Shown: piece after piece, positions 1 through 64,000 of the stretch
Numbering within the stretch: the first letter of the stretch is position 1
Layout of the letters: each line of letters begins with the position of its first letter
Virus record (IMG/VR): IMGVR_UViG_3300025168_000002
Strand: one strand, 5' to 3'
DNA: 64,000 nt
Source of the DNA: an uncultured virus (IMG/VR IMGVR_UViG_3300025168_000002)
Lineage: Duplodnaviria; Heunggongvirae; Uroviricota; Caudoviricetes; Crassvirales
The notes under the pieces: generated by a model
Seen by the model: only the letters and a program-made list of their open reading frames with translations
What the model was told of the DNA's origin: nothing
Databases searched by the model: none
Translations under genes and position numbers: made by a program

Positions 1-631
1 TACCTGCTCCGTTAACATACTGTGAAGAACTACCTGCCATTGTAATGGAAATTGTACCATTACTTGTTACTGGCGCACCACCTGTTGTAAAAGCATTTCC
101 TCCATGAGAAAATCCTACACTTGTTACCGTTCCATTTCCTGTTCCTGCACCTATATCACTTCTTACTTCAGCACCTGTTCTAAACTTAACCGTACCGCTT
201 GCCCCTGATACTAAAAACTTATCAGTATCAGTACCTGCATTAACTATTGTGTTTATTGTTAACGATCCATTAACGGTTGCACCCGCTGTTGTTGTTGTAA
301 ATCTTATGCTGTTATCAGCATATAAATTTACAGCACTATTTCCCCCTACATAATTACTTGCCTGTATGAAGGTTGCCATAATATCATCAACACCCTCTAT
401 TCTTGTTTCGGTAGCTTGTATGTATATTGGCCTTGGATTTGGATCATTAGGATCAGAACTTGCAAACTTTGTAGCTGTAATATAGTTTATATTAGAGGAT
501 CCGCCAGGGGCATCATGATAAATAGTAAAATCTGGTACTTGGTTGCCACCGCTTCCAGGGCCTCCATCCCCCATTTTAATTTTTACGTTATCACAAAACC
601 ATCTATTATCTGTTATATTACAAGAAGACAT
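1..631 (-). CDS. Tail fibre-like protein, N-terminal part (runs off the left edge)
   Basis: Not in the ORF track. I translated an open frame from ATG 631 to base 1 (MSSCNITDNRWFCDNVKIKMGDGG...VNLYADNSIRFTTTTAGATVNG...DTDKFLVSGASGTVKFRTGAEVRSDIGAG...SSSQYVNGAG). G/T/S-rich, with promoter TATATTTG at 654-661. Confidence 0.8.
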   Translation of the reverse strand, partial: MSSCNITDNRWFCDNVKIKMGDGGPGSGGNQVPDFTIYHDAPGGSSNINYITATKFASSDPNDPNPRPIYIQATETRIEGVDDIMATFIQASNYVGGNSAVNLYADNSIRFTTTTAGATVNGSLTINTIVNAGTDTDKFLVSGASGTVKFRTGAEVRSDIGAGTGNGTVTSVGFSHGGNAFTTGGAPVTSNGTISITMAGSSSQYVNGAG

Positions 632-715
632 AGTTATTTTTATTTGATTTTTACAAATATACGAATTTAAATAAAAGCGTTATGCCAATATTTAAACCCG
701 TATATGTGATTTAGA

Positions 716-3355
716 TTAAAGTATTTCTGTAATCAATACTCTTGCTTCATTTGTATCTAAAGGATCTACTGTAGAAATAGTAATCGCAGATGTTGAAGTT
801 CTTTCAACTCCACAACCCAAATCATCAAAAGGAGATTCGTTACGATAAATTTGAACCATTACATCTCTTGTTCCTAAATTGTGAGTTACAGTGTAAGTTG
901 TTGCTGAATTGTTACCAATATTTGCAACAGCATTATGATTATTACCAATACAAGTTGTTACCGCTTGACAAAAGTCTGTAATTTGTGATGCTGGTATTGC
1001 AATAGTTGTATTTGACTGACTTGTAACCTGACCATAAGCATTAGTAGTAATAGATGACGTTTGTGTTGCAGAACCTGAAGAAGCATCTGCTCCCGAATCT
1101 AAAGATATTGCTCCTGCTGCACTTACATTAATTCCTCCTGATGTTGGAACACTTACTAAACCTACTGTAGTAGTTGTTGCAATATCAATATTCGCCTGTA
1201 CTGTTACAAAGTCTCCAATTACCGAAGCTCCTTGAACAGCAGCAGTTTGAGCAATAACCTGATCTCCTATTTCTAATGGCTCTGAAGCATCTCCAAAGAA
1301 ATTACCAGCTACTGTAACAACATAAAAATCACCGACAGCTATAGCAACTCTTGAAGCACCACTTGTTAAGTTTCCTCCACCTACGATTGCACCTGTGCTT
1401 GCATTGAAACCTCCTTTGAAGTCTAATAGACCTACAACGGCAGCGTTTAATTGATTTACGTTTACAGCATCGGTTCCTGAAACTCCAGTTGCAACATCTA
1501 GGATTTTAAATCCTCCCATGTCAATAGTCCCTTCAGCATCACCAAATTGATTTAAGTGAATGTCATCTATATCAATCTTTTTGTTACCAGAACTATTTAT
1601 AATTAATTCAGCCGTAGCTGCTGCCGAAGTAATTGTTGTTAGTTCATTTAAATCTAAGTTAATTGTTACATCATCTGTAGCACTAACCGCTGTATCAATA
1701 CCAGTTGAACCTTGTATTGTTACTGTATTACCATTAGTTATAGATTGGCTTGAGCCACTGTCTGCCGCTAAAGTCCAAGAAGTCATTTCTCCTGTTCCTC
1801 CAGTGTAAGCTATTGTTACCGCTCCTGTTGCTGATGATACACTAATATTAGATCCAGCAACCGCTGAAGTAACCCCTGTATTAGATATTGTTACATTTCC
1901 TGTAGCTCCACTTACCCCAATACCTGTTCCTGCAATATTAGAAAGAACACCATCATTTGTAACATCAAGAATAAATCCGTTAGAACTTGTTGTTATTCCT
2001 GTTCCACCTTGTATATCTACAGTTGAGCCAGCCGTTACGTTTGCTGATGTACCACTGTCTCCTGTTAATAACCACCCACTATATACAGTAGGTAGTGTTG
2101 GCATTGTTACAGTTTTAGTATTTAAAGCAGTTATGTGACCTGTACTATTTGTTGTTACAGAGTCAACCGCTGTAAACGTTCCTGCCGATCCTGGAGAACT
2201 TGTACTAGTAGTATCGCTTCTTGATGTAGTATCGTGAGCTAAAGTTACTGTTCTTGTTCCCGCAATAGAACCGCTAATGTATGTTCCACCAACAACATCT
2301 ACTACTTGACCATTACTAACAGTTTGATTTGATCCTGTCGTTGAGCCAATAGTCCATGAAGTCATTGTTCCTGCACCACCATTAGATGCGGCAGTTATTC
2401 TACCTTGTGCGTCAACTGTAAAGTTAGCCGAAGTATATGACCCTGCCGTTACCGATGTATTATCAAGAGTAATTGTTAAATCATCAGTTGCACTTGCCGC
2501 CGTTGTAATACCAGTTCCGCCAATAAAAGTAGCATTGTTTCCGTTTGTTATTGATTGACTTCCTGAGTCACCAACCAAATTCCATGAACTCATAGTTCCA
2601 GTTCCGCCTGTATATGCAATAGTTACAGCTCCAGTCGCACCACTTACTGATATGTTTGATCCTGCTACCGCAGAAGTTACACCAGTGTTTGTTATAGTCA
2701 TTCCTGTAGCTGTTGTTGCTGTAGAAACTCCTGTTCCCCCTGCTAAATCAACTGTTACTCCGTCATTAACTGTTAAGTTAGACCCTGAATCACCCTGTAA
2801 AGTCCAATTAGTATATCCTCCAGGTACAGACGCCCAAACATTATCACCTCTTAAGAACGTAGAACCACTTGGCGAACCAGAAGCAGATAAATCAATAGTA
2901 CCCATTGTTACAGCTCCAGTTGCAGATGAGTTAACAGTTGATGCCGAAACAAATGTTCCGTTAGCGTTAGTAAAAGTCGTAACCCCTACATTAACCGAGC
3001 CGCTTGATGCTGATGTAATTAATCCTTTTGAATCAACAGTAATACTTGCAAGAGTATAAGATGCTGCGGTAACTCCAGATGCTGGCATATCTACAGATAT
3101 TGTCCCACTAGAAGTTATCGGAGAACTACCAATAGTAAAGTAGTTACTTGAAACACCTACAGATGTAACTGTACCAGCGTTACTATCTAAAGTAATCCAA
3201 CTAGCTCCATTGTAAAATTTTAGAACATTAGAGTCTGATCTATAGATTAACTGACCTTCCCCTGTTACGGAAGGATCAGAAGTTACGTTTTGTACTTTAA
3301 AGTTTTGTAGCTCTGTGTTATTGAGCGAGACATTTTGTAAAAAATTAATTGCCAT
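716..3355 (-). CDS. Tail fibre / virion appendage protein with internal repeats
   Basis: 879 aa, G/T/S-rich; about five SWTLxGDSG..ITNGxTVxIxGGTGI repeats; GVTAxSYTxAxITVDxxGRIT motifs; C-terminal TYTVTHNLGTRDVMVQIY domain. Confidence 0.8.
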   Translation of the reverse strand: MAINFLQNVSLNNTELQNFKVQNVTSDPSVTGEGQLIYRSDSNVLKFYNGASWITLDSNAGTVTSVGVSSNYFTIGSSPITSSGTISVDMPASGVTAASYTLASITVDSKGLITSASSGSVNVGVTTFTNANGTFVSASTVNSSATGAVTMGTIDLSASGSPSGSTFLRGDNVWASVPGGYTNWTLQGDSGSNLTVNDGVTVDLAGGTGVSTATTATGMTITNTGVTSAVAGSNISVSGATGAVTIAYTGGTGTMSSWNLVGDSGSQSITNGNNATFIGGTGITTAASATDDLTITLDNTSVTAGSYTSANFTVDAQGRITAASNGGAGTMTSWTIGSTTGSNQTVSNGQVVDVVGGTYISGSIAGTRTVTLAHDTTSRSDTTSTSSPGSAGTFTAVDSVTTNSTGHITALNTKTVTMPTLPTVYSGWLLTGDSGTSANVTAGSTVDIQGGTGITTSSNGFILDVTNDGVLSNIAGTGIGVSGATGNVTISNTGVTSAVAGSNISVSSATGAVTIAYTGGTGEMTSWTLAADSGSSQSITNGNTVTIQGSTGIDTAVSATDDVTINLDLNELTTITSAAATAELIINSSGNKKIDIDDIHLNQFGDAEGTIDMGGFKILDVATGVSGTDAVNVNQLNAAVVGLLDFKGGFNASTGAIVGGGNLTSGASRVAIAVGDFYVVTVAGNFFGDASEPLEIGDQVIAQTAAVQGASVIGDFVTVQANIDIATTTTVGLVSVPTSGGINVSAAGAISLDSGADASSGSATQTSSITTNAYGQVTSQSNTTIAIPASQITDFCQAVTTCIGNNHNAVANIGNNSATTYTVTHNLGTRDVMVQIYRNESPFDDLGCGVERTSTSAITISTVDPLDTNEARVLITEIL

Positions 3356-3375
3356 GTTATCTGTGTTTTATATTG

Positions 3376-3768
3376 TTAAAATTTATAGGTTAAGCTTAGT
3401 TTAAGTTCCCCTTCATAGTCTTCGTTTTCAAGATCTAATAAATAAGACGGCTCTATGTATAGTTCTTTCCACACATTTAAAGCATACCCAACTCCTAAAG
3501 ACACTTCTTCATCTTCAGTCATTAATCCGTAAGCATATAGGCGTTCACCTAAAGAATATCTTGCTACAAAATTATAGTCATCTCCATTCATCATTACTCC
3601 TGCACTTATTTTATCCATAGTGTACATTACCCCTATGTTGTCCGTTAAATTGTCTAAGCTTATTTCTTCTCCGTCTGCTGGCGAACTAATCATGCTTGTT
3701 ACCATAAATTGTGCTGAAGCTAAAATTGTAAATAAACTTAATACTGATGTTAATAATATTTTTTTCAT
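3376..3768 (-). CDS. Small outer-membrane beta-barrel protein
   Basis: Sec signal peptide ending ASA-Q; alternating beta strands (VSLGVGYAL, LYIEPSY); C-terminal BAM-type signal LSLTYKF. Confidence 0.7.
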   Translation of the reverse strand: MKKILLTSVLSLFTILASAQFMVTSMISSPADGEEISLDNLTDNIGVMYTMDKISAGVMMNGDDYNFVARYSLGERLYAYGLMTEDEEVSLGVGYALNVWKELYIEPSYLLDLENEDYEGELKLSLTYKF

Positions 3769-3782
3769 GTTATGTTTTTTTG

Positions 3783-4505
3783 TTAGTTAAAAAAGGCCTT
3801 TCCTGTTTGTGGCCCGTTAAAAGTTATTGTTACTTGATTTAAACTATCATAATCTACATCTCCGTATACTGTTTCTAACGCTGAGTTAACAACAGATACT
3901 GACGGATACTTATTTAATCCATGATTTACAATCCAAGGATTAGCCGCCACATCTTGAGAAAAAACATAATTTTTATCTCCTGAAGTAGCTCCGCCATACG
4001 TTAGCAAAGATATGAAATAATCTTTATCGTTTATAAGGTTACCAGCACCAGCTCTAAATGATAATCCTATATCAAAAAAATTAGGTTCTGCTCCGTCTTG
4101 TGTAGCTGAATTCCAATTATATACACCAAAATTTGAAGGATTGTCGCTTTGTGAAATTAAAACTACTGAAGATATCAGTGGTACTGAATAGTACGAAGAA
4201 ACGTCTATGTTTGATTTTAACATAAACTTGCTTAACATAAATGTTGTTAAAGAAGAAAAGGCAGGTGTTCCAGCTCCTGAGTTTGAAAAAGATATAGTTC
4301 CAGACCTTCTTACATCACCTGTGTTCCAGTTTTGATACTGATACCTTAATGCGTTGCTTTCTATTTTATTGTTTGTGTTAAGAAAAATAGCAATATCATC
4401 AAAAGTAAAATTCTTTGTTGCCATGTCATTAATAGCATCACTACCAATTACCTTGTCAGTTCCTACTATTATTGATTGTATCGGATACGATGATATTTTA
4501 GACAT
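3783..4505 (-). CDS. Virion structural / tail fibre-associated protein
   Basis: N-terminal MSKISSYP resembles MAKIKNTTAYP of the 57726 ORF; C-terminal WIVNHGLNKYPSVSVV domain resembles the end of the 716 ORF. Confidence 0.6.
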   Translation of the reverse strand: MSKISSYPIQSIIVGTDKVIGSDAINDMATKNFTFDDIAIFLNTNNKIESNALRYQYQNWNTGDVRRSGTISFSNSGAGTPAFSSLTTFMLSKFMLKSNIDVSSYYSVPLISSVVLISQSDNPSNFGVYNWNSATQDGAEPNFFDIGLSFRAGAGNLINDKDYFISLLTYGGATSGDKNYVFSQDVAANPWIVNHGLNKYPSVSVVNSALETVYGDVDYDSLNQVTITFNGPQTGKAFFN

Positions 4506-4909
4506 TACTTATTTTTAATTTTAGTTCCTTTTTCGTATGAGCGTCCTCCAAAGTATGCAGCAACAACAGTTACTAGCAAAACTTTTAAAAGATCTTTCCA
4601 CTCATCATCAACTACAAAGGTAATAAATCCTGAGTCAATAAAAATAAGCAAGATTGTGCTGGTTATTAGAAAAATTAGTACAGCTGGCCGAACAGATTTT
4701 GATAACAAGCTATCTGAAGTCATATCGCTTTTCCACCTTTCTGTTACGTTTTTTTGTTCTTCATTAGCAGCATTATGAAATATTCTTAACATCTCTTTTT
4801 TAAACGCTACTTTTTCATCAGGCGTTTGAATAAATTTATCCACTATGCCTGTTACTTTATCTGCAACCTCTATGCCTGCTGATCCAAAAATTTTATTCCA
4901 TATATTCAT
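4505..4909 (-). CDS. Holin (3TM GTA-type holin family-like)
   Basis: RWKSDM.SDSLLSKSVRP motif, two C-terminal TM segments, AYFGGRSYEK end; overlaps the endolysin gene. Confidence 0.75.
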   Translation of the reverse strand: MNIWNKIFGSAGIEVADKVTGIVDKFIQTPDEKVAFKKEMLRIFHNAANEEQKNVTERWKSDMTSDSLLSKSVRPAVLIFLITSTILLIFIDSGFITFVVDDEWKDLLKVLLVTVVAAYFGGRSYEKGTKIKNK

Positions 4910-5319
4910 AAATCTTTGTATTCTTGTTTTGCATCAAAACTTGGGCAGCTTTTAGTAGAAAAATCTCTATGGCCATATATAATGGCTTCAGGGTGAAATT
5001 TTTTTAAATTTTTTAATAAAATAATTAATGATTTTTTTTGTTCATCGGTTCTAGTGTCTTCCCAGTCTTTCATGTCTTTACTCATGCCTCCTATATAACA
5101 CACACCTAAGCTTTGGTAATTATGTCCAGAAACATGAGCCCCGTATTTGTCCACCATTCTTCCATACTCCATAGAACCATCAAGTCTTATTACAAAGTGA
5201 TAACCTATATCGTCCCAGCCATTTCCTTTTACATGCCAGTCCCTTATATCTTCTGCTGAAAAATCTTTATTTCGTGGAGTTGCAGAACAATGAACAATAA
5301 TTTTTTTTATTGCTCTCAT
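4906..5319 (-). CDS. Endolysin, N-acetylmuramoyl-L-alanine amidase (Amidase_2, T7 lysozyme-like)
   Basis: IIVHCSAT, GWDDIGYHFVI, GAHVSGHN, GVCYIGG, GHRDFSTKSCPSF zinc-amidase motifs. Confidence 0.95.
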   Translation of the reverse strand: MRAIKKIIVHCSATPRNKDFSAEDIRDWHVKGNGWDDIGYHFVIRLDGSMEYGRMVDKYGAHVSGHNYQSLGVCYIGGMSKDMKDWEDTRTDEQKKSLIILLKNLKKFHPEAIIYGHRDFSTKSCPSFDAKQEYKDL

Positions 5320-5322
5320 TCA

Positions 5323-5589
5323 TTATTTTCTTAATTGATAAATTCTATCGTCTAACCTATTTAAAGTTTCTTTCATTTCTAACATTTCTGTTTTTATAAA
5401 AACCAACTCCTTTTGTATTTCTATCATTTGCTCCGTTGGAGTTTGACTTGGTTCTGGCAATTCTTTTGCTATTTCTATTTGTGCTTGTAAAGAATAATAC
5501 ATTCCCACCATACTTGCAACTAACACAATTATAGTAATAAGATTTTTAGGACTAAGACTAACTTTTGTGTTTTCAGAAATAACTGTCAT
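5323..5589 (-). CDS. Single-TM coiled-coil protein (lysis-associated candidate)
   Basis: TM segment LITIIVLVASMVGMYYSL followed by a coiled coil; next to the endolysin. Confidence 0.5.
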   Translation of the reverse strand: MTVISENTKVSLSPKNLITIIVLVASMVGMYYSLQAQIEIAKELPEPSQTPTEQMIEIQKELVFIKTEMLEMKETLNRLDDRIYQLRK

Positions 5590-5590
5590 A

Positions 5591-6370
5591 TTACCAAATA
5601 GCTAGACATGATTCTCTAGCAGACACTGATGTTCCTGTTGAAAATAGTTGTTTTATTTGAACTGGCAAATACTCTCCAACTTTAAAGTTTTTAAATATTA
5701 CCTCATTATCACCGCAAGTTAAAACCCTTAAGTCTACATATTGAGTAGCTAGTGTCATGCTTCCGTTAACTGTATTAGTACCGACGTATAATAAACAGCA
5801 GTCAGAAGAGTCCATTACAGTTGCAGATCCTTTTCCTCCAGATAAATAAATTGTATATGAATTATTAAAAGTTGTTGGTGTACCAAAAATATCAACATCT
5901 AAACTTAAAACGCTTCCGTTCACAAACTGAACTACCGCTTGAGTATTTGCTGTTGTATTGTAAACTATATCGCCACCACTTACTCCTAATGCTCCAAAAT
6001 CTTGACTTGCATCTATTAAGGTTTTTAATCTTAAAATTCTATAATCTTCTCCACCAACAGCAGCAGAAAATATATTGGCAGTCATCAACACTTTAGTTGT
6101 TGCTGCACTTACAGCAACTGAATTTCCAGCGTTAGTTAAGTTGTAAACTATATCGCCAGCCACAACTGGAAGAGGGGGTGTTGTTGCTGTAAAATTTACA
6201 CTCGTATCAACACAAAAGTTAGTGTCTGCCCCTGTTGTTGTTCCTCTTATTACAGAATCTCCTGTTCCAGTTACCAAAGATACGTTAGGTAAAGCTGGAA
6301 TATGATTAGTATCACTAGCTAGAACGCCAGCGGATAGACCTGTATTTACTACTATTTTTTGATATGCCAT
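5591..6370 (-). CDS. Putative virion structural protein
   Basis: 259 aa, beta-rich; two GDIVYN modules; C-terminal GEYLPVQIKQLFSTGT. Confidence 0.55.
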   Translation of the reverse strand: MAYQKIVVNTGLSAGVLASDTNHIPALPNVSLVTGTGDSVIRGTTTGADTNFCVDTSVNFTATTPPLPVVAGDIVYNLTNAGNSVAVSAATTKVLMTANIFSAAVGGEDYRILRLKTLIDASQDFGALGVSGGDIVYNTTANTQAVVQFVNGSVLSLDVDIFGTPTTFNNSYTIYLSGGKGSATVMDSSDCCLLYVGTNTVNGSMTLATQYVDLRVLTCGDNEVIFKNFKVGEYLPVQIKQLFSTGTSVSARESCLAIW

Positions 6371-6375
6371 TTTTT

Positions 6376-6549
6376 TTATTTTTTATATGGAAAAACTCTA
6401 TTAAGAGAGTCTCTCCGATCCCCACAACCACAGTCACTCATACCAGCGGCTTTAGCCATTTTATCAGCAACACGATCTAAACCTGTTGCTTTCGTTACTT
6501 TTGCTATTGTATCGCCTAAACCCTTAGACGGTCTATTTACATTTTGCAT
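6376..6549 (-). CDS. Small phage protein (GLGDT...DCGC family)
   Basis: SKGLGDTIAKVTKATGLDRVADKMAKAAGMSDCGCGDRRDSLNRVFPY; ATG at 6549 preferred over the GTG at 6570. Confidence 0.75.
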   Translation of the reverse strand: MQNVNRPSKGLGDTIAKVTKATGLDRVADKMAKAAGMSDCGCGDRRDSLNRVFPYKK

Positions 6550-6656
6550 GAGCAAGTTGTGTTTGGGCACTCACTTACCTCAAAAGATAAGAAGTTCATT
6601 AAACTATTCCATTTACACTGTAAATACGAATACAAAGATATTAATTTTTCTTTCAT
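6537..6656 (-). CDS. 39-aa Cys-containing microprotein
   Basis: Hand-translated MKEKLISLYSYLQCKWNSLMNFLSFEVSECPNTTCSCKM; fills the gap between neighbouring genes. Confidence 0.55.
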   Translation of the reverse strand: MKEKLISLYSYLQCKWNSLMNFLSFEVSECPNTTCSCKM

Positions 6657-6664
6657 TTATTTAG

Positions 6665-6889
6665 CTATCTGTTGCGATCTCTTGAATTAACTGGCGTCGC
6701 TGGGCGAGCAGTTATAAATTGAACATGAGAATCTGGTTTTACCTCTTTAGGAGGCTCTACTGTTTTAGTTTTACCAGGAACACCTGATGTTTTTAAAGCA
6801 ACCTTCTCTTCATAAGTTAAGTTTGCTAAAGCTTTAGGCTCTTTTTTTAATAAATTTTTTTTTGCTGTCTTTGATTTCTTTTTTGCCAT
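6665..6889 (-). CDS. Basic hypothetical protein
   Basis: 74 aa, MAKKKSKTAKK; A-rich leader. Confidence 0.7.
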   Translation of the reverse strand: MAKKKSKTAKKNLLKKEPKALANLTYEEKVALKTSGVPGKTKTVEPPKEVKPDSHVQFITARPATPVNSRDRNR

Positions 6890-6903
6890 AATATTTTATT
6901 TAA

Positions 6904-7101
6904 TTATTTTCTACTACAACCAAAGTTTTTTGCATAGTTTGCCATTTTTACTACAGACTCAGAATAGTTGTCTGTTTTTTTCATGACAGCAGAGGCAGCA
7001 CTGCACGCATCTTTAAATCCGTTTTGTTTTGCCCAAGACGTAAATTTACCTTGGTTAGACTTTTTTATTTCAGGAAATTTATTTTTAGTTCTTCCCGCCA
7101 T
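6904..7101 (-). CDS. Basic hypothetical protein
   Basis: 65 aa, MAGRTKNKFPEIKKSNQGKFTSWAK...KMANYAKNF. Confidence 0.75.
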   Translation of the reverse strand: MAGRTKNKFPEIKKSNQGKFTSWAKQNGFKDACSAASAVMKKTDNYSESVVKMANYAKNFGCSRK

Positions 7102-7103
7102 AA

Positions 7104-7295
7104 TTATCTTAAATGATCGTGTCTTACTATTTTTGCTGTGTGTCTGTAAGACATTGATTTGTCAGCACCGTAAGAATGACCATACATTTTTTTTGACATT
7201 CCTTTTGATTCATCTCTTCTGTCTTTCATTGATTGAGACTTCTTGCCATTTCTAGCTCCTAGTGACTCATTTAACCTGTCGTTATATCCTTGCAT
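7104..7295 (-). CDS. Basic hypothetical protein
   Basis: 63 aa, QGYNDRLNESLGARNGKKSQSMKDRRDESKGM. Confidence 0.75.
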   Translation of the reverse strand: MQGYNDRLNESLGARNGKKSQSMKDRRDESKGMSKKMYGHSYGADKSMSYRHTAKIVRHDHLR

Positions 7296-7311
7296 AATTT
7301 TATTTTTTATA

Positions 7312-7482
7312 TTAATAACTTGAACTCATTTTCTTTTCCATACCATATCCTGGGTTATTCTTCTTGTTACCACCCATTTCTTTTGTAAACTGTCCTGCTT
7401 GAGCCTTTCCTACTGCGTTATAAGGAAAAACTTTTTTCATATTTTTGCCCGTATCAGGACATTTGTATTTTACTGTAGGCAT
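7312..7482 (-). CDS. 56-aa basic microprotein
   Basis: Hand-translated MPTVKYKCPDTGKNMKKVFPYNAVGKAQAGQFTKEMGGNKKNNPGYGMEKKMSSSY; TAATG coupling to the upstream ORF. Confidence 0.75.
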   Translation of the reverse strand: MPTVKYKCPDTGKNMKKVFPYNAVGKAQAGQFTKEMGGNKKNNPGYGMEKKMSSSY

Positions 7483-7643
7483 TACTTTTTATTTTTATTC
7501 ATTTTAGCTCCAGCAATTCTATCAGCTTGAGTAATCTTCGGGTTATTGTCTATGCCTGCTTTTATACTAAGCATTCCGAATTTATCTATGTCTTTATTTT
7601 TAAACCCTATACTGTTGTAGTCTTTTTTATTTTTATTTCTCAT
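7482..7643 (-). CDS. 53-aa basic microprotein
   Basis: Hand-translated MRNKNKKDYNSIGFKNKDIDKFGMLSIKAGIDNNPKITQADRIAGAKMNKNKK. Confidence 0.75.
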   Translation of the reverse strand: MRNKNKKDYNSIGFKNKDIDKFGMLSIKAGIDNNPKITQADRIAGAKMNKNKK

Positions 7644-7645
7644 GA

Positions 7646-8296
7646 TTACATTCTTTTTCTATTAGGATTTCTTCTGTTAGACTTAATCTTGTTTATTTTC
7701 TTTTTAACAACTTTTTTAACTGTTTTGCCTACTTTTTTTGCAATTCTTTTAGCTCCTCTACCTACACTTCCAGCCACAGTGCCTATCGTTGCTCCGCTCA
7801 TAGCTGCTCCTGCTGTTCTTGCTGCTAACATTCCCACAGCTTTTCCTACTGGAGTTGTTGCTAAAGCTGTACCTGCCGCTAATTTTACTCCCGTTTTAAT
7901 AGCCTTACCTACCCCTCTAACAGCTGCTTTTCTTCTTGATTTACGAGTTGTTACAGTGTCTACATCTCTGCTATAACCCGTATTTAAATTTCTCTTTGTT
8001 CCTTTTTTTGTAATAGTAGCTCCTTTAACACCTTTTTTATAAGTTTTAGTTGTAGTCAAACTTCCAGATTTTCCCTGTGTATTTCTTCTTTTAGTAATAG
8101 TATTTGCTTTCTTTTTTCCTGCTGCAAATTCTTTTTTCTTTTTAAGAGTACCGTCTTTACGAAGCTTAGTAACAGTCTTAGTTCCGTCAGTTCTTGTTGT
8201 TGTAGATTTTTTAATTCTTCCTACCGCCTCACCTTTTCCTTTTCTTCTTCTTTTATTTACAACAGTAGTTTCTCTTACTTGGACTTTTTTTGCCAT
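7646..8296 (-). CDS. Highly basic (K/R/T-rich) protein
   Basis: 216 aa with very few acidic residues and a central Ala/Gly hydrophobic stretch; own promoter at 8320-8327. Confidence 0.75.
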   Translation of the reverse strand: MAKKVQVRETTVVNKRRRKGKGEAVGRIKKSTTTRTDGTKTVTKLRKDGTLKKKKEFAAGKKKANTITKRRNTQGKSGSLTTTKTYKKGVKGATITKKGTKRNLNTGYSRDVDTVTTRKSRRKAAVRGVGKAIKTGVKLAAGTALATTPVGKAVGMLAARTAGAAMSGATIGTVAGSVGRGAKRIAKKVGKTVKKVVKKKINKIKSNRRNPNRKRM

Positions 8297-8339
8297 GGCT
8301 TTTTTTAGTTTTAATTTTACAAATATAAGAATTAATTAA

Positions 8340-8636
8340 TTAGCATCTCCAGCGTCGTAACGCCATCGCCTTTCTTGTTGGCCTTCCCTTCTTATCTCTT
8401 AAGGGCCCTTTCATTCCACTCATTCTAGCACAAAAAGATTTTCTTCTTGAAGCTCTTTTACCTGTAGCGTTTTTTTCTGTTACAGCCGTTTTTAATTTAC
8501 TGCCAGGATTTTTACGTCTATATGCCGCAACACCTTTCTTAGTCATTCCAGCTCCAGACTTAGTAGATCGGTAGTTCCCTCCCTTTCCTGTAGACCTGGC
8601 TATCCTTCCTTTTTTAGTTCTTCCTCTAGTGGCCAT
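8340..8636 (-). CDS. Basic phage protein (DUF6321-like)
   Basis: GAGMTKKGVAAYRRKNPGSKLKTAVT...RRKSFCARMSGMKGP...RKAMALRRWRC, a motif I recall from aquatic phages. Confidence 0.75.
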   Translation of the reverse strand: MATRGRTKKGRIARSTGKGGNYRSTKSGAGMTKKGVAAYRRKNPGSKLKTAVTEKNATGKRASRRKSFCARMSGMKGPLRDKKGRPTRKAMALRRWRC

Positions 8637-8637
8637 A

Positions 8638-9381
8638 TTAACTTATTCTGTTGTTTTTTCCAGTCACCAAGTTTCTTACTTTTCTTTTCTTTCTTATTAC
8701 CTTTTTGCCAGTAAAAGCATTTATTGAAGATACAATTTTTTTAATTTTGCTTTTTTTCTTTCTTCTATTTACTAAATAGCCTGGTACTTTTTCAGGTTTG
8801 AACTCTTTTTCTTTAACAGGAGTTGGTTTTATTTTTCTTGGAGTAACTTTAACTAATTTTTCTTTCTTAGGTGGCGGGCCAGGTTTTAACTTTTCCACGT
8901 CTCCAGATCTCATGCTTTCATTAAATAGCTTTAATTTTTTTGGTTTATAAGGCTGTCTGAATTTACCATACTTTTCTCCAAATGGCCCCACCCCTGTTTG
9001 ATTTGGCGCGTATCTATCTACAGCTACGTTTGTTGTGTCTGAATCTATTTTTCTTCCTTCGCGATTTTGTTTTCTTGCGTACTTATTGTATTCATCTCTA
9101 GATAATGTGTCTCCCGAGGTATTCATTATTACATTCGGCCTTCTGTCAGGTTTGCTAATACGAGCTTGAGCTATATCAGACGTTTCTTTATCATACGCCG
9201 CTTTAGACTTTTTGTTTTCTTCTTTAGTTTTTGTATTGTAATCAATAATAGAATTTAATTCTCTTTGATTTTTTAAAGCTTTATTATAAACAGCTAAAGA
9301 ATCGCTATTTGCTTTTAGTCTATTTAAATAGCTAGTATTTTTTTTCCCATCTTTTCCTCCTGTTCTGCCTTTAGTACCCAT
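8638..9381 (-). CDS. Basic hypothetical protein
   Basis: 247 aa, K/P-rich, starts MGTKGRTGGK. Confidence 0.7.
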   Translation of the reverse strand: MGTKGRTGGKDGKKNTSYLNRLKANSDSLAVYNKALKNQRELNSIIDYNTKTKEENKKSKAAYDKETSDIAQARISKPDRRPNVIMNTSGDTLSRDEYNKYARKQNREGRKIDSDTTNVAVDRYAPNQTGVGPFGEKYGKFRQPYKPKKLKLFNESMRSGDVEKLKPGPPPKKEKLVKVTPRKIKPTPVKEKEFKPEKVPGYLVNRRKKKSKIKKIVSSINAFTGKKVIRKKRKVRNLVTGKNNRIS

Positions 9382-9497
9382 TACTTTTTCTTATGTGTAT
9401 ACCCTTTCTTTTTCAGTTCAAGATGTTTTTTATAAGACGTAGCCTTAACTACTTTATCTTTCTTATACATATTATGTATTTTAAATTTTTTAGCCAT
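9381..9497 (-). CDS. 38-aa basic microprotein
   Basis: Hand-translated MAKKFKIHNMYKKDKVVKATSYKKHLELKKKGYTHKKK; TAATG overlaps at both ends. Confidence 0.75.
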   Translation of the reverse strand: MAKKFKIHNMYKKDKVVKATSYKKHLELKKKGYTHKKK

Positions 9498-9622
9498 TAT
9501 TTTTTATTTCTTTTAGGAACACAGTTAGGAACTTTTCTTCCTCCTTTTATTTTCATGCCGTATGCTTCATATCCTTTCCAACAAGCTTTTTTTAATCCCT
9601 TCCCTGTTTTTCTTTTTGCCAT
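9497..9622 (-). CDS. 41-aa basic microprotein (CWKGY...VPNCVP motif)
   Basis: Hand-translated MAKRKTGKGLKKACWKGYEAYGMKIKGGRKVPNCVPKRNKK. Confidence 0.8.
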   Translation of the reverse strand: MAKRKTGKGLKKACWKGYEAYGMKIKGGRKVPNCVPKRNKK

Positions 9623-9626
9623 TATA

Positions 9627-9860
9627 CTATTTTTTTTTATAAATTGATTTTCTATTTTTAACTAAACGCCCTGTGTTTCTTAATGAATTTTTCATAAAAG
9701 ACTTTTGACCTTTTACGGCTTTACCTCCAGAATGTTTTTGACCGCTTTTGTAAAAATCATAAAGCGTTGAGGCCACTGCTAATGGCCCCGCTCTTCTTAT
9801 AACTTTTGTTGCAACTTTTTTTACTGCGGATTTAAGAACACCTTTTTTATTAACTGCCAC
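9627..9860 (-). CDS. Basic hypothetical protein
   Basis: 77 aa, GTG start, K-rich. Confidence 0.65.
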   Translation of the reverse strand: MAVNKKGVLKSAVKKVATKVIRRAGPLAVASTLYDFYKSGQKHSGGKAVKGQKSFMKNSLRNTGRLVKNRKSIYKKK

Positions 9861-9863
9861 GCT

Positions 9864-10298
9864 CTATTTAGTCATTTTTTTAACTTTCATCTTCATCTTC
9901 TTATACATTTTTACATAAAGATTAGAGTCTCCAAATATTGCTTTTTTAATGTTTTGTTTTGGAGTATTGTTCATTACGTTTTTAATCTTTTGTTTTACCT
10001 TTTTCTTGATCGCCTTTGGAATTTGTTTAGTAGGAGTATTCATAATACTCTTGTTCTTTGGATTTGGTTTCTTTTTATTCTTCGGCTTTACAGTTACTTT
10101 ATCTTTTCTCTGCATATCAATCATTTTCCTTTGATAAGGTGTCATGACATTTGTCCTAGTATTATCTGTTCTTACTGTTCTTGTCTTTGGCTTGTCTGGA
10201 TTAGATGTTGTTTTTTTAACTACCTTTTTCTTTTTGTTCTTAGGGGTTGGTGCGTTAACCATTGGAGGAGTTTTTTTCTTGTATAAATTTTTAGACAT
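9864..10298 (-). CDS. Highly basic K/P/M-rich protein
   Basis: 144 aa with an internal repeat MNTPTKQIPKAI / MNNTPKQNIKKAI; promoter at 10330-10337. Confidence 0.7.
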   Translation of the reverse strand: MSKNLYKKKTPPMVNAPTPKNKKKKVVKKTTSNPDKPKTRTVRTDNTRTNVMTPYQRKMIDMQRKDKVTVKPKNKKKPNPKNKSIMNTPTKQIPKAIKKKVKQKIKNVMNNTPKQNIKKAIFGDSNLYVKMYKKMKMKVKKMTK

Positions 10299-10338
10299 AG
10301 TTTCTGAATTTTTATTTTTTAGTTTACAACAAAGATAA

Positions 10339-10764
10339 TTATAATTTTATATTCTTTTTAAACCATTTAACCGCTTTGCTTACCAAAGTATTTTCTTTTT
10401 TCTTTTGTATTACTCTACAATTTATACAAAGAGAGTCGCTAACTGTAAACCTTACTGTGTCTACAATTTGTTTTACAACTATCTTATAATCAAAAACTAA
10501 GCTGTCTTCGCTTATCAATTTTAAATTTTTTAATTCATACATACTTTCGTTAAATTTTTTTTCTATTTTTTTTATATCTCTTTTTTTACGCCAAAGATCT
10601 TGTTCTAGTAAAACTTTTTCTTTTTTTTGTTCGTTTACTAGCTCTATTGTAGCGTTAGCCAAGCTATCTACGTTTATATTAGAGGGCTCTACCTCTGTAG
10701 GCAGCTCTTCTGGTTGGGAACAAGAAAACAATGCAAGCAATAATATAAAAACAAGTCTAATCAT
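10339..10764 (-). CDS. Lipoprotein with coiled coil (o-spanin candidate)
   Basis: Lipoprotein signal MIRLVFILLLALFS-C; overlaps the upstream TM gene. Confidence 0.55.
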   Translation of the reverse strand: MIRLVFILLLALFSCSQPEELPTEVEPSNINVDSLANATIELVNEQKKEKVLLEQDLWRKKRDIKKIEKKFNESMYELKNLKLISEDSLVFDYKIVVKQIVDTVRFTVSDSLCINCRVIQKKKENTLVSKAVKWFKKNIKL

Positions 10765-10972
10765 TAATCTCTTGTAACGTTTTTATAAACTTATCGTTTA
10801 ATTTTTTGTAATCACTTCTTAAAACAACAACTTCTTCTTGTAATGCTTTGATTTGGTTTGTTAGCGTAGTCTTATTATCAATATATAAATATCCTATTGC
10901 TATTAAACAAAAAAATAGTACTCCTATTATGGGGTTTGCTGCAAAGTCTTTAAAATCTATAGGAGACTTCAT
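10757..10972 (-). CDS. Single-TM coiled-coil protein (i-spanin or holin candidate)
   Basis: TM segment IIGVLFFCLIAIGYLYI followed by a heptad coiled coil. Confidence 0.5.
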   Translation of the reverse strand: MKSPIDFKDFAANPIIGVLFFCLIAIGYLYIDNKTTLTNQIKALQEEVVVLRSDYKKLNDKFIKTLQEIND

Positions 10973-11172
10973 TCTATTATTAAATTATAACCCTTTTCCT
11001 GCATATTTGCATTTATATATGCGTCATCGTAAGTGTATAAAATACCTGAATCTAACATATCTATTAATACATCAACACCTAATGTTAATATGTAGTCTTC
11101 TACTTTATAATCAGGAACTATATATTCATTTATGTAGTCTATGTATTCCTGAGATCCTTTTATTATATCCAT
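10969..11172 (-). CDS. Acidic hypothetical protein
   Basis: 67 aa; promoter at 11186-11193; ATGA overlap with the next gene. Confidence 0.65.
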   Translation of the reverse strand: MDIIKGSQEYIDYINEYIVPDYKVEDYILTLGVDVLIDMLDSGILYTYDDAYINANMQEKGYNLIIE

Positions 11173-11206
11173 TTTTGTATTTTTACAAAGATATAAATTA
11201 AATTAA

Positions 11207-11647
11207 ATGATAAACACAGATCATAACTACTTAAAGTTCTGGAGGGTTATAAGATATTGGATTAAAGCAAAGCATAAAATAGGAACTCCAGAAATAGATA
11301 TGATACTCTTTCTGTATAGCGAAGAGTATTTTAATAAAACTAAATTTAAAGAATATGAGGAGCTTATGTCTTGGGATATAAAAAGATTTGACCTTATGCT
11401 TAGAGACGGTTGGATCCATGTATGGAGAAAGGGTAGCGGGAAACATACTACGCTTTACGAGCTTTCCTATAAAGGGAAGCGAGTAGCTAATACAATTTAC
11501 AAAAAACTTAATGGCGAGGAAATAGGAGAATCTCCAAATATAAACCCTTTATTTAGAAGCGATGCTTCTTATATGGATAAAGTCTATCGTAAATCTATAA
11601 AGGAAATGAATAGCTTTATAAAACAACAACGATATCTCTCTCAGTAA
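11207..11647 (+). CDS. Putative winged-helix (MarR-like) DNA-binding protein
   Basis: EIDMILFLYSE...MLRDGWIHVWRK...LYELSYKGKRV wing pattern; the only plus-strand gene in this arm. Confidence 0.6.
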   Translation: MINTDHNYLKFWRVIRYWIKAKHKIGTPEIDMILFLYSEEYFNKTKFKEYEELMSWDIKRFDLMLRDGWIHVWRKGSGKHTTLYELSYKGKRVANTIYKKLNGEEIGESPNINPLFRSDASYMDKVYRKSIKEMNSFIKQQRYLSQ

Positions 11648-11873
11648 TAACAGTATAAGGAGTATCATGCAGCAGAAGGCTAAAGCCAGCAGACTTATCA
11701 TAATAAATAAGGTCGTTTTCTGAGATTTCTGTAGCATTAGTGCCTGGTTTAATTACTTTACCTTTCTTGTATCTAAACTCTTCTACATCATTAGCTGTTA
11801 AAAGTAATCCTGATTTTGTTTTTATTTCCTCCTCTATTGTTTGTATGATTACATACTTACCTATTGCTTTCAT
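11616..11873 (-). CDS. groES: Co-chaperonin GroES
   Basis: MKAIGKYVII, mobile loop KTKSGLLL, GKVIKPG, VITERDIVVVL. Confidence 0.9.
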   Translation of the reverse strand: MKAIGKYVIIQTIEEEIKTKSGLLLTANDVEEFRYKKGKVIKPGTNATEISENDLIYYDKSAGFSLLLHDTPYTVITERDIVVVL

Positions 11874-11876
11874 AGT

Positions 11877-12008
11877 TTAGCCTTTAAAGATAGCATAAAT
11901 TTTTACGCCATTTTTGTTATTAATTAGTTTTCGTTCTATCTTTTCTTTTGAAACGACAACCGCAGGTTGGAGTTTCGGGTTTTTTGAATTTAACTTACGC
12001 TTTTTCAT
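11877..12008 (-). CDS. 43-aa basic microprotein between groEL and groES
   Basis: Hand-translated MKKRKLNSKNPKLQPAVVVSKEKIERKLINNKNGVKIYAIFKG; overlaps the groEL stop and ends 3 nt before groES. Confidence 0.65.
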   Translation of the reverse strand: MKKRKLNSKNPKLQPAVVVSKEKIERKLINNKNGVKIYAIFKG

Positions 12009-13608
12009 TTGCCCTTTTATGTGTTATAATTGCGTTTGTACTTAAAATAGTTGTAGCTACAGACACAGCGTTCATTAAAGCGTTCCTAGTTACCTTCAGC
12101 GGATCAATAACTCCCATTTTAAACATATCTCCAAACTTCTCGTTCTTTACGTCATAACCCTGGCTAGCCGCCTTGTCATAAATATGTTCTACAATTAAGT
12201 GTTCTTCCATTCCTGCGTTAGAAATTATTTGATTCAATGGCGATATTAATGCTTCTGACAATATTAATACCGCTGCTTTGTAATTATTATCTTCACAAGA
12301 GTTTAATAATTTTATTAGCTTTTGTGACTCTCTAAATAGTGCTAGCCCACCACCTGACAGTATTCCTTCTTCTAATGCTGATCTAACAGCACAAACTGAG
12401 TCATCTACTCTATCATACTTTTCTTTCTGTTCTACATCTGAATTTCCACCTACATAGATACACCCTATAGCTCCTGCTAAACTTGCGATACGCTCATTTA
12501 TAAACTCACGATCATCTTTTATCTTAGTATTCTCTTGCTGTACTTTTAGATCTTCAATTCTTTTTGTAAGCTCGTCAGTAATATTATTATCTTTTAATAT
12601 AATAGTGCTCTCAAGTCCTGATATAATTTTGTCAGCATGACCCAGATCCTTTACTGTCATTAAACTTAAGTCGTCTCCAGTTTTTTCGCTATAGTATGTA
12701 GCTCCTACTGCCATAGCTATATCTTGCATAAGCTCATGAGTCTTGTATCCAAAGCTAGGTGGCTGTATGCTACAAAATTTTAATCCATTACGAGCAACAT
12801 TAGCGGCTAAAGTATTTATAACATTAGCAGAACATGGTGCAATAATTAAAAGTTTCTCTCCGTTATTTATTACTGGCTTTAAAACTCCTTCTATTTGTAA
12901 TATATTATTTATCTCTGCGTCACAAACTAATATTTTTACATCTTCTAGTATACACTCGTCTTTCTTTTGGTTATTAATAAACATATTAGAAGAATAACCC
13001 CTAGCTATTTTTATTCCGTTAGTAACCTCTGCGTATGTATCTGCCGTCATAGACTTCTCTACAGTTACTATACCGTTAATTCCTACCTTATGATAAGCGT
13101 CAGCTATAATAGTACCTATCTCTTTGTCATTATTAGCAGAGATACAGGCAACATCTAATAACCTAGCTTGTGTAACCGCCTTAGAACTCTTCTTTAAGTT
13201 CTTTATAACAGTCTTAGTTAAAGTGTTAATGTATTTTATAACCTCAGTATGATTTGTTTTCTCAGACAAAGTATCTTGCCCTGCCATAACTAGAGCTTCA
13301 GTTAATACAATAGCCGTAGTTGTTCCGTCTCCAGCTGTATTAGCCGTTCTACTAGCCGCATCTTTCATCATTTGTATTGCAAGGTTTTCTATAGGATCAT
13401 CTAAAAATACAGATTGAGCAACAGTAACACCGTCTTTAGTTATTGTTATTCCTGCTGTATGATTAGGCGATTCTATTAGAACGGTTTTACCCAAAGGGCC
13501 TAGTGTACTTTTTACTGCTTTAGAGATTGACGTTATTCCTTTGATTAATTTTTGACGAGCTTCATCATCAAAAGATAACTGCTTAGGTATGTATCCTTGA
13601 GTTTCCAT
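11995..13608 (-). CDS. groEL: Chaperonin GroEL (phage-encoded)
   Basis: TLGPLG, ITKDGVTVA, AGDGTTTA, ISANND, EEGILSGGG, GVIDPLKV; no GGM tail. Confidence 0.97.
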   Translation of the reverse strand: METQGYIPKQLSFDDEARQKLIKGITSISKAVKSTLGPLGKTVLIESPNHTAGITITKDGVTVAQSVFLDDPIENLAIQMMKDAASRTANTAGDGTTTAIVLTEALVMAGQDTLSEKTNHTEVIKYINTLTKTVIKNLKKSSKAVTQARLLDVACISANNDKEIGTIIADAYHKVGINGIVTVEKSMTADTYAEVTNGIKIARGYSSNMFINNQKKDECILEDVKILVCDAEINNILQIEGVLKPVINNGEKLLIIAPCSANVINTLAANVARNGLKFCSIQPPSFGYKTHELMQDIAMAVGATYYSEKTGDDLSLMTVKDLGHADKIISGLESTIILKDNNITDELTKRIEDLKVQQENTKIKDDREFINERIASLAGAIGCIYVGGNSDVEQKEKYDRVDDSVCAVRSALEEGILSGGGLALFRESQKLIKLLNSCEDNNYKAAVLILSEALISPLNQIISNAGMEEHLIVEHIYDKAASQGYDVKNEKFGDMFKMGVIDPLKVTRNALMNAVSVATTILSTNAIITHKRANEKA

Positions 13609-13636
13609 ATTAGTATTGAATTTAATTTAATTAGTG

Positions 13637-13644
13637 CAAATATA
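13637..13644 (-). promoter_or_regulatory. Bacteroidota primary-sigma promoter -7 element (TATATTTG) for groEL; representative of 13 minus-strand copies
   Basis: CAAAnnTA on the plus strand shortly upstream of starts at 654, 6633, 8320, 10330, 11186, 13637, 14169, 39152, 46976, 48310, 51816, 54331 and 62035. Confidence 0.8.
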
Positions 13645-13873
13645 ACAAAAAATTCAACATGACAGTATCCAGAAGTGATATTGCAATTTATAACTTATTA
13701 AATTTTTTTAAATATATTTATTTTATATATATTCTTTTTTATTACTTTAAACCTGGAGTAAAATAAAATATAAAATATAAGTAGTTAGAAATCAATAAGT
13801 TAAGAAAAGTTATGTAAAGTTATTCTCCTGGTAATAAGCTGGATTAAACCTGGCAACAAGCTGTCATCTGTAT

Positions 13874-13904
13874 AAAAAAAAGAGGAAACCCTTAGGAATC
13901 CTCT
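13874..13904 (-). terminator. Intrinsic terminator after the 13939-14154 ORF
   Basis: AGAGGA/TCCTCT stem preceded by A8 on the plus strand (U-tract on minus). Confidence 0.6.
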
Positions 13905-13938
13905 CTTCACAACTAATCAAACTAAACAACGGGATGTC

Positions 13939-14154
13939 TTAATAGTTAAACATATTTTTGCTTCCGTCCATACGCATCTTAGCTCTTTCAATACCATCTG
14001 CGATACAGTCTATCTTATATTGTTTCTTCATTTGCTTTCTATACATTGACGCCTGCTCTATTCCAGTAACAGAATCCATACGATCATTTATTAGTCTACC
14101 ATTCTTTACGAATAAGCCGTTAACGTAATCTGAAGTTTTGTTATTAATGTCCAT
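13939..14154 (-). CDS. Hypothetical protein (monocistronic)
   Basis: 71 aa, NGLFVKNGRLINDR; own promoter (14169-14176) and terminator. Confidence 0.75.
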   Translation of the reverse strand: MDINNKTSDYVNGLFVKNGRLINDRMDSVTGIEQASMYRKQMKKQYKIDCIADGIERAKMRMDGSKNMFNY

Positions 14155-14576
14155 GTCTTTTTTTTTAACAAATATAATAAAAATTTTTTACACACCCTGG
14201 GCATTTGTATAATACACCACCACACGCACACGCTGAGATTTTAGAAAACGAAAATTTAAAACGCAAAAAAAAAGTTTGACTTTTTTCCCTTTGACTTTTT
14301 TGGCTTTTTGTTTAGGGTACGCGGTACCACCTGGTTTTTTTGGCTTTGTTGCAGCTTGTCCAGGGCTTAGGCGTCTACTATATGCCGTAAGTATTACTAC
14401 TTATTTGCTTGTTACTTGTTCCAGGATAACAAGAGACAACGCGAGGCGTCGCGTTATAACTGCACGAACTAAACAAACCATAAATAAAACATACAGATAA
14501 AAAGAATGTAAACGCTTGAACGTCAACAACTTACAAAGGTTTAAAATATTAATACAAAATAAATCATCTTTTTGTA

Positions 14577-14606
14577 TTGTTATGTAAATAAATTATACTA
14601 TATTTG
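14577..14606 (+). promoter_or_regulatory. First early promoter, TTG-N19-TATATTTG
   Basis: TTG 14577-14579, 19-nt spacer, TATATTTG 14599-14606. Other plus-strand -7 elements at 15212, 19309 and 28122. Confidence 0.8.
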
Positions 14607-14627
14607 AACATTAATTAAACTTATATT

Positions 14628-14795
14628 ATGACATACACGGAATTTGTAACAATATGCAACGAACACTTAATTGACGCCGAAATAGTGAGACAATCGGAAA
14701 ATTTCCAGGTGTTCGCAAATGCATTTTTTAAAGTAAAACCAACTACAAAAATGACAAGAAAAGATCTTGTTAAATTCTTAACTAAAAATTACTAA
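14628..14795 (+). CDS. First early gene, 55 aa
   Basis: Hand-translated MTYTEFVTICNEHLIDAEIVRQSENFQVFANAFFKVKPTTKMTRKDLVKFLTKNY, directly after the promoter. Confidence 0.75.
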   Translation: MTYTEFVTICNEHLIDAEIVRQSENFQVFANAFFKVKPTTKMTRKDLVKFLTKNY

Positions 14796-14798
14796 TAA

Positions 14799-15200
14799 AT
14801 GAAATATCTATCGGAATTAATGGAAGACAAACAAACACTATTATTTAATAAAACAAAAACATTCTTTGCTTTTTCTAATGAACAACTAGAAGAGGGAAAA
14901 AAGAAACATAATATTAAAAACACCAAACTTGTTTCAATGGGAGGCGGTATGATATGCCCAAAAGAAAACGCCGAGACACTAAGCCAGGGGCTTGAAAAGA
15001 TTTACAATGATTCAATACTAGAAGACATAAAACTTCACACCATAAATAGAATAGTATTAAGAGAATTAGCCAATTATGAATGTTTTTATACTGGAGATAT
15101 TTCCGACTGCGTAGAAAATTTAAGAGACTACCCAGGAATAAGCAAAAAATTAATAGTAAAGATATTTAACAAAAATTATAATAAATATAATACATATTAA
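14799..15200 (+). CDS. Conserved hypothetical early phage protein
   Basis: FFAFSNEQLEEG...MGGG...RELANYECFYTGD, a motif I recall from many phages. Confidence 0.75.
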   Translation: MKYLSELMEDKQTLLFNKTKTFFAFSNEQLEEGKKKHNIKNTKLVSMGGGMICPKENAETLSQGLEKIYNDSILEDIKLHTINRIVLRELANYECFYTGDISDCVENLRDYPGISKKLIVKIFNKNYNKYNTY

Positions 15201-15240
15201 ATAAATTTAACTATATTTGAACATTAATTAAACTTATATT

Positions 15241-15501
15241 ATGATAATAGAAAGACAAAATTTACTTATTGACTGCAATATAAAAGCAATAAAAGAAAGA
15301 TTACAAACCACATTAGCAAACATACAATTTCAAAAAGGTGTTATGTACTGGGACGACGAAGAAAAATTAGAGCATTGTATTGCGGCTTTAGAAATATTAG
15401 AAGAAGACAAAAAAAAGATTGTTAAATGTTGGAAATGTAATGCAGAAAACGAAGAGAAAGAAAATTACATTTTTTGTAATAATTGTCTAACACATTTATA
15501 A
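15241..15501 (+). CDS. Early protein with C-terminal zinc ribbon
   Basis: CWKC...FCNNC. Confidence 0.7.
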   Translation: MIIERQNLLIDCNIKAIKERLQTTLANIQFQKGVMYWDDEEKLEHCIAALEILEEDKKKIVKCWKCNAENEEKENYIFCNNCLTHL

Positions 15502-15509
15502 AATAACTT

Positions 15510-15674
15510 ATGAAAACTAAAACAGAATTACTATTAGAATTAATAAAATATTTATTTATCGTATTGATTGTTTGTATACTATCAAATACGTTTTTAAAAT
15601 ACCAGGATATGAGGATAAAAAATGCACAACTAACAAAAGAAATATTAATTGACTACAATAACGCAAAAAAATAA
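15510..15674 (+). CDS. 54-aa membrane microprotein
   Basis: Hand-translated MKTKTELLLELIKYLFIVLIVCILSNTFLKYQDMRIKNAQLTKEILIDYNNAKK. Confidence 0.6.
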   Translation: MKTKTELLLELIKYLFIVLIVCILSNTFLKYQDMRIKNAQLTKEILIDYNNAKK

Positions 15675-15677
15675 ACT

Positions 15678-15977
15678 ATGACATTCAAAAAATACAAGCA
15701 AAACTTACACCGAGAGAACAACAAAATTATTGCATACAATACGCATATTGCAACAATAAAAGGAAACAATTTAATACTTGAAGATTGGGAGATAAAAAGA
15801 ATATGGAAAGGAAAAGAAGAAACAATAAACACTAGCCCAACAACTACAAAATACATTAATTATGTAGCAAATGAATTAAACCTAACAATAAAAACAGATC
15901 TTGGAATGCAAAGCAGCGAGAAAGAAAAGAACTGGAGTATTGAAGAAGAAGATGGATATTATTTAAAAAATTATTAA
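15678..15977 (+). CDS. Hypothetical early protein
   Basis: KYKQNL...IIAYNTHIATI...SPTTTKYINYVANELNL. Confidence 0.7.
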   Translation: MTFKKYKQNLHRENNKIIAYNTHIATIKGNNLILEDWEIKRIWKGKEETINTSPTTTKYINYVANELNLTIKTDLGMQSSEKEKNWSIEEEDGYYLKNY

Positions 15978-15994
15978 CTAAAACAATTAAAACA

Positions 15995-16213
15995 ATGGAA
16001 AACGATTTAAATTTTATGAAAATGTTCCTTACTATGAACACAATGACACAAAGAGAAAATACAAGTATAAAAGACAAAGTTATATCTAAACAGAGAATTG
16101 TCTTTGCAACAATGAGAAAACTAATTCCAGACTGGGAAATGCCTTCTGATTGGGATACTTTGACGGATAAAGTAAAACTAAAAAGGTTAACAGATCTTGA
16201 AAAAATCGTATAA
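15995..16213 (+). CDS. Hypothetical early protein
   Basis: 72 aa, KQRIVFAT...PSDWDTL; repeated A-rich leader. Confidence 0.7.
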   Translation: MENDLNFMKMFLTMNTMTQRENTSIKDKVISKQRIVFATMRKLIPDWEMPSDWDTLTDKVKLKRLTDLEKIV

Positions 16214-16214
16214 T

Positions 16215-16412
16215 ATGAAAGTAACTTATGATGATACAAGAGATATATCTATAAGATGTATAAATAAATTAATAGATTCCCAGTTATTTGCTTCATTAAC
16301 TGCTGATGAACATCATTTTGAAATACAAGACATAATACAAGATGAAATAAATAAAGTATTAGGAATAGATATAGATGACAATTTTGAAATAAAAATAACT
16401 AAAATAAATTAA
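16215..16412 (+). CDS. Hypothetical early protein
   Basis: ATG at 16215 just after the upstream stop is preferred over the TTG at 16197. Confidence 0.65.
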   Translation: MKVTYDDTRDISIRCINKLIDSQLFASLTADEHHFEIQDIIQDEINKVLGIDIDDNFEIKITKIN

Positions 16413-16413
16413 A

Positions 16414-16623
16414 ATGAAAATTAAAACAGAATTTGATCAGCTAGAATACAATATTAATTTATGGAAGAAAATAGTACACCAACAAGAAAAAGAAATTCTT
16501 AATGATGTAGATAGTTTTCCTTTCTCCTGGACAGAGTACGTTCACGCCAAAACACAACTAGAAAGGGTAGCAAAGAAATTTGGAACAACTTTAGTTTATG
16601 AAATAAAAGATTATTACAGATAA
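16414..16623 (+). CDS. Hypothetical early protein
   Basis: 69 aa, tight packing with neighbours. Confidence 0.65.
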   Translation: MKIKTEFDQLEYNINLWKKIVHQQEKEILNDVDSFPFSWTEYVHAKTQLERVAKKFGTTLVYEIKDYYR

Positions 16624-16688
16624 CTTGTCTAAAACTTGTGTATATAATAATTAATACTTATATTAGCTAACTAAAACAATTAAGCAAA

Positions 16689-16892
16689 ATGAAAATAATA
16701 ATATCAGAATATTCTAAGGTTATTGCAAAACATATAGATGTAAATGATGAGAAACAAGCAGATACATTTGATATAATAGAATTAGCAATACAAATAGGAG
16801 AGGATAATCACTTATATGATAATGGTAATTGGAATGATATTAATAGAAAAAAATGCTATAATAAAGCATACGAAATAACTAAAAACAATTAA
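16689..16892 (+). CDS. Hypothetical early protein
   Basis: 67 aa; preceded by a TTG...TATATTAG promoter variant and the repeated leader. Confidence 0.65.
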   Translation: MKIIISEYSKVIAKHIDVNDEKQADTFDIIELAIQIGEDNHLYDNGNWNDINRKKCYNKAYEITKNN

Positions 16893-16897
16893 ACAAA

Positions 16898-17380
16898 ATG
16901 AAAATAATAGCAAAAATTACAAGAGATTACGATTCTCAACTGAGCGTAGAAAGATGGAGAGATGATTTAAGAAATGAACTTGAACAATTAGATGTTAATG
17001 TATGGACAAAAGATAAGCATTGGTTCTTTATGGAACAACTTTTGAAAAACCAAGATACACTACCCGATCAATTTTCTAATAGTATAACGGCAGAAGCAAT
17101 AGGTTATGTCCAGGGAGAATATGCAAAATTCCAAATCTATTATAATGGAGAAGTAGAAAAAGTAGAAAATCTTAAAAAAATACTAGAGAAAACTTATACA
17201 CATAAAAACGATTATTTAATAGAGACGATAGAAATGCTCTCTTCAGGACATAGTAGAGTAGTAAACAGATGCGTTATTTCTGTTGATGATGTTGAATTTC
17301 CAGGATTAGAAGACATAAAAAAAGAAATTGGAGAAAGTTGGGAGATGGAAAGGTTTGACGAATATGAATTAACACAATAA
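16898..17380 (+). CDS. Hypothetical early protein
   Basis: 160 aa, acidic. Confidence 0.7.
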   Translation: MKIIAKITRDYDSQLSVERWRDDLRNELEQLDVNVWTKDKHWFFMEQLLKNQDTLPDQFSNSITAEAIGYVQGEYAKFQIYYNGEVEKVENLKKILEKTYTHKNDYLIETIEMLSSGHSRVVNRCVISVDDVEFPGLEDIKKEIGESWEMERFDEYELTQ

Positions 17381-17382
17381 TT

Positions 17383-17661
17383 ATGAAAAGTAAAAAACAA
17401 CTGCTAAAAATATGGGAACAAGTACAATTTGAATATTATGTCAATTTAAATTTTGCACAACTATCAAAAGAATACATTTCTTGGTTTGCTGATAAACCAG
17501 AGAATTATCTGATAGATACTGACAACAAGTATTCTAGAAATGAATTAATAAACGCCCTAATGGAGAGCGAATACGATTGTAGGGTAGATGATGATATTAA
17601 TGAATTAGATAAATTAATAGAAAAAATAGAAATGATCAATTTTAATCAAAATAATAAATAA
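17383..17661 (+). CDS. Hypothetical early protein
   Basis: 92 aa, tight packing. Confidence 0.65.
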   Translation: MKSKKQLLKIWEQVQFEYYVNLNFAQLSKEYISWFADKPENYLIDTDNKYSRNELINALMESEYDCRVDDDINELDKLIEKIEMINFNQNNK

Positions 17662-17662
17662 T

Positions 17663-18055
17663 ATGAAAATAGCAACAGAACTATCAATAAATAAAGAAGA
17701 ATTAGAACTTATAACAAGAGCAATAGAATCTTACTTGTATTACGATATGAGAGATGATATAAGCATGAACGTAGATAAACAAAAAGCTACGATGGAAGAT
17801 ATATATTCAAAACTAATAGTGTTAAATAAATTAGAAAGTAAATTAAATATAATTCAGTCTGATTATAATAAACCTTTTACATTAATGACTTATAAAGATA
17901 GTTATGGAAAGGTATTTCATGATGTTTGCACAAACGATCCAAAAAAATACTTAAAAAGATTAAACGAAGATAGAATTGCTGATGGAGAAGAGGAAGAAAA
18001 TATTAGTAGTTACACATTAACTGACATACATATAGAAACCTTTAAAAATAAATAA
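17663..18055 (+). CDS. Hypothetical early protein
   Basis: 130 aa; C-terminal TNDPKKYLKRLNEDRIADGEEEE. Confidence 0.7.
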   Translation: MKIATELSINKEELELITRAIESYLYYDMRDDISMNVDKQKATMEDIYSKLIVLNKLESKLNIIQSDYNKPFTLMTYKDSYGKVFHDVCTNDPKKYLKRLNEDRIADGEEEENISSYTLTDIHIETFKNK

Positions 18056-18057
18056 TT

Positions 18058-18228
18058 ATGAATTTAACTAAAGAAGAGAAACAAGAAAAAGAAAACTTAA
18101 AAAAAGAATTATTTGAGGATCAGACATGGAGCATATTGGTAGATCCACAATATCCTCTTAAGGTAAGTAGATATAACTACTTAGTAATGAAAGAGGCAAA
18201 CTCTTTGTTAAAATTAGATGAATCATGA
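18058..18228 (+). CDS. 56-aa hypothetical early protein
   Basis: Hand-translated MNLTKEEKQEKENLKKELFEDQTWSILVDPQYPLKVSRYNYLVMKEANSLLKLDES; ATGA overlap with the next gene. Confidence 0.65.
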   Translation: MNLTKEEKQEKENLKKELFEDQTWSILVDPQYPLKVSRYNYLVMKEANSLLKLDES

Positions 18229-18452
18229 CTGATTTAAGAGTAACTAGCATAAGAACATACAACACCAGGAGAGGCGTAGGGTATGAATGCAAAACAAATT
18301 TCAAAGGTGTATCTATTTGGAATGATGGAAATGGAGGGCAAACCTATCTTAACTTTGATTTAAGAGACGAATCTTTTAACCCAAAAGAGTATGAAGAATT
18401 GTCAGAATGGGATCTTGAAGACTTAATTACCAAATACGAAGAAGAATTATAA
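18225..18452 (+). CDS. Hypothetical early protein
   Basis: TRRGVGYECKTN...IWNDGNGGQTY. Confidence 0.7.
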   Translation: MTDLRVTSIRTYNTRRGVGYECKTNFKGVSIWNDGNGGQTYLNFDLRDESFNPKEYEELSEWDLEDLITKYEEEL

Positions 18453-18471
18453 TTAAAAATTATTAAATAAA

Positions 18472-18681
18472 ATGATAGTAAAAGAATTAATTGCAGAACT
18501 GCAAAAAATAGAAAACAAAGATAAGTACATACACTTATTAGGAAACAGAACTAACGGAGAAGATGGGGATTTTGATATTATATTTAATAATATTGAAATA
18601 TGGAATGATGGAGATGAAAGCATTACTTTGTTTACAAGTATAATAACCGAATTAGATGAAAATCATAAACCAATAAATTAA
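18472..18681 (+). CDS. Hypothetical early protein
   Basis: Starts MIVKELIAELQK, an N-terminus common in small phage proteins. Confidence 0.7.
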   Translation: MIVKELIAELQKIENKDKYIHLLGNRTNGEDGDFDIIFNNIEIWNDGDESITLFTSIITELDENHKPIN

Positions 18682-18686
18682 ATAAA

Positions 18687-18953
18687 ATGAAAGTAAAAAT
18701 TATGCAAAGATCAGTATATCATAAATATGCTGAAGTAGAGATTGAAGTACCTAATGATATTAAAGATAAAGATGTTTTAGAATATTTACAGGAAAATGAA
18801 GAGTTATTTGTTGATAAAATAGATAAAGCGTGTTCTGAAGCCCCTTTTGAGTATGGATCTTGTGGAGTAGATGAGTATGATGGAATGAATGAAAGGGGAG
18901 ATAGTGAATGTAGATATGATATTGTAGGTAAAAATTACGGAGGACATTTATAA
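18687..18953 (+). CDS. Hypothetical early protein
   Basis: 88 aa, ends YGGHL. Confidence 0.7.
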   Translation: MKVKIMQRSVYHKYAEVEIEVPNDIKDKDVLEYLQENEELFVDKIDKACSEAPFEYGSCGVDEYDGMNERGDSECRYDIVGKNYGGHL

Positions 18954-18969
18954 ATATAATACATTAATT

Positions 18970-19311
18970 ATGGGATATAGAAGCACAATTATAATAGGGG
19001 TAAATAAAAAATATGAAAAAGATTTAAAAGCGTTAAACAAAAATTCTATGTTTAAAAAAGTTGATCAAAGTTTTAACGAAGCAAGATCATTATCTATGGT
19101 AATTTATAGAGGAGAATATTTAAAATGGTATGATAGTTTTGAAGATGTTAATGCTATAAATAAATATATATTACACCTTATTGAAGAAGACGACGAAAAT
19201 GCGTTTATTGTAGGCATAGGAGAAGACGGAAATATTCACACAGAACATGGGCATTACTACGATTTTGTTGGAATATTTACTACTCACGAAATATATGGAG
19301 AAAACGATTAA
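18970..19311 (+). CDS. Conserved hypothetical phage protein
   Basis: MGYRS...LKWYDSFEDV...FIVGIGED pattern. Confidence 0.7.
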   Translation: MGYRSTIIIGVNKKYEKDLKALNKNSMFKKVDQSFNEARSLSMVIYRGEYLKWYDSFEDVNAINKYILHLIEEDDENAFIVGIGEDGNIHTEHGHYYDFVGIFTTHEIYGEND

Positions 19312-19323
19312 CTTTGTAATAAA

Positions 19324-20094
19324 ATGAAAAAATTTGTTATATCTATTGAATTAAGCAAGTTAAATTTTGACAAGAACGTAGAGTTAGTTACTAATTCTAT
19401 TAGTTTTATTGAAGCTAAAGACTTTCCTATCAAGAAAGTTCAAGATAATATACAGCAGTACATTAACCAGGTATGTAGCTTTGATTTCAATAGTATTATT
19501 AAAGTAAGTAAAACAGATTGGATAATTGACGAAGACTATATTAATGCGTCTTTTTATAGAATAAGCAGATCTTTACACTTAGGTTTTATAATAGACTATG
19601 ATAATTCTACTGATGTATGGTACCTGGTGCATGGAAGAATACAAAGGGTATCTGTAAAGGTAAAAGAATTAAAAGATGATGATTGCATGATTGTCTCTCC
19701 TTTGTTGTCTCATAATCTGTATTGTTTAAACCAACAGAGTACAATTAATTTATTAGATAACTTGTGGAAAGTAACGCAGTTGTACGAGATAAATAAAAGA
19801 AAAGAAGATCCGCTTAACCCCTTAACTCAATCTCCGTACACCAACCAGGATTGGAACGATCATTTGGCTACGTTATGGACAAAAAAATATCAAAAAACTA
19901 CTAATTCGTATGATCATGATGTTATATCATATTATTTTAATGCTGAATACTTAGATTATAACGATTATGATATGAATAGCGGAGAGGTAATTGAGTATAC
20001 TCTCCTGGACTATGCTCAAAATAAACAATTAGAAAGTAATTTGTTAGCTGTTCTTGTAAGATCAGAAACAGATATGCAAGATTTATTTAGCTAA
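19324..20094 (+). CDS. Hypothetical protein
   Basis: 256 aa; own TAACTTTG promoter at 19309-19316. Confidence 0.7.
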   Translation: MKKFVISIELSKLNFDKNVELVTNSISFIEAKDFPIKKVQDNIQQYINQVCSFDFNSIIKVSKTDWIIDEDYINASFYRISRSLHLGFIIDYDNSTDVWYLVHGRIQRVSVKVKELKDDDCMIVSPLLSHNLYCLNQQSTINLLDNLWKVTQLYEINKRKEDPLNPLTQSPYTNQDWNDHLATLWTKKYQKTTNSYDHDVISYYFNAEYLDYNDYDMNSGEVIEYTLLDYAQNKQLESNLLAVLVRSETDMQDLFS

Positions 20095-20246
20095 ATTTTG
20101 ATTTGAAGTAAAAATATTGTAATATTACACACTAATTGAATTTTATATAAACATACAAAGAGTTGATGTTAGGCGAAATCAACAATGTAATTAGAAGCTG
20201 TTCGGCGTGTTTCTTTCTCTTTTTTATTAACTTAATACATAAGAAA

Positions 20247-20423
20247 ATGGATAAAGACTATAAAAAATACTTTAACAAGTATAAATACAGGGCATTAGAT
20301 TATAATGACTGGATAGACTATATAGTAAAAGAACATAAAAACTTGAGATCTAAAAATTTAGAGAAGAAAATAAAAAAACAAAGAGAACAAGTTAAAGAAA
20401 CCCCTATAAACTTTAACTGGTAA
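20247..20423 (+). CDS. Hypothetical protein (58 aa)
   Basis: ATG at 20247 with an A-rich leader; the longer track start runs through an RNA-like structure. Confidence 0.6.
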   Translation: MDKDYKKYFNKYKYRALDYNDWIDYIVKEHKNLRSKNLEKKIKKQREQVKETPINFNW

Positions 20424-20629
20424 TGGGGGTAGAAATGGTTAGTAAGTGCTGTGGAAGTGATTGGGTAGACTCTATTGATGCTGAATTAGAGATTGATTCT
20501 TTTGAATATTATGTTTGTAATTCTTGTCAAGACTATTGTGAGATTACAGAAGATTACGAGTACAGGCAAATGAGACTTGATCAAATAGCAGAGATGGAAG
20601 CTGATGAGCGTAGAGACTTAGGAAGATGA
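20423..20629 (+). CDS. Small Cys-rich (zinc-binding) protein
   Basis: SKCCGS...YVCNSCQDYC. Confidence 0.7.
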   Translation: MGVEMVSKCCGSDWVDSIDAELEIDSFEYYVCNSCQDYCEITEDYEYRQMRLDQIAEMEADERRDLGR

Positions 20630-20757
20630 GAGAGGTGCAAGAAATGATCCTTAAGGAAAAACTAAAGGAAAAGCCAAACAGAAAATTTATACAATGGTTG
20701 CAGAAGTTAAACCAAACCATACTAAAGCAAATAATTTTAAATAATTATAAGAAATAA
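20626..20757 (+). CDS. 43-aa hypothetical protein
   Basis: Hand-translated MREVQEMILKEKLKEKPNRKFIQWLQKLNQTILKQIILNNYKK; ATGA overlap. Confidence 0.6.
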   Translation: MREVQEMILKEKLKEKPNRKFIQWLQKLNQTILKQIILNNYKK

Positions 20758-20890
20758 GAGGTGGGAATAATCCCATAATTTTATAGGTGTAAGATACCTT
20801 AATATTAAATGTTTACCTCTTATAATGTAAAGGGGCAGTTATAAAGGCATAAGCCAACGATAAGTTAATACTCTTAACTGTCCCTTTATA
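20754..20890 (+). ncRNA. Putative structured RNA: two tandem three-way junctions
   Basis: Outer stems 20754-62/20815-23 (9 bp) and 20828-41/20875-88 (14 bp), each enclosing two short hairpins with TAA-containing loops. Confidence 0.5.
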
Positions 20891-20908
20891 TAAATAAAAT
20901 AAAATAAT

Positions 20909-21148
20909 ATGAAAGAATTGTCTACATACCTGGTAAATCAATGTAAGAAAGCCCAGGAAAAGAAAAAATACGATATAAAAAATAGACTAAATTATATAGA
21001 AATGAATAATTTTTTTAAAAATAGTGGTAAACAAGAATTAAATAATAAATTTGTAGCTTGTAGCTACTATTCCAATATTACTCCCCCTCAATTTCAATGG
21101 GAAAGAAATGATATGAGTAAGTATAAATTAAAAAATTACAGAAAATGA
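20909..21148 (+). CDS. Hypothetical protein
   Basis: 79 aa, A-rich leader. Confidence 0.65.
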   Translation: MKELSTYLVNQCKKAQEKKKYDIKNRLNYIEMNNFFKNSGKQELNNKFVACSYYSNITPPQFQWERNDMSKYKLKNYRK

Positions 21149-21408
21149 GTAAAGATCCTAAATTATATGTTCCGTCTCACACTATTGAAGTACCTAACTA
21201 TTATGTAGGAGACACATACAGAGAGGGGTACTATCAAGCAAGATATGTGGTGGAAGACTTTAATTGTACATGGAACATAGGTAACGTTGTTACATATTGT
21301 CTCCGTAGTTCTAGAAAGCACGAAAGCCCCATAGAATGTTTACAAAAATCTATAAATCATCTCAAGTTTGAGATAGAAAGATTAGAAAAATTAAATAAAA
21401 AAAAATAA
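21145..21408 (+). CDS. DUF3310 (SaV-like) protein
   Basis: VPNYY...VVEDFNCTWNIGNVVTYCLRSSRKH...CLQKSINHLKFEIE. Confidence 0.75.
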   Translation: MSKDPKLYVPSHTIEVPNYYVGDTYREGYYQARYVVEDFNCTWNIGNVVTYCLRSSRKHESPIECLQKSINHLKFEIERLEKLNKKK

Positions 21409-21409
21409 A

Positions 21410-21712
21410 ATGAAAAGAGAAATATTTGATAAGTATGCAACTGCAATAGCAGATAGATTTCATGTAACATTAGATGAAATGTTTACAAAAACTAAAAAAA
21501 GAGAAGTCGTAGAAGCAAGACAAATGCTATACTTTTTGTCAAGAGAACGTCCAATAAGGTTTTCTTATATTCAAAAATTCATGGAAGATAACGGACACCC
21601 CGTAACACATTCTACCATTATTTACGGATATAACAAAGCAAAAAAGTTTGTAGATAGTGATCCTGACTATAAAGAGGTTGTAGATAGTATTTTAAAAAAT
21701 TCAGTAAGCTAA
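21410..21712 (+). CDS. DnaA C-terminal (domain IV)-like helix-turn-helix protein
   Basis: KTKKREVVEARQMLYFLSRE...I...HSTIIYG matches the Bac_DnaA_C pattern (R...AR..AMYL...HTTV). Confidence 0.75.
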   Translation: MKREIFDKYATAIADRFHVTLDEMFTKTKKREVVEARQMLYFLSRERPIRFSYIQKFMEDNGHPVTHSTIIYGYNKAKKFVDSDPDYKEVVDSILKNSVS

Positions 21713-21713
21713 A

Positions 21714-22136
21714 ATGTATACCCTTTCTGATATATATAAACAAGCAGTAGATGATGAAACACTAAATATACAAAGGAATGGATCGGTAAGCATGATCAAT
21801 CTAGGAGTAAAGATACAAAAGTTTCCTAGTAAAACAGAAATACTTAATTGTGCAAAAAATGGAGATTACTTTCAAGAGTTAAGCCTGGAAGAGTATAAAA
21901 TTTTTTTTACTAAGGGCTGGGTTGTTGGATGCGTAACAATAGCTATAAACAACTGCATTAGAAAGCTGAAAATGATACAAAAAAGCATGAAGGAGGAGGT
22001 TAACACCAGGAAGAATGATAAATATATTAAGAATTTAAAAACAAAACGGGAGTTTGTAATGAACAGATATTCTTATTACAGTCAAAAACTAATTAAACTA
22101 AATAAATATGAAAAAATTAAAAACGGTAAATATTAA
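21714..22136 (+). CDS. Hypothetical protein
   Basis: 140 aa, within the replication operon. Confidence 0.65.
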   Translation: MYTLSDIYKQAVDDETLNIQRNGSVSMINLGVKIQKFPSKTEILNCAKNGDYFQELSLEEYKIFFTKGWVVGCVTIAINNCIRKLKMIQKSMKEEVNTRKNDKYIKNLKTKREFVMNRYSYYSQKLIKLNKYEKIKNGKY

Positions 22137-22638
22137 AGGTAAAGAGTATGTTGAAGTGCATACCAGGATACAATACTTTAGAGAGACATATCCTCAGTAT
22201 ACTTTAGACACAAGTATAATAGAAATCACAGAGGACACTATCACAATGAAAGCATTTATACTTAACGAAGAGGGACGTCTTCTAGCGTCGGGAACGGCTA
22301 AGGAAAGAAACGGATCTTCTTTTATAAATAAAACATCTTATGTTGAGAATTGCGAAACATCAGCATGGGGTAGGGCTTTGGGTAACTTTGGAATAGGGCT
22401 AGACACATCAGTTGCATCAGCAGACGAGGTAAAGAATGCTATTTTAAATGAGAGAAAAGAGCCGACAAAACCTACTAGCGTTGTTCTTGACTTGGGAGAT
22501 GCTGATATGAAAAAAACATTAGACTGGATAGCGTCAAATAAATCTATGGGATTACCTAAGATTGTCAAAACTTTAGAGCAGAAATATAAAATTACTGCAA
22601 AAGTAAAAAAGGAGATTGCTAACATTATAATAGAATAG
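22108..22638 (+). CDS. Single-strand annealing protein (Rad52/Sak-like)
   Basis: KGKEYVEVHTRI...ASGTAKE...SFINKTSYVENCETSAWGRALGNFGIG...SVASADEV; upstream of the exonuclease. Confidence 0.7.
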   Translation: MKKLKTVNIKGKEYVEVHTRIQYFRETYPQYTLDTSIIEITEDTITMKAFILNEEGRLLASGTAKERNGSSFINKTSYVENCETSAWGRALGNFGIGLDTSVASADEVKNAILNERKEPTKPTSVVLDLGDADMKKTLDWIASNKSMGLPKIVKTLEQKYKITAKVKKEIANIIIE

Positions 22639-22640
22639 CC

Positions 22641-23393
22641 ATGATAGTTAGCGATAATAATAAAGAAGTTTTAGATCAACTAAAAGACGATAAAAAATAT
22701 TATGGAAAGTTTGGTAAACAATGGTTGTCTAATTCAGACATATATACTTTACTAAACAATCCAAAAGAATTTGGCAAACCTCAAGCAGAAACAAAAGCTA
22801 TGCTAGAGGGTAGATTTTTTCATACAGCCATGTTAGAAAAAGAAAAGCTAGATGATTTTATTTTAATAGACGCCTCTAGTCGTAATACTAAGGCGTATAA
22901 AGAGGCTGTAAATAGTGAAGATAATAAAATGTGTTTATTAGTTCATGAAGCTGAAAAAATATTTAAATTAGTTGACTCTATGAAAGCAAATATGCAAATG
23001 CATGGAGATATTTATGAGGAATCAAATCAATATGAATTGCCTATGATAAAAAATATCCATGGCAAATTCTGGAAAGGTAAAGCGGATATTGTAACTACCG
23101 AAAAAATAATTGATTTAAAAACTACGTCAGATATTTCTAAGTTTTCATACTCAGCTTCAAAGTATAACTATGATAGCCAGGCGTTTATATATCAAGAGTT
23201 GTTTGGACTACCTATGGAGTTTTATGTTATAGATAAAAATACGCATCAATTAGCTATCTACACCCCGAGCGAAGATTTTATTCACAGAGGATCATTAAAG
23301 GTTTTAGAGGCGTTGCAAGTACACGACAAGTTCTTTTGTGATGGTTTGTTTGCAGAAGACATAGAACAATTCATACATTATGAAACATTATAA
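22641..23393 (+). CDS. PD-(D/E)XK exonuclease (RecE / DUF3799-like)
   Basis: LSNSDI, GRFFHTAMLE, WKGKADIV..IIDLKTT, YNYDSQAFIY. Confidence 0.85.
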   Translation: MIVSDNNKEVLDQLKDDKKYYGKFGKQWLSNSDIYTLLNNPKEFGKPQAETKAMLEGRFFHTAMLEKEKLDDFILIDASSRNTKAYKEAVNSEDNKMCLLVHEAEKIFKLVDSMKANMQMHGDIYEESNQYELPMIKNIHGKFWKGKADIVTTEKIIDLKTTSDISKFSYSASKYNYDSQAFIYQELFGLPMEFYVIDKNTHQLAIYTPSEDFIHRGSLKVLEALQVHDKFFCDGLFAEDIEQFIHYETL

Positions 23394-23553
23394 AATAGCT
23401 TATCAAGTATTAAAACACTATCTTTCTAAGTTGTCCTGGGAAAGAGAAATATTTATAGTAGAAGTTCCAACTACTATGGAGAGCGAACAGCAAAAGCAAC
23501 AGCTTATGGCTGACGTTTTAGAAATTTTGGAGCATCAAGTTAAAATACATTAA
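23380..23553 (+). CDS. 57-aa hypothetical protein
   Basis: Hand-translated MKHYKIAYQVLKHYLSKLSWEREIFIVEVPTTMESEQQKQQLMADVLEILEHQVKIH; fills the gap. Confidence 0.6.
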   Translation: MKHYKIAYQVLKHYLSKLSWEREIFIVEVPTTMESEQQKQQLMADVLEILEHQVKIH

Positions 23554-23555
23554 AA

Positions 23556-23843
23556 ATGGAAGATAAAAAAATTTTTGTTGGATCAGGTATATCAAAGTTT
23601 GAAGGAAATCTTGTGTCTTGTAGTATATGTCTTTCTGATTTACCATCAGAACATATATTTGAGTACAATTCTAAGAAATACATAAAACTGAATGTCCAAA
23701 AGAAAAAAGAAGTAGATCAGTATGGTAAATCACATTCTGTATCTATTGACACTTGGAAGCCAGAGCCTAAGAAAGAAGACCTTTCAGCAAAACTGGAAAG
23801 TATGAAGGTTACTCCAGACAACGATCCAGATTTGCCGTTTTAA
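23556..23843 (+). CDS. Putative single-stranded DNA-binding protein
   Basis: KKYIKLNV..KKEVDQYGKSHSVSIDTWKP and acidic C-terminal DPDLPF tail. Confidence 0.65.
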   Translation: MEDKKIFVGSGISKFEGNLVSCSICLSDLPSEHIFEYNSKKYIKLNVQKKKEVDQYGKSHSVSIDTWKPEPKKEDLSAKLESMKVTPDNDPDLPF

Positions 23844-23955
23844 CCATAAAGGGGGTGGACGAACGGCGTTTTGCCACCCAACAATAACAGGGGGTTTAAG
23901 AGCTTCCAGTTTTAATTAAATTTTTATATCTACCCCCTTTTTTTAATTTAATATA

Positions 23956-26337
23956 ATGCAAATAACAATTTTTAAAGACATAAAAGACACATCACAACCA
24001 TTTTACAGAAATGTTATGGTAGTGCTGGAAAGAATAGAGCAAGGGAACTCAAAAGATATAGTAAAAAAAATAAGACTTACAAAAAACAAAGAAGAAAGAA
24101 ACGATTTAAAAAAACAATTACCAGCAATATGTTTTAGCGGAAACTTTACTAAAAGAAACGACGCCTCTCTAACAGAGCATAGCGGCTTAATTTGTTTAGA
24201 TTTTGACGGATACAAATCAAGTAAAGATTTGCTCCAGGAAAAAGAAAAATTAACTAAAAATAAATTTGTTTTTTCTGTTTTTATATCTCCTAGTGGTAAA
24301 GGTTTAAAAGTTTTAGTTAAAGTTCCAAAAGACGTAGATAACCATAAAAATTATTTCTCATCATTAAACAAATATTTTAATTCACCATACTTTGACACAA
24401 CCTCAAAAAATGTTTCTAGAGTCTGTTACGAGTCTTATGATCCTTTAGTTCATATAAATTTGACGTCAAGCCTTTGGGATAAAATAGAGGAAGTGGAGTT
24501 TGTTGAATTAAACAAGTATAAAGACAAGCCAACAATACCTGTTACAGATGAAAATAAAATTGTAGATATTCTTATGAAGTGGTGGGAGAATAAATATGGG
24601 CTGGTAAACGGAGAGAGAAATAATAATGTTTTTATTTTAGCATCAGCCTTTAATGATTTTGGAGTTCCTAAAAATTTAGCTGAATATGTTATGGGTAATT
24701 TTGATTCAAAAGATTTTAATATAAACGAAATTAGAAGAACAATAAATTCCGCATACGCACAAGTTCAAAATTTTGGAACTAAGTATTATGAAGATCAAGA
24801 CAGGGTAAACCTGGTAAAACAACAACTCAGGCGTGGCGTCTCAAAAAAAGAGATCCGATGTCAATTAGAGGACGAAAAAATTGATATCGGTGACATAGAA
24901 AACGTTATAGTAAGAATAGAGGAAGAGCAAACTAATCATAAGTTTTGGACTAAAAATGAAAAAGGAGTAATAAAAATAGTACATATATTATTTAAGAACT
25001 ACCTGGAAGACAATGGTTTTTATAAGTTTAGCCCAGAGGGTAGTAAAAATTATGTATTCGTTAGAGTAACCAACAATTTAATAGATCATACGTCTGAAAA
25101 AGAAATCAAAGATTTTGTTTTAAATTATTTACTTACAGTTGATGATCTTTCTGTCTACAATTATTTTGCTGAACAAACTAGATATTTTAGGGAAGAGTTT
25201 CTAACATTAATGGCTTCAATAAATGTTTTTTTTATAGCCGACACTAAAGACGTAGCATACTTGTACTATATGAATTGTGCTGTTAAAATTACAAAAACTG
25301 ATATTATACTAATTGATTATTTAGATTTAGGTGGTTATGTATGGAGAGATCATGTTATAGATAGGACTTTTACTTTATGTAAAGTGGGTAGTTGCGATTA
25401 TAAAGTTTTTATTTCAAATATTTGTGGCGAAGACGATAGCCGAGTAAACTCTATGGAGTCTACCATTGGTTATTTGCTGCATGGTTGGAAAAATTTATCA
25501 TACTGTCCAGCTGTTATACTTAATGATGAAATTATATCAGACAATCCTGAGGGTGGTACTGGTAAGGGGTTGTTTATGAACGCATTAGCTAAAATGAAGA
25601 AATGTGTAACCATAGACGGAAAGAGTTTTACGTTTGAAAGATCATTTGCATATCAATTAGTTTCGGCTGATACACAAATATTGTGTTTTGATGATGTAAA
25701 GAAATCTTTTGATTTTGAAAGATTATTTAGCATAATAACAGAGGGGATAACGCTTGAGCGTAAAAACAAGGATGCAGTGAAAATTCCTTTTAGTAAATCT
25801 CCTAAAGTTTCTTTAACAACAAATTATGCTTTAAAAGGAAAGGGATCTTCTTTTGAAAGAAGAAAGTGGGATCTTGAATTAGCACATTTTTACACGAAAG
25901 ACTTTACTCCTTTGGTAGAGTTTGGAAAACTTATGTTTGGAGAGTGGGACGATACTGAATGGTGTCAGTTTGATAATTATATGATGACTAACTTGCAGTT
26001 ATATCTTAACAATGGATTAATTAAGGGTAATTTTGTAAACAAAAAAATAAAAGATTTGTCTAGCGAGACTTGTCATGAATTTATAGAGTGGTGCGGTTTA
26101 GTAGGAGACTCACAGATAAATGAAAAAATTAAACCAAATAGCAGAATGTATAAGCAAGACTTGTATGATGAGTTTATTAGCGAATATCCTGATTTCGCTC
26201 CTAAATCAAAGTTTACCGTCCCCCGCAGAAGGTTTTATAATTGGATAAAGGCTTACTCGGCTTACGAATACAATAGTTTACCCGAAGAGGGTAGAGATTT
26301 AGGCGGTAGATATTTTATGTTTAAAACTAATGATTAA
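23956..26337 (+). CDS. Primase-helicase (BT4734/VirE_N-type primase + PriCT-like domain + P-loop helicase)
   Basis: LKKQLPAICFSG, HSGLICLDFD, FISPSGKGLKV, SRVCYESYDP; GERNNNVFILA; Walker A EGGTGKGL and Walker B ILCFDD. Confidence 0.85.
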   Translation: MQITIFKDIKDTSQPFYRNVMVVLERIEQGNSKDIVKKIRLTKNKEERNDLKKQLPAICFSGNFTKRNDASLTEHSGLICLDFDGYKSSKDLLQEKEKLTKNKFVFSVFISPSGKGLKVLVKVPKDVDNHKNYFSSLNKYFNSPYFDTTSKNVSRVCYESYDPLVHINLTSSLWDKIEEVEFVELNKYKDKPTIPVTDENKIVDILMKWWENKYGLVNGERNNNVFILASAFNDFGVPKNLAEYVMGNFDSKDFNINEIRRTINSAYAQVQNFGTKYYEDQDRVNLVKQQLRRGVSKKEIRCQLEDEKIDIGDIENVIVRIEEEQTNHKFWTKNEKGVIKIVHILFKNYLEDNGFYKFSPEGSKNYVFVRVTNNLIDHTSEKEIKDFVLNYLLTVDDLSVYNYFAEQTRYFREEFLTLMASINVFFIADTKDVAYLYYMNCAVKITKTDIILIDYLDLGGYVWRDHVIDRTFTLCKVGSCDYKVFISNICGEDDSRVNSMESTIGYLLHGWKNLSYCPAVILNDEIISDNPEGGTGKGLFMNALAKMKKCVTIDGKSFTFERSFAYQLVSADTQILCFDDVKKSFDFERLFSIITEGITLERKNKDAVKIPFSKSPKVSLTTNYALKGKGSSFERRKWDLELAHFYTKDFTPLVEFGKLMFGEWDDTEWCQFDNYMMTNLQLYLNNGLIKGNFVNKKIKDLSSETCHEFIEWCGLVGDSQINEKIKPNSRMYKQDLYDEFISEYPDFAPKSKFTVPRRRFYNWIKAYSAYEYNSLPEEGRDLGGRYFMFKTND

Positions 26338-27562
26338 GTTTAGAGAATATCAATCTGAAATTATAGAGAAATCTTTAAATATTTTAAACTTAAATCGTTT
26401 CGTTTATTTAGCTATGGAGGTTAGAACAGGTAAAACTCTTACAAGTCTGGGGATAGCTAGTCGTCTTAGTGTCTCTTCTGTTTTGTTTATAACAAAGAAA
26501 AAAGCCATATCAAGTATAGTAGATGATCATAATTTATTAAAACCAGGGTATGATTTGACTGTAATTAATTACGAAAGTATTCATAAATTACCTAAAAACA
26601 AATGGGGTTTAGTAGTGTGTGATGAGGCTCATTCTATGGGTGCATTTCCTAAGCCAAGTAAAAGAGCAAGGCAAGTTAAAGAATTAATTATGTATTGTAA
26701 TCCTTATGTAATATTGTTGTCTGGAACTCCAACTCCTGAATCTTTTAGCCAAATGTTTCATCAAGTTTATGGTATACCTGGTAATCCTTTTTCTAATTGT
26801 AAAAACTTTTACGCTTTTGCAAAGTCTTATGTTGATGTAAAGCAAAGAAAAATTAATAGTATGTTTATTAATGATTACTCAAGGGGTACCGACAAGATAT
26901 TACAAAAAATAAACCCTTACATTATTAATTATACGCAAAAATTGGCAGGCTTTAAAACAAAAACAACTGAAAAAGTGTTATATGTAGATTTAAAAAAATC
27001 AACTATAAAAATTATAAATCAGTTAAAAAAAGACAGAGTTATAGAAGGTAAAGAAGAATTATTATTAGCAGACACACCAGCTAAACTTATGATTAAAACA
27101 CATCAACTTTGTTCTGGAACAATCAAATTTGAAAGCGGTAACTCAATAATTTTAGACTACTCAAAAGCAGAGTTTATACTAAATAAATTTAAACGTCAAA
27201 AAATAGCAATTTTTTATAAGTTTACCCAGGAATATAATGCTTTAAAAGAGATCTACAAAGACTTAATTACTAATGACTTAGAAGAGTTTAAAAACTCTAA
27301 CAAAAGTATTGCGTTGCAAATAGTATCAGGAAGAGAGGGGATAAGTTTAAAAGAAGCTAATGCATTGGTTTATTATAATATAGATTTTTCAGCTACATCA
27401 TACTGGCAAAGCAGAGACAGAATGACTACTAAAAATAGACTCGTTAATAATGTTTATTGGATTTTTAGCAGAGACGGAATTGAAAAAGATATATACAAAG
27501 CGGTGGTTAAAAAGAAAGATTACACCCTTGCTCATTTTAAAAGAGATTTGTTAGATTTGTAA
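26330..27562 (+). CDS. Superfamily 2 (SNF2-like) helicase
   Basis: FREYQ, MEVRTGKT, CDEAH, LLSGTP, SGREGISL, QSRDR. Confidence 0.9.
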   Translation: MIKFREYQSEIIEKSLNILNLNRFVYLAMEVRTGKTLTSLGIASRLSVSSVLFITKKKAISSIVDDHNLLKPGYDLTVINYESIHKLPKNKWGLVVCDEAHSMGAFPKPSKRARQVKELIMYCNPYVILLSGTPTPESFSQMFHQVYGIPGNPFSNCKNFYAFAKSYVDVKQRKINSMFINDYSRGTDKILQKINPYIINYTQKLAGFKTKTTEKVLYVDLKKSTIKIINQLKKDRVIEGKEELLLADTPAKLMIKTHQLCSGTIKFESGNSIILDYSKAEFILNKFKRQKIAIFYKFTQEYNALKEIYKDLITNDLEEFKNSNKSIALQIVSGREGISLKEANALVYYNIDFSATSYWQSRDRMTTKNRLVNNVYWIFSRDGIEKDIYKAVVKKKDYTLAHFKRDLLDL

Positions 27563-27563
27563 T

Positions 27564-27803
27564 ATGACAGAGCAAAAAATTCAAGAAAAAAGAATTGGAG
27601 AGCTGGAGGCAAAAGGATATTTTGTTATTAAATTAACTTTGACAAATAAAAATGGTATACCAGATTTACTGGCCATACCCCCTGGCTCTGACGTTTTGTT
27701 TTCTGAAATAAAAAAACCTGATGGAAAACTTTCCAGGTTACAAGAGTTTAGACTAAAACAGTTAAATGATCATGGATGTAAGACAGAAGTATATAGAGGC
27801 TAA
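27564..27803 (+). CDS. VRR-NUC nuclease
   Basis: MTEQKIQ...NGIPDLL...FSEIKKPDGKLSRLQ. Confidence 0.85.
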   Translation: MTEQKIQEKRIGELEAKGYFVIKLTLTNKNGIPDLLAIPPGSDVLFSEIKKPDGKLSRLQEFRLKQLNDHGCKTEVYRG

Positions 27804-28107
27804 GGGTTATGATGTGGAAGATTATTTCATGGATAACCTTTCTGAATTAGATCTTTACACCGCTCTTAAAATTGCAACTTTTATAGAAAAAAATTTACAA
27901 AGCATACCAGTTACAAGGCTAGGATCTGTAGTTTTGGGAGGTTGCGTTGTTCATACCGTTGGAGATCCTATAACTTTTGTGATAGAAATGGTTCGTAAAA
28001 AAAACTGCTACACTACCTTAACAGACATAGCTTTAATATCTATGGATGAGTATTTAGATTTGATGCTGTTAAATTGTTATATAAAAAATTCTGAAAAATT
28101 AGGATAA
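27766..28107 (+). CDS. Hypothetical protein
   Basis: 113 aa; exact start uncertain. Confidence 0.6.
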   Translation: MIMDVRQKYIEAKGYDVEDYFMDNLSELDLYTALKIATFIEKNLQSIPVTRLGSVVLGGCVVHTVGDPITFVIEMVRKKNCYTTLTDIALISMDEYLDLMLLNCYIKNSEKLG

Positions 28108-28145
28108 GTCGTTATTTTTTTTATATTTGATAAAACCAAGTATAA

Positions 28146-28337
28146 ATGCCAAGAGTAGCCCCTGAAGACGTCTCAACTATTAGTCATATTAATTATGTAA
28201 CAACTAATATACACACCTTTGGAGACGAGCTATATGAGGACTTAATGGAGAGAGAGCATGATGCTGCGAAAAAAAGAGCACAAAAACTAATAAAAGTTTT
28301 GGCTGATTTAATTCAATCCCTTTCTGATGAAATCTAA
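28146..28337 (+). CDS. Hypothetical protein
   Basis: 63 aa; promoter TATATTTG at 28122-28129. Confidence 0.65.
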   Translation: MPRVAPEDVSTISHINYVTTNIHTFGDELYEDLMEREHDAAKKRAQKLIKVLADLIQSLSDEI

Positions 28338-29430
28338 CAAAGAGTACGGCAAAAGATTAAGACTTTCTCCCGAAGAAGTTGATTATATATTACAAAAAAG
28401 AGCTACTAATTTAGATAATATAAATAATAATTCAGCTTTAGATGTGCACTGTGAGGAGCGAGGTATAGATAAAAAAGATATAGTTAGTGTTAAACACTGG
28501 CAAAGCGGTAGCGGAGACTATCGGTTCTCAATAGTTACCAAAGAAAACTTAGGGTTAGACGAAGAGCAAATATTTGGTAAAGTAAATGATTTTATTTCAA
28601 ATTACTCTCCTGATTACATTCCTTTAAAAACTACAAGAGAAAGAAAAAACGCTCATCTTTTAGTAATAAATCCAGCTGATATACACATTGGTAAATATGC
28701 TGACGAAAAAGAAACTAACCAGGATTACAATAATGATATTGCTGTAGCAAGGGTTATAGAGGGCGTTAAAGGACTTATAGATAAGGCTAAAGGGTTTGAT
28801 ATAGATAGGGTTTTATTTTGTATAGGAAACGATGTACTCCATATTGACAACGTATACTCAACTACCACTAAAGGGACATATCAAGACACTGACGGCAAAT
28901 GGTGGCAACACTACGAAATAGCACTAATGTTATACGTTAAATGTGTAGAAATGCTAAGAAAGATTGCTCCAGTAGACGTTCTTCATAGCATGAGTAATCA
29001 TGACTACCAGTCTGGATACCACCTGGCTCATACTTTAAAAAGTTGGTTTAGAAAAGCGGCTGATGTTACTTTTGATATTAGCGTGGCTCATCGTAAGTAT
29101 TACAAGTATGGAACGAATTTGCTAGGCCTGGAGCATGGAGACGGGGCAAAGATGGTAAATTTACCCTTGTTGATGGCACAAGAGAAACCATTACTCTGGT
29201 CAGAAACTACTCATAGGTATTGGTACTTACATCATATTCATCACAAAGTAAAACACAAATGGTTAGACGCTAAAGATTATATTGGCGTTACTGTTGAATA
29301 CATGAGAAGTCCGTCGTCTGCTGATAGTTGGCATTCAAGAAAAGGCTTTACTGGAGCACCATTAGCCTGTGAAGGATTTATTCATAGTAGACTAACAGGT
29401 CAGGTAGCTCGTTTAACGCATTACTTTTGA
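28327..29430 (+). CDS. Calcineurin-like metallophosphoesterase
   Basis: ADIHIGK, GNDVLH, SNHD, EHGDG, HHIHH. Confidence 0.85.
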   Translation: MKSNKEYGKRLRLSPEEVDYILQKRATNLDNINNNSALDVHCEERGIDKKDIVSVKHWQSGSGDYRFSIVTKENLGLDEEQIFGKVNDFISNYSPDYIPLKTTRERKNAHLLVINPADIHIGKYADEKETNQDYNNDIAVARVIEGVKGLIDKAKGFDIDRVLFCIGNDVLHIDNVYSTTTKGTYQDTDGKWWQHYEIALMLYVKCVEMLRKIAPVDVLHSMSNHDYQSGYHLAHTLKSWFRKAADVTFDISVAHRKYYKYGTNLLGLEHGDGAKMVNLPLLMAQEKPLLWSETTHRYWYLHHIHHKVKHKWLDAKDYIGVTVEYMRSPSSADSWHSRKGFTGAPLACEGFIHSRLTGQVARLTHYF

Positions 29431-29570
29431 AAACTTATTTAATAAAATATACTTTAAGGGACGGTAAAAAAGAAACTGTTACGCTAGAGACTAACGATCT
29501 ATTTAACACATTGTTTCAATACGAAAGAAATAGAGATGTTGCTAGCTGGGACTTAATACAATTAATTTAA
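29427..29570 (+). CDS. 47-aa hypothetical protein, last gene of the plus arm
   Basis: TTG start; MKTYLIKYTLRDGKKETVTLETNDLFNTLFQYERNRDVASWDLIQLI. Confidence 0.5.
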   Translation: MKTYLIKYTLRDGKKETVTLETNDLFNTLFQYERNRDVASWDLIQLI

Positions 29571-29810
29571 AATCTTCATATTAACCAGCTCTTTTATTTC
29601 TAAAATTTCTGCACATTTTTCGTATTCTTCTGTGTATATAAAGTAATCAATAAGAGTATCGTAAAGTGGATCGTTAGGAGCAAAGGTACTTTTCTTTGGA
29701 TCGTGAAGAAAATAAAGCTCATCTTCTTCGTTTAAAAAGTCATTAACAGTTTTTTTTCCAGTTACAATATAATATGTATTGTTCATACATTTGTCTTCGT
29801 CAAATATCAT
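29562..29810 (-). CDS. Hypothetical protein with UVR-like C-terminus
   Basis: LIDYFIYTEEYEKCAEI. Confidence 0.65.
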   Translation of the reverse strand: MIFDEDKCMNNTYYIVTGKKTVNDFLNEEDELYFLHDPKKSTFAPNDPLYDTLIDYFIYTEEYEKCAEILEIKELVNMKILN

Positions 29811-32800
29811 CTTCTAGGTTTTTTCGGTTTTGAAGGTTTTGATTTTCTAGGGTTGTCCTTTCTCCATTTTCTTTTGTTTCTTATATATTCCTGATACTTT
29901 GTTAAATCTCTGTTGTATTTTTCTGATCTCTTTTTAAATATGTAATTTTTATATGTATTAGGGTTGTTTCTTTTTAGTTTTTTTAGCTCATCTTTTGTAT
30001 AGGTAACATCATTTTTACCCATATCTTTATATATATCCTTAATAAGTAATTCTCTAACATCTTTATATAAAGGAACCATACCTACATTACCAAGTATTTC
30101 AATAGGAACTCTTTCAGTCTTTTCTCTTTTTTGTCTTTCTCTACTTTCAGCTTCTTTAAAATCTTTTTCACTATATTTTTTTATACCAAAAAGTACAGAA
30201 TTTGCTAGGGGAGTGTACGCCCCTAAAAAACTTGTAAGAAACTTGTCTCCATCAGCCGCATTACCTAACACATCGTATTGAATTGCGTCTCTATAACGAT
30301 CATATTCTCCGTCTCTTAAATCTTGACCAAAACCTTCATTACCTAGTTCTATAAAATATGCTTGTGCAGCTCTATTTAAGTTACCAAAGTTTCTTCCTAA
30401 AAATAAACTTGTAAAGGAAGTTGCAAGAGACTGGGCTAGTTGCTGCTCTATTGCTTTAGGATCTTCATCCTCATCATCCAGGCCTAACGCATCAAACAAT
30501 GCGTCATTCATTACCTTTAATACAAAAGTATAAGCTGTCATTCTTAAACTAACTGCGGCTAAAAGTTGTGCTCCTTGACCTCTTGTTCTATCTCCTTTAC
30601 CCATTAACTCATAAGTACCTTGACGAGCTGATATAAATTCTTGTTTCAAGAAGTTTAACATAAAACTATTATAATTAGCAAAAACTGCTCCAAGAACTGT
30701 TTTAGGATTAGCATCTTTTATAGACCTCATAAAAGGATTGTCAGAAGACCCAACAGTATTAGTCCATCTATCAGCGGCGTCAGTTGATGCGTCTAAAGCA
30801 TCTTTGTTTTCTGTCATATAAACCTCATCATTAGCTTCAATTTTTGTCCAATCAGGGTTTTTACCAGTTTCTTTTTTAAAAGTGTTTGCAAAAGTAGCTT
30901 TCCAGAATGGCTGAGTAATCATCTTATCAGGTGCACTAATAATAGAGTCTGCTATTATAGCAACACCTTTACCCCAGTTTTTTCCAGACAACCTCCATAT
31001 TTGCATAATCTTGTTACCCATTTTACTACTTAAAGTGTCTGCTGCTGTTTCTCTAGTGTTTAATAAACCAGTGTCAATTTTAGAAGAATTTAATCCTGAT
31101 CCTGTTACCCTTGTTGTTACTGAAGATCCTAAGTTCTTCATTATAGTAGATAAAGAAGTGGCATTTGGAAGACTATTTGCTTTGCTAATACCTTGAGCAA
31201 AAAGAACAGGGTGTGTAATGGCAAATTGCATATTGGCTATAACCTCAGCACTAAATCTTTTCGCACCAGCCAGCATAGTTCTGTAACCTAGTTTTTGTAT
31301 ATTACTTACAATTTCATCTGCAAAAGTATTATCTGTGTAGCTATCTACCAATACATTATTAATAACTTCTTTTTGAGCGTCAGCTAACGCTGTCAATATT
31401 CTTTGAGTGTTTTCATTAACACCAGCAGGATTTTTTTCATTTACTGTACTTATTAATTTATTTACAGCGTAGTTAGACTCCTTAACACCGTCAGTCATAT
31501 AATAATCTAAATTGGTAAACTTAGAACCTCTTGCTGAGGCCTGGAAAGAATCCCAGTATATAGGACTAACAGCTCCTGTACGCTCTATACCAGCTTTAGA
31601 CTTTGTAGAAGGCCTGTTAACAGACGAAGAACTCATAAAGTTTTCTATAATATCTTTGTTGGGATCAGAAACCTTATCGCTTATACTAGGTTTAACAGCA
31701 ATATGAACATAATTTACTCTAGGGATAAAACCTTCCCCCCTTCTTTCTGCTGCAAATTGAGCCTTCTCCTGGTTTTTAGTATCTATGTCTTGTAAAATTT
31801 TTAATGCTTCTTTTTCTCTTTTGCTAAAACTATCAAAAAGTTTATCATTATTCAACTCTCCGTCTTCAACAAAATCTTCTTGTAATTTTTTTAATAAATT
31901 TAATACTCTTTTGTCTGGATTCTCTGTTCCTTTCTCATAATCTCTTATACTCTCATCAAGCCACTTATCAGCACTTTGTAATTTTTTATCTCGCAACTCT
32001 GGATTAGAGATGTATTCTAACTGAATACGGTAAAGCATTTGCTTATATTTAGACTCAATAATTTTGTTTGGATTTTTCAAAAACTGTCTATTTAAAAGTT
32101 TAGCCGCCTTTTCTCTTAAGTTTCCATCCTGCTGGTTTGCAGTCTTAAAAGAGGAATAAGCTTTAGCCATAGGTTTAAATAGTGAATTATAAAGATCCAT
32201 AGATCCAAAATTATTTAACAACTGATCAATACCATATAAGGTGTTTCTTTTTATAGCGTTTAAAGCGAAGTTGTCTTTCTTGTTGAACAAAGACGTAACT
32301 TTTGCGTATAATTTTGAAACGCTTAGAAAATCAAATTTGCTAAATTTATCAGCCACTTTAGCCACATTTTTATTAGCATTTAGTTTTGAACTTAAGTTAC
32401 TGATTAATGAAACTGGCATATAACCTTTATTCAAAGAGTCTACTGTTCGTATAATTAATTTTAAATCATCCACAGACATTCCTTCTAAAGCCGATATATC
32501 TTTTATTAATTTATTAAAGGCATAAGCTGCTCTTCGTGATATTTCAGAAGGAAAACTTTTAGGGCTTGCTGGGGCAGTTCTGTCGTTATCTACTTTAATA
32601 TTATCAATCTCATTAATTAAAACCTTTTTTTCTTCAGCTATTTCTTCTTCTGTTTTAGGTTGAGCATCTGGCTTACTATTAATGTCTTTTTTATATTTTT
32701 TCATCAAAGCGGCATCCTCCTCTGTAATAATATTTTCTTTAAGCATTTTAGCTATGGTGTCTAAATAATTAACCTTACCGTTTTTATATAATACTTTTCC

Positions 32801-35800
32801 CTCAAAATTATTAAAAGCCTGAGTAAGCTGTGGAAGAGTTTGTTCCTGTTCTGCTACAGCTGCTAATACCTCTTGAACTTTTTCAGCCATAATTCCAGCC
32901 TCCTCTACATTATCAAAAGCTTTAGTACGCTGCCCTATTTGTTCTATAATAGATTTATAAGTTTTATATACTTTATTTGGAATAACAGATGGGTCTATAT
33001 TTACCAATGATGATAATTGTTCTTCTAACGATATAGTTGCACCATCTTCTTTACCAGCTAACATTCTACCTATAAGTTTCTTAATATTTTTTCCAGCTTG
33101 TGCCGCTAATTTTCTTAATGTTTTTTGTTCTGACTTTTCAGATATCTCACTTAATACTTTCTTTATATAATTAACAGTTTTGTCTTTTGATTTTTCATTG
33201 TCAAACGAAGTTTTTTCAATTTGATCCATAATTAAAGACATTTGTTTAAAAGAAATTTTATCGTCTTCTCTTAATGTTTTTAGATAATCTCTTATAGATT
33301 TAAATCCTTTTGAAAAATCCATATCAGTTAAACGCTTAAATATAGTTTCGGATATTTCGTTTTGCAACTCTACATTTTCCCTTTCTTTGTCTTTTAATTT
33401 AGCCTCCTCTTGAGCAACCTGGCTTTGTGTTGAGTCTACCTTTTTGTTTATTGCCGCTTTTACATTTGATTTTGTTGGCCTTACTCCTGCAACCTTCTTA
33501 AACCTGTCTTTTAAAGCATTGAGAATAGCTCTAGGATTTCTTTTTGGTTCTTTCTCAGAAAGAATATAATCAAAGTATTCATCTAATACATCCTGAAAAG
33601 TTTGCCCACTTTCCTCAGCAATATTTTCTATCATATTATCAAAACCTTCTCCACCCATATTTGTTTCTCTACCTAACGAATCTTTAACAGGCTTGCTAAT
33701 AAATTTCCACGTTCTACTTCTTTTATCTTTAGGAAGATTATTTTTGTCATTATACCTAGCAAAATCAGCTTCTGAAATTGTACCACGGTAAGTTCTAGAG
33801 TCTTCGTTTTTTTGATCTTCTTGTGACTGTTCCTTTTTGTCTTTAGATCTTTCTTCTTCTTGCTCTATAGCTTCAGCTATCTCTCTTATATTTTCGCTAT
33901 TTTCTGCTATATCTTCATTATAATTATCCTCTGTCATACTAGGATTAGCATCAACTTTTTTACCGTCATCTACACTAGTATCTTCAATTATTTGTTTTTC
34001 AGCTTTAGCTAATTTTCTACCTGTAAGAGGTTTTCCTTCTTTGTCATTTATAGAAACAACATCTCCAGCGTCATCTTTAACTATTGTGTAATTACGAACA
34101 GCATCTTTTATTTTCGTCTTCTTCTCGTCATCAACGACCTCCTTTGGCGACTTGTCTTTGTTGGGGTTTTTCTTTCCTTTCTCATTGGGAGCGACTGTAG
34201 GGAGTCCGTCTCCATCTCCCATTTCTGGGCTATCTTCGGCAGGTTTTGGTGCATCCACTTTCTCTGTGCTTGACTCTTGAACGGCATCGGTTTTTTCGTT
34301 TAATTGGGTTAATCTATCTTGTCTTTTATCTTCTACAGCTTGATATGCGGCTTCTCTTTCTTCGGTATTCATACCCTCTTTTTCCGTCATCTTGTACTCC
34401 TTACCTTCATCTTTCAGTTTTTGATTTTCTTCATCCACCTCATAGTATTCATCATCTAAAGCATCTATCTCATTTTCATAATCAGTTTCTATTTCGTCAT
34501 TTAAAGCATCTTTCTCATCCTGAGTTAATAGGTTTTCTGTAGTAACACCACTCAATTCTTCTATTTCAGCTTTAATTTCTTTAAGTCTTTTTTTGCCCGC
34601 CTCTGTGTCGTTTCCTATAAATTTATTTTTCTCTAACTCTAAATCAACAAGCTTATCTAAAATTGCTGGATTATCTACCCCAGCTTCTTTTAACTTTGCT
34701 TTAATATCTTCTCCAGCTATAAGACGCATTTTTCTTTTATCATACGCTTCCTTTAAAATTGGATCATTGTCAATCTTTATATCCATTCCCATAAAAGCTT
34801 CATCACTAGAATCATAAATAGCTTCTGCCATCAATCCAGAATCTACATTTTCTCCTTTTATTTTATACTCAGCTACTTTCCCCCTATACTTAGTTATTGC
34901 ATAAGTTAACGGCGTCTTACCTAAACCTCCAATAGTTTCAAAACCTATCTCTCTAACATCTAAAGCGTCTACACCTTCTGTTGCTAAAATGGCAGCTGTT
35001 TCTCCTGTACCCCCACCTATAGCATCTGCTGCTCCTGTTATAATTTTACGTCTAGTAGTAGAGGCTCCAGCTTTTGCAGCCCTCTTTACTAGGGTACTTC
35101 CTGCTCCTGCCGCTAACGCATCTATAGTACCAATTATTCCTCCTCTTCCTAATGAGTTTAATCTAATACTTGATAAAGCTTCTTCATTATTTAAAATTTT
35201 TACTATATTTTCCTCATTCATTTCTAAACCTCTGTCATCTAATTCTTTTTGCAAGAATTGAGCAAACGACAATCCTGTTTCTAACGCACCACCAGCTGCA
35301 CCAAAAGCTAATCTTAATGTAGTTGGATTAAACGCTGCTCCTAACGCTACAGGGACAGCACCCACACCCCCACCTAAAGCCCCTACGGCTGCTCCTCCTG
35401 CTGCGGCTGTACCTATAACCGTACCAGCAGCTCCTAATGAAGCAGGGTTAACCATTTGAGTAATAGTCTCTGCTGCTAATTGAAAAATTACACTTGGGTT
35501 AGCGGCCATACCTTGCAAAAAACCAATAGCTTTATTTTCAGAATTATCATAAATATTATTAAAGTTAGCCATTTCATCTGTCTGCCCGTTAGCATTTAGT
35601 GCTGCCTGTGCAGCTAAGAAATCTTGTATATCTTCCGATGTAGCATCAGCACCATCATAAAGCAACTCTAGCCCTTCATCAGCGGTATTACCCTGAATAA
35701 ATCCTGACTTACCAGCTCTATATATATCTCCAATAAAATCAGTAACTGAGTTTTTACCCACCAACTCTTCAAGCATGGTATCTTTTTCTTGAGACCCCCT

Positions 35801-36247
35801 AATTGCAAATCTACCTTTGTTGTATAAATCTTTTGTTTGATCTTGAGGAGTTACCTCTACTGGAAATTCTGGTGTATCATAAATTGAATCACTTGCTCCG
35901 CCAGGTTGAACTACACTACTTGTGTTAAACTGAACAGGCTCTACCTGTGAGTTAGCGGTTTGATCTAAAAAGTCCGATGAAATATTTTGATCCGTTGGAT
36001 CGGAAACAGACTCCGTAGGATCCGTTGGAGAAAAAGGCTTGAAATCGTCTTTTTTTTTTACCCCCCAAGCTGAAGAAAATGTTTCAAAATCTGTTTCAGT
36101 GCTTAAAAGCTTGTTTTCAATGCCTAAGTCATACAACCCTTGCTTTACTCTTTCGTCTGCCGTAGAAAACTGTTCAAAAGAAGTTTCAGCACTTAATAAT
36201 TTATTACTAAGATATAGGTCGTAAAGTTGTTTTAATTGCTCTTCCAT
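29807..36247 (-). CDS. Large internal virion (DNA ejection) protein
   Basis: 2146 aa; duplicated N-terminal motif, Ala/Gly hydrophobic segments, acidic linker, helical C-terminus; last of the trio after the GNAT gene, as in podoviruses. Confidence 0.65.
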   Translation of the reverse strand: MEEQLKQLYDLYLSNKLLSAETSFEQFSTADERVKQGLYDLGIENKLLSTETDFETFSSAWGVKKKDDFKPFSPTDPTESVSDPTDQNISSDFLDQTANSQVEPVQFNTSSVVQPGGASDSIYDTPEFPVEVTPQDQTKDLYNKGRFAIRGSQEKDTMLEELVGKNSVTDFIGDIYRAGKSGFIQGNTADEGLELLYDGADATSEDIQDFLAAQAALNANGQTDEMANFNNIYDNSENKAIGFLQGMAANPSVIFQLAAETITQMVNPASLGAAGTVIGTAAAGGAAVGALGGGVGAVPVALGAAFNPTTLRLAFGAAGGALETGLSFAQFLQKELDDRGLEMNEENIVKILNNEEALSSIRLNSLGRGGIIGTIDALAAGAGSTLVKRAAKAGASTTRRKIITGAADAIGGGTGETAAILATEGVDALDVREIGFETIGGLGKTPLTYAITKYRGKVAEYKIKGENVDSGLMAEAIYDSSDEAFMGMDIKIDNDPILKEAYDKRKMRLIAGEDIKAKLKEAGVDNPAILDKLVDLELEKNKFIGNDTEAGKKRLKEIKAEIEELSGVTTENLLTQDEKDALNDEIETDYENEIDALDDEYYEVDEENQKLKDEGKEYKMTEKEGMNTEEREAAYQAVEDKRQDRLTQLNEKTDAVQESSTEKVDAPKPAEDSPEMGDGDGLPTVAPNEKGKKNPNKDKSPKEVVDDEKKTKIKDAVRNYTIVKDDAGDVVSINDKEGKPLTGRKLAKAEKQIIEDTSVDDGKKVDANPSMTEDNYNEDIAENSENIREIAEAIEQEEERSKDKKEQSQEDQKNEDSRTYRGTISEADFARYNDKNNLPKDKRSRTWKFISKPVKDSLGRETNMGGEGFDNMIENIAEESGQTFQDVLDEYFDYILSEKEPKRNPRAILNALKDRFKKVAGVRPTKSNVKAAINKKVDSTQSQVAQEEAKLKDKERENVELQNEISETIFKRLTDMDFSKGFKSIRDYLKTLREDDKISFKQMSLIMDQIEKTSFDNEKSKDKTVNYIKKVLSEISEKSEQKTLRKLAAQAGKNIKKLIGRMLAGKEDGATISLEEQLSSLVNIDPSVIPNKVYKTYKSIIEQIGQRTKAFDNVEEAGIMAEKVQEVLAAVAEQEQTLPQLTQAFNNFEGKVLYKNGKVNYLDTIAKMLKENIITEEDAALMKKYKKDINSKPDAQPKTEEEIAEEKKVLINEIDNIKVDNDRTAPASPKSFPSEISRRAAYAFNKLIKDISALEGMSVDDLKLIIRTVDSLNKGYMPVSLISNLSSKLNANKNVAKVADKFSKFDFLSVSKLYAKVTSLFNKKDNFALNAIKRNTLYGIDQLLNNFGSMDLYNSLFKPMAKAYSSFKTANQQDGNLREKAAKLLNRQFLKNPNKIIESKYKQMLYRIQLEYISNPELRDKKLQSADKWLDESIRDYEKGTENPDKRVLNLLKKLQEDFVEDGELNNDKLFDSFSKREKEALKILQDIDTKNQEKAQFAAERRGEGFIPRVNYVHIAVKPSISDKVSDPNKDIIENFMSSSSVNRPSTKSKAGIERTGAVSPIYWDSFQASARGSKFTNLDYYMTDGVKESNYAVNKLISTVNEKNPAGVNENTQRILTALADAQKEVINNVLVDSYTDNTFADEIVSNIQKLGYRTMLAGAKRFSAEVIANMQFAITHPVLFAQGISKANSLPNATSLSTIMKNLGSSVTTRVTGSGLNSSKIDTGLLNTRETAADTLSSKMGNKIMQIWRLSGKNWGKGVAIIADSIISAPDKMITQPFWKATFANTFKKETGKNPDWTKIEANDEVYMTENKDALDASTDAADRWTNTVGSSDNPFMRSIKDANPKTVLGAVFANYNSFMLNFLKQEFISARQGTYELMGKGDRTRGQGAQLLAAVSLRMTAYTFVLKVMNDALFDALGLDDEDEDPKAIEQQLAQSLATSFTSLFLGRNFGNLNRAAQAYFIELGNEGFGQDLRDGEYDRYRDAIQYDVLGNAADGDKFLTSFLGAYTPLANSVLFGIKKYSEKDFKEAESRERQKREKTERVPIEILGNVGMVPLYKDVRELLIKDIYKDMGKNDVTYTKDELKKLKRNNPNTYKNYIFKKRSEKYNRDLTKYQEYIRNKRKWRKDNPRKSKPSKPKKPRR
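34108..34287 (-). CDS. Overprinted 59-aa basic protein nested in the +1 frame of the large virion gene
   Basis: MPFKSQAQRKWMHQNLPKIAQKWEMETDSLQSLPMRKERKTPTKTSRQRRSLMTRRRRK; A-rich leader; locally atypical codon usage in the host gene. Confidence 0.7.
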   Translation of the reverse strand: MPFKSQAQRKWMHQNLPKIAQKWEMETDSLQSLPMRKERKTPTKTSRQRRSLMTRRRRK

Positions 36248-36253
36248 GCTTTA

Positions 36254-37852
36254 TTATAATGGGTTACCAAAAGGATCTGTTGATGTGTCAGCTCTGTTCT
36301 CTTTTTGCATATTTATAAACCTTTTAGTTTGAGGGTTTATTACATTGTCTTGTAAAAATTTAATTATTTTATCTCCATCTTCATATTCTGAATCTCTAAT
36401 ACTAAATCCTTCAGGCGGGTAACGGAAAGTTTTATTACCTAAGGTTACAACAAAATGATCTTTTCCATCATCAATAAACTGAAAGTCTAATGCCTTTTCA
36501 TCCTCACCGTATTTACCTTCTGCCAAATCATTTAATATATTAGGATCCATTGTTCCTGTAATAATATTTTTAATAGCTTTTTTTACGTTAGCGTCTGAAG
36601 TAAAATCAAAGTTATCAGAGAACGATTCTATGTAATCATAAACAGATACTTGATCCTTACCTTCTCCCCCATAAACACCATAAGAATTATTAGAGTAATT
36701 AGCAGGCCTATATTTAGAATCCTCCAGTTCATCCTCTTCATTTTCTTTATTTTTTTCATCAATCATATCAAGCTCTCTCTTTTTCAAGTTGATACTTTCT
36801 CTTTGATACCTAGTGTAAACATCCCCTGGCTTACCTGACTCTTTACGATCAAGCATTAAAATCATTTTATCTTTAATTATTTCTCTTGCAGCATCAACTT
36901 GATCACTCCAGTTTGTTCCTTCTTTAACAGGCACAGGCACTCCATTAGAATCATACTCTACCAAAACCTTGTAGGGATCAGCAGCAGCTTCATCAGCATT
37001 ATCAGTAGGAGAATATTTACCGTTTATATCTCCTAAAATACTAAATACGGTATTATCGTTTACAGTATATTGTGCCGCTGTCTCGTCTAAAAATCCTTGT
37101 ATAGCATCACTTTCTAATGCTTGTTGCTGGCCTTCAATGCTAAAGACCTCTCCATTACTCTCAATAGTAGTTAAAATTAACTCTCCCAAAGAATCTACTT
37201 TAGTGTTTAAGGCTTTTGTAAGATTACCGTTGTGAGTTACATTATCAACTCTTGCATTAAACCTATTATTTATAACATTCATGCTAACGAATTGAGATGG
37301 ATCTGTTGGAAAACTACCATCTTCATTTCTTCTAACTAAAGAAAGCCTTCCTGTTGCTGGATTTACAAAACCCTGAACATCATTCAGATTTCCAAACGCA
37401 GCATTTTGCTTGCTAAACCAGGCTTCAAAAGAAGACCCCTCTCCGTCATCAATTCTTTTTTTCATTGAAGCATAATCACTTTCCCATCTTTTAGAAACAT
37501 TACCAAATTGCTTCCAATCTCCCAAAACCCTTTGTCTGCCTTGAGCTAACTCAGTTTGAGTTATTTGACCGTTTTCAAATAATTCGTTTTGTACTCTTAA
37601 AAAATTTGCTGATTCTCCTGACATATTAAGAGCTAAATCCTGCAAACTCCTATTAGTGTAATCTTCCTGGGTGTTTACGGTTTGTATATCGTCTTCGTTT
37701 CTAGCCCTTAACTCTGCTCTTTCTTCTTCTCTTTCTTTTCTAATTCTTAATAAATCAGTTGAAAGCTTATTTGCTACAGTTCCCCAATCTACAGTTGTTT
37801 TGTTTAAGTCTCTCTTGACGTAAGTACGGAAATTTATATCTTTTTTAGCCAT
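36254..37852 (-). CDS. Internal virion (ejection) protein
   Basis: 532 aa; N-terminal VDWGTVA...coiled coil; position between the other ejection candidates. Confidence 0.55.
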   Translation of the reverse strand: MAKKDINFRTYVKRDLNKTTVDWGTVANKLSTDLLRIRKEREEERAELRARNEDDIQTVNTQEDYTNRSLQDLALNMSGESANFLRVQNELFENGQITQTELAQGRQRVLGDWKQFGNVSKRWESDYASMKKRIDDGEGSSFEAWFSKQNAAFGNLNDVQGFVNPATGRLSLVRRNEDGSFPTDPSQFVSMNVINNRFNARVDNVTHNGNLTKALNTKVDSLGELILTTIESNGEVFSIEGQQQALESDAIQGFLDETAAQYTVNDNTVFSILGDINGKYSPTDNADEAAADPYKVLVEYDSNGVPVPVKEGTNWSDQVDAAREIIKDKMILMLDRKESGKPGDVYTRYQRESINLKKRELDMIDEKNKENEEDELEDSKYRPANYSNNSYGVYGGEGKDQVSVYDYIESFSDNFDFTSDANVKKAIKNIITGTMDPNILNDLAEGKYGEDEKALDFQFIDDGKDHFVVTLGNKTFRYPPEGFSIRDSEYEDGDKIIKFLQDNVINPQTKRFINMQKENRADTSTDPFGNPL

Positions 37853-37861
37853 AAGTTACTT

Positions 37862-38743
37862 TTAATATTTTCTAAATCGGTTATCTCCTAATCTTTTCAT
37901 TCTATCTTCAAAAGAAAAACCATAATCAACATCTATAATTCCAGAAGGAGAGAATGGATTCATAAAAAGTTTATCTGAAAATTTTAAACCTCCGCCCTGA
38001 GTATATAAATCACTTGGAATGAAAGAATTTTGGTTTTTATTAAACATATTTAGATTAGGGTTAGAAACGCTAGCAGTAGTTGGGTTTTGATAATTTCCAA
38101 CTTTATTAACAGATAAGCCATCATTGTTAACCTTAAGAGCTGTTGTATTTCCAGCTTTAGTAACTAGAGTATTCATAGGATCCATTTTCTTTTTAGGGTA
38201 TAATGCCTGAGATTCTGCCGCAGAAGTTATACCTCCTATAAATGCATTAGCCGCACCAGCTTGTAAAGCACCTACCTGTTCATCAGCTTGAGCCGCTCTT
38301 GCCGCTTGATCTTGAGCCGCCGCAACATCCATTTGTATTAACTGCTGATTCATATCATCTTTATTTCCAGCTTTTATTTTATCTAACTCAAACATTTCTT
38401 TAGCTTTCATAGCTCTTAGCTGCTCTGTGTTTTGATTTGCCAACATTCCCACCCTTCCAACACCAGCGGCTAAAGTTCTTGAGTCTGCTTGTTGAAGAGC
38501 TTCAATGTTTTGCTGTTGTTGTTGTAAATTTGCTTTTTCAGCTTGCTCATAAGCGTCCATAGGCATTTTTAATCCTTCGTAAAAATCTTTTTCTACTTTC
38601 CTTTTAGCATCAGCCATTAATTCAGATGCTCTATCATCAGCTTTTGTTTGTCTATCTCTTGCTTCTGCGGCCTGTATTAGATTCATACCTCCACCTAATG
38701 CGGCCCCACCTAAAGCTATTATTGTTGCTGTTGCTAATGCCAT
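37862..38743 (-). CDS. Internal virion (ejection) protein, T7 gp14-like
   Basis: Hydrophobic Ala/Gly N-terminus and Q/A-rich coiled coil. Confidence 0.6.
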   Translation of the reverse strand: MALATATIIALGGAALGGGMNLIQAAEARDRQTKADDRASELMADAKRKVEKDFYEGLKMPMDAYEQAEKANLQQQQQNIEALQQADSRTLAAGVGRVGMLANQNTEQLRAMKAKEMFELDKIKAGNKDDMNQQLIQMDVAAAQDQAARAAQADEQVGALQAGAANAFIGGITSAAESQALYPKKKMDPMNTLVTKAGNTTALKVNNDGLSVNKVGNYQNPTTASVSNPNLNMFNKNQNSFIPSDLYTQGGGLKFSDKLFMNPFSPSGIIDVDYGFSFEDRMKRLGDNRFRKY

Positions 38744-38744
38744 A

Positions 38745-39146
38745 TTATATTTTTTTTATCATTTCTGTTCCGTTTTGATCTCCTGTTCCAAACCCTAATT
38801 CCTGATATATTTCAATTAATGATTTACTCTTTAAAAGCGAATATACATATTTCTTTCCTAAGTTAGCTGAGAGCGATGTTATGGTTTGCACTAACATAAA
38901 TAAAGCCTCCTTTCTAATCTTTCTATCTTTAAACTTAAAACTAGATATAATCCATTCTAATAAAACAACATTAGAATTTGTTATATACATATACCCAGCA
39001 CAAATAGGCTCATCATTATAATAAACCATATACCCCGTTTCTGGTAGAAAATCTTTTTTAGGGGCAGTCCACTTCCAATCTTTCCACCAACCACACAATA
39101 TATTATCATAATCGTTATCACTTAGTGGTTTGATATTTAAAGCCAT
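38745..39146 (-). CDS. GNAT-fold acetyltransferase-like protein (T7 gp13-like position)
   Basis: IKPLSDNDY...ICAGYMY...LEWIIS...YQELGF. Confidence 0.65.
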   Translation of the reverse strand: MALNIKPLSDNDYDNILCGWWKDWKWTAPKKDFLPETGYMVYYNDEPICAGYMYITNSNVVLLEWIISSFKFKDRKIRKEALFMLVQTITSLSANLGKKYVYSLLKSKSLIEIYQELGFGTGDQNGTEMIKKI

Positions 39147-39166
39147 CTATGCAAAGATAATAAAAT

Positions 39167-39919
39167 CTATGGATAACTTTTCATCACACTACTCCCTACG
39201 GAAAACAGTTCAACTGGAGTCGTGTCTGTGTTTTCTAGCTTAAATCTCATAAAATACCCACGGGCTCCGTATGATTCTGCAACAGGATTTTTATAGTAAA
39301 AAGCAAACTGATTTGGTAATGGATTGTTTAATACTACCGCAATAGTTACGGTGTTTGTTGCCTGGTTAATAGCTGTAATTATTCCTGTAGGACGAGAAGA
39401 TGTTGGTGTTACCTGATGGTACAGTGTATCTCCAACACTAACTATATTACCTAGACTAACACTAAATACAACATCTATACCTACAAAAGCTACATTTACA
39501 GCTGTTATAGATCCTATTCCGTTTGCTGATCTTAATTTAAAATTAACTGTAGTACTTTTGTTTCTAATAAACGTAAACCACTCCCCTTCTTTTTGTTTAA
39601 AGTATGTGTTTAGCATATTACCAGTGCTCAGGTCAGTTGTTAATTCGTTTACCCCCCACGAAGCATCACTTTCTAACGACATTGTTTTAAAAAGTTTTAC
39701 TGTTTGAGGTTCAACATTAAAAACTCCAGTAATGTTTGAATTATATTGAACGTTATAATAATTATTTCTTACTTCATTTGTATTATGCCTAAACAGTTGG
39801 CCGTTATTAAAAGAATAAAAATAACTATTCATACCCATCATGTATTCAGGTAGAAAAGAATAAAAAGACGGCCATCCTTTCACTCCGTCACTATAAGATA
39901 ATGTTTCTTTAATTGCCAT
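39167..39919 (-). CDS. Tail protein
   Basis: GWPSFYSFLPEYM...VKLFKTMSLES...ESYGARGYFM resembles the C-terminal part of tail nozzle/stabilisation proteins. Confidence 0.6.
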   Translation of the reverse strand: MAIKETLSYSDGVKGWPSFYSFLPEYMMGMNSYFYSFNNGQLFRHNTNEVRNNYYNVQYNSNITGVFNVEPQTVKLFKTMSLESDASWGVNELTTDLSTGNMLNTYFKQKEGEWFTFIRNKSTTVNFKLRSANGIGSITAVNVAFVGIDVVFSVSLGNIVSVGDTLYHQVTPTSSRPTGIITAINQATNTVTIAVVLNNPLPNQFAFYYKNPVAESYGARGYFMRFKLENTDTTPVELFSVGSSVMKSYP

Positions 39920-39920
39920 A

Positions 39921-40088
39921 TTAACAGTTTACAAAAGCCAAAAGCCTTCCATTTAATTGTTCTCTTACTCTACCATTAGATGAATAAAATCCGTCAGGAG
40001 CTGGAGTAGTTAACGCCTGATCTGTATACATAGCATAAGCAAACTCAAAGTCATTTCCATCATGCCAAAAATTTAAAAATTGTGCCAT
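39921..40088 (-). CDS. 55-aa structural microprotein
   Basis: Hand-translated MAQFLNFWHDGNDFEFAYAMYTDQALTTPAPDGFYSSNGRVREQLNGRLLAFVNC; resembles the C-terminal ADVGFYF...NGEVL..C module of the upstream gene. Confidence 0.65.
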   Translation of the reverse strand: MAQFLNFWHDGNDFEFAYAMYTDQALTTPAPDGFYSSNGRVREQLNGRLLAFVNC

Positions 40089-40093
40089 ATCTT

Positions 40094-43000
40094 TTAATTA
40101 CAAGGGAATAAATTAACACTCAATACTTCTCCGTTAGCCCCAACCTCTATTACACTTTGAGCTCTACTAAAATAAAATCCTACATCAGCTGGTACACCCC
40201 CAAAACAACAATTAGCTGGGTTAGAACCGCAAGCTTTATACGCTATATCTCCAACCACAGGCTCGTTTGTTGATGGTGCACCAGGTGCTGCCGAATGCCA
40301 GAAACCTGCGTACGCCCCTGGATTGTTAAGCCATAAACCGTTAGGGCCATTTCCTCCATTACAAGCCAAAGCAGCAGTTGTTTGCACAGCAGGATCCATT
40401 ATAAAATTAGACGGGCCTATACAGGGTTGATTAACCGAACACCCAACACAAGCATCTGCCTGACTTACTGAAGAATAACAAAAGTCGTTATTTTGTCTAT
40501 CTCTTAAATCCCAAACTAAATACAATGTTTGTGTGCTAGACGTTATAGATAAATTGGCTGAAGTAGCTTTGTAAATTTGATTAACTCCATTAGCATCTGG
40601 CTGAGAACCTATAATAGGTGTAGACTCATTAGTTAATAACGTTAAATCAAAAGTAGACCCACTAGACGCTGGAACAGCGTTACTTGTTATTGCATAAAAT
40701 CTATTTTCTGTATCATTAAAAACATAAGTATCATTTGGAAACTTGTTAGCTTTCATTGTAACTGTAGATCCATTACTAGGATATAATCCTATAGAAGTCT
40801 GTCCTGTATTAATTGAATACGCACTTACATTATTTGTTGCACTAAAAGTTACTTGATTTGAATCTAAAGGACTAGTAAACTGTCCGTTACTCCATCTGTA
40901 TTCGTAATGAATAGTTTGTGCTCCTGAACTAATTAATCCGCTAATTGGAGTTCCTAAAACAACTTGTACTACATTTAAAGTTTGAGTTGTAACGCAATTA
41001 AAAAACAAATTATAAGAAGAAGATGAGTTAGGGGTAATAGTAATAGTAGCTGTAGTAGGGAATGGAGCGGCTTTTTGAAATGTTATTACACTGGAAGTAG
41101 TTAGATTATTGCTTGTTGTAATATTATTGTTCCAGTCAATTATAGAATTTATATCCATTCCTGGTGAAGCAGAATTTATCACAACATCTACATTACCAGT
41201 AGCTGTTCCTAGCTCAACAGTTAAAGTTAAAGGTGTAGAGCTGTTAATTCTTTGTATTTGAGCACCACAATCTATAGTCGAGGCAGGGAAAGGAACAGGT
41301 GTAGAGTTAGAAGAAAAAACATATTCGTTCATATAAGGATCGTAACCCCCTAGTTTTTGTGTGTTTAGTTGGTCTGCAAATTTATCTCTAAAATAAGACC
41401 TCATTCCATAAGTAGATATAACCTCTAACTGATCGCTTTTCATTGTTGCACCAGTAAGTTTTAGTATAGCACCTCTCTTTGTATCACTAAAATACACATC
41501 TCTTCCCCAGCTTGTAAAACTTTCAGGGTTAAAACTTATTCCATACTCTTCTATTCTAGCTACTTGCTGACCTAATATTTCTGGAACAGAAACTATAACT
41601 CCGCCGCCAGTAGAATCACTTAATAAATTTTTATTAACCAAGACATAAGATATTTTGTCTTCTTGTAAAAGTAATATATCTGTTTCTCTTGAATGTAATT
41701 TCATTATAGGCCCGTACACTAACTCACAGTCTTTAAAGTTTACCAAGCCTAAATTAAATTCATTTAAATTATTTACATTACTTGTTCCGCTATATACCCC
41801 GCTATATGTTAAGCTCGCTAATCTGTCTGCTTCTTTAAATTCATTATTAGACACCGCTGTTACTCTTTCTCCTAAAATAAAATCTTTTGCCGTAGACAAA
41901 TCTCTATACCTATAGCTTTCAACTCCATTACCATAAGTAAAACAATCGTGAAAAGGTAGGGTAACGATTGCAGGAATACCTGAGGAAATAACCTGGTTTT
42001 GACCAACGATTGTTCCGTCCCCATAATGAGCAAGATCTCCATTTATATCAGGAAGAATATTATACATTTCAGAAGAGTCATAAAACAAGCTTGGATCGGA
42101 CTCAGCTGGTTTTGTCTCAAAAGCCATAAAGTTGTCGTTTATGCTAATAGAAATCTGTGCTTCAATACGCAAATGAAAGTTTACTCCAGGAGCAGGGTAA
42201 CACCCTTCACTACACATTCTCATACCTAAAAACAAAGGACTTCCTGAGTTTGTCTGTACCCAATAAAACTGCATTTCTTCGTCAACTTCAGCAGGAGTAT
42301 CTCCTGGTAAAAACACTTGATCGTAATATCTAAAAGTAATATCTTCATCTCCTCTAGAAACCATAAAAAGAGCTGGGTTAATATTTTCTTGATTCCAAAA
42401 ATCTCTAAAACTTACCGCATCTTGACTAGCTTTTACTATGTAGTTTTTAGGAGAACTCACACCTAATAAAGACTTTCTGCAAAATACAGACGAATCATTT
42501 CTTCTTGTTTTAAATCTCATGCTTACGACTGATCCTAAAGGAATAGCAATAGGTGCTAATGTGATAGGTCTGTGAACAGGATACTCTATGAGAGGATTTT
42601 CTTGTAAATTTGTTTGGCCAAGAACATTATAAGTTCTTGCGTCAAGAAATTGAAGATCTATTATTGAAAGAAGATTTGTTCTAGCACTATACCCTTGAGG
42701 TTGTAATTTCATATACAGCCCTGCTGGAGCACCTGTTGGCAGTGGGGATACTGGCGGAGTTATGGTTGTATCTCCTGCGGCTAAAGCCTCTACCTCTAAA
42801 ACTGTAGTTTCAACTAAACCTAGCACGGCATCTCCAGTGCTTTCAACTTTAACAGTCAGTATATCTCCCTTAGAAACTAAAGAGGTAGACTCTCCTTGAA
42901 GTCTAACGTATGAAATATTAGCTTGTTGAAAGTCTTGAAATATTTGATTGCTATATATAATATTATAATCTCCAAAAGAAGGCTTTAAAACAAACTTATA

Positions 43001-45040
43001 TTTTGTTGCCCAAGAAGGAGGCCTGTTTTCAATATTAATTTTTATTGTATTAATATCAATAGAAGTGCTTGAATCAAAAAACACAGTGTTGTTTGGAGAC
43101 ACTAATGCAGTTGACGCTCTTCCAAACTCATCCATATATATTATAGCCGCGTCATAATTTCTGTTACTATGAAGACTAGAAGAATCAGAAACACTTGAAA
43201 AAACAAAATTACAATCCGAAGACTCTCCTCTGTATGGTAGTATGTTTTGTGTTATGCTTGTAAAAGAATAACTAAAATATTCATACACATTCACTATAGC
43301 ACCCCCTCCCCCAGGATTGTACTGGTACTGAATAGCTGGGACTTGAATTTTAAAAGTGTTTCCAGAAACAACTAATCTAAATCCTTGCTGCGATGGTGAA
43401 GAAGAAAATTTTCCAGAATTTACAAATTCATATTGTACTGGCGAACTAGGTGCATTAATTACTTTATATAATTCATCCGTTAAAGAAAGGCCATACACCG
43501 CAGTTGGTGAAATAGGAGTAATAGTATTACTATCTCCTATAGCGGCAGCAAACTCATTACTTAATAAAAAATCATTAAAAGAAACATAATTGCCTTGAGC
43601 CACTACAATAGTTTCAATAGAAAATTCTGTTGATGGCGTGTTAGTTGAAAATGTAGTAGGAAAATTAGAACTACCTGTATCCCCTCCTAAAGGTGTATTA
43701 TAAGGAGCAGGCTGAACAACGCCAGAAGTTAGTTTTACTCTTAATGTAAATTGAGAATTTATTAATATTGGAAGAGAAATACCTAAATCATCTAAATCAA
43801 ATGTAGCTGTATCTAAAGAAACCTGAAGTGACGCAGCAGGATTTATTATGTTTGTTGCGGTTGTTGTTAAAATTGCTGAAACATTAGCATTTACTACTGG
43901 TACTGAGCTAGTTGAGGCAGTAAAGTCAATAGGTATTTCCGCACCATCAGAAGTAGTTATGTTATATTGATCTACATAATTACCATAAATCAGTCTGTTT
44001 CCCATTATAGTTTGAGACTTTGCTAAACGAGGAACATTATCATACAACCTTAACAATTCGTCTTGACCTATAAGGCTTAATATTTTTGAATTAGTAAAGT
44101 TTACTGTTTGCAAACTATTATCAGACCATCCTAAATCAGTTTTTTTATACCTTTCTATTACAAAAATATTATTGCTTACCGACTCTTTATAAAGTAATTC
44201 AACAGCAATAACTAATTTACCTCCCGTATTAAAAGTTACTTCAACACCATTAAATGTGTTCTCCATACCTTCGTTGTAATAATTACTAGGATCAAAAAAA
44301 AACGCCCCTGGTTCAAAAGCTGAAGTAGTGTATAATGATGTAGCACTATATTCGTTATCAAGATATTGATAGCGATATGCAAAACACAAAAACCTATCAA
44401 CTATATAATTCTCCTCTCCAGGAACATTAACTAATTTAATATCAGGACGAGCAAGCTCATACTCTGTAACGCCTAAAGATGTAGTATAAGAACTAAATCC
44501 TGGAGGCTTAACGATAACATTTAACTCTTCTGCTGAAATCTGATCCACCCCAGCTAAAGGTTCTGAATAATTTCTTTTTATATTTATTTTTCGTGGAGGA
44601 TTAAAGTCGTCTGTAAAAAACAGCAAGTCTTCTATTAAACTTACACCAGTTACTAAAAACTTTGGATCAAAATTTAATACGGTTTCACTAACCACATGAT
44701 ATGTTACAGACTGACCTGTAGTATTATACGATATAATCATATCAACTACTCCTGAACTTGAGGTTGCAGAAGAAGGGTCGTGAACAAACCAATAAATATT
44801 TTCGTTTACTCCATCTGAAAAAGCACCTATACAAGTAGCGTCTCCTGACAAAACTTGTCCATTATAACTAATACTAGTAAGTTTCGTGTTGCCTTTTGAG
44901 TTTTCTACAGCACCGATCTCAGTAGTTTCTGTTGATCCTAGCCTTACATTAAGAGCGTCTATATATTGTCCTGGAGGTACTAAGCGTTCATCAACGCTTT
45001 TATTCATTTTACCAGCTATAAAATTCGTGTTAATATCCAT
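40094..45040 (-). CDS. Tail nozzle / stabilisation protein
   Basis: GKMNKSVDERLVPPGQYIDALNVR N-terminus, LLFFTDDFNPPRKIN, GNRLIYGNY, YGISFNPESF; beta-propeller-like. Confidence 0.75.
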   Translation of the reverse strand: MDINTNFIAGKMNKSVDERLVPPGQYIDALNVRLGSTETTEIGAVENSKGNTKLTSISYNGQVLSGDATCIGAFSDGVNENIYWFVHDPSSATSSSGVVDMIISYNTTGQSVTYHVVSETVLNFDPKFLVTGVSLIEDLLFFTDDFNPPRKINIKRNYSEPLAGVDQISAEELNVIVKPPGFSSYTTSLGVTEYELARPDIKLVNVPGEENYIVDRFLCFAYRYQYLDNEYSATSLYTTSAFEPGAFFFDPSNYYNEGMENTFNGVEVTFNTGGKLVIAVELLYKESVSNNIFVIERYKKTDLGWSDNSLQTVNFTNSKILSLIGQDELLRLYDNVPRLAKSQTIMGNRLIYGNYVDQYNITTSDGAEIPIDFTASTSSVPVVNANVSAILTTTATNIINPAASLQVSLDTATFDLDDLGISLPILINSQFTLRVKLTSGVVQPAPYNTPLGGDTGSSNFPTTFSTNTPSTEFSIETIVVAQGNYVSFNDFLLSNEFAAAIGDSNTITPISPTAVYGLSLTDELYKVINAPSSPVQYEFVNSGKFSSSPSQQGFRLVVSGNTFKIQVPAIQYQYNPGGGGAIVNVYEYFSYSFTSITQNILPYRGESSDCNFVFSSVSDSSSLHSNRNYDAAIIYMDEFGRASTALVSPNNTVFFDSSTSIDINTIKINIENRPPSWATKYKFVLKPSFGDYNIIYSNQIFQDFQQANISYVRLQGESTSLVSKGDILTVKVESTGDAVLGLVETTVLEVEALAAGDTTITPPVSPLPTGAPAGLYMKLQPQGYSARTNLLSIIDLQFLDARTYNVLGQTNLQENPLIEYPVHRPITLAPIAIPLGSVVSMRFKTRRNDSSVFCRKSLLGVSSPKNYIVKASQDAVSFRDFWNQENINPALFMVSRGDEDITFRYYDQVFLPGDTPAEVDEEMQFYWVQTNSGSPLFLGMRMCSEGCYPAPGVNFHLRIEAQISISINDNFMAFETKPAESDPSLFYDSSEMYNILPDINGDLAHYGDGTIVGQNQVISSGIPAIVTLPFHDCFTYGNGVESYRYRDLSTAKDFILGERVTAVSNNEFKEADRLASLTYSGVYSGTSNVNNLNEFNLGLVNFKDCELVYGPIMKLHSRETDILLLQEDKISYVLVNKNLLSDSTGGGVIVSVPEILGQQVARIEEYGISFNPESFTSWGRDVYFSDTKRGAILKLTGATMKSDQLEVISTYGMRSYFRDKFADQLNTQKLGGYDPYMNEYVFSSNSTPVPFPASTIDCGAQIQRINSSTPLTLTVELGTATGNVDVVINSASPGMDINSIIDWNNNITTSNNLTTSSVITFQKAAPFPTTATITITPNSSSSYNLFFNCVTTQTLNVVQVVLGTPISGLISSGAQTIHYEYRWSNGQFTSPLDSNQVTFSATNNVSAYSINTGQTSIGLYPSNGSTVTMKANKFPNDTYVFNDTENRFYAITSNAVPASSGSTFDLTLLTNESTPIIGSQPDANGVNQIYKATSANLSITSSTQTLYLVWDLRDRQNNDFCYSSVSQADACVGCSVNQPCIGPSNFIMDPAVQTTAALACNGGNGPNGLWLNNPGAYAGFWHSAAPGAPSTNEPVVGDIAYKACGSNPANCCFGGVPADVGFYFSRAQSVIEVGANGEVLSVNLFPCN

Positions 45041-45041
45041 A

Positions 45042-45962
45042 TTATTTCAGCCATTTACTCTGTCCTCTCATGTTCATTAATAGTCTTCCAGGGTGCATAT
45101 TACTTAATCTTAGTTTTGCGTTTCTCAATAATGATGACTTATCCTTTCTAGCTCTATTAACTACATATTCTTGAATACCATATTTTACATTTAATAATGA
45201 GTACCTTATGTATGCATATATAAATTCTTCAAATAATTTATTAACTTGTATCTTAGAATTATTTCCTTGCTCCATACCATCTGAAACATATTCTAAAACT
45301 ACAGATTGTCCCGCTAAATCTGAAGATAAATATATAACTCCCTCTTGTTTGTTTATTGTAAACGTAGGATTTACATTTGCAGTCTCTGTGTTTAAACCAA
45401 ATCTATCCCCTATTCCATATTCAAAATACCATTCACCATTACAGCAAAATCCTTCCTGCCCGTTGTAAGGCCCAGGCCCTAAATATAAAGCTCTCATTCC
45501 TCCCCCTTGTCTTGATAAATCCACTAAAGAGTTTTCAGGTTTTAACACATTACCATCTAAATCAAATAAAATCTGTGCATTATTGTCTTGCAGATAAGAA
45601 CTACTCCATTGTGTTTGTATGTTTTCAACTAATGGATATAAAACACCATCTCTGTAATACGATATCCTAACATAATTAACATAATCTTGAGGTAAAATAA
45701 ATCTTATTTGCGAGTCTACAGTTAATTGCAATACTTTAATTTCTTTCATCGCATCGTAATTTAACTCTTGTATTCCTCTCTTTGCGTGAAATAAAACTTG
45801 ATACCTTTCTATGTTATTTAATATCTCATTGTTACCTTGATATATTAACATAAAATTAGACACTATATCTTCTAAGCTTACATACTGATATGAACCCCAG
45901 TTCTCATCCTTAGGAGATACTTGATTGTTTTCGTAATATTGATAGTCAGTAATATATGCCAT
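45042..45962 (-). CDS. Tail ring / adaptor protein
   Basis: VLFHAKRGIQELNYD, LPQDYVNYVRIS, VVLEYVSDG, NAKLRLS. Confidence 0.65.
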   Translation of the reverse strand: MAYITDYQYYENNQVSPKDENWGSYQYVSLEDIVSNFMLIYQGNNEILNNIERYQVLFHAKRGIQELNYDAMKEIKVLQLTVDSQIRFILPQDYVNYVRISYYRDGVLYPLVENIQTQWSSSYLQDNNAQILFDLDGNVLKPENSLVDLSRQGGGMRALYLGPGPYNGQEGFCCNGEWYFEYGIGDRFGLNTETANVNPTFTINKQEGVIYLSSDLAGQSVVLEYVSDGMEQGNNSKIQVNKLFEEFIYAYIRYSLLNVKYGIQEYVVNRARKDKSSLLRNAKLRLSNMHPGRLLMNMRGQSKWLK

Positions 45963-45965
45963 TTC

Positions 45966-46952
45966 TTATACTTGTATTTGGTTTTCTTGCACTTCCTCTG
46001 TTGATCCAAAATTATACACTTGTTGCTCTCTAATTTCTATTCCTACATATTGACATATTTTTGCTATCAACCCTGGTTCATCAGACAATGGTAATTCAAA
46101 GTCTTGAAAGTCTGCTGCCGAAGCATCAAATAATGGTTCTCCTTCAACTATTGTAACAAAAGTCCATTTAGGTGCTTTAGGATATCTAACGTATTGTGTT
46201 TTTATAGCACCCGCAGCTTGTATGGTTGTTGGGTAAACCGTAATGGTATTACCGTCTAAAACGTAAGCGGGAAATAATGAAGATGGAGATGTTATTGTAG
46301 AGCTAGTTAAATAAAATAATTTATTTTGACTTACTCTTTCTACCTCAACTATTGTGTTTGCATCAAATATACTATAGTTTTCAGCAGGAGGTACAGTAGC
46401 TGATTGAAATATATCAGTTGCTAAATTTAAAGTAGTAGCGTCTACCACTGAATTAACAAATGATTCAGTTAAAGTACCCGTATTAACAACTAAACTGCCT
46501 GTAAGCGGAAATACTGTAAAGCCAGTAGCTCCAGTATTAAAAGCTGGTGGAGAAGGTTGGCCAACTAAGGCAGCATTTATTAACTGTTTATTATTACTTG
46601 CACTTGTTGTTCCTGATGTAAGAAGTGTAGGGTAATGAAATATTTTATTTATTAAATAATAATCTAACGGTAAGTTCCAAGAATTAGCTCCGTTACCTCC
46701 AATTAAAAAAGCTTGTACTGAAAAAGAATCTATTACCTCAACTAATCCTTTAGTTATATCAGCGTACCCCGTTCCCGAAAGTCTTTGGTTTTCTCTATTT
46801 ATATATTGATTGTACTGATAAAAGTAATCCTCAAATAAGTCCATTTGTGCTTGTTGAGCATACAAATTGAAGTCTTGAGGAGATAAGTACCCGTAATTAT
46901 TTTTATTTATAATTGCCAATACTGTATTCCTAACATTATTAATCATAGCCAT
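45966..46952 (-). CDS. Head-tail adaptor / ring protein
   Basis: INNVRNTVLAIINKNNYGYLSPQDFNLYAQQAQ...YVRYPKAPKW...DFELP. Confidence 0.65.
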   Translation of the reverse strand: MAMINNVRNTVLAIINKNNYGYLSPQDFNLYAQQAQMDLFEDYFYQYNQYINRENQRLSGTGYADITKGLVEVIDSFSVQAFLIGGNGANSWNLPLDYYLINKIFHYPTLLTSGTTSASNNKQLINAALVGQPSPPAFNTGATGFTVFPLTGSLVVNTGTLTESFVNSVVDATTLNLATDIFQSATVPPAENYSIFDANTIVEVERVSQNKLFYLTSSTITSPSSLFPAYVLDGNTITVYPTTIQAAGAIKTQYVRYPKAPKWTFVTIVEGEPLFDASAADFQDFELPLSDEPGLIAKICQYVGIEIREQQVYNFGSTEEVQENQIQV

Positions 46953-46985
46953 AGAAAATACATTTTAAATATCTACAAATATAAG

Positions 46986-47020
46986 AAAAAAAAAGAGGTT
47001 ACTTTTTTTAGTAACCTCTT
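46986..47020 (-). terminator. Intrinsic terminator
   Basis: Perfect 11-bp stem AAGAGGTTACT/AGTAACCTCTT with an A-run on the plus strand; followed at once by promoter 46976-46983. Confidence 0.85.
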
Positions 47021-47040
47021 AAGAATTGTTGTAAAAACTA

Positions 47041-47994
47041 TTAAGCTGCTGTTACGCTTTCTACTGTTATAACCGCGTTTTCAAATATCGGCATTTGTAC
47101 TCTTGCAGTAGAAGGGCCAGGAGGTTCAGGCATATCAACACCTATATATCCTCTCTTCATAGCATTTTGTATTGCAATAGCAACAGCACGTCCAGTTCCT
47201 TGATCTGAATGGTCTATTGTAACTTCATCATTATTAACTGTGTTTAACTGAATTATAGTTTGTTCTGCTCCAGCTCTGTCAGCTAAAACTATCTGATCCA
47301 TTTGAATTAAATATGTTGAAGCTACAGTTGAGTCAAAAATATTATATGCGTCTCCAAGAGCACCTACTGTAGAGCTGCATCTAAATCTATTTTTATCTAT
47401 AATTACAGTAACTATTTCACTAAAGTTTTGTGTAGTGTTTTCATATACATCACCAATAGATAAAGTAGTTAAAAAAGACTGTCCATTACTATAAACTTCA
47501 TTTGAAGGAGCTGAAATTGTAAAATTATCATTAAACAAGGTTGAGCTGTTAAAAATATCAGCCGTTAATGTTAATGATGTTTCGTTAATTAAAGCAGCTA
47601 CAGTAGTTGTCGTAGAAGCTGTTGTGTTTGTTACAGTATCTCCAACTCTAACTTTACGAGCTGTAAATGTTGATCCTACAGCATTTAATTGATTTAATTT
47701 ACGAACAGCAAAAGTTTCTCCACCTGCATTAAATAAATTTGTTGCAAAAGTTAACTTATTTGTTGCTACTGCCGTACAAGCTGCTTGCGTTGACGCAGTA
47801 ATATTATAAGCTATATCTCCAACAACCACTCCTAAAGCAACAAAGTCTACCGCTGCATCATTTAACTCATTAGTTGCAGCCCCTGCATTTGTTCCTGAGG
47901 CTATTCCTGCCGAAGCGGCTGATGGTATTACTAAATCAAGTGTACCAGAAGATACAACTGTGTTAATTGGAATTTCTAAGTATTTCGCTCTCAT
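47041..47994 (-). CDS. Virion structural (capsid decoration-like) protein
   Basis: Three GDxxxN modules inside a frame resembling the 47999 ORF; in the capsid gene block. Confidence 0.55.
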   Translation of the reverse strand: MRAKYLEIPINTVVSSGTLDLVIPSAASAGIASGTNAGAATNELNDAAVDFVALGVVVGDIAYNITASTQAACTAVATNKLTFATNLFNAGGETFAVRKLNQLNAVGSTFTARKVRVGDTVTNTTASTTTTVAALINETSLTLTADIFNSSTLFNDNFTISAPSNEVYSNGQSFLTTLSIGDVYENTTQNFSEIVTVIIDKNRFRCSSTVGALGDAYNIFDSTVASTYLIQMDQIVLADRAGAEQTIIQLNTVNNDEVTIDHSDQGTGRAVAIAIQNAMKRGYIGVDMPEPPGPSTARVQMPIFENAVITVESVTAA

Positions 47995-47998
47995 AAGA

Positions 47999-48277
47999 TT
48001 ATGCGTTTACTATAGAAGTTACAGCCTTTGGTAGAATTAGCTCAAAGTATGGAGAAGTCCATCCTGTTGATAATGCTGTTTCTATTGAGTTTACTATATC
48101 TAAATATACATCTGAATCTAATTGAGCTGCTGTAGTAATAGTTGTAGTCGTTCCATCAACGTAATCTATTGTTACAAGAGCCGCTGTAGCAGTTTGTGTA
48201 GCTACGGCTTTTATACCGTTACAGCTAATTAATTGACCTGTAAAAGGTGCGTTTGTTATTTTTAAGAATTTTGTCAT
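47999..48277 (-). CDS. Small virion structural protein
   Basis: 92 aa, T/A-rich; promoter at 48310-48317. Confidence 0.55.
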   Translation of the reverse strand: MTKFLKITNAPFTGQLISCNGIKAVATQTATAALVTIDYVDGTTTTITTAAQLDSDVYLDIVNSIETALSTGWTSPYFELILPKAVTSIVNA

Positions 48278-48323
48278 TTTATAAAAAGGTTTTAATGATT
48301 ATTAATTAACAAAGATAATGAAT

Positions 48324-49079
48324 CTATTTATCTTTATTTAAAGCCTTTTTAAGCAGCTTATATGTTTCAATACCTTCATCAGATTGCATATATGAGGCTA
48401 CTATATAATATGCTTCTTCTCCATAAGGAACAGTAAGCAATTTGCTTTTATTCTTTTTTAAAGAAAAATAAACATCCTTTTTGTTATTTTGAAAAGCTAA
48501 CAGTCCATTGTCAAAAAATTGTGCTACTACATTAGTAAGCTCTAACATTGGATCGTTTAAAACCTCCATAAATTCGTAAGGCTCATGTTTTGCAAAAAGC
48601 AATACATCTCTTTTTAATTCTGGTATAGACATTTTGTCCACTGCAACCCCTAAAAACACCCTACACACACTTATTAATTTTTCAGTATCTAATCCTCTAG
48701 CTAATACTTGTGCATCTAACTCTAGTTCAACACTTTCTAATTCTTGAGCCGCATCTCTTTGAGTATTTATTTCTACAAATGTAGACCCGTTCCCTGGATG
48801 ATAAGATAAAAACTTTTGTAGCACTTGATTTTCTTTACTAACAGCTAACATTCCGTCTTCAAAAACGATAGGTTCTAATATAGCATTACCATCTTGCTCA
48901 TCTTCAAAAGGAGATTTTTGATTTCTTGCGTAACGCAAAGGTCTGTTTAAACCTTGATCTTCGTCAAAATACATTAATGGTGATCTTCTGTGGTGTCTTG
49001 ACGCTAACATAAAAGATAAAGGAGATCTTTCTCCTGTTAACTTATACGATTTATTTACTAATTTTTTTACTTTGTTCAT
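48324..49079 (-). CDS. Conserved hypothetical protein downstream of the capsid gene
   Basis: RPLRYARNQKSPFEDEQ...IVFEDGML...LQKFLSYHP. Confidence 0.7.
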   Translation of the reverse strand: MNKVKKLVNKSYKLTGERSPLSFMLASRHHRRSPLMYFDEDQGLNRPLRYARNQKSPFEDEQDGNAILEPIVFEDGMLAVSKENQVLQKFLSYHPGNGSTFVEINTQRDAAQELESVELELDAQVLARGLDTEKLISVCRVFLGVAVDKMSIPELKRDVLLFAKHEPYEFMEVLNDPMLELTNVVAQFFDNGLLAFQNNKKDVYFSLKKNKSKLLTVPYGEEAYYIVASYMQSDEGIETYKLLKKALNKDK

Positions 49080-49107
49080 TTTATTTAATTTTAAGTTTAT
49101 TTAATTT

Positions 49108-49136
49108 AAAAAAAAGGGAGGAGTTACCCTCCCTTT
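49108..49136 (-). terminator. Intrinsic terminator after the major capsid gene
   Basis: AAAGGGAGG/CCTCCCTTT stem with a preceding A-run. Confidence 0.85.
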
Positions 49137-49155
49137 CTAGTTTACTACCACCTAC

Positions 49156-50628
49156 TTACTGTTGGAATATAAAGAAGTTATTCGCTCCTAAAGTACACAC
49201 AGCTCTTTCAGACAAGAAGTTTACAGTCATACTATCCGTAGTATTTGTTCTTGCACCACCAGCAGAACCAGTAATCCAAGTTTTGTAACGTCTGTCTTCT
49301 GATTCAGAAGCTCTGTATCTTACATGAAGGAAAGGTCTCTTTGCGTTCTTACCTAAGATTTGGTCATATACAGTAGTTGATCCAGCTGGAACCATAAGCC
49401 CATTTACTGCACCACCTTCTAAACCTCCTCTCATTGTAGGATCATTTAGGTATTTCCAGTCAGACTTATAGAAGTCATAACCTCTTCTAAATCCTGTGAA
49501 ACCTAAATTAAGAGCCATTTCTTTATCATTATCAAATAAACCGTATGAAGTACCACCTGCTCCGTAAGAGTTTTGTGCTGCTAACATATCATCTATATCA
49601 AATGAGAAATTTCTATTAACGAATAATACATTTTCTTCAATAGATCCTTGTCTGTCTAATCTCTGAATAACTGAGTCAAAACCTGCTAAAGTAACTGGGT
49701 TACCTCCACTCCAGATGTTTCCTCTGTTTTGCACAGAAAAGAAAATTCCATCAGAACCAGAGCCATTTGCTACACCAAGTCCAGAACCTACTACTTGACC
49801 TTGTAAGAAATCTGCCGCACCAGAAGCCGCACCTGCTGGAACTGCTTCCACCATAGCTGTTTCTAGGTAATCTTCAAAACGTAGTCTTGTTTCATGCTCT
49901 GATTTTAGGTACCATAAGTATCCATTAGCTCCATTCTCAGTAGTAACTTCTATCCACCCGATTTGAGCCATATCAGAACCATTAACAGTATACTGGTCTT
50001 TTATAATAATTGGTTTGTTATCAAATATTAGATCTTGAGATTCTAAAGATCCAGCCATTCCTGGCGTTCCTTTTCTAAATTCAGATCCGTAAATAAACAT
50101 TGTAGCTGTAGTTCCTACTCCAGTCCATGCTTGTCCAGCTGTCTCATAATAGGCTACTGTGAATGTACCTGGAGCTGCTGCTGTTGGAGCTGCTGTTACG
50201 ATTGCTTTATTAGATAATGTTGTTCCATTAGTATCAAGAGAAATCATTATCGTTTGACCTACTCTAATTGCACCAAAACCATTTGCTGGTGCTGATGATG
50301 TAGGAGGGGTACTTGTTAATTGACCAGCTGGAATAACCCAAGTGGCTGCGTCAACACCAGCTATAGATCCTGTTGTCATAGCTGTATATTTAGTGTGTAA
50401 CCTTCCTTGTTCTGCCCACTTAATCATATCTGAGTTAGTTGGCATTTCAGCACCTACCATTCTTAAGAATGAAGCTACTGATCTATTTCCATAACGCTCA
50501 AATTCTTTTTCATAAGTATCTGGTAAATACTGATTTAGAAAATCAAAGTTAGTTATGTAGTTTGTTGGTTGGGCAACTTGCTGAGCACTTGGCTGCAAAT
50601 TAAACCCAGGGACTGCGTTTACTGGCAT
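49156..50628 (-). CDS. Major capsid protein
   Basis: 490 aa after portal and scaffold, followed by a strong terminator; QYLPDTYEKEFERYGNR, IKWAEQGRLH, LNLGFTGFRRGYDFYK. Confidence 0.85.
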   Translation of the reverse strand: MPVNAVPGFNLQPSAQQVAQPTNYITNFDFLNQYLPDTYEKEFERYGNRSVASFLRMVGAEMPTNSDMIKWAEQGRLHTKYTAMTTGSIAGVDAATWVIPAGQLTSTPPTSSAPANGFGAIRVGQTIMISLDTNGTTLSNKAIVTAAPTAAAPGTFTVAYYETAGQAWTGVGTTATMFIYGSEFRKGTPGMAGSLESQDLIFDNKPIIIKDQYTVNGSDMAQIGWIEVTTENGANGYLWYLKSEHETRLRFEDYLETAMVEAVPAGAASGAADFLQGQVVGSGLGVANGSGSDGIFFSVQNRGNIWSGGNPVTLAGFDSVIQRLDRQGSIEENVLFVNRNFSFDIDDMLAAQNSYGAGGTSYGLFDNDKEMALNLGFTGFRRGYDFYKSDWKYLNDPTMRGGLEGGAVNGLMVPAGSTTVYDQILGKNAKRPFLHVRYRASESEDRRYKTWITGSAGGARTNTTDSMTVNFLSERAVCTLGANNFFIFQQ

Positions 50629-50649
50629 CTTTTTTTATGTTTTAATTGT

Positions 50650-51795
50650 TTATAATTTTTTTAAACTTCTAATTTTTAGTCCTCTACCACTGTCATTAAA
50701 GTTTGAGCCTAACGCTCTTATCTTTGATCCGTCTTTCATAACGCTTTGTTGAGATTGTCTTATATCCATATTAATGTTTTTAGATTTTTTAGAAACATTA
50801 TCTACGGTATCAGACACTCCTTGGTCATAAAAAAACTTAGCATACTTTTCTGGATTCATCGCCATTGATAAAGCCTTATGATAACCATTAACATCAGTAA
50901 TCATTCCATCTTTATCCATGTAATTACTCAAAAAATTATTAACATCAGACTGCTTGCTTTTTAATTCTTGAGAATCTCCAGGCTTAAAAGTAAAATTCTT
51001 TTCTCCTACATTGAACTCAAAACCTTTGAACTCACTGCCAAAAACCTCATCAGTTTTCTTGAGAAACCAATCATACTTTTTTTGGTTTGCTTCTTTAACA
51101 GTTTTAGACTCCTGTATGTAACTTTTATAAGCACTTAAACTTTCTTTGTCAGATTCAGATAACCCACTCCCACTTGACTCAAGAGGAATTTTAAATTTAT
51201 CTTTTTGAACAACGAAATATTTTTTCGCTTTTGCAAGTTCTCTTTTTTTAGCTAATTTTAATTTCTTAATATCTTTTGGATCATCTTCTTCCTCATCGTA
51301 AGAAAATTTATCCTCCATCAAATCTTGAATATCTATAGCGTCTAAACCTTCTTCGGTTTCACCATAATAACTAGCTAATAACTCATCAGAGTCCATGGTA
51401 TCAAAGTCTCTTTGTAATTTATAAAAGTCTTCAATACCACGCCCTGTATCCTGTTTATATTTTAGATATGCCGAAACATCTTCAGGTAATTCGTCATTGT
51501 CTTTTGTTTGCGTAAACAAATCATCTACTGAAGAGATATCTTTATCATATCTATTTTTTATATATTTAAGAACGTCTTCGTCATTTAACTCTGACGAGGG
51601 AGTTTCTTCCGTTACAGCTGACTCGGACTGATCCTCATCTTCTGTGTTTTCCTTTTCCGTTGTTTGTACTTCTGCTACAGGATTAGAAACATTTTCTTGT
51701 TGTTCTTGCTTTTCTTCATGCTTATCTAAAAGTTCTTGCTCTATCTCCTGTCTTGATTTTTCTTCTTTTGTAACTTCTTTTACTGTAATTTCCAT
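50650..51795 (-). CDS. Scaffolding protein
   Basis: Very acidic coiled coil between portal and capsid genes; basic C-terminal tip. Confidence 0.7.
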   Translation of the reverse strand: MEITVKEVTKEEKSRQEIEQELLDKHEEKQEQQENVSNPVAEVQTTEKENTEDEDQSESAVTEETPSSELNDEDVLKYIKNRYDKDISSVDDLFTQTKDNDELPEDVSAYLKYKQDTGRGIEDFYKLQRDFDTMDSDELLASYYGETEEGLDAIDIQDLMEDKFSYDEEEDDPKDIKKLKLAKKRELAKAKKYFVVQKDKFKIPLESSGSGLSESDKESLSAYKSYIQESKTVKEANQKKYDWFLKKTDEVFGSEFKGFEFNVGEKNFTFKPGDSQELKSKQSDVNNFLSNYMDKDGMITDVNGYHKALSMAMNPEKYAKFFYDQGVSDTVDNVSKKSKNINMDIRQSQQSVMKDGSKIRALGSNFNDSGRGLKIRSLKKL

Positions 51796-51848
51796 TTTAT
51801 TTTATTTAATTTATACAAAGTTAATACTTATTTATTTAATTTTTTAGA

Positions 51849-54287
51849 CTATCTTGGGTTGAACTCAGCCATATCAAAGCCATCTAAACTATCTTCATTA
51901 GACTCAAAATTTATTGGAGGTAAATTGTTTTTTCTTTGCGTAATTAATTGAGACTGTTCAGAAGATTGTTGACTTACCCTTTTGTCTTTAGCTTTTTCTC
52001 TCGCTTGCTCTCTATTACTTAAGGCTTGCTCTTCCCCTCCTCTTAATTGAATAGCAAATTGAAACTCTGTCATCATTAGCTGTTCTTTTAGTGCAGCTTC
52101 GTTTTTAAGTTTTTCTATTTCAAAACCAACAGTGGCTTGTGCAACTTGCATTTTAGATTGTGTTTCTGCTTGAATTTTAGCCATTTGTATTTGAGCCTCA
52201 GCTTGTTGTGCTTGCATATTATTTTGTTGTTGCATTTGCATCTGCTCTGCTTGTTGTTGTTGCTCCTGTTTTTGTTTTTGCTTTCTTTTAACTTTGAGTA
52301 ATTGGTTAGCCATCTTGATATTTTTAATTTCTCTAATATCAATAGCATCCTCTAGGTCTATACCACCTTTAGACAAAGCCATCTGTATATTTTGCTCCAA
52401 CATAGCTTTTTGTTCTTCATCAGGAGACATTTCAATAAATATACCAAAGTCATATAAATATAAATTCTTTATATCGTCTAATATACCTACGTTATACTTT
52501 CCTATTTGCATAGCAAACTCGTCAGCAAAATCAGAGTATTCTAAGACATCTGCCGTTCTTATTGACAAAGCTTCTGATAAAGTTTGTGTAAGGTATAAAC
52601 TAGCTTCTAGTATATGCCTAGTTGCTGTATTAGAATTTAAAGCTGCTAATTTTTGAACACCAACTAAAGCGTTTGCGTCAGGAGTTGATCCATCTCTAGC
52701 CTCATTTAGCCCTGTTACTTGCCTTATCATATCTAAGTAATGATTGTAGTTCCCTATTAACATTTGCATTTTCTGACCCCCACTAGAAGATGTAAGTTGT
52801 GTTATTGGAACTCTTGCTTGATTAAATTCTCCGTCTTGAGTATAACTTCTTCCTACTACACTACCAGTTTGAAAATATAATCTTAAAGCGTCTTCTGGGG
52901 AATAAGCATTTCCAGAACCTAAATCTACATCATTCATTCCGTCTGCGTCTATAAATACACCATCTGGAACTACTTTAGAAATAACTTGTTGTAACTTTAA
53001 GTGTGTCATTTGAATTAAATCAGCAAAAGGAATCATTCTTCTAACTAAAGACTCTATATTACCCTTATACATTCTTGGTGCTGTTGCTACATAATTAGGC
53101 ATAGCGTATTGACTTGCCGACTGAGGACGCACCATGTTTTTTGATAACTCCCACTTTATCAACAAGTTAGTACCCATAACCATAACCCCGTCATACCATA
53201 CGTCAATTCTTTTTTCTACTCTTTCAAAATTACCTTCTTCCATCATTTCTTCAGGCGGATTGAACTGATCGTCTTTAGGAACTGTAGTAAAGTTACCTTC
53301 AGCAGTTTGTTTTTTCTTATATACAAAACTATTAGTAGACTTGTAATTAAAATACATTAAAGTACAGGTGTCTTTTCTAAACATACTGTTTTCGTACATT
53401 TGAGATACGTTATAATACTGATACCAGGCTTGACTATATTTTGAGATTTCTTCTAAGTCTTCATTAGTTAAATCTGGTTTTATTTTTAAAACTTCCCCAA
53501 TAGGAATCGTTTTAATTTCTCCCCAATAAAAACAATCTTTAAAATAAGGATCTTCAGTGTAACTATAAACAACATTAGCTGGATCTACATATTTTACATC
53601 AATACCATCTCCTAAAAGAAAATCATGCTTTACCATAGAAACCCCTATAGTCATTAAATCCATATCATTTCTTTTACGAATTTGATTATAATGGTTTTCA
53701 TCTAATAAAGTGTTGATTGCACATTCATTAGCAATTTCTACAGCAGGCTTGTAATTCATCTGCATATAAAGCTCCATTTCTAAATCTGTTTCTGGTAACG
53801 TTTCAGGATCTACTTGAAAAACTCCTACATCAAAATCTTTTTCTATTTGTTTAAATAAAGGTTTTGCTATAACATTCGTTTCAATCATTTGCTGAAACTT
53901 ACCTCTTTTTTCTGAAGACATAGCGTCTTGTGCGTATGTTTTAACAGAAAACAATCTATCTGACATTCCATTAACAACTATATCTACAAACTTAGGAATA
54001 ATAGGAACTGGAGTCCAGTCTAAATTTAAATAAGACAAGTCTCCATCAACTGATAATTCGTTTTTATATTTAGCTATAGATTGTTCTCCTCTAGCGTATA
54101 ATCTTAAACGATTGAACTCTAACCATTGACTGTAAAACCTACATTGACTCCCGCCTCCTTTTCTAAACCATTCGTATTGAATAGCCTGACCTACTCGTAA
54201 ACCAAACTCTTTTGTTTTTTTCTCAGAATCTGATACAAATTGATCTGGAAAAGCAGCAGATTTTATATCTATTGTTATTCCTTTCAT
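51849..54287 (-). CDS. Portal protein
   Basis: 812 aa directly after terminase; LRLYARGEQ, LDWTPVPIIPKFVDIVVNG, TGLNEARDG, Q-rich C-terminal coiled coil. Confidence 0.85.
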   Translation of the reverse strand: MKGITIDIKSAAFPDQFVSDSEKKTKEFGLRVGQAIQYEWFRKGGGSQCRFYSQWLEFNRLRLYARGEQSIAKYKNELSVDGDLSYLNLDWTPVPIIPKFVDIVVNGMSDRLFSVKTYAQDAMSSEKRGKFQQMIETNVIAKPLFKQIEKDFDVGVFQVDPETLPETDLEMELYMQMNYKPAVEIANECAINTLLDENHYNQIRKRNDMDLMTIGVSMVKHDFLLGDGIDVKYVDPANVVYSYTEDPYFKDCFYWGEIKTIPIGEVLKIKPDLTNEDLEEISKYSQAWYQYYNVSQMYENSMFRKDTCTLMYFNYKSTNSFVYKKKQTAEGNFTTVPKDDQFNPPEEMMEEGNFERVEKRIDVWYDGVMVMGTNLLIKWELSKNMVRPQSASQYAMPNYVATAPRMYKGNIESLVRRMIPFADLIQMTHLKLQQVISKVVPDGVFIDADGMNDVDLGSGNAYSPEDALRLYFQTGSVVGRSYTQDGEFNQARVPITQLTSSSGGQKMQMLIGNYNHYLDMIRQVTGLNEARDGSTPDANALVGVQKLAALNSNTATRHILEASLYLTQTLSEALSIRTADVLEYSDFADEFAMQIGKYNVGILDDIKNLYLYDFGIFIEMSPDEEQKAMLEQNIQMALSKGGIDLEDAIDIREIKNIKMANQLLKVKRKQKQKQEQQQQAEQMQMQQQNNMQAQQAEAQIQMAKIQAETQSKMQVAQATVGFEIEKLKNEAALKEQLMMTEFQFAIQLRGGEEQALSNREQAREKAKDKRVSQQSSEQSQLITQRKNNLPPINFESNEDSLDGFDMAEFNPR

Positions 54288-56533
54288 TATCTTATTATTT
54301 CACTTATTCTACTCTTATTATTATATCTTGCAAAGTTAATACTTATTTTTGAATTTTGTTTAGTAGGTGTGTATAAGTGCTTTTGATTAGCCATGATTGC
54401 TAAACCCGAACTTATTGCAGCATCAAACCTTGTTCTATTATTAATATCAAACTTTGCCCAATCCTCTAATGTTCTTTGAAAAAACATATCTCCCATTAAA
54501 TCTTTCTCTCTGTAGTCTCCTTCAAAATCTAAACCTATATACTTTTCTATATACGACTCTATAGCTGCCGCATGAGATTGTTTAACATCTGTAGAGGTGT
54601 TAGGTATTCCTCCTAACTCTTTTTCTGTTTTTGATAATTTATTAAATCTTTTGTCTGGCCTATTCATACTAAATCCTCTATATCCTCTATTTTTAAAATG
54701 GTACAATAGTCTAGGTTTATTATTTTCACATAAAATTGGCATTCCGTAAAATACACAAGCCATTAAAACTTCTTCAAAAAATATTTCTGCTGTTTGCGGT
54801 CGTGCTATGTATTCTAAAAAAAAATGATTAGAAGGAGCATCATCCATATTAAATTTTGTCAAACCATGTAGGGCACCGTTAGACCCCTTACCCACAACCA
54901 CGCCTGAAATGTCATAAGAGTCACAACCAAAAGTTCCTAAATGTTCATTTCCAGGATATTTAACTCCGTTACGAACAATAACATTATTCTGCATACTTAT
55001 TCCTGGTGTCCAAGTTACTAAAAATCTTCCACTTTTATTAGGGTAAAAAATAACCTTAGTGTCTTTTACACCATTCTCCCAAGAAAACGATCCTCTTGTT
55101 GTATGTTGGCCTAGCATCAAAGAGTCATTGTAATCTATTTGCTGATATATTTTAGTTAAATTAAATAATGACTGTTGAGACTCATCTCTAAAAGCATGAG
55201 ACTCTGTTCGTGGAAATTGTCTGTAAAATTCGTTTAATGCATCTGCATCTTGAGTTAAAGAATTTACCTCATTTTCCCAGTAGTTTATAGCTCCTGTTTT
55301 TATATCTTCCCCGTCAATACCTACTATCGGTTTGTCAGGAGTATGTAAAACAGGCATTCCATACTTATCAATATACCCTTCAAAATTCCATTCCATTGGA
55401 ATAAATAAATTATATAACCCAGATTTTGTTTGACCATTTTGATTTCTTTTTGAAGCATCAGAATCATCAAATAATTTTTTAAAATTACTACCTCCTTTGT
55501 CTAATGCATTTGAAGTAGACCCCATCATGCATTTACCTATAATCTTACTTCCTAACCTCAAACAAGTTTTAGTTACTCGCCAGTTGTTTAGAATATTTTC
55601 AGGCCTTTCCCATTTTCCGCTTTCGTCGTGTAATAAGTATTGCAACTTCTCCCCATCATAAGAGTTATCAGATGTATTTTTCCAATCTATTGTAGTGTCT
55701 AGGCCATCAAGTTCCTCACTTCCAATATCATACATATTTTTTTTAGTAATTTTAGATGCAGGAACTCTATATGCTAATTCTGTTTTAGGCTTATCCATAC
55801 CATCTTGAATGGGTTTAAAAAAAAACGGGTAATTATTAGATATAGGAACAACTTTATCTGTAAACATTTTTTTTGCATCAGCACCTGTTTTAGAAAGTAT
55901 ACCTATACGAGCATCTCTTGTTATAGTAGCTTGATTTACTCCTTCGCATGAACTCATAAAAGAAAATCCAGACCTCCTTATTTTTAAGTAACACATACCA
56001 AAGCTTCTTTTGTCAGCCTTAGATGCCTCCCAAAAAATATAAAACAATCTATTTGCTTCTCTAAAATCAGGATGACCTATATCTATTTTAGTCCATTGTA
56101 AATACATATAATGAGTACCAGTTATATAAGTAGGAATACCATTATTTTTAAACCAATGTCCTTGCTCTCTTTTGTCAAACTCTTGCTCTATGTAGTCAAC
56201 CCATTCTGCTTTAAAATTAGAAGGAGCTTCGTGCCATTGAAATATACTTTGTATTCTTTTTAAAACCTTAGGTAATAAAGTAGGTGACCAGGTTTGCTCT
56301 GACTTAATTTTTTTTTCGTTTACAAAATTTTTAGGAGTTTTTGGTAATGCAATTTTTACATTACTAATTTCATATACATCTCCAACTGTCCCGTCTTTAG
56401 ATATTACAACAACATCATATTTTTCATTATACCCATACAACCATGTACGAGCTCTGTTTTTATTAGACAATACACCTTTAGGTATATAATCTTTTAATAT
56501 TTTATATAATTTATTTTGATCTTGATTCTGCAA
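54287..56533 (-). CDS. terL: Terminase large subunit
   Basis: Walker A-like LKIRRSGFS, Walker B LLHDESGK, MGST, nuclease GCDSYD, CENNK, C-terminal FDAAISSG. Confidence 0.9.
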   Translation of the reverse strand: MQNQDQNKLYKILKDYIPKGVLSNKNRARTWLYGYNEKYDVVVISKDGTVGDVYEISNVKIALPKTPKNFVNEKKIKSEQTWSPTLLPKVLKRIQSIFQWHEAPSNFKAEWVDYIEQEFDKREQGHWFKNNGIPTYITGTHYMYLQWTKIDIGHPDFREANRLFYIFWEASKADKRSFGMCYLKIRRSGFSFMSSCEGVNQATITRDARIGILSKTGADAKKMFTDKVVPISNNYPFFFKPIQDGMDKPKTELAYRVPASKITKKNMYDIGSEELDGLDTTIDWKNTSDNSYDGEKLQYLLHDESGKWERPENILNNWRVTKTCLRLGSKIIGKCMMGSTSNALDKGGSNFKKLFDDSDASKRNQNGQTKSGLYNLFIPMEWNFEGYIDKYGMPVLHTPDKPIVGIDGEDIKTGAINYWENEVNSLTQDADALNEFYRQFPRTESHAFRDESQQSLFNLTKIYQQIDYNDSLMLGQHTTRGSFSWENGVKDTKVIFYPNKSGRFLVTWTPGISMQNNVIVRNGVKYPGNEHLGTFGCDSYDISGVVVGKGSNGALHGLTKFNMDDAPSNHFFLEYIARPQTAEIFFEEVLMACVFYGMPILCENNKPRLLYHFKNRGYRGFSMNRPDKRFNKLSKTEKELGGIPNTSTDVKQSHAAAIESYIEKYIGLDFEGDYREKDLMGDMFFQRTLEDWAKFDINNRTRFDAAISSGLAIMANQKHLYTPTKQNSKISINFARYNNKSRISEIIR

Positions 56534-56789
56534 ATCCCTTTGGTGTTGATGATTTATTTTCTACTACTATTCCTTCTAATAAGTTTTTTTCTTCTTCTAT
56601 TCTTTTTAATATTTCAAAAGCATCCATAATGCATAATTTTTTTGTTGCCGCAGCGTTTTTTAATTTGTCAGCCGCTAACTGATCATCAGCATCATACTTA
56701 ATAATATCTTCTTTTGCTACTTTAATTAATTGGGCTACAGCTTTTTCTCCAGCACTAATAATTTGAAATCTTAATTCTTTATTATTCAT
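56511..56789 (-). CDS. Terminase small subunit candidate
   Basis: 92-aa helical protein overlapping the terL start; ends GFAESRSK. Confidence 0.5.
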   Translation of the reverse strand: MNNKELRFQIISAGEKAVAQLIKVAKEDIIKYDADDQLAADKLKNAAATKKLCIMDAFEILKRIEEEKNLLEGIVVENKSSTPKGFAESRSK

Positions 56790-57351
56790 TAAGTATTGTT
56801 GTTATATTATTCGTAAACATTCTATACAAAATCTCACCGTCTACTTTAAATTCATATTCGCTGTCAGGCTCAAAAACAACTATGTCATTTTCTTTAACTC
56901 CTAGACTTTCTAATTGTTTGTTAGAATATTTTATAGTTCCTTGTAAAGGTTCGTATTTACCGCTTTTTTTTAAAAAAGAATCTTTTACCTCTAAGGGTTT
57001 TATAAAACAATATTTCCCTGGTGCAGTCCACTTTTTATTGTGGTTGTATAAAAAATATTGATCATCTTCTATAAAAAATAAATTATCTTTAAAATAACTT
57101 TTACCGCTTTTTCTTCTTCCATACATATCGTTATAAAACTTAAACACATTATGATGAACTAATAGTATATCTCCTATTTCTATTTCTCCTTCATAGTACA
57201 GTGGTAAAGAAACTACTTTTGCAAATCTATTTGAAACCGTATGGTCTTCTTCAGACACACTTGTAACAAAATCTGCCTTATCAAATTCTAATATATTATT
57301 GTATCTTCTGTTGTTTACAGGCTCTACAATAAAGGAATGTAAGGCCCTCAT
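56782..57351 (-). CDS. GroES-like protein with two tandem domains
   Basis: FIVEP...AKVVSLP...IEIGDILLVHHNVF, then CFIKP...GTIKYSN...GVKENDIVVF...YEFKVDGEILYRM. Confidence 0.55.
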   Translation of the reverse strand: MRALHSFIVEPVNNRRYNNILEFDKADFVTSVSEEDHTVSNRFAKVVSLPLYYEGEIEIGDILLVHHNVFKFYNDMYGRRKSGKSYFKDNLFFIEDDQYFLYNHNKKWTAPGKYCFIKPLEVKDSFLKKSGKYEPLQGTIKYSNKQLESLGVKENDIVVFEPDSEYEFKVDGEILYRMFTNNITTILNE

Positions 57352-57575
57352 TAAAAGTTTATATTATATTCTAAAGTAATTGGAAGCGTATATAAAAACT
57401 CTTTCCATATCAAAACCTCTTCGTTTTTTATAACCCAGAGTTTGTAAGATTGAGATGATTCGTTTGCTTGTATTAAGTGTATTTTGTATTCCCCACCCAG
57501 GACAGACTGATTAACTATATAATGCATTGATCCAGATTTATAATCTGAACCAATGGAAATTTTTCTAATATCCAT
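57351..57575 (-). CDS. Conserved hypothetical protein
   Basis: IRKISIGSDYKSGSMHYIVNQ...WKEF...ITLEYNINF. Confidence 0.7.
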   Translation of the reverse strand: MDIRKISIGSDYKSGSMHYIVNQSVLGGEYKIHLIQANESSQSYKLWVIKNEEVLIWKEFLYTLPITLEYNINF

Positions 57576-57576
57576 T

Positions 57577-57714
57577 TTATTTTATTTTATCTTCTACTAA
57601 ACCTTTATTAATCTCAACTGTTATTTCTTCTACTATAGCTAAAGTGCTAATTGGTAAAGATTGTAATAGTCGGTTAATATTTTTAATAGACTCTTCATTT
57701 AATTCTACTTTCAT
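57577..57714 (-). CDS. 45-aa hypothetical protein (possible fibre chaperone)
   Basis: Hand-translated MKVELNEESIKNINRLLQSLPISTLAIVEEITVEINKGLVEDKIK. Confidence 0.6.
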   Translation of the reverse strand: MKVELNEESIKNINRLLQSLPISTLAIVEEITVEINKGLVEDKIK

Positions 57715-57725
57715 TTAATTTAATT

Positions 57726-60700
57726 TTATGCAGCATACATAGGAATTTTATAATCTACTCCGTTTATTTTTACTGTCCATGTTGTTGTTGTTATTGCTGG
57801 AGTTGCAACAGTCACTGTACCTACAGCATTTGTAGAAGAACCAATAGCAAGCTGATTTGCATCTGTAGTGGTGGCTCCTGTTCCTAGTGCTACTCCTCCT
57901 ACAAATTTAGATGAAGCATCTTTACCAATAGCAATACCATTGTCTTTTGCTCCCCCTGAGTCTCCAGCTGTTGCACCTGTACCTATTGCAATAGAGTTTG
58001 AGCCTTCAGCAAGTGAGCGAGTACCAACAGCAATCGTTCCTCCGCTTATTGTTGATCCAGTTATTCCTGCGGATTGATATCCTATTGCTATATTTCCTAC
58101 GCCTGACCTAGTTATATTAGGATGATCAGTAGCGTCACCTTCAGCTTCAACACCTATAGCAATTCCTTTTGTTGATGTGTTGTATGTTTGGGTTTCTACA
58201 GTCTGACTACCTATAGAAGCTGCACGCCCTATAGCTATTTGACCCTCTCTTGCACTTGCCCCTCCAAAACCCATCGCATTATACCCTATACAAACATGAT
58301 ATGCACTATTGCCACTTGAACGGAAATTGTTATAACCTTGAGCCGCAAGTTGACCTATATAAACACCACCTCCTTCATTAACTCCATTAGCAGTTGATGC
58401 CTTATATTGTTTGGCTCTATCACCTATAGCAACGTCACCTAGATTATGCTCATGCTTATGAGTAGCGTCTCCAATCATAGCACTATTACCTATTGCAACT
58501 CTTAATTGCATGTCAACATTAGTAGGAAGTCCTGTGCTATTACCTAAATTCCTACCCGCATTACTACCTATTAAGATGTCGCCAACTGGTATTGCATCTC
58601 TTCCCGCTAAACTTCCTATAACAATATTACTACTTCCACCAGCAGAAATCTTAAGTGTGTCTCCACCAATAGCTATATTGTTAGTTCCTGTGTCATTCGC
58701 ACTGTTTGCGTTTTCCCCTATAGCTATATTTTTAAATCCTGTAGTTAGAGCCGAATTAGTGTTATCTCCTATTCCTATATTATTAATACAAGCCGCATTA
58801 GAATAATCCCAACCAGCTGCATACGATCCTATTTTTATATTGGTATCAGATGCTCTTGAAATTAAACCAAGATCTTCACCTGTGTTATCCAGAATAGTTA
58901 TTCCATTAATAGGTGTTGTTGTTAAAGCACTAGTACCTACTGAAATAAATGATCCAGTAAAAGTAGCTGAAGCCCCTGTTGATACCACCTCATTAATACT
59001 ACTAGAATACAAAGTTAAATCGTTTTCAAAACGACCAATATTTCTTATTTTATAATTACTTGAAGAACTTACATCTACACCTGACAATCCTCTCCAGGTT
59101 GTTGCGGTTATTGTTCCTACTGCACTAACCGAGGCTACGGTTATAGTAGCTGTTGAGGTTCCAAAGTTTACAGAAAAAATATCTCCTATTGTCCAATCTT
59201 TTCCTCCACCATAGATTGATACCCCAGTAATTCCTCCTGTTGCACTAACGCTGGTAACTCTAACTATTACGCCTGCGGCAGTTCCAATAACAGAAGAAAC
59301 TTTAGTAGTTGGATAGTAATTATTAGCCACATATCCTGCTCCTGCCGTAGTAATAGTAGCTGTTAACACCGCCTTTACTCCTACGGTTGTGTTAGCACTT
59401 CCGCTTAATGTAATGCTTCCTCCCAAACCATTTACTTGTGAAACTCCTGTATTAGTAATAGTTATTGTTCTAGTTCCTGGAGTACTTGCCGTACTAATAC
59501 CGTTACCGCCAACTATATTTACTGTTTCTCCGTCAGCAACTGTTCCAGGGCCGCCAGTATCTCCATCAATATTCCAAGAAGTCATATTACCCCCTGCTGC
59601 TTGTGCTACCCATTCCATATACCCACCACCTGTGCTATTAAAAGCTAATACTTGACCAGCGGTTGCTACTGATGGTGCGGCTGTTGTTCCTAATACAAAT
59701 GAATTATTTGTTGTTCCGTTTGAGTTTTGAATAGTTAATGCTTTATCAAGTAATGTACCGCCTTTTGTTGCCACAACTTGAATAGTTGGTGTTTCAGTAG
59801 ATAATTTTATAGACGTACCTGTTACGGCAGATGTTGTTCTTAAATAAGTAGCAGTTGCAGCCTGCTCTGCAAAAGTAAAGGTACCTGAGCTTGTAATTGC
59901 AGTTCCTGCCGATCCTGTTGAATCAGTTAAACTAATACTTTGAACTGTTCCTGTTCCAGAACCACTGAAAGATAGTTCTATATTATTATTTCCTGCGTTA
60001 GTAAATACCGCACCGCCGCCTCCTTGTAATGTAAACGAACTAGAATTTGTTCCATCTGAATTTGTTACAGTTATTAGGTTCCCCGCATTAGTTACAGCTA
60101 AATCCCAGTCAGCTCCTTTAGGAGTTGAAAATCTACCTGTTTGATCATAATAGGTTCCTGTAGCTATTCCATCTACTTCAATAATTAAATTGTTATCAGA
60201 GCCAGCTTGTATTACTTGAAATAAATCTCCAGCTGCGTACCCTGAACCTCCTGAATTAAATGATAAGTCTGCTAAAACCACACTACCAGCGGTTGTGTTT
60301 GTTATATTGACTACTATACCAGAGCCAGATCCAGTTGTTGCTACCGTAGATAAATTACTTCCAACCGCATAATTTGTTCCTGTAGTGTTGTTGTCATAAA
60401 AAGCTGTTGTTAATCCTCCTGGGCCTGTAGATACCGTGCCAGTAGTAATTAACTCTGTTTTTAATTTAGGTACAGCTGCAATAGAACTATCAACTGTCAT
60501 ATCTAAATATGTAGTGTCTACAACATCTATACTTGTAACTCCACTTCCACCAGCTCCCCATGTAGGAAAACCTCCTGGGCCTCCTGAAATTAAAACTTGC
60601 CCTAAAGTTCCTCTGTTACCGTTTAGCTCTATAAAGCCATTAGATCCTAACTTTAAACCTCCCCCATCTAAATTTATATCTCCAGTTAAGTTTATATTTT

Positions 60701-61715
60701 GTGTTGCTGTATTTCCATTATCTAAAATTTGTTGCAAATTAGCACTTGATCCAGCTACTGTTTGCCATGTAGGAGTTATAAAAGGCCCATTAGAAACTAA
60801 AGCCTGACCAGCAGTTCCTGAACTACCAAATAGTTTTATTTCGCTATTAGCCCCCGTTAAACTAATTGCTCCTTGGCTTATTATTAATCTTCCTTGTGTT
60901 GCTGAAGCTGTTGGCGTTCCATTACCATTAAAATTTATAACTCCTTGTCCTGTTATTGTATTAGTTCCACTTAATGTAATTCCACCAGTTCCTGTAAAAA
61001 TTATACTACTATTTAATAAAGTATTACCAGCATTTACAACTTCTTGTAAGGTTGGCTTTGTAATAGTAGTCCCGCTTGACCAAGCAAGTCCTGTAGCTGT
61101 TGCACTTAAAAACTGTCCAGTAGTACCATAAACGTAAGTTCCTGTTCCATCATCTATACCTATCTGTGACTGATCGCTAACTTTTAAATCAACACCATCA
61201 CTTAAAGTTACAATGTTATAAAATACAGAGGTACCTTTAACAGATAAAGTTGAATTTCCTTCTAAGGATAAACCTCCATTTGTTCGTATTGTAAATGTTC
61301 CTGTTAATTCAGGATTTGCTGTTGCGATTGGACTTACAGCTAAAGTGTTGTTCCAAGACTGATTTGTTCCTGGTGCAGCAATCCAAGCTATACCAGTTCC
61401 AGTAGAACTTAAAACTTGTCCCGCAGTACCTACAGATCCTAAACCTCCTGCCGAAATTGTTGTTGGAAATATATCTATCGCAGATATACTTGATCCTAAT
61501 GCTGATGCGGTACCATTCAACTCAATATTAAGCAGTGAGGTATTCCCCACGCCTAATACAGAATTTAAATCTTGATTGACACCTGCACCTCCTCCTATTG
61601 AGCTAACCGTAAAAGTAACCGTCTTATTGTTATCACTAACGTCAGTACCAATTATTAAATCATTTGTAGATGGCGTTACTGTTGGGTAAGCGGTTGTGTT
61701 TTTTATTTTAGCCAT
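57726..61715 (-). CDS. Tail fibre with YadA-head-like beta-roll repeats
   Basis: 1329 aa; LQxVLxxGNT and GTAGQVLxSxG repeats; many xIAIG repeats near the C-terminus; ends VKINGVDYKIPMY. Confidence 0.8.
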   Translation of the reverse strand: MAKIKNTTAYPTVTPSTNDLIIGTDVSDNNKTVTFTVSSIGGGAGVNQDLNSVLGVGNTSLLNIELNGTASALGSSISAIDIFPTTISAGGLGSVGTAGQVLSSTGTGIAWIAAPGTNQSWNNTLAVSPIATANPELTGTFTIRTNGGLSLEGNSTLSVKGTSVFYNIVTLSDGVDLKVSDQSQIGIDDGTGTYVYGTTGQFLSATATGLAWSSGTTITKPTLQEVVNAGNTLLNSSIIFTGTGGITLSGTNTITGQGVINFNGNGTPTASATQGRLIISQGAISLTGANSEIKLFGSSGTAGQALVSNGPFITPTWQTVAGSSANLQQILDNGNTATQNINLTGDINLDGGGLKLGSNGFIELNGNRGTLGQVLISGGPGGFPTWGAGGSGVTSIDVVDTTYLDMTVDSSIAAVPKLKTELITTGTVSTGPGGLTTAFYDNNTTGTNYAVGSNLSTVATTGSGSGIVVNITNTTAGSVVLADLSFNSGGSGYAAGDLFQVIQAGSDNNLIIEVDGIATGTYYDQTGRFSTPKGADWDLAVTNAGNLITVTNSDGTNSSSFTLQGGGGAVFTNAGNNNIELSFSGSGTGTVQSISLTDSTGSAGTAITSSGTFTFAEQAATATYLRTTSAVTGTSIKLSTETPTIQVVATKGGTLLDKALTIQNSNGTTNNSFVLGTTAAPSVATAGQVLAFNSTGGGYMEWVAQAAGGNMTSWNIDGDTGGPGTVADGETVNIVGGNGISTASTPGTRTITITNTGVSQVNGLGGSITLSGSANTTVGVKAVLTATITTAGAGYVANNYYPTTKVSSVIGTAAGVIVRVTSVSATGGITGVSIYGGGKDWTIGDIFSVNFGTSTATITVASVSAVGTITATTWRGLSGVDVSSSSNYKIRNIGRFENDLTLYSSSINEVVSTGASATFTGSFISVGTSALTTTPINGITILDNTGEDLGLISRASDTNIKIGSYAAGWDYSNAACINNIGIGDNTNSALTTGFKNIAIGENANSANDTGTNNIAIGGDTLKISAGGSSNIVIGSLAGRDAIPVGDILIGSNAGRNLGNSTGLPTNVDMQLRVAIGNSAMIGDATHKHEHNLGDVAIGDRAKQYKASTANGVNEGGGVYIGQLAAQGYNNFRSSGNSAYHVCIGYNAMGFGGASAREGQIAIGRAASIGSQTVETQTYNTSTKGIAIGVEAEGDATDHPNITRSGVGNIAIGYQSAGITGSTISGGTIAVGTRSLAEGSNSIAIGTGATAGDSGGAKDNGIAIGKDASSKFVGGVALGTGATTTDANQLAIGSSTNAVGTVTVATPAITTTTWTVKINGVDYKIPMYAA

Positions 61716-61727
61716 AGGGTTGCATTT

Positions 61728-62003
61728 TTATTTTTCTATCTTCAAGTCCGCAGCCTCTTCTTCTTTTGGGGGATCAGTAACATTTCCAGTTTGTAAATCT
61801 ATAGTGGCGTTTTTACCATATATCTCCATTAAGCTTAACTCTTGTTCTTGAAACTTTCCTTTAACTTCTTCTATCTGTTCCATAAACTGTTTTTGTTGCA
61901 AAATGGTATCACCCAAGCTCATTTTTAACTGATTAAACTCTGCTTGTAATTCTTGAAGAACCGTTAATTCTTTTTCCGTTAATTTTTTAGTTTTTTCTTC
62001 CAT
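61728..62003 (-). CDS. Coiled-coil protein (possible fibre chaperone)
   Basis: 91 aa, YGKNATIDLQTG; promoter at 62035-62042. Confidence 0.6.
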   Translation of the reverse strand: MEEKTKKLTEKELTVLQELQAEFNQLKMSLGDTILQQKQFMEQIEEVKGKFQEQELSLMEIYGKNATIDLQTGNVTDPPKEEEAADLKIEK

Positions 62004-62064
62004 TATATTATATTTATTTAAGTTATTAATTTAACAAAGATACAAAAGTTTTTTTATGTAATTG

Positions 62065-62946
62065 TTATGGAGTATTGGTGCTCCATGTTGGACTGTTAAC
62101 GCCTGAACCAGTATATCCATTACCTGTGCTGTCAGTATAAGATGTACCCGTTCCTTCATTAAATCTCCACCAAGCTTCAAGGGCTGCTGACTCAGTATAG
62201 TTGCCAGAATTTGAACTTAAATCTATTGGAGTTCCACTATTATAAATAGCAGCCATATTACTTGCGTTAAGTCCTTTACTAAAAATTGCTGCATTATTTA
62301 TTTCTCCATCAAAAAGATTAGATAAAGTTGTTCCTGCTCTTTGCCAAGCTCCAAGATTAGAGTTACCGCTGTAAGCTAAATTAAGACTTGTATTTCCTGA
62401 ATCTATATACGTTCCTGAATATTCCGAGCCATTAATATACATTTTCCAAGATGAATTATCATCATAACCATTTGTAGGGACAACAACCCCAAGATGATAC
62501 CATTGTCCTGTAGATATTGTACTGTTTTGAGTTCGTTTAGTCAAACGATTATTTGTTCCCGCACCAGGACTAGTACCATTTAATCCAAAGAAATGAAATA
62601 CAAAAGCAGCGTTTCTATTTACTACCATTTGTATACCATAGTAATTATTAGTCCCACTTACACCTAAAGAATACAACTGAAAAGTAGTAGACAAATCATC
62701 AATATAAATCCATTGAGTCCAAGTATATCCATCGCCATTAATTTGTGCTTCTGTAGGATTTAATCCTGTATTTTCTCTATTTCCTAAAGATATATATTGA
62801 TTTGATCCATTACCCTCTATTGAATAGTTTGTAGCAAAACTTGAAGGAGTATCTATTGTGTTTATTTGCTCAATACCTGATGTAGAAATTGTTTCTACCT
62901 TGTTTATTGAATTATACAATATCGTGTTTAATTTAGATATCGTCAT
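62065..62946 (-). CDS. LamG / concanavalin-A-like lectin domain virion protein
   Basis: TWTQWIY, GQWYHLGVV, KMYINGS, FDGEINNAAIFSKGL, IYNSGTP, AWWRFNEGTG. Confidence 0.8.
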   Translation of the reverse strand: MTISKLNTILYNSINKVETISTSGIEQINTIDTPSSFATNYSIEGNGSNQYISLGNRENTGLNPTEAQINGDGYTWTQWIYIDDLSTTFQLYSLGVSGTNNYYGIQMVVNRNAAFVFHFFGLNGTSPGAGTNNRLTKRTQNSTISTGQWYHLGVVVPTNGYDDNSSWKMYINGSEYSGTYIDSGNTSLNLAYSGNSNLGAWQRAGTTLSNLFDGEINNAAIFSKGLNASNMAAIYNSGTPIDLSSNSGNYTESAALEAWWRFNEGTGTSYTDSTGNGYTGSGVNSPTWSTNTP

Positions 62947-62947
62947 A

Positions 62948-64000
62948 TTAACTTAATTCAATAAACGTATTGTCTGGGTGAAAGAATATTTCTCCTGAGC
63001 TTGCTGAAAGAGCGGTTGCTAATATCCTCACAACTCTTTGGGAACCAGAGGGCGGCTCATAATACATTTGCCCTTCTGTAGTAGATAAGTATAATATATC
63101 TCCATCATCAAATGCAGGATCGTAACTTAAAGTATACATTCCTCTTGTTAACATACCAACCGCTGTAGCTGTTCCTGTTGCAATAGCAATAGCTATTAAT
63201 CCTTGAGATTTAGTTACATCGTCTGCATCTGCCGCTACCCAATCACCAGCTTTTAAAACATATAATTTTCCTTTTGCTACAGAACCAGAGCCAAAATAAA
63301 CAACCTCTCCTTGGTAAACTCCAGCTGTAGATCCTGTTTTTTCTAGTATTGTGTTGGCATTCCACGTTCCTGTAATAACACCCCCTCCATTTCCTGTTGT
63401 GGATTCTACTTCAACTAAATTTGAAAGATTAGTTATTAAATTTTGATTAAGATTTACTGTTGGATTTACTGTTGAAGATCCTGAAATAAAAAGAGGATTA
63501 GACGCTGCCCCACCAGTGGTTGGGTTTGCAGCTGAAACCGAAGTTACAGATCCAGATCCAAAAAATGATGAAAGCTCTTGTACCTCATAAGTTCTTGTTT
63601 CTCCAGAACCTGAATCATCCTTCCCTATCATTATAAAATCATTCTCACTTATTGATCCTGTTCCTGCTGGACAATCAGCTATCAATCCTGCTGAACTATA
63701 ATCAACCGATAAAGTTCCTGTGCTTGTTATTGTTCCACCCGTAAGCCCACTACCTGTTGCTACTTGAGTAACAGTTCCATTATTAGAAGCATTAAAAGTA
63801 ATTGTACTTGCACCAGACTGATTAAGAGTAAAAGTTCCACCTCCTGTTAATCCTGTTCCAGCAGTTAGTGTAATTGTTGGGTTGTTTGCTGAAGAAGGTA
63901 TATTTGGAAAAGTAATAAGATTTCCCGCTCCATTAATATACTGAGATGAGGTTCCTTGCATATCAATAGCTAAAGTTCCACTTGAATTAATTGGCGTTCC
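62948..64000 (-). CDS. Tail fibre-like protein, C-terminal part (enters from the right edge)
   Basis: Frame stays open from 64000 (GTPINSSGTLAID-MQGTSSQYINGAG...), so the track's Met is internal. G/T/S repeats; C-terminal WVAADAD...GDILYLSTTEG domain. Confidence 0.8.
   Translation of the reverse strand, partial: GTPINSSGTLAIDMQGTSSQYINGAGNLITFPNIPSSANNPTITLTAGTGLTGGGTFTLNQSGASTITFNASNNGTVTQVATGSGLTGGTITSTGTLSVDYSSAGLIADCPAGTGSISENDFIMIGKDDSGSGETRTYEVQELSSFFGSGSVTSVSAANPTTGGAASNPLFISGSSTVNPTVNLNQNLITNLSNLVEVESTTGNGGGVITGTWNANTILEKTGSTAGVYQGEVVYFGSGSVAKGKLYVLKAGDWVAADADDVTKSQGLIAIAIATGTATAVGMLTRGMYTLSYDPAFDDGDILYLSTTEGQMYYEPPSGSQRVVRILATALSASSGEIFFHPDNTFIELS

Follow-up and report, generated by a model that had tools for sequence, protein, structure and literature searches.

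A graded excess of CCWGG sites in the early arm of a marine Bacteroidota-type podovirus and its relatives

The window, a stretch of 64,000 nucleotides, is a nearly complete genome of a marine Bacteroidota-type podovirus. We found that the word CCWGG is present there in an excess that is independent of the protein sequence, and our results support selection on the whole word, concentrated on DNA that is probably the first to enter the cell. G001, the nearest record, is a 99.9% match to the window and adds about 0.8 kb between its end and its start, so that the genome comes to about 64.8 kb.

CCWGG excess and its gradient

The preliminary description had counted 26 CCWGG sites by eye between 13750 and 23440, and every listed position is an exact start of the word; the whole window holds 91. 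It estimated that only 2-3 sites are expected at a rough 27% GC; the region has 28.6% GC, and Markov models of orders 0 to 3 expect 2.8, 3.4, 3.2 and 8.5 sites. The excess stays when the region is shuffled with its dinucleotides preserved (mean 3.4 and maximum 9 in 500 shuffles), and CCAGG/CCTGG is its most overrepresented 5-mer. It also stays under synonymous-codon shuffling, with 17 optional (non-Pro-Gly) sites against 1.8 in the early genes, 8 against 1.2 in the genes for replication at 23.5-29.4 kb and 14 against 6.2 in the late genes. The codon contexts given earlier (TTC CAG G, TAC CTG G, ACC AGG, AGC CAG G) are correct, and many structural-arm sites are indeed Pro-Gly pairs (36 of 50 late coding sites). 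The suggestion that the structural arm has about half the density holds for raw counts (about 1.2 versus 2.7 per kb), but the contrast becomes about tenfold once Pro-Gly is removed. Similarly, the enrichment is present where it was first placed, but the zone is wider, covering the whole plus-strand arm to about 30 kb with a tail to about 42 kb. Within the core zone the spacing is irregular (22-1541 bp), both orientations occur (21 CCAGG versus 17 CCTGG), which excludes one-orientation use, and no flanking consensus, longer motif or operator was found around the sites.

The excess begins abruptly at the gene-divergence point (about 13.7-14.3 kb) and fades by about 42 kb. Uniformity along the genome, which would have spoken against the original observation, is contradicted, as CCWGG fills 23 of the 168 optional positions between 15 and 30 kb but 5 of 388 in the distal late arm. 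At 30-42 kb the word still occupies 8 of 154 optional positions (p=0.012 against the same 5 of 388), and the gradient tracks position rather than gene class. It recurs in a related record, G002, where optional sites per bin are 5/26, 14/39, 13/40, 8/30 and 2/35, and then at most 1. Among 11 anchored genomes, nine have a cluster of their lineage's word that starts 570-940 bp past the GroEL start; the window's cluster starts at +144, and G006 has too few sites. The nine clustered genomes carry 0-2 sites of the lineage word on the GroEL side, and one of these nine has a single earlier site.

Table 1. Features of the window (positions in the 64,000-nucleotide stretch)
Feature	Position	Strand	Remark
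GroEL gene	11995..13608	-	1 CCWGG only in 1.6 kb; sharp left edge
Divergence gap between late arm (-) and early arm (+)	13609..14627		7 CCWGG outside called genes
Core zone of CCWGG excess	13752..30482		38 sites: 21 CCAGG, 17 CCTGG on the plus strand
Conserved 71-aa ORF adjoining the divergence point	13939..14154	-	served as anchor
Second word GRCGYC, same bias	14048..28172		10 of the window's 14 sites
Conserved non-coding element	14170..14310		present in 61 related loci; word clusters start directly behind it
GC-richer non-coding leader	14300..14460		3 CCWGG, 3 of the window's 7 CGCG, 2 GRCGYC
47-bp repeat, copy 1	14585..14631	+	holds TATATTTG
28 small early genes	14628..23553	+	17 optional CCWGG against 1.8
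47-bp promoter-like repeat, copy 2	15198..15244	+	96% identical
Replication module	23556..29430	+	primase/helicase, SF2 helicase, VRR-NUC, exonuclease
Putative virion cargo protein, 2146 aa	29807..36247	-	candidate phage reader
Fading tail, within minus-strand structural genes	30483..42000		gradient over optional positions
Portal and large terminase	51849..56533	-	named from homologues

By analogy with Gundel_1, for which a 322-bp terminal repeat is predicted at a comparable divergence point, we infer that a genome end lies in the divergence gap, and the CCWGG-loaded stretch would then probably enter the cell first. The conserved non-coding element is a candidate terminus or packaging signal. 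Contig ends gave no evidence of a terminus, as 64 ends were evenly spread with 7 within 400 bp of this element, and contigs from four runs span the gap. The adjoining leader contains several short hairpins (z = -2.2). TATATTTG in the 47-bp repeat is likely a host-type early promoter, given its likeness to TAnnTTTG, the Bacteroidota promoter consensus.

Other words are also biased in the early arm. GRCGYC, picked post hoc after ACGCC had been seen, occurs 7 times versus 0.9 in the plus-arm genes and 3 times versus 4.3 in the late genes. The early genes are purged of GACC (0 versus 12.4), CAAGG (0 versus 5.2) and GGATG (1 versus 6.8).

Word switching among relatives

The CCWGG trait occurs on primase branches of three separate origins in the tree, with three changes forced (23 rows; the frameshifted primase of L034 was given no weight), and a CCWGG site is absent from 30 of the 87 related loci. 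Lineages switch words, as others load different words behind the same conserved element. A GTTTAAAC lineage of the same family shows the same onset and decay, with 33 copies in L144 and 14 versus 0.9 in L283. Second words are cytosine-methylase-type palindromes as well and differ among sub-lineages: AGGCC in L059 (23 against 4.4), GCGC in six loci (from 6 against 1.2 to 20 against 8.2), and GGCC (30 against 12.3) and CGCG (22 against 8.8) in L281. Where relatives have their own small C5 methyltransferase, CACG is the top word (11 versus 51 loci). MTCGAK, the class 1 DISARM word, was not enriched in the related loci. An apparent early-only avoidance of words in relatives proved partly an artefact, because the late sites are mostly obligatory Pro-Gly.

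The sites are kept under divergence. Between L059 and L087, 32 of 33 optional sites are retained, and the outer synonymous bases are kept in 27 of 27 cases against a background retention of 63-78%.

Methyl marks, phage readers and mutational bias

We propose that host-written methyl marks on the first-entering DNA damp a methylation-sensing defence, and put the probability of this at roughly 0.45. Under this proposal, selection would favour many copies of a cytosine-methyltransferase word on the part of the DNA that is first to enter the host. The ends of the genome would be fixed and lie in the gap at 13.6-14.6 kb, with the early arm entering first, and CCWGG (and GRCGYC) would be methylated by the previous host's methyltransferase, a role assigned to the host because the phage has none. 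The next host's defence would load at the incoming end and be damped or stopped by methylated cytosines, as a DISARM DrmAB-like system might be. A higher density of marks near the end would favour survival until early anti-defence genes act, and the benefit would fall with distance from the end, giving the gradient.

The earlier remark that no methyltransferase is visible agrees with our searches of the window, which found none by Pfam on 67 ORFs or by phmmer in six frames with nine query proteins (C5 methyltransferases plus one overlapping ORF). None was found in G001 (PF01555, PF00145) or in the incomplete records G002 and G409. The sub-lineage-specific, methylase-type second words are more in keeping with a host methylome than with a single phage protein. 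However, site 14705 is missing from a co-occurring allele in three of four runs, which counts against the methyl-mark reading. DrmA/DrmB genes and methyltransferases of the CCWGG type are both present in Flavobacteriales, in favour of this reading. Against it, the best Dcm-like genes in 401 Flavobacteriales genomes adjoin EcoRII- or MvaI-type nucleases, and selection against sites would therefore be expected. In this set, the 10 Dcm-like-positive and 16 DUF1998-positive genomes do not overlap, and no methyltransferase lies beside DrmA and DrmB in the DNA covered at six loci. Druantia-sized helicase loci had no C5 motif.

In the main rival explanation, which we hold to be less likely, the sites are docking points for a sequence-specific protein of the phage. 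This protein, either the product of the first early gene or a domain delivered with the virion, would coat or protect the leading DNA or draw it in, and lineages would change word and reader together. The GTTTAAAC lineage combines the same onset and decay with a candidate reader, a SprT-like gene (E about 1e-4, short of the Pfam cut-off). Of 38 records, this gene was found in just the two that are near-complete and GTTTAAAC-rich, where it comes first among the early genes. The giant virion protein also swaps enzyme domains among lineages, its relatives carrying a methyltransferase or GNAT domain in a variable middle, and the 401 Flavobacteriales genomes show no iteration of the 10-mer CGTTTAAACG (maximum 16). 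However, that middle is common to non-rich lineages as well, the DUF7659 gene's relatives are not CCWGG-rich, and a lineage with two or three unrelated words would require several readers. No gene was present in all CCWGG-rich lineages and absent from poor ones in an all-against-all comparison of DNA within 10 kb of the primase (52 loci, the only part covered for L281 and L267), or when window ORFs were compared with 19 records and five candidate profiles with 87 loci; remote homologues could escape these comparisons. In the window's own giant protein, Pfam, PDB and NCBIfam gave no recognised domain and the atlas no useful match. The giant-protein methyltransferase of L071 is not paired with an early-only word, as CAGC is uniform there, and a DxDxD-type motif of a virion RNA polymerase was absent from five large proteins.

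In E. coli, Dcm/Vsr very-short-patch repair raises CCWGG and lowers CTWGG, and Vsr acts on the inner base only. Without any selection, such T:G repair, acting on replication errors or recombination heteroduplex near one genome end, could turn CTWGG into CCWGG here. The phage shares both shifts: the CTWGG depletion sought as a sign of Vsr bias is present in the early genes (6 versus 12.3), and CAWGG is not depleted. Moreover, Vsr genes adjoin CCWGG-type methyltransferases at three Flavobacteriales loci, most loaded words are cytosine-methylase words, and the late genes show the inner shift alone (outer C 9/42). However, the outer C is also raised, beyond what inner-only repair would do, in the window's early genes (15/28 versus 0.28, p=0.004) and over three separate lineages (24/42 versus 0.30, p=2e-4; controls 28/90), L059 and L064 not being double-counted. 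Purine-ending codons, which require a transversion, are depleted over the same three lineages (11/40 versus about 0.52, p=0.001; controls 58/116), with a non-significant 6/16 (p=0.23) in the window alone. Unlike in E. coli, the effect is local and tenfold, and the sites are conserved, as between L059 and L087. Thus, an inner-only repair enzyme as the cause is already contradicted, and Vsr bias as the sole cause, raised in the preliminary description, is not supported on outer bases, transversions or uniformity; we regard the repair explanation as improbable. Because outer bases and transversions are involved and the sites are kept under divergence, we favour selection, for which the case is strong in the relatives and weaker in the window alone. 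The earlier proposal of selection on first-entering DNA agrees with the gradient, these tests, the retention and the three primase branches, but the terminus is placed only by analogy.

It is also improbable that the excess is a by-product of leaving neighbouring restriction words, such as CCAG or CAGG, for a form blocked by overlapping methylation, or that the sites serve as an array of decoys for a nuclease or methylase of the host. In favour, words one base away are depleted (TCWGG 5 against 10.8 in the window, ACWGG 4 against 16 in L059), other words have been purged from the early arm, and MW202828 avoids CCAG nearly wholly. Yet total CCAG and CAGG lie above the neutral expectation in the window (31 versus 18.8 and 24 versus 15.0), as does the total in L059 (45 versus 26.1), and spill-over from neighbour escape cannot produce that. 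The absence of a flanking consensus also argues against it, and a decoy would bring no clear gain if the sites are cut.

Comparison with known systems

Restriction-type words are expected to vanish from phage leading regions; here they are gained, kept and swapped at the same place. In T5, the first-step-transfer DNA is purged of restriction sites. Short-word selection is likewise confined to the leading region here, and GACC, CAAGG and GGATG are purged, but one or two words are enriched 5-10-fold with a decaying gradient. The same likeness and difference hold for Murciavirus, whose leading region is purged of restriction sites according to the available sections of that study (PMC12455610).

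The stoperators of cluster A mycobacteriophages, Chi and HIP1 are iterated protein-binding words. The likeness lies in a dispersed short word put into coding sequence through synonymous change; the differences are a five-base quasi-palindrome, no strand bias, a gradient that starts at one point, the use of several words within a lineage and no reader found. Chi is asymmetric and used in one orientation, whereas both orientations occur here and several sister words are palindromic. As for HIP1-like mimicry, CGTTTAAACG is not highly iterated in the 401 Flavobacteriales genomes, and CCWGG is too short for such a search.

Class 2 DISARM methylates the same word (PMC9142583, 10.1101/2021.12.28.474362), and a methylation-repressed, end-sensing helicase would reward mark density. 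In the available text of PMC9142583, DrmAB is inhibited through methylation and not activated by sequence, but class 2 DISARM still restricts modified phage, which counts against the methyl-mark reading. DrmAB requires a 5' overhang, which counts against a DrmAB-like defence. Published data show no scaling of protection with the number of sites that a phage genome carries, and the accessible parts of both sources do not describe a gain of sites as a means of escape. Among the 401 Flavobacteriales genomes, no DISARM locus turned up that includes a CCWGG-type methyltransferase. For marine viral genomes, the available portion of PMC9516812 gives CCWGG, GGCC, CGCG, GAGCTC and CYCGRG as methylated, with a methyltransferase encoded in 14 of 83.

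The pattern points either to a host defence that favours incoming DNA bearing methyl marks or to exchangeable readers, carried by phages, for short addresses on their own leading DNA. A wider claim can be made only tentatively, namely that a marine flavophage family writes host-methylated words into its first-entering arm as an entry-order gradient, passing an undescribed defence that reads mark density from the end; we found no description of such word loading in the literature searched. With the gradient, sequence alone provides a pointer to genome ends and possibly also to the motifs that the host methylates. If a mark-density defence is real, the enriched words of uncultured phages would reveal their hosts' methylomes and where their genomes end.

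Relatives of the primase in genome contigs occur at two loci, in a Flavobacteriales MAG and a Cytophagales MAG (56-64% identity), which is not a host assignment. Portal and terminase place the phage near Elemovirus, Pervagoviridae and Pachyviridae, with which it shares homology of these proteins and divergent early and late arms (PMC8776804, available sections) at only 27-45% protein identity. It carries GroEL/GroES, as does Calle_1 in the same account.

CCWGG excess in the window

The phage is nearly complete, marine and podovirus-like, with a genome of about 64.8 kb. Its primase, portal and terminase match MW202828, Flavobacterium elemo phages, Calle_1 and Gundel_1; it encodes GroEL/GroES and crAss-type muzzle domains, and the records carrying it are marine metagenomes. 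Late genes run leftward from 13608, and small early and replication genes run rightward from 14628.

We counted 91 CCWGG sites in the window. All 26 positions listed in the preliminary description were exact. For 13750-23440, at 28.6% GC, the expectation was 2.8-3.4 sites under low-order Markov models and 8.5 under an order-3 model. The excess outlasted dinucleotide shuffling of this region (26 sites against a mean of 3.4 and a maximum of 9 in 500 shuffles) and codon shuffling with proteins fixed, where non-Pro-Gly sites numbered 17 against 1.8 expected in early genes, 8 against 1.2 in replication genes and 14 against 6.2 in late genes. Alongside this excess, CCGG, CCSGG and GGWCC were absent, TCGA and GCGC were almost absent, and early genes lacked GACC (12.4 expected) and CAAGG (5.2 expected), indicating that one restriction-type word was gained amid the loss of others. 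GRCGYC, chosen post hoc, was a second enriched word in the window (7 against 0.9 in plus-arm genes). Among 4-mers of the window CTTA/TAAG was the most depleted (562 against 819), and among 5-mers GGAAC/GTTCC was the most enriched; both were noted for 29500-64000.

Position gradient and presumed genome end

As a measure of position, we used the realised fraction of positions where CCWGG is synonymously possible. Such optional sites were realised at 23/168 positions at 15-30 kb, at 8/154 at 30-42 kb, which already holds minus-strand structural genes, and at 5/388 in the remaining late arm (30-42 kb vs remainder, p=0.012). Uniformity along the genome, named beforehand as refuting, was thus not seen; the early concentration stood, but the limits 13750..23440 did not, since realised sites were elevated to 30 kb with a tail to 42 kb. 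One CCWGG lies in the GroEL gene, which adjoins the gap between the two arms on its left side. This sharp left edge, together with the tail into structural genes, indicates that the signal tracks one-sided distance from the gap, not gene class.

By analogy, the genome end may lie at the gap and would enter the cell first. Contigs from four runs cross the gap, and contig ends show no clustering at the non-coding element near it (7 of 64 within 400 bp). For Gundel_1, the available text of PMC8776804 gives a 322-bp terminal repeat predicted by PhageTerm; like the presumed end here, this predicted repeat lies where the two arms diverge, ahead of the small early genes. Portal identity is 27%.

Coordinates of features in the window and in loci of relatives
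Feature	Location	Observation
Phage GroES and GroEL	window 11616-13608	adjoin presumed genome end
Gap between arms	window 13609..14627	
Non-coding element	window, near 14170-14310	conserved in 61/224 loci searched, many of them too short to reach it
Leader	window 14300-14460	several short hairpins including AACGCGA/TCGCGTT; folding z = -2.2; 3 of the window's 7 CGCG
First early genes	window 14537-15008	divergent allele co-occurs in public runs
Gene	window 15241-15501	skipped in one contig
GTTTAAAC loading	L144, L143, L283, L298 (G410, G411), early arm; L395:1258-1887	CCWGG-like gradient; SprT-like first early gene
Small C5 methyltransferase (220-260 aa)	L427:1471-2250 and 14 other loci	among early genes
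Putative giant virion protein	homologue of window 29807-36247, minus strand	HTH and N4/N6 methyltransferase in variable middle, L071/G412 and G434

Words loaded by relatives

We compared 87 distinct loci in which the primase is preceded by 5.5 kb or more of sequence, near-identical genomes included. CCWGG was in at least fourfold excess in 12 of them and absent from 30. The CCWGG-rich loci occupy three branches (the window, the L059 clade and L281), and the marked branches force three changes in a 23-row tree of primase only. Relatives closest to the window, at 86-90% primase identity, lack the CCWGG excess, and the window shares 1/9 same-residue optional sites with the relative G003; the window's sites therefore arose on its own branch. 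Another relative, G002, repeats the gradient more sharply.

Other lineages load GTTTAAAC, ACGTG, CCCG or CCAGC, with onset behind the element as for CCWGG. CTGGTC, GAGCTC, CTCCAG and CCGG are less firm, p near 1e-4 being weak because each is the best of thousands of words tested. Second words in CCWGG-rich lineages are AGGCC, GCGC, GGCC and CGCG. The assignment of enriched words to methylase families is presumed here, as is the Bacteroidota promoter consensus. In the GTTTAAAC-loaded lineage the word reads Y-GTTTAAAC-R, mostly CGTTTAAACG, with 33 core copies spread over 22 kb. Pairs of CGTTTAAAC(G) lying close together were seen in 78 viral stretches (L317-L394) of 22-64% GC, indicating use by unrelated phages. 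The 61-kb MW202828 (L009, L010) has hardly any or no copies of CCAG, GATC and CCGG; its four remaining CCAG all lie within CCCAGG/CCTGGG and are probably forced by Pro-Gly.

T5, Chi, HIP1 and stoperators are known systems for comparison. Leading regions are depleted or neutral for restriction-type words in the accessible parts of PMC12455610, PMC13478746 and the MANTIS preprint, and we found no description of word enrichment in leading DNA in literature that covers subscription journals thinly. The present analysis adds the position gradient with its sharp onset behind a conserved element, the three branches within one family, the tests against very-short-patch repair (Vsr), and the second words.

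Origin of the sites

The preliminary description had offered selection or Vsr-type bias; the outer-base shift and site retention favour selection and speak against Vsr as the only cause, more strongly in the relatives than in the window by itself. Vsr-type repair alters the inner base only, yet the outer base was shifted too, in the window's early genes (15/28 vs 0.28, p=0.004) and pooled over three lineages (24/42 vs 0.30; 28/90 in ten control loci). Codons requiring a transversion were depleted in the pool (11/40 vs about 0.52; controls 58/116), though not significantly in the window alone (6/16). Moreover, L059 and L087 keep 32/33 optional sites with unchanged residues and 27/27 outer synonymous bases (manual count); the corresponding background figures for retention are 230/294, 154/204 and 45/71. 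L059 and L064 keep 10/15 sites where 0.26 is expected. Counted against selection, CAWGG is not depleted, late genes show no outer-base shift, and the site at 14705 is lost in the divergent allele, present in 3/4 runs among the differences listed. Repair bias is improbable, and equally so is a decoy or spill-over from avoided neighbour words; spill-over is contradicted by CCAG and CAGG totals that lie above the neutral expectation. A phage-encoded reader of the word is somewhat unlikely, less so than these two: a SprT-like gene with weak scores is the first early gene in 2/38 records, both of them near-complete and GTTTAAAC-rich (two GTTTAAAC-rich fragments without that end were negative), but no gene tracks CCWGG in DNA up to 10 kb from the primase of 52 loci, in window ORFs compared with 19 records, or in five candidate profiles over 87 loci. 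In GTTTAAAC-loaded loci this SprT-like product is a 209-aa zinc-ribbon protein.

We tentatively prefer host-written marks on the DNA as the explanation of word loading (probability about 0.45). As had been described, no methyltransferase gene was found in the window (Pfam on ORFs, phmmer on six frames), nor in the nearest record, G001 (PF01555, PF00145). Dcm-like genes occur in 10/401 genomes of Flavobacteriales. The top six, at 57-60% identity, adjoin EcoRII- or MvaI-type nucleases, and Vsr adjoins 3/10. According to the available text of PMC9516812, marine viral genomes at large are methylated at CCWGG, GGCC, CGCG, GAGCTC and CYCGRG, and 69/83 lack a methyltransferase despite methylation.

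For the defence system DISARM, DUF1998 was found in 16/401 Flavobacteriales genomes, with DrmA and DrmB at six loci and no methyltransferase within the DNA examined around them. In L222-L226 and L229 the DrmA-DrmB operon is preceded by a gene of 770-835 aa, which is DrmE in L222; one operon adjoins an Argonaute gene. The accessible portion of PMC9142583 reports that 5mC represses DrmAB with no sequence required, and that modified phage is still restricted by class 2 DISARM; class 2 methylates CCWGG, with no scaling of protection with site number, in the parts available of 10.1101/2021.12.28.474362 and PMC12926258.

Some relatives encode methyltransferases. In carriers of the small C5 enzyme, CACG ranks first among words, with a median ratio of 1.73 in 11 loci against 1.13 in 51 others (the loci are not independent), and GTGA avoidance is relaxed, which hints at the enzyme's target. 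The putative giant virion protein has a GNAT domain in its variable middle in L100 and an HExxH motif in G434.

Follow-up and report, generated by a model that had tools for sequence, protein, structure and literature searches.

We identified a putative -1 ribosomal frameshift signal within the primase-helicase gene of an uncultured virus, whose DNA was analyzed as a single window of 64,000 nucleotides (IMG/VR record IMGVR_UViG_3300025168_000002). The signal very probably directs a programmed frameshift of the truncating kind, with a primase-only product of 309 amino acids made beside the 793-amino-acid enzyme. In the proposed mechanism, a ribosome with AAA AAA occupied by two lysine tRNAs would run into a hairpin 5 nt ahead and pause; a fraction of the ribosomes would slip back one base, read 11 codons and stop, releasing the AEP primase together with the PriCT-1 domain (309 aa) and dropping the helicase, and the other ribosomes would make the 793-aa primase-helicase. 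Tandem -1 slippage predicts the pattern seen here, in which the first A and the run of six A's are fixed, the last base may vary and a hairpin follows after 4-7 nt (for the heptamer rule and the spacer range of -1 shift signals, see the available parts of PMC5009743 and PMC6771820). We infer the shift itself, its -1 direction and its efficiency, as well as the set ratio of the two products that a preliminary description of the site had proposed.

The gene (23956..26337, plus strand; phrog_28855) comprises 793 codons. Fold and motifs point to a fusion of an AEP-type (BT4734-like) primase, a PriCT-1 domain and an SF3/D5-type helicase, with primase, polymerase and helicase activities predicted accordingly. 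The BT4734-like N-terminal (AEP primase-polymerase) domain covers residues 51-163 (24106..24444; Pfam PF08800, E = 6e-20) within a fold of about residues 1-175 and is followed by the PriCT-1 helical domain at residues 214-272 (24595..24771; Pfam PF08708, E = 7e-6; helices at residues 199-267 in the structural model). A three-helix linker is modeled at residues 281-326 (24796..24933; helices 281-292, 297-305 and 311-326), and alignment, Pfam and Foldseek place the helicase module from about residue 330 onward (24943..26337), all on the plus strand, with the Pfam domain DUF5906 at residues 532-624. In the alignment of homologues, residues 533-538 and D579-D580 of the helicase part fall in invariant columns, and we take them to be the Walker A region and the acidic pair of the primase-helicase, respectively; in the primase part, D82 and D84 are invariant and H75 is nearly so. 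The best Foldseek matches of the full-length model were full-length PrimPol-helicases and the SaPI5 primase-helicase, and the model of residues 1-330 matched the RepB' primase, its top Foldseek match, and the S-2L PrimPol (Z = 9.0, rmsd 4.2, 139 aligned). A PDB sequence search with the protein returned two designed helical proteins only. The shift site corresponds to the start of the second helix of the modeled linker, which is of variable length or missing in distant relatives.

At the site, the third base of S296 and the codons of K297 and K298 (TCA AAA AAA) form the slippery heptamer A_AAA_AAA (24843..24849, plus strand, like the elements that follow). A 5-nt spacer, GAGAT (24850..24854), separates it from a hairpin (24855..24890) with a 12-pair stem (24855-66/24879-90, one G-U) and a 12-nt loop, and the -1 frame encodes an 11-residue tail, RDPMSIRGRKN (24849..24884), that ends at a TGA at 24882-84. 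When the sequence was re-read, every coordinate that the preliminary description had assigned to the heptamer, spacer, stem, -1 reading and TGA proved correct; its placement of the site after the primase and PriCT domains and before the helicase agrees with Pfam and the model, and the two products that it predicted follow from the sequence (309 aa, 36.0 kDa, and 793 aa, 92.6 kDa). Two further points that it raised have no evidential value: CTC AGG CGT GGC GTC, the upstream codons regarded as unusual, vary freely among homologues, and the nearness of the -1 stop is uninformative, given that a stop occurs within 11 codons at 77% of background positions. The 86-nt fold at the site has a z-score of -2.55, with 2 of 200 shuffles equally good. 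The gene holds 14 in-frame X_XXY_YYZ heptamers, and among the 163 in-frame heptamers in the long ORFs of the window, the site ranks sixth by downstream folding energy, so the case rests on the homologues: from the window alone, the site is not beyond chance, but across homologues, it is. Among the Rfam frameshift elements, a search of positions 23400-26400 yielded no match at the site and one chance match elsewhere (E = 3.4).

Homologous genes were analyzed in several sets. The first set originated from 231 loci, 3 of which do not cover the site, and contained 187 distinct genes, reduced to 155 at <95% nucleotide identity; later scans provided held-out sets of 42 and then 67 genes. The pool of 305 distinct genes combines 238 genes from 408 usable loci out of 426 (at least 50% amino acid identity, <93% nucleotide identity around the site) with the 67 genes, drawn from 150 usable loci out of 156 further ones. 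A_AAA_AAN is present at the site (codons 296-298) in 199 of the 305 pooled homologues and in 104 of the 155 genes of the first set. Conservation of the A-run among homologues, which had been suggested as a check on the signal, was borne out: where the amino acids permit the heptamer, it is found in 104 of 128 first-set genes compared to 21.2 expected from the codon use of each gene, an observed-to-expected ratio of 4.9 against at most 2.1 at 19 other permitting sites, and the held-out set of 42 genes gave 29 of 41 compared to 6.1 expected. Ser, Pro, Thr and Ala codons all occur as the source of the first-position A, and the last base is free (A in 143, G in 45, T in 9 and C in 2 of the 199 genes), as tandem tRNA slippage allows.

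The suppressed synonymous variation that had likewise been proposed as a check did not hold up. The dip at codons 296-297 in heptamer-bearing genes was rejected as evidence, being circular and equalled at codons 661-672. The latter codons (25936-25971) and codons 571-581 (25666-25698) show lowered synonymous variation with or without the signal, codon 579 being GAT in 149 of 151 genes; the gene-wide folding scan detected no hairpin signal in either segment, and perhaps an internal promoter is involved. In the helicase part, A_AAA_AAN is avoided at three positions that the amino acid sequence leaves open to it: codons 363, 601 and 602 (25042, 25756 and 25759) carry it in 0 of 122, 3 of 149 and 4 of 151 genes, compared to 18, 48 and 51 expected. 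In a single lineage (L358, positions 1180-1240), the heptamer is replaced by G_CGA_AAG, the -1 shift site of IS1222 (PMC5009743, available in part), followed by a hairpin of -22.9 kcal/mol; further homologue scans revealed no close relative of this gene.

The heptamer and the downstream hairpin occur together. In the first set, the 51 nt after the heptamer position fold with a median energy of -11.6 kcal/mol in genes with the heptamer and -4.2 kcal/mol in those without it; energies below -8 kcal/mol were obtained for 88 of 104 and 5 of 51 genes, respectively, and z-scores below -2 relative to codon shuffles for 53 of 104 and 2 of 51. In the held-out sets, a stable hairpin is present in 26 of 29 genes with the heptamer versus 0 of 13 without it (42 genes) and in 41 of 46 versus 4 of 21 (67 genes). 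A gene-wide folding scan was run on 28 genes less than 80% identical, with codon-shuffled controls, using 45-nt segments in 12-nt steps, a design that may under-score hairpins elsewhere; the segment from codon 299 was the most stabilized of 193 along the gene (-5.5 versus a median of -0.24, sd 0.63, that is, about 8 sd). The spacer, also named as a check at the outset, is 4-7 nt long in 101 of the 114 heptamer genes with a stable fold, 37 of them having 4 nt; in bacterial -1 signals, a stem-loop or pseudoknot lies about 5-9 nt downstream (PMC5009743, available in part). Homologues therefore do not break the A-run or the stem freely, the outcome that the preliminary description had named as refuting the signal; run and stem are kept together and lost together.

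The signal is distributed unevenly. The heptamer is missing in 106 of 305 homologues, so the signal is not essential to the family, and a stable hairpin is missing in 30 of the 199 heptamer-bearing homologues. The signal reaches down to 52% identity; below 50%, the heptamer was found in 1 of 15 relatives, without a hairpin, no equivalent signal was detected in the linker of these relatives, and one metagenome scan with a distant protein as the query found nothing. On a midpoint-rooted FastTree phylogeny built without the site columns, which does not distinguish gains from losses, at least 13 changes of heptamer state are required. In comparisons of 12 independent pairs, stem and heptamer agree in 7.2 and disagree in 0.3 (z < -1, median p 0.016), in 6.0 and 0.3 at z < -1.5 (p 0.031), and in 5.8 and 0.7 at the -8 kcal/mol cut (median p 0.125), which makes for a modest test of the stem-heptamer link. 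The sister clade of the window's gene, with 10 members, has neither heptamer nor hairpin. Among MAG loci, the link is weaker, with a hairpin in 11 of 16 genes with the heptamer and 4 of 9 without it, three of those four being distant genes. The sole full-length relative in GenBank (L233) has lost the site. The cultured Elemovirus and Maribacter phage Panino share the primase part alone and have no in-frame A_AAA_AAN. In Elemovirus-type phages (L232:2986-4845, L334-L336), residues 1 to ~299 are fused to a different C-terminal helicase, which places a swap point near the frameshift site. No homologue with the reversed arrangement (a stop in frame 0 and the helicase in the -1 frame) was found, nor was a conserved in-frame ATG after the site that could act as a separate helicase start, and five broken genes break elsewhere (residues ~114, 553, 603, 640 and 717).

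The predicted short product would contain the AEP and PriCT-1 domains whole and end inside the three-helix linker, after its first helix in the model. The -1 tail is 0-58 residues long in homologues (13 or fewer in 115 of 153) and is not conserved, which implies that truncation is what matters. We lean towards a role for the short protein as a free primase or gap-filling polymerase acting beside the helicase ring; the equivalent N300 fragment of the phage NrS-1 primase-helicase primes and polymerizes alone, albeit less efficiently, and binds DNA weakly (PMC7102993, available in part). It appears rather doubtful, granting the frameshift itself, that the short product is waste and that the signal serves only to keep down the output of full-length helicase from a message that is translated well. 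The unconserved tail of 0-58 residues, the 13 or more changes of state on the tree and the truncation of a predicted helical bundle by the cut would all suit such a role, as would the presence of SNF2 and exonuclease neighbor genes with or without the signal (neither these nor the VRR-NUC neighbors separate lineages with the signal from those without it). However, the primase module is complete just before the site, and in cultured Flavobacterium phages, residues 1-299 are joined to another helicase, which marks the primase part as a portable unit; moreover, a weaker start signal would presumably be a cheaper route to low output.

The sharpest test of slippage is a comparison at the first base of the heptamer, because both lysine-type codons stay fixed in it and because the first A would be of no consequence unless the P-site tRNA shifted its pairing back by one base. 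In the pool, folds below -8 kcal/mol follow the site in 169 of the 199 heptamer genes, compared to 2 of the 30 genes in which the first A alone is changed, a mostly silent difference, and 12 of 74 others. The 30 first-base variants have a slightly lower G+C content (0.32 versus 0.35); the codon-shuffle score agrees with the energies, with z below -1.5 in 2 of the 30 variants and 119 of the 199 heptamer genes. This comparison bears on the very unlikely case of a pause without a frameshift, in which the two lysine codons and the hairpin would slow the ribosome and let the primase fold before the helicase emerges. The position of the site at a domain boundary and a hairpin acting at the RNA level would be expected for a pause as well, but a pause has no need of the first A, and yet 28 of the 30 first-base variants lack the hairpin.

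The stem covaries, as the preliminary description had proposed to check. The pair 24858/24887, between the third (wobble) position of codon 301 and the second position of codon 311, emerged as the top mutual-information pair without the stem being selected for, and occurs as A-U in 45, C-G in 39, U-A in 18 and G-C in 13 of 153 genes, with at least 11 changes among the Watson-Crick types on the tree. By excess complementarity, this pair ranks first among 124,285 column pairs in heptamer genes and 121,310th among 123,325 in the others, the ranking over all column pairs of the gene being a control that keeps relatedness. For 102 of the 153 sequences, covariation of the window's structure was 0.271, compared to at most 0.146 for slid partners, and no loop positions appear among the top 10 complementary pairs. 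Only 65.6% of the cells pair in the window's register, owing to bulges and to a second register, shifted by one, that 15 genes use. RNAalifold detected no consensus structure on the 102 heptamer-bearing sequences, and most of the remaining pairs in the stem have no high rank for complementarity. Together with the shifted register, these results show that the conserved element is a hairpin at a given distance and not one fixed structure. On the evidence of the homologous sequences, this is a real, selected RNA signal beyond protein coding.

It is improbable that the element operates in DNA or on the other strand, as an antisense terminator or as a DNA hairpin with an A-tract, for example, an origin or priming site within the gene. 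The minus strand does carry a hairpin before T7, and the strand test is weak, the plus strand being more stable in 73 of 133 genes and, alike, in 39 of 64 heptamer-less genes. Nevertheless, no terminator-like match was found at the site on either strand, 4-7 nt separate stem and run (in the window, a 5-nt gap and a 12-nt loop, against a short loop and a U-run that begins 0-2 nt from a GC-rich stem in an intrinsic terminator), and the bases adjoining the stem vary, the distal six, in codon phase, being fixed. Furthermore, G-U pairs outnumber A-C pairs by 95 to 36, and the stem sequence itself is not conserved, unlike a protein-binding site.

The least probable explanation is transcriptional slippage on the A-run that would produce messages with extra A's, as in Thermus dnaX: seven A's stand at 143 of 199 sites, and several short database proteins end at the run with out-of-frame tails, but slippage has been described on runs of 9 (PMC5009743, available in part) compared to 7 in the window, the 56 of 199 sites with only six A's fold equally stably, the site is unchanged and free of indels in the contigs of 4 of 4 sequencing runs (one run being possibly the source of the DNA, and contigs dropping rare variants), and the short proteins occur on one contig each, where indel errors or contig ends suffice. 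Natural stand-alone primases were also sought among 120 short homologues; the 10 proteins examined that end near the site come from a single contig each, lie in clusters of assorted fragments and may be fragments themselves. The database proteins P0026, P0031, P0061, P0093, P0107 and P0114 stop at the two lysines and carry out-of-frame tails; each is known from a single contig, and homopolymer errors are the likely cause.

Bacterial truncating -1 frameshifts are described in few genes, namely, dnaX, copA and csoS2, and the phage cases described with them extend virion proteins (PMC5009743, available in part). In E. coli dnaX, A_AAA_AAN on two lysine codons and a 3' stem-loop direct a truncating -1 shift that separates tau and gamma (PMC5009743 and PMC6771820, both available in part). 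The present site resembles dnaX in the in-frame A_AAA_AAN on two lysine codons, in the 3' stem-loop, in the truncation of a replication protein and in an early stop after the shift with the long product in frame 0, although the early stop is not beyond background. The exact A_AAA_AAG of dnaX occurs in 45 of 199 homologues; the window has A_AAA_AAA, the commonest form among homologues, which in E. coli promotes shifting less than A_AAA_AAG does (PMC5009743, available in part). Pairing of a Shine-Dalgarno stimulator 9-14 nt upstream was not above codon-shuffled controls (66 of 153 heptamer-bearing genes better, p 0.53; in the window, -3.5 versus -6.2 for shuffled sequences). Hence, of the "dnaX-like" label given initially, the heptamer and the 3' hairpin stand and the upstream Shine-Dalgarno stimulator does not: the site would work like dnaX but is no strict dnaX-type cassette. 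It differs from dnaX also in residing in a phage primase-helicase rather than a clamp-loader subunit, in its patchy occurrence within the clade, and in the stop, which follows 0-58 codons on, compared to one in dnaX.

As in E. coli copA and in csoS2, the N-terminal part would be released from a longer gene (PMC5009743, available in part). The csoS2 signal of alpha-carboxysome loci, which is predicted in 79 of 162 species and apparently has no 5' Shine-Dalgarno stimulator (same source), is similar also in its patchy occurrence and in that no such stimulator is seen. However, copA and csoS2 are cellular metal-transport and carboxysome genes with detected products, whereas the phage product reported here is predicted. 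Phages are known to use a -1 frameshift to make the tail-assembly chaperones G and GT. T7, T3, A2 and Listeria phages have further -1 shifts, located in capsid or tail genes (PMC5009743, available in part). All of these share with the present case phage-encoded -1 shifting at heptamers by host ribosomes, but they extend a virion or assembly protein, whereas here a replication enzyme would be truncated. Two forms per gene arise also in RSF1010 (RepB' and MobA-RepB') and T7 (gp4A and gp4B), by internal starts that drop the N-terminus. The likeness lies in one replication gene with fused and unfused forms, RepB' being an AEP primase found both free and fused; in contrast, the C-terminal helicase would be dropped here, and no conserved internal ATG was found. 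The domain order, from an AEP domain through a helical domain and a flexible linker around residue 300 to an SF3 helicase, is that of the NrS-1, S-2L and SaPI fusions. NrS-1 N300 is an engineered laboratory construct, active alone, whereas the product described here is predicted from a natural shift. The word "frameshift" does not occur in PMC7102993 or PMC8718748, nor "primase" in the available part of PMC5009743. We found no literature report of frameshifting in a primase-helicase gene, in line with the initial remark that none was known for this primase family, although candidate tables of surveys and subscription journals could list the site.

The terminase and portal match 87 GenBank records, of which 86 are phages named for Flavobacterium, Cellulophaga, Tenacibaculum or Maribacter and one is an uncultured 61-kb podovirus; the best cultured matches show 45-49% identity. 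Near-identical DNA is present in marine metagenomes, and the host presumably belongs to Bacteroidota. DNA polymerase families gave no match in 38 of the 45 ORFs of at least 120 aa (the other 7 are 120-149 aa long), which suggests that the primase-helicase may be the only DNA-synthesizing enzyme of the phage. Tentatively, we propose that in a large clade of aquatic phages related to podoviruses of Flavobacteriia, a single gene gives rise to both parts of a replisome: a helicase ring with attached primase-polymerase domains, formed by the full-length protein, and an unattached primase-polymerase, supplied by the frameshift at a tuned ratio and used in lagging-strand priming or to fill gaps. A shift at this site would mean that frameshifting splits a replication enzyme of a phage, which annotation would miss, the main reading frame being uninterrupted. 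It suggests a route by which fused primase-helicases gain extra primase, as a primase-only fragment that we otherwise met only as a laboratory construct (NrS-1 N300). Heptamer and stem exist in approximately 200 natural variants, among them repeated losses and a single swap of the motif, and these constitute a test set for the rules of frameshifting in Bacteroidota-type hosts.

Several other features of the window were recorded. No tRNA genes were found in the window. A terminator-like hairpin followed by a T-run (23890-23907, plus strand) lies 50 nt before the start of the primase-helicase gene, one chance match being expected in the region. Further upstream, positions 21410-21712 (plus strand) encode a stand-alone protein of 100 aa that contains the C-terminal helix-turn-helix domain of DnaA, and a protein with this domain is likewise encoded upstream of the primase gene in MW202828. 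The minus strand encodes a GroEL-type chaperonin of 537 aa (11995-13608; phrog_5725) and, at 39167-39919, a match to the C-terminal domain of the crassvirus muzzle protein (PF25729, E = 2e-13).

What the first reader, a model, noticed from the sequence alone, without database searches (positions are those of the whole stretch)
34108..34287. Hidden overprinted gene inside the giant virion protein gene
Seen: within the acidic linker (DAVQESSTEKVDAPKP...) the +1 frame opens at ATG 34287 after an A-rich leader (AACCCAATTAAACGAAAAAACCG). It encodes MPFKSQAQRKWMHQNLPKIAQKWEMETDSLQSLPMRKERKTPTKTSRQRRSLMTRRRRK (59 aa, just under the track cutoff). Host-frame codons turn GC/CpG-rich over this span. From memory, MPFKS.AQR.WM..N.P.IA..WE.ET is the start of a widespread unannotated small phage protein that also occurs as a free-standing gene. 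Its basic character links it to the 6.4-10.3 kb array. Inference: real dual coding, with a basic peptide made from the same mRNA as the acidic linker, perhaps as chaperone or packaging partner for the ejection protein.
Basis: partly seen in the sequence, partly recalled or inferred. Interest (0 to 1): 0.8.

Follow-up and report, generated by a model that had tools for sequence, protein, structure and literature searches.

The report
Hidden small gene inside phage genes
A small, very basic protein gene is written one base out of step inside this phage's giant virion-protein gene; related phages carry it there, inside a different head gene, or standing alone, so it looks like a real but usually unannotated gene that can lodge inside others.

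Summary
Confirmed. A 59-codon ORF (minus strand, 34287→34108) lies in the +1 frame of the 2146-codon gene of a marine Bacteroidota-type podophage. Length alone is unremarkable, but three tests support a real gene:
- A profile built only from long, gene-called proteins of other genomes scores it 58.6 bits (next best 6.1).
- Inside the overlap, selection follows the +1 frame, about 8-fold in relatives not chosen by the peptide; outside it follows the host frame.
- Its leader scores like true starts.
Of 280 sampled loci, 129 are nested in the giant gene, 77 in the scaffold-position gene and 7 free just after the giant gene. Cultured Elemovirus phages carry it unannotated. Some close relatives lack it, so it is accessory.
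The family is old and large (3,407 clusters), so this is probably a captured gene, not de novo overprinting; the acidic linker is the passenger frame. A dedicated chaperone role for the ejection protein is unsupported. Likeliest role: a late, head-associated nucleic-acid-binding protein (inferred). Translation is not shown. This scan found the same family nested on other genomes; my paper searches found no description.

The parts
34108..34287 (-). Nested gene, 59 aa + TAA, in the +1 frame of the giant gene; 18 K/R vs 4 D/E
   Evidence: selection tests
34183..34287 (-). Conserved N-terminal module (aa 1-35: MPFKSQAQR..M..N.P..A..W.........LP); predicted helices 6-15 and 17-26
   Evidence: alignment; AlphaFold2 model (pLDDT 85-92 over aa 1-20, pTM 0.40)
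34111..34182 (-). Variable K/R-rich tail (aa 36-59)
   Evidence: nested peptides are 40-66 aa with median net charge +10 to +13
34288..34307 (-). Bacteroidota-type A-rich initiation region (A at -13, -12, -6; C at -3), unstructured. The TAA at 34302-34300 also closes the +1 frame 4 codons upstream of the ATG
   Evidence: 6 of 643 internal +1-frame ATGs, this one included, score as high; MFE -1.6 kcal/mol, 190 of 200 shuffles fold at least as well; PMC6847099 passages
29807..36247 (-). Host gene, 2146 aa, last giant gene of the virion operon; ejection/cargo role inferred from position
   Evidence: phrog_32588; weak match to the Elemovirus structural protein; phi38:1 gene order
33758..34570 (-). 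Acidic, hydrophobe-poor, hypervariable linker of the host protein (about aa 560-830) that houses the overlap; replaced by unrelated sequence in relatives without the nested gene
50650..51795 (-). Scaffold-position gene (between portal and major capsid; the name rests on position and acidity). It is the alternative host of the nested gene in a sister clade; there is no copy in it here
6379..10298 (-). Context only: array of 12 small, mostly basic ORFs, one of them DUF6321; not homologous to the nested gene

Best explanation
This is a real, separately translated gene nested in the +1 frame of a late structural gene (about 0.95 for that part). Ribosomes start internally on the late mRNA at an unstructured A-rich leader of the Bacteroidota type and make a protein of about 7 kDa: a two-helix N-terminal module plus a K/R tail. 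The gene belongs to an old, widespread family and was most likely captured into the host gene rather than born there. Its -1 frame reads as an acidic, disorder-like linker once T is avoided at wobble positions that would create stops, so it can sit in flexible regions of internal head proteins at little cost. The host frame is only required to stay open. The most likely function (inferred, about 0.5-0.55) is an accessory, head-associated nucleic-acid-binding protein made late and loaded into the particle, where the basic tail neutralises DNA. SHOWN: ORF, frame, homology, selection, leader score, three arrangements, loss. INFERRED: translation, capture polarity, virion location, DNA binding.
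For: Selection, as isolated changes per possible change. Codons 9-27, search seed excluded: peptide-silent/host-changing 50 of 1053 vs host-silent/peptide-changing 11 of 1617. Relatives picked by a neighbouring marker gene, not by the peptide: 25 of 325 vs 5 of 512. Scaffold-nested set: 69 of 937 vs 7 of 1342. Control, window vs L086: outside the overlap 15 of 2861 vs 328 of 3017; inside 11 of 100 vs 4 of 108. T at stop-making wobble sites: 0 of 712 and 0 of 439 in nested copies vs 173 of 376 in free copies (partly circular, but it explains the GC/CpG signal). Leader: TAA within -15..-10 in 76% of 63 nested leaders vs 14% of 2,413 control ATGs; adenines at -12/-13 stimulate initiation in F. 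johnsoniae (PMC6847099 passages). ATG at the first position in 119 of 121 and 75 of 75 unique nested copies. One clear copy per genome in all 46 positive genomes of 50 searched; one has a second, weak partial match. Function clues: every host gene or neighbourhood examined in phages is in the late/head operon. The module starts at residue 1-3 in 133 of the best 150 hits (my count) on proteins of 45-1122 aa, including a MuF fusion. The distant relative Patience gp10 is expressed, and its basic array neighbours gp11, gp12 and gp111 gave 30-33 stringent particle spectra each (PMC4324244 Table S1).
Against: There is no direct evidence of translation for any nested copy. Patience gp10 is only distantly related (18.8 bits with A4, 9.3 and 0.6 with two other profiles; shuffle maxima 6.6, 8.3 and 5.4). 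It gave just 1 particle spectrum vs 4 early and 2 late, so it is not particle-enriched like its neighbours. The gene is absent from near-complete close relatives G003 and G004 and from phi38:1 and Panino, so it is dispensable. A chromosomal-looking subfamily in Acidobacteria MAGs shows the module also occurs outside phage genomes. A at -3 is not enriched (40% vs 33%). Capture polarity rests on family breadth; the peptide tree is unresolved.
Confidence: 0.55

Rival explanations
1. Real gene, but its product works in the infected cell and is not packaged. It would bind nucleic acid or a conserved host machine (ribosome, nucleoid) late in infection.
For: Patience gp10 is seen more in infected cells than in particles (7 stringent spectra, 1 in particles). 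The sequence is conserved across phages of very different hosts, and a cellular-looking subfamily exists, which suggests a conserved partner rather than a diverged capsid.
Against: Persistent location in head operons and inside internal head-protein genes; N-terminal fusion to MuF.
Confidence: 0.27
2. Dedicated chaperone or packaging partner of the giant ejection protein, binding the acidic linker encoded by the same bases.
For: Most giant genes in one clade carry it: 16 of 23 marker-picked loci that reach the giant gene. The two frames have opposite charge.
Against: 77 of 280 loci have it in the scaffold-position gene and 7 have it free. 5 of the 23 loci lack it over at least 2,380 host codons. 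Host-frame residues in the overlap are not conserved. Opposite charge follows from the frame shift itself.
Confidence: 0.08
3. Not an independent gene but a programmed-frameshift segment: either host N-terminus plus a basic tail (+1 shift), or the module as an N-terminal tag on the host's C-terminal part (-1 shift).
For: The module is an N-terminal part of many longer proteins elsewhere. 38 of 75 scaffold-nested copies contain a slippery-type heptamer.
Against: A +1-frame stop lies a median of 4 codons upstream (12 or fewer in 115 of 121). The ATG is nearly invariant. The window has no slippery heptamer, only 11 of 121 giant-nested copies do, and free copies have them about as often as scaffold-nested ones (22 of 47).
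Confidence: 0.06
4. A by-product: a conserved host-frame motif happens to read as a basic peptide in +1 and is not translated.
For: A +1 ORF this long arises in 216 of 1000 synonymous shuffles. Most loci were selected by peptide similarity.
Against: Selection flips to the +1 frame exactly in the overlap, also in the marker-picked set. It matches free-standing gene-called proteins at 58.6 bits. It recurs in two unrelated host genes.
Confidence: 0.03

Closest known systems
Embedded two-component spanins (lambda Rz/Rz1)
   Same: Phage gene pairs that occur in embedded, overlapped and separated architectures (PMC6139136 abstract). That Rz1 lies in the +1 frame of Rz is recalled.
   Different: Rz1 stays with its binding partner Rz. 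This gene changes host (giant gene, scaffold-position gene, none), has no lipobox Cys or hydrophobic signal, and lies in head/cargo genes, not the lysis cassette.
phiX174 gene E nested in gene D, and de novo overprinted viral genes in general
   Same: Internal overlap on the same strand; disorder in one partner relieves the constraint (PMC8227390 passages).
   Different: De novo frames have a restricted distribution. Here the nested frame is the wide, old one (3,407 clusters) and the host-frame segment is the unconstrained one.
PHROG 1375 (Barnyard gp9, Patience gp10) and small basic gene arrays between portal and protease
   Same: Shares FxSxAQ..W..A....WA..W...TP. Barnyard gp9 is phrog_1375 at E 3e-24 and scores 31 bits on alignment A4. 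Basic, in the late operon, function unknown.
   Different: Free-standing, with a basic extension before the module. The window peptide matches phrog_1375 only at E 0.024.
Cryptic out-of-frame ORFs expressed inside Patience genes 20 and 91
   Same: MS evidence that wholly embedded same-strand ORFs are translated in a tailed phage (PMC4324244 passages).
   Different: Those are poorly conserved and of doubtful function; this one is under purifying selection across many genomes.
T4 internal proteins and their N-terminal capsid-targeting sequence (recalled, not searched)
   Same: Small basic accessory proteins, dispensable, with a conserved N-terminal piece on variable bodies.
   Different: No sequence or structure link was tested; targeting by this module is a hypothesis.

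Membership tests
Nested out-of-frame phage gene (architecture) | Wholly inside another CDS, same strand, other frame | tested here: met
Nested out-of-frame phage gene (architecture) | Own conserved start codon and initiation region | tested here: met
   (computational score only)
Nested out-of-frame phage gene (architecture) | Purifying selection on the nested frame | tested here: met
   with an outside-overlap control and a marker-picked set
Nested out-of-frame phage gene (architecture) | Protein detected or ribosomes mapped | not testable with these tools
   no MS or Ribo-seq data for a nested copy were at hand
De novo overprinted gene | Nested frame more restricted in distribution than the host frame | tested here: not met
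   free-standing relatives in actinophages, a cyanophage and Acidobacteria MAGs; 3,407 clusters
o-spanin (Rz1-like) | Lipoprotein signal with lipobox Cys, inside an i-spanin gene | tested here: not met
   no Cys or hydrophobic signal in the window peptide; the host is a 2146-aa virion-operon protein
PHROG 1375 | Significant profile match | tested here: inconclusive
   window peptide E 0.024; 23 of 34 members match at E up to 1, best 1.6e-5
Pfam DUF3008 (PF11450) | Match to the Pfam model | tested here: not met
   0 of 34 members at E up to 1; only an Atlas lead at 0.83-0.86 to clusters where 14-15% of members carry it
Internal head / DNA-condensing proteins (T4 IP-like; features recalled) | Small, strongly basic, late-operon gene | tested here: met
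Internal head / DNA-condensing proteins (T4 IP-like; features recalled) | Present inside the virion | tested here: inconclusive
   only a distant relative has data: Patience gp10, 1 particle spectrum of 7
Internal head / DNA-condensing proteins (T4 IP-like; features recalled) | Binds DNA or the inner capsid wall | not testable with these tools
   needs a binding assay or cryo-EM
Pervagoviridae (phi38:1-like) for the phage itself | Family-level genome similarity | tested here: inconclusive
   capsid 39% identical to phi38:1, 43% to Elemovirus, 49% to Panino; same gene order; GroEL present. No genome-wide classification was run

The most novel reading that the evidence does not exclude
The gene is a self-contained 'frame-hitchhiking' cassette. 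Its -1 frame reads as a harmless acidic linker, so with its own A-rich start it can lodge inside flexible regions of internal head proteins. It has colonised at least two unrelated host genes and at least two unrelated podophage lineages, moved between hosts, left again and been lost. Its 35-residue module would be a general head-loading or DNA-anchoring tag that other phages fuse to cargo (MuF, NUDIX, cupin and others).
Probability: 0.3. Interest if true: 0.85.

Novelty: new variant of a known kind. Interest (0 to 1): 0.65.

Why it matters
Nested genes are known in phages, but the classic ones stay with one host gene. Here one very large, unnamed family occupies three arrangements within a single phage group and is missed by annotation when nested: the cultured elemoA_1-9A record lists only the host CDS there. 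That gives a natural series (nested in A, nested in B, free, decayed, lost) for studying how overlaps arise by capture of an old gene rather than by de novo birth. It also makes the function of a family of more than 3,000 clusters testable in a cultured marine phage-host pair. And it shows that a recurrent acidic 'motif' in giant phage proteins (DAIQE.ST..VDVQE) is the shadow of another gene, not a conserved host motif.

Tried and rejected
1. Word-index protein search with the single peptide: 2 candidates, none significant. This is a sensitivity limit; the profile search found 3,407 clusters.
2. Pfam and NCBIfam: no curated family for the peptide or its relatives; no PHROG hit at E up to 0.01 for the window peptide.
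3. Solved structures: by sequence, only chance hits and summed repeats of designed beta-propellers at about 3 bits each (rejected). Fold searches: no match at E up to 0.001 in BFVD or PDB (the top BFVD rows are uncharacterised phage proteins); best Z 2.2 in the wide search. None of this excludes a known fold.
4. Complex prediction of residues 1-40 with the major capsid protein: no answer, score 0.00; not evidence either way.
5. Peptide tree (95 rows, 40 columns): host labels are scattered (10 changes each for giant- and scaffold-nested), but one-clade tests do not reject either group (p-AU 0.48 and 0.22). Repeated moves between hosts are therefore suggested by nearest neighbours, not shown.
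6. The careful capsid tree did not finish; the quick tree is used.
7. Sequencing runs: 4 runs of one study hold 84-95% of the words but may be DNA; 7 RNA runs hold 5-9%. No reads were laid, so there is no transcript evidence and no habitat claim from them.
8. Internal promoter: the sigma-70 scan found 2 sites, both on the other strand, vs 3.1 expected; it does not cover Bacteroidota promoters.
9. A second nested basic gene in this window's scaffold or giant gene (lead from earlier scan notes): nothing convincing.
10. ORF length as evidence: rejected.
11. Paper searches that found no description of this overlap or family: (listings only). The library lacks most subscription papers and bioRxiv supplements were closed, so a mention in a supplement or paywalled paper is not excluded.

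Full report
OBSERVATION. The ORF is as described, on the minus strand: ATG 34287 to TAA 34108, 59 aa, 1960 nt into the 2146-aa ORF, hence +1. The window is a Bacteroidota-type podophage. It has terminase, portal, a capsid 39-49% identical to phi38:1, Elemovirus and Panino, a crAss-type muzzle domain and GroEL. The giant gene is the last of the virion operon, as is phi38:1 gp101; its ejection role is inferred from position. The overlap lies in an acidic, hydrophobe-poor, hypervariable linker. GC/CpG enrichment is real, but ORF length is not significant: 216 of 1000 synonymous shuffles give such an ORF.

HOMOLOGY. Of the best 80, two of them identical to the window, 72 are nested in the +1 frame of a longer ORF and 8 are free. 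A profile search found 3,407 clusters at E up to 0.001. The module begins at residue 1-3 in 133 of the best 150 (my count), on proteins of 45-1122 aa; most of the 79 longer ones scanned have no Pfam family, and a few carry MuF, NUDIX, cupin or DUF5661. A profile of 65 such long proteins, which cannot themselves be nested short ORFs, scores the window peptide 58.6 bits against 6.1 for the next of 2,270 segments. Cultured phages carry it too. The same weak tblastn hit appeared in 68 Flavobacterium phage records. In elemoA_1-9A I confirmed a 42-aa ATG ORF in the +1 frame of the annotated 11-kb structural gene, with no annotation of its own. Free relatives sit in late-operon small-gene arrays of FlowerPower, S-CBS2, C75C1, 023Pt_psg01 and Barnyard.

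WHICH FRAME IS SELECTED. I counted isolated changes between nearest-neighbour pairs. In 62 unique nested segments, codons 9-27, changes silent for the peptide but altering the host occurred at 50 of 1053 possible, against 11 of 1617 for the reverse; no stop appeared in either frame. Those loci were chosen by peptide similarity, so I repeated the test on relatives fetched by a neighbouring 133-aa gene: 25 of 325 vs 5 of 512 (14 sequences). The scaffold-nested set gave 69 of 937 vs 7 of 1342. As a control, window vs L086 gave 15 of 2861 vs 328 of 3017 outside the overlap (host-frame selection) and 11 of 100 vs 4 of 108 inside. Nested copies never use T at wobble sites that would stop the host frame (0 of 712, 0 of 439; free copies 173 of 376). 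This is partly true by definition, but it explains the GC/CpG signal. So the peptide frame is constrained and the host frame need only stay open.

INITIATION. Scored against 53 gene starts of the window, the leader scores 4.28 (true-start median 3.56); 6 of 643 internal +1-frame ATGs, this one included, score as high. TAA within -15..-10 occurs in 76% of 63 nested leaders vs 14% of 2,413 control ATGs, though these leaders are related and not independent. A at -3 is not enriched. The region is unstructured. F. johnsoniae initiation depends on adenines at -14..-11, with A-12 and A-13 tested (PMC6847099, passages). A +1-frame stop a median of 4 codons upstream and a near-invariant ATG favour initiation over frameshifting.

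ARRANGEMENTS. Of the 14, by eye 8 are scaffold-like, 5 giant-like and 1 probably chance. In the marker-picked census, 23 of 31 loci reach the giant gene: 16 nested, 1 decayed into tandem repeats (L118), 5 without it over at least 2,380 codons, and 1 cut short at 876 codons without a hit. G003 and G004 (98-100% complete), phi38:1 and Panino have no copy, while 46 of the 50 genomes searched, mostly chosen as carriers, have one clear copy each. On a quick capsid tree (54 rows; fragments and five genomes with no or weak capsid match left out), the 14 scaffold-nested phages form one side of a branch (SH-aLRT 90). The 4 free copies fall in two places inside the giant-nested group, and G003/G004 fall beside the window, so un-nesting and loss look derived. 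Nesting also occurs in more distant Bacteroidota-type phages (G032, G043, G044) and in a different, 47-49% GC podophage lineage (G045, G046; phrog_511, giant gene with DarB-like or ParB-like parts). There the peptides are closest to each other and then to free-standing forms. A Cys-bearing subtype occurs in both host genes. These hint at repeated capture and moves, but the 40-column peptide tree cannot prove it.

HOW IT LIKELY WORKS. Internal initiation on the late mRNA yields a protein with two short helices (aa 6-15, 17-26) and a basic tail. The gene was most likely captured: K/R-rich codons read one base earlier give E/Q/T-rich sequence, tolerated in disordered parts of internal head proteins (inference; disorder relieving overlap constraint is described in PMC8227390, passages). 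For function I favour an accessory head-associated nucleic-acid-binding protein, from charge, late-operon context and N-terminal fusion to head proteins. The only experimental clue is indirect and mixed. Patience gp10, linked through Barnyard gp9 and phrog_1375, is listed as a virion protein and is expressed, but has 1 particle spectrum of 7, while its basic neighbours have 30-33 (PMC4324244: passages, part 1 of section 3, whole Table S1). A non-virion role remains a serious rival. A role dedicated to the ejection protein is unlikely given the host switching and loss.

COMPARISON AND NOVELTY. It works like an embedded gene of the Rz1 or phiX174 E type and, like spanins, shows embedded and separated forms (PMC6139136, abstract). 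It is not a spanin, not a de novo overprint and not a member of any curated family tested. The listed paper searches found no description. Earlier notes of this scan report the same family nested in a scaffold gene and in giant genes of other genomes. I had reached both arrangements before reading them; they are not independent evidence. What I add here are the marker-picked and outside-overlap controls, the capsid-tree mapping, genome-wide losses and a second phage lineage.

VERDICT. Real nested gene about 0.95; head-associated nucleic-acid-binding role about 0.55; new variant of a known kind; interest 0.65.

Noticed in passing
L081:3186 (MT497075.1): A second, truncated 10-codon copy of the gene start, with a similar A-rich leader, lies 396 nt upstream of the intact nested copy in the same host gene; it looks like a decayed duplicate.
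   Followed up: no
L118, about 12932-13025: Nested copy decayed into tandem repeats of its first codons; the host frame shows repeated DxVQESST units.
   Followed up: partly
window 6379-10298 (-): Array of 12 small, mostly basic ORFs. One is DUF6321; the 41-aa ORF 9500-9622 shares a module with the gene two downstream of an MPFKS-fusion gene in L065 (71% over 24 aa). G003 and G004, which lack the nested gene, keep much of the array; phi38:1 showed no match to it.
   Followed up: partly
L088, L089, L101, L106 giant genes: The centre of the giant protein is swapped for unrelated modules, including an HExxH-like stretch (motif name recalled), in relatives that lack the nested gene.
   Followed up: no
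L434, L437-L449, L451-L453 (Acidobacteria MAGs) and L450: A distinct chromosomal-looking subfamily of the module with long K/R/A/T tails reminiscent of histone-H1-like proteins (comparison recalled); free-standing among housekeeping-type genes in L438.
   Followed up: partly
L326, L332 (G046, G045): A different podophage lineage (47-49% GC) has the gene nested in its giant DarB-like/ParB-like gene.
   Followed up: partly
window 52348 downwards (-), inside the portal gene: 77-codon basic +1-frame ATG ORF over the Q-rich portal tail, with a leader that is not A-rich; probably a by-product.
   Followed up: no
L005, about 2950-3000: The host frame is broken 49 nt upstream of the nested ATG, splitting the giant gene; assembly error or real split.
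   Followed up: no
P0019: The module joined to an IF-3 C-terminal domain; probably an assembly chimera, left out of the independent profile.
   Followed up: no
L406-L433, L454: Several MAG contigs labelled as unrelated bacteria carry the nested arrangement and are probably mis-binned phage contigs.
   Followed up: no
Patience NC_023691.1 7055-7234: Table S1 of PMC4324244 lists low-confidence (relaxed only) peptides from an unannotated ORF overlapping gp10, the distant relative of this gene.
   Followed up: no
window 11995-13608 (-) and 40094-45040 (-): Phage-encoded GroEL, and a crAssvirus muzzle-type N-terminal domain on the 1648-aa protein.
   Followed up: no
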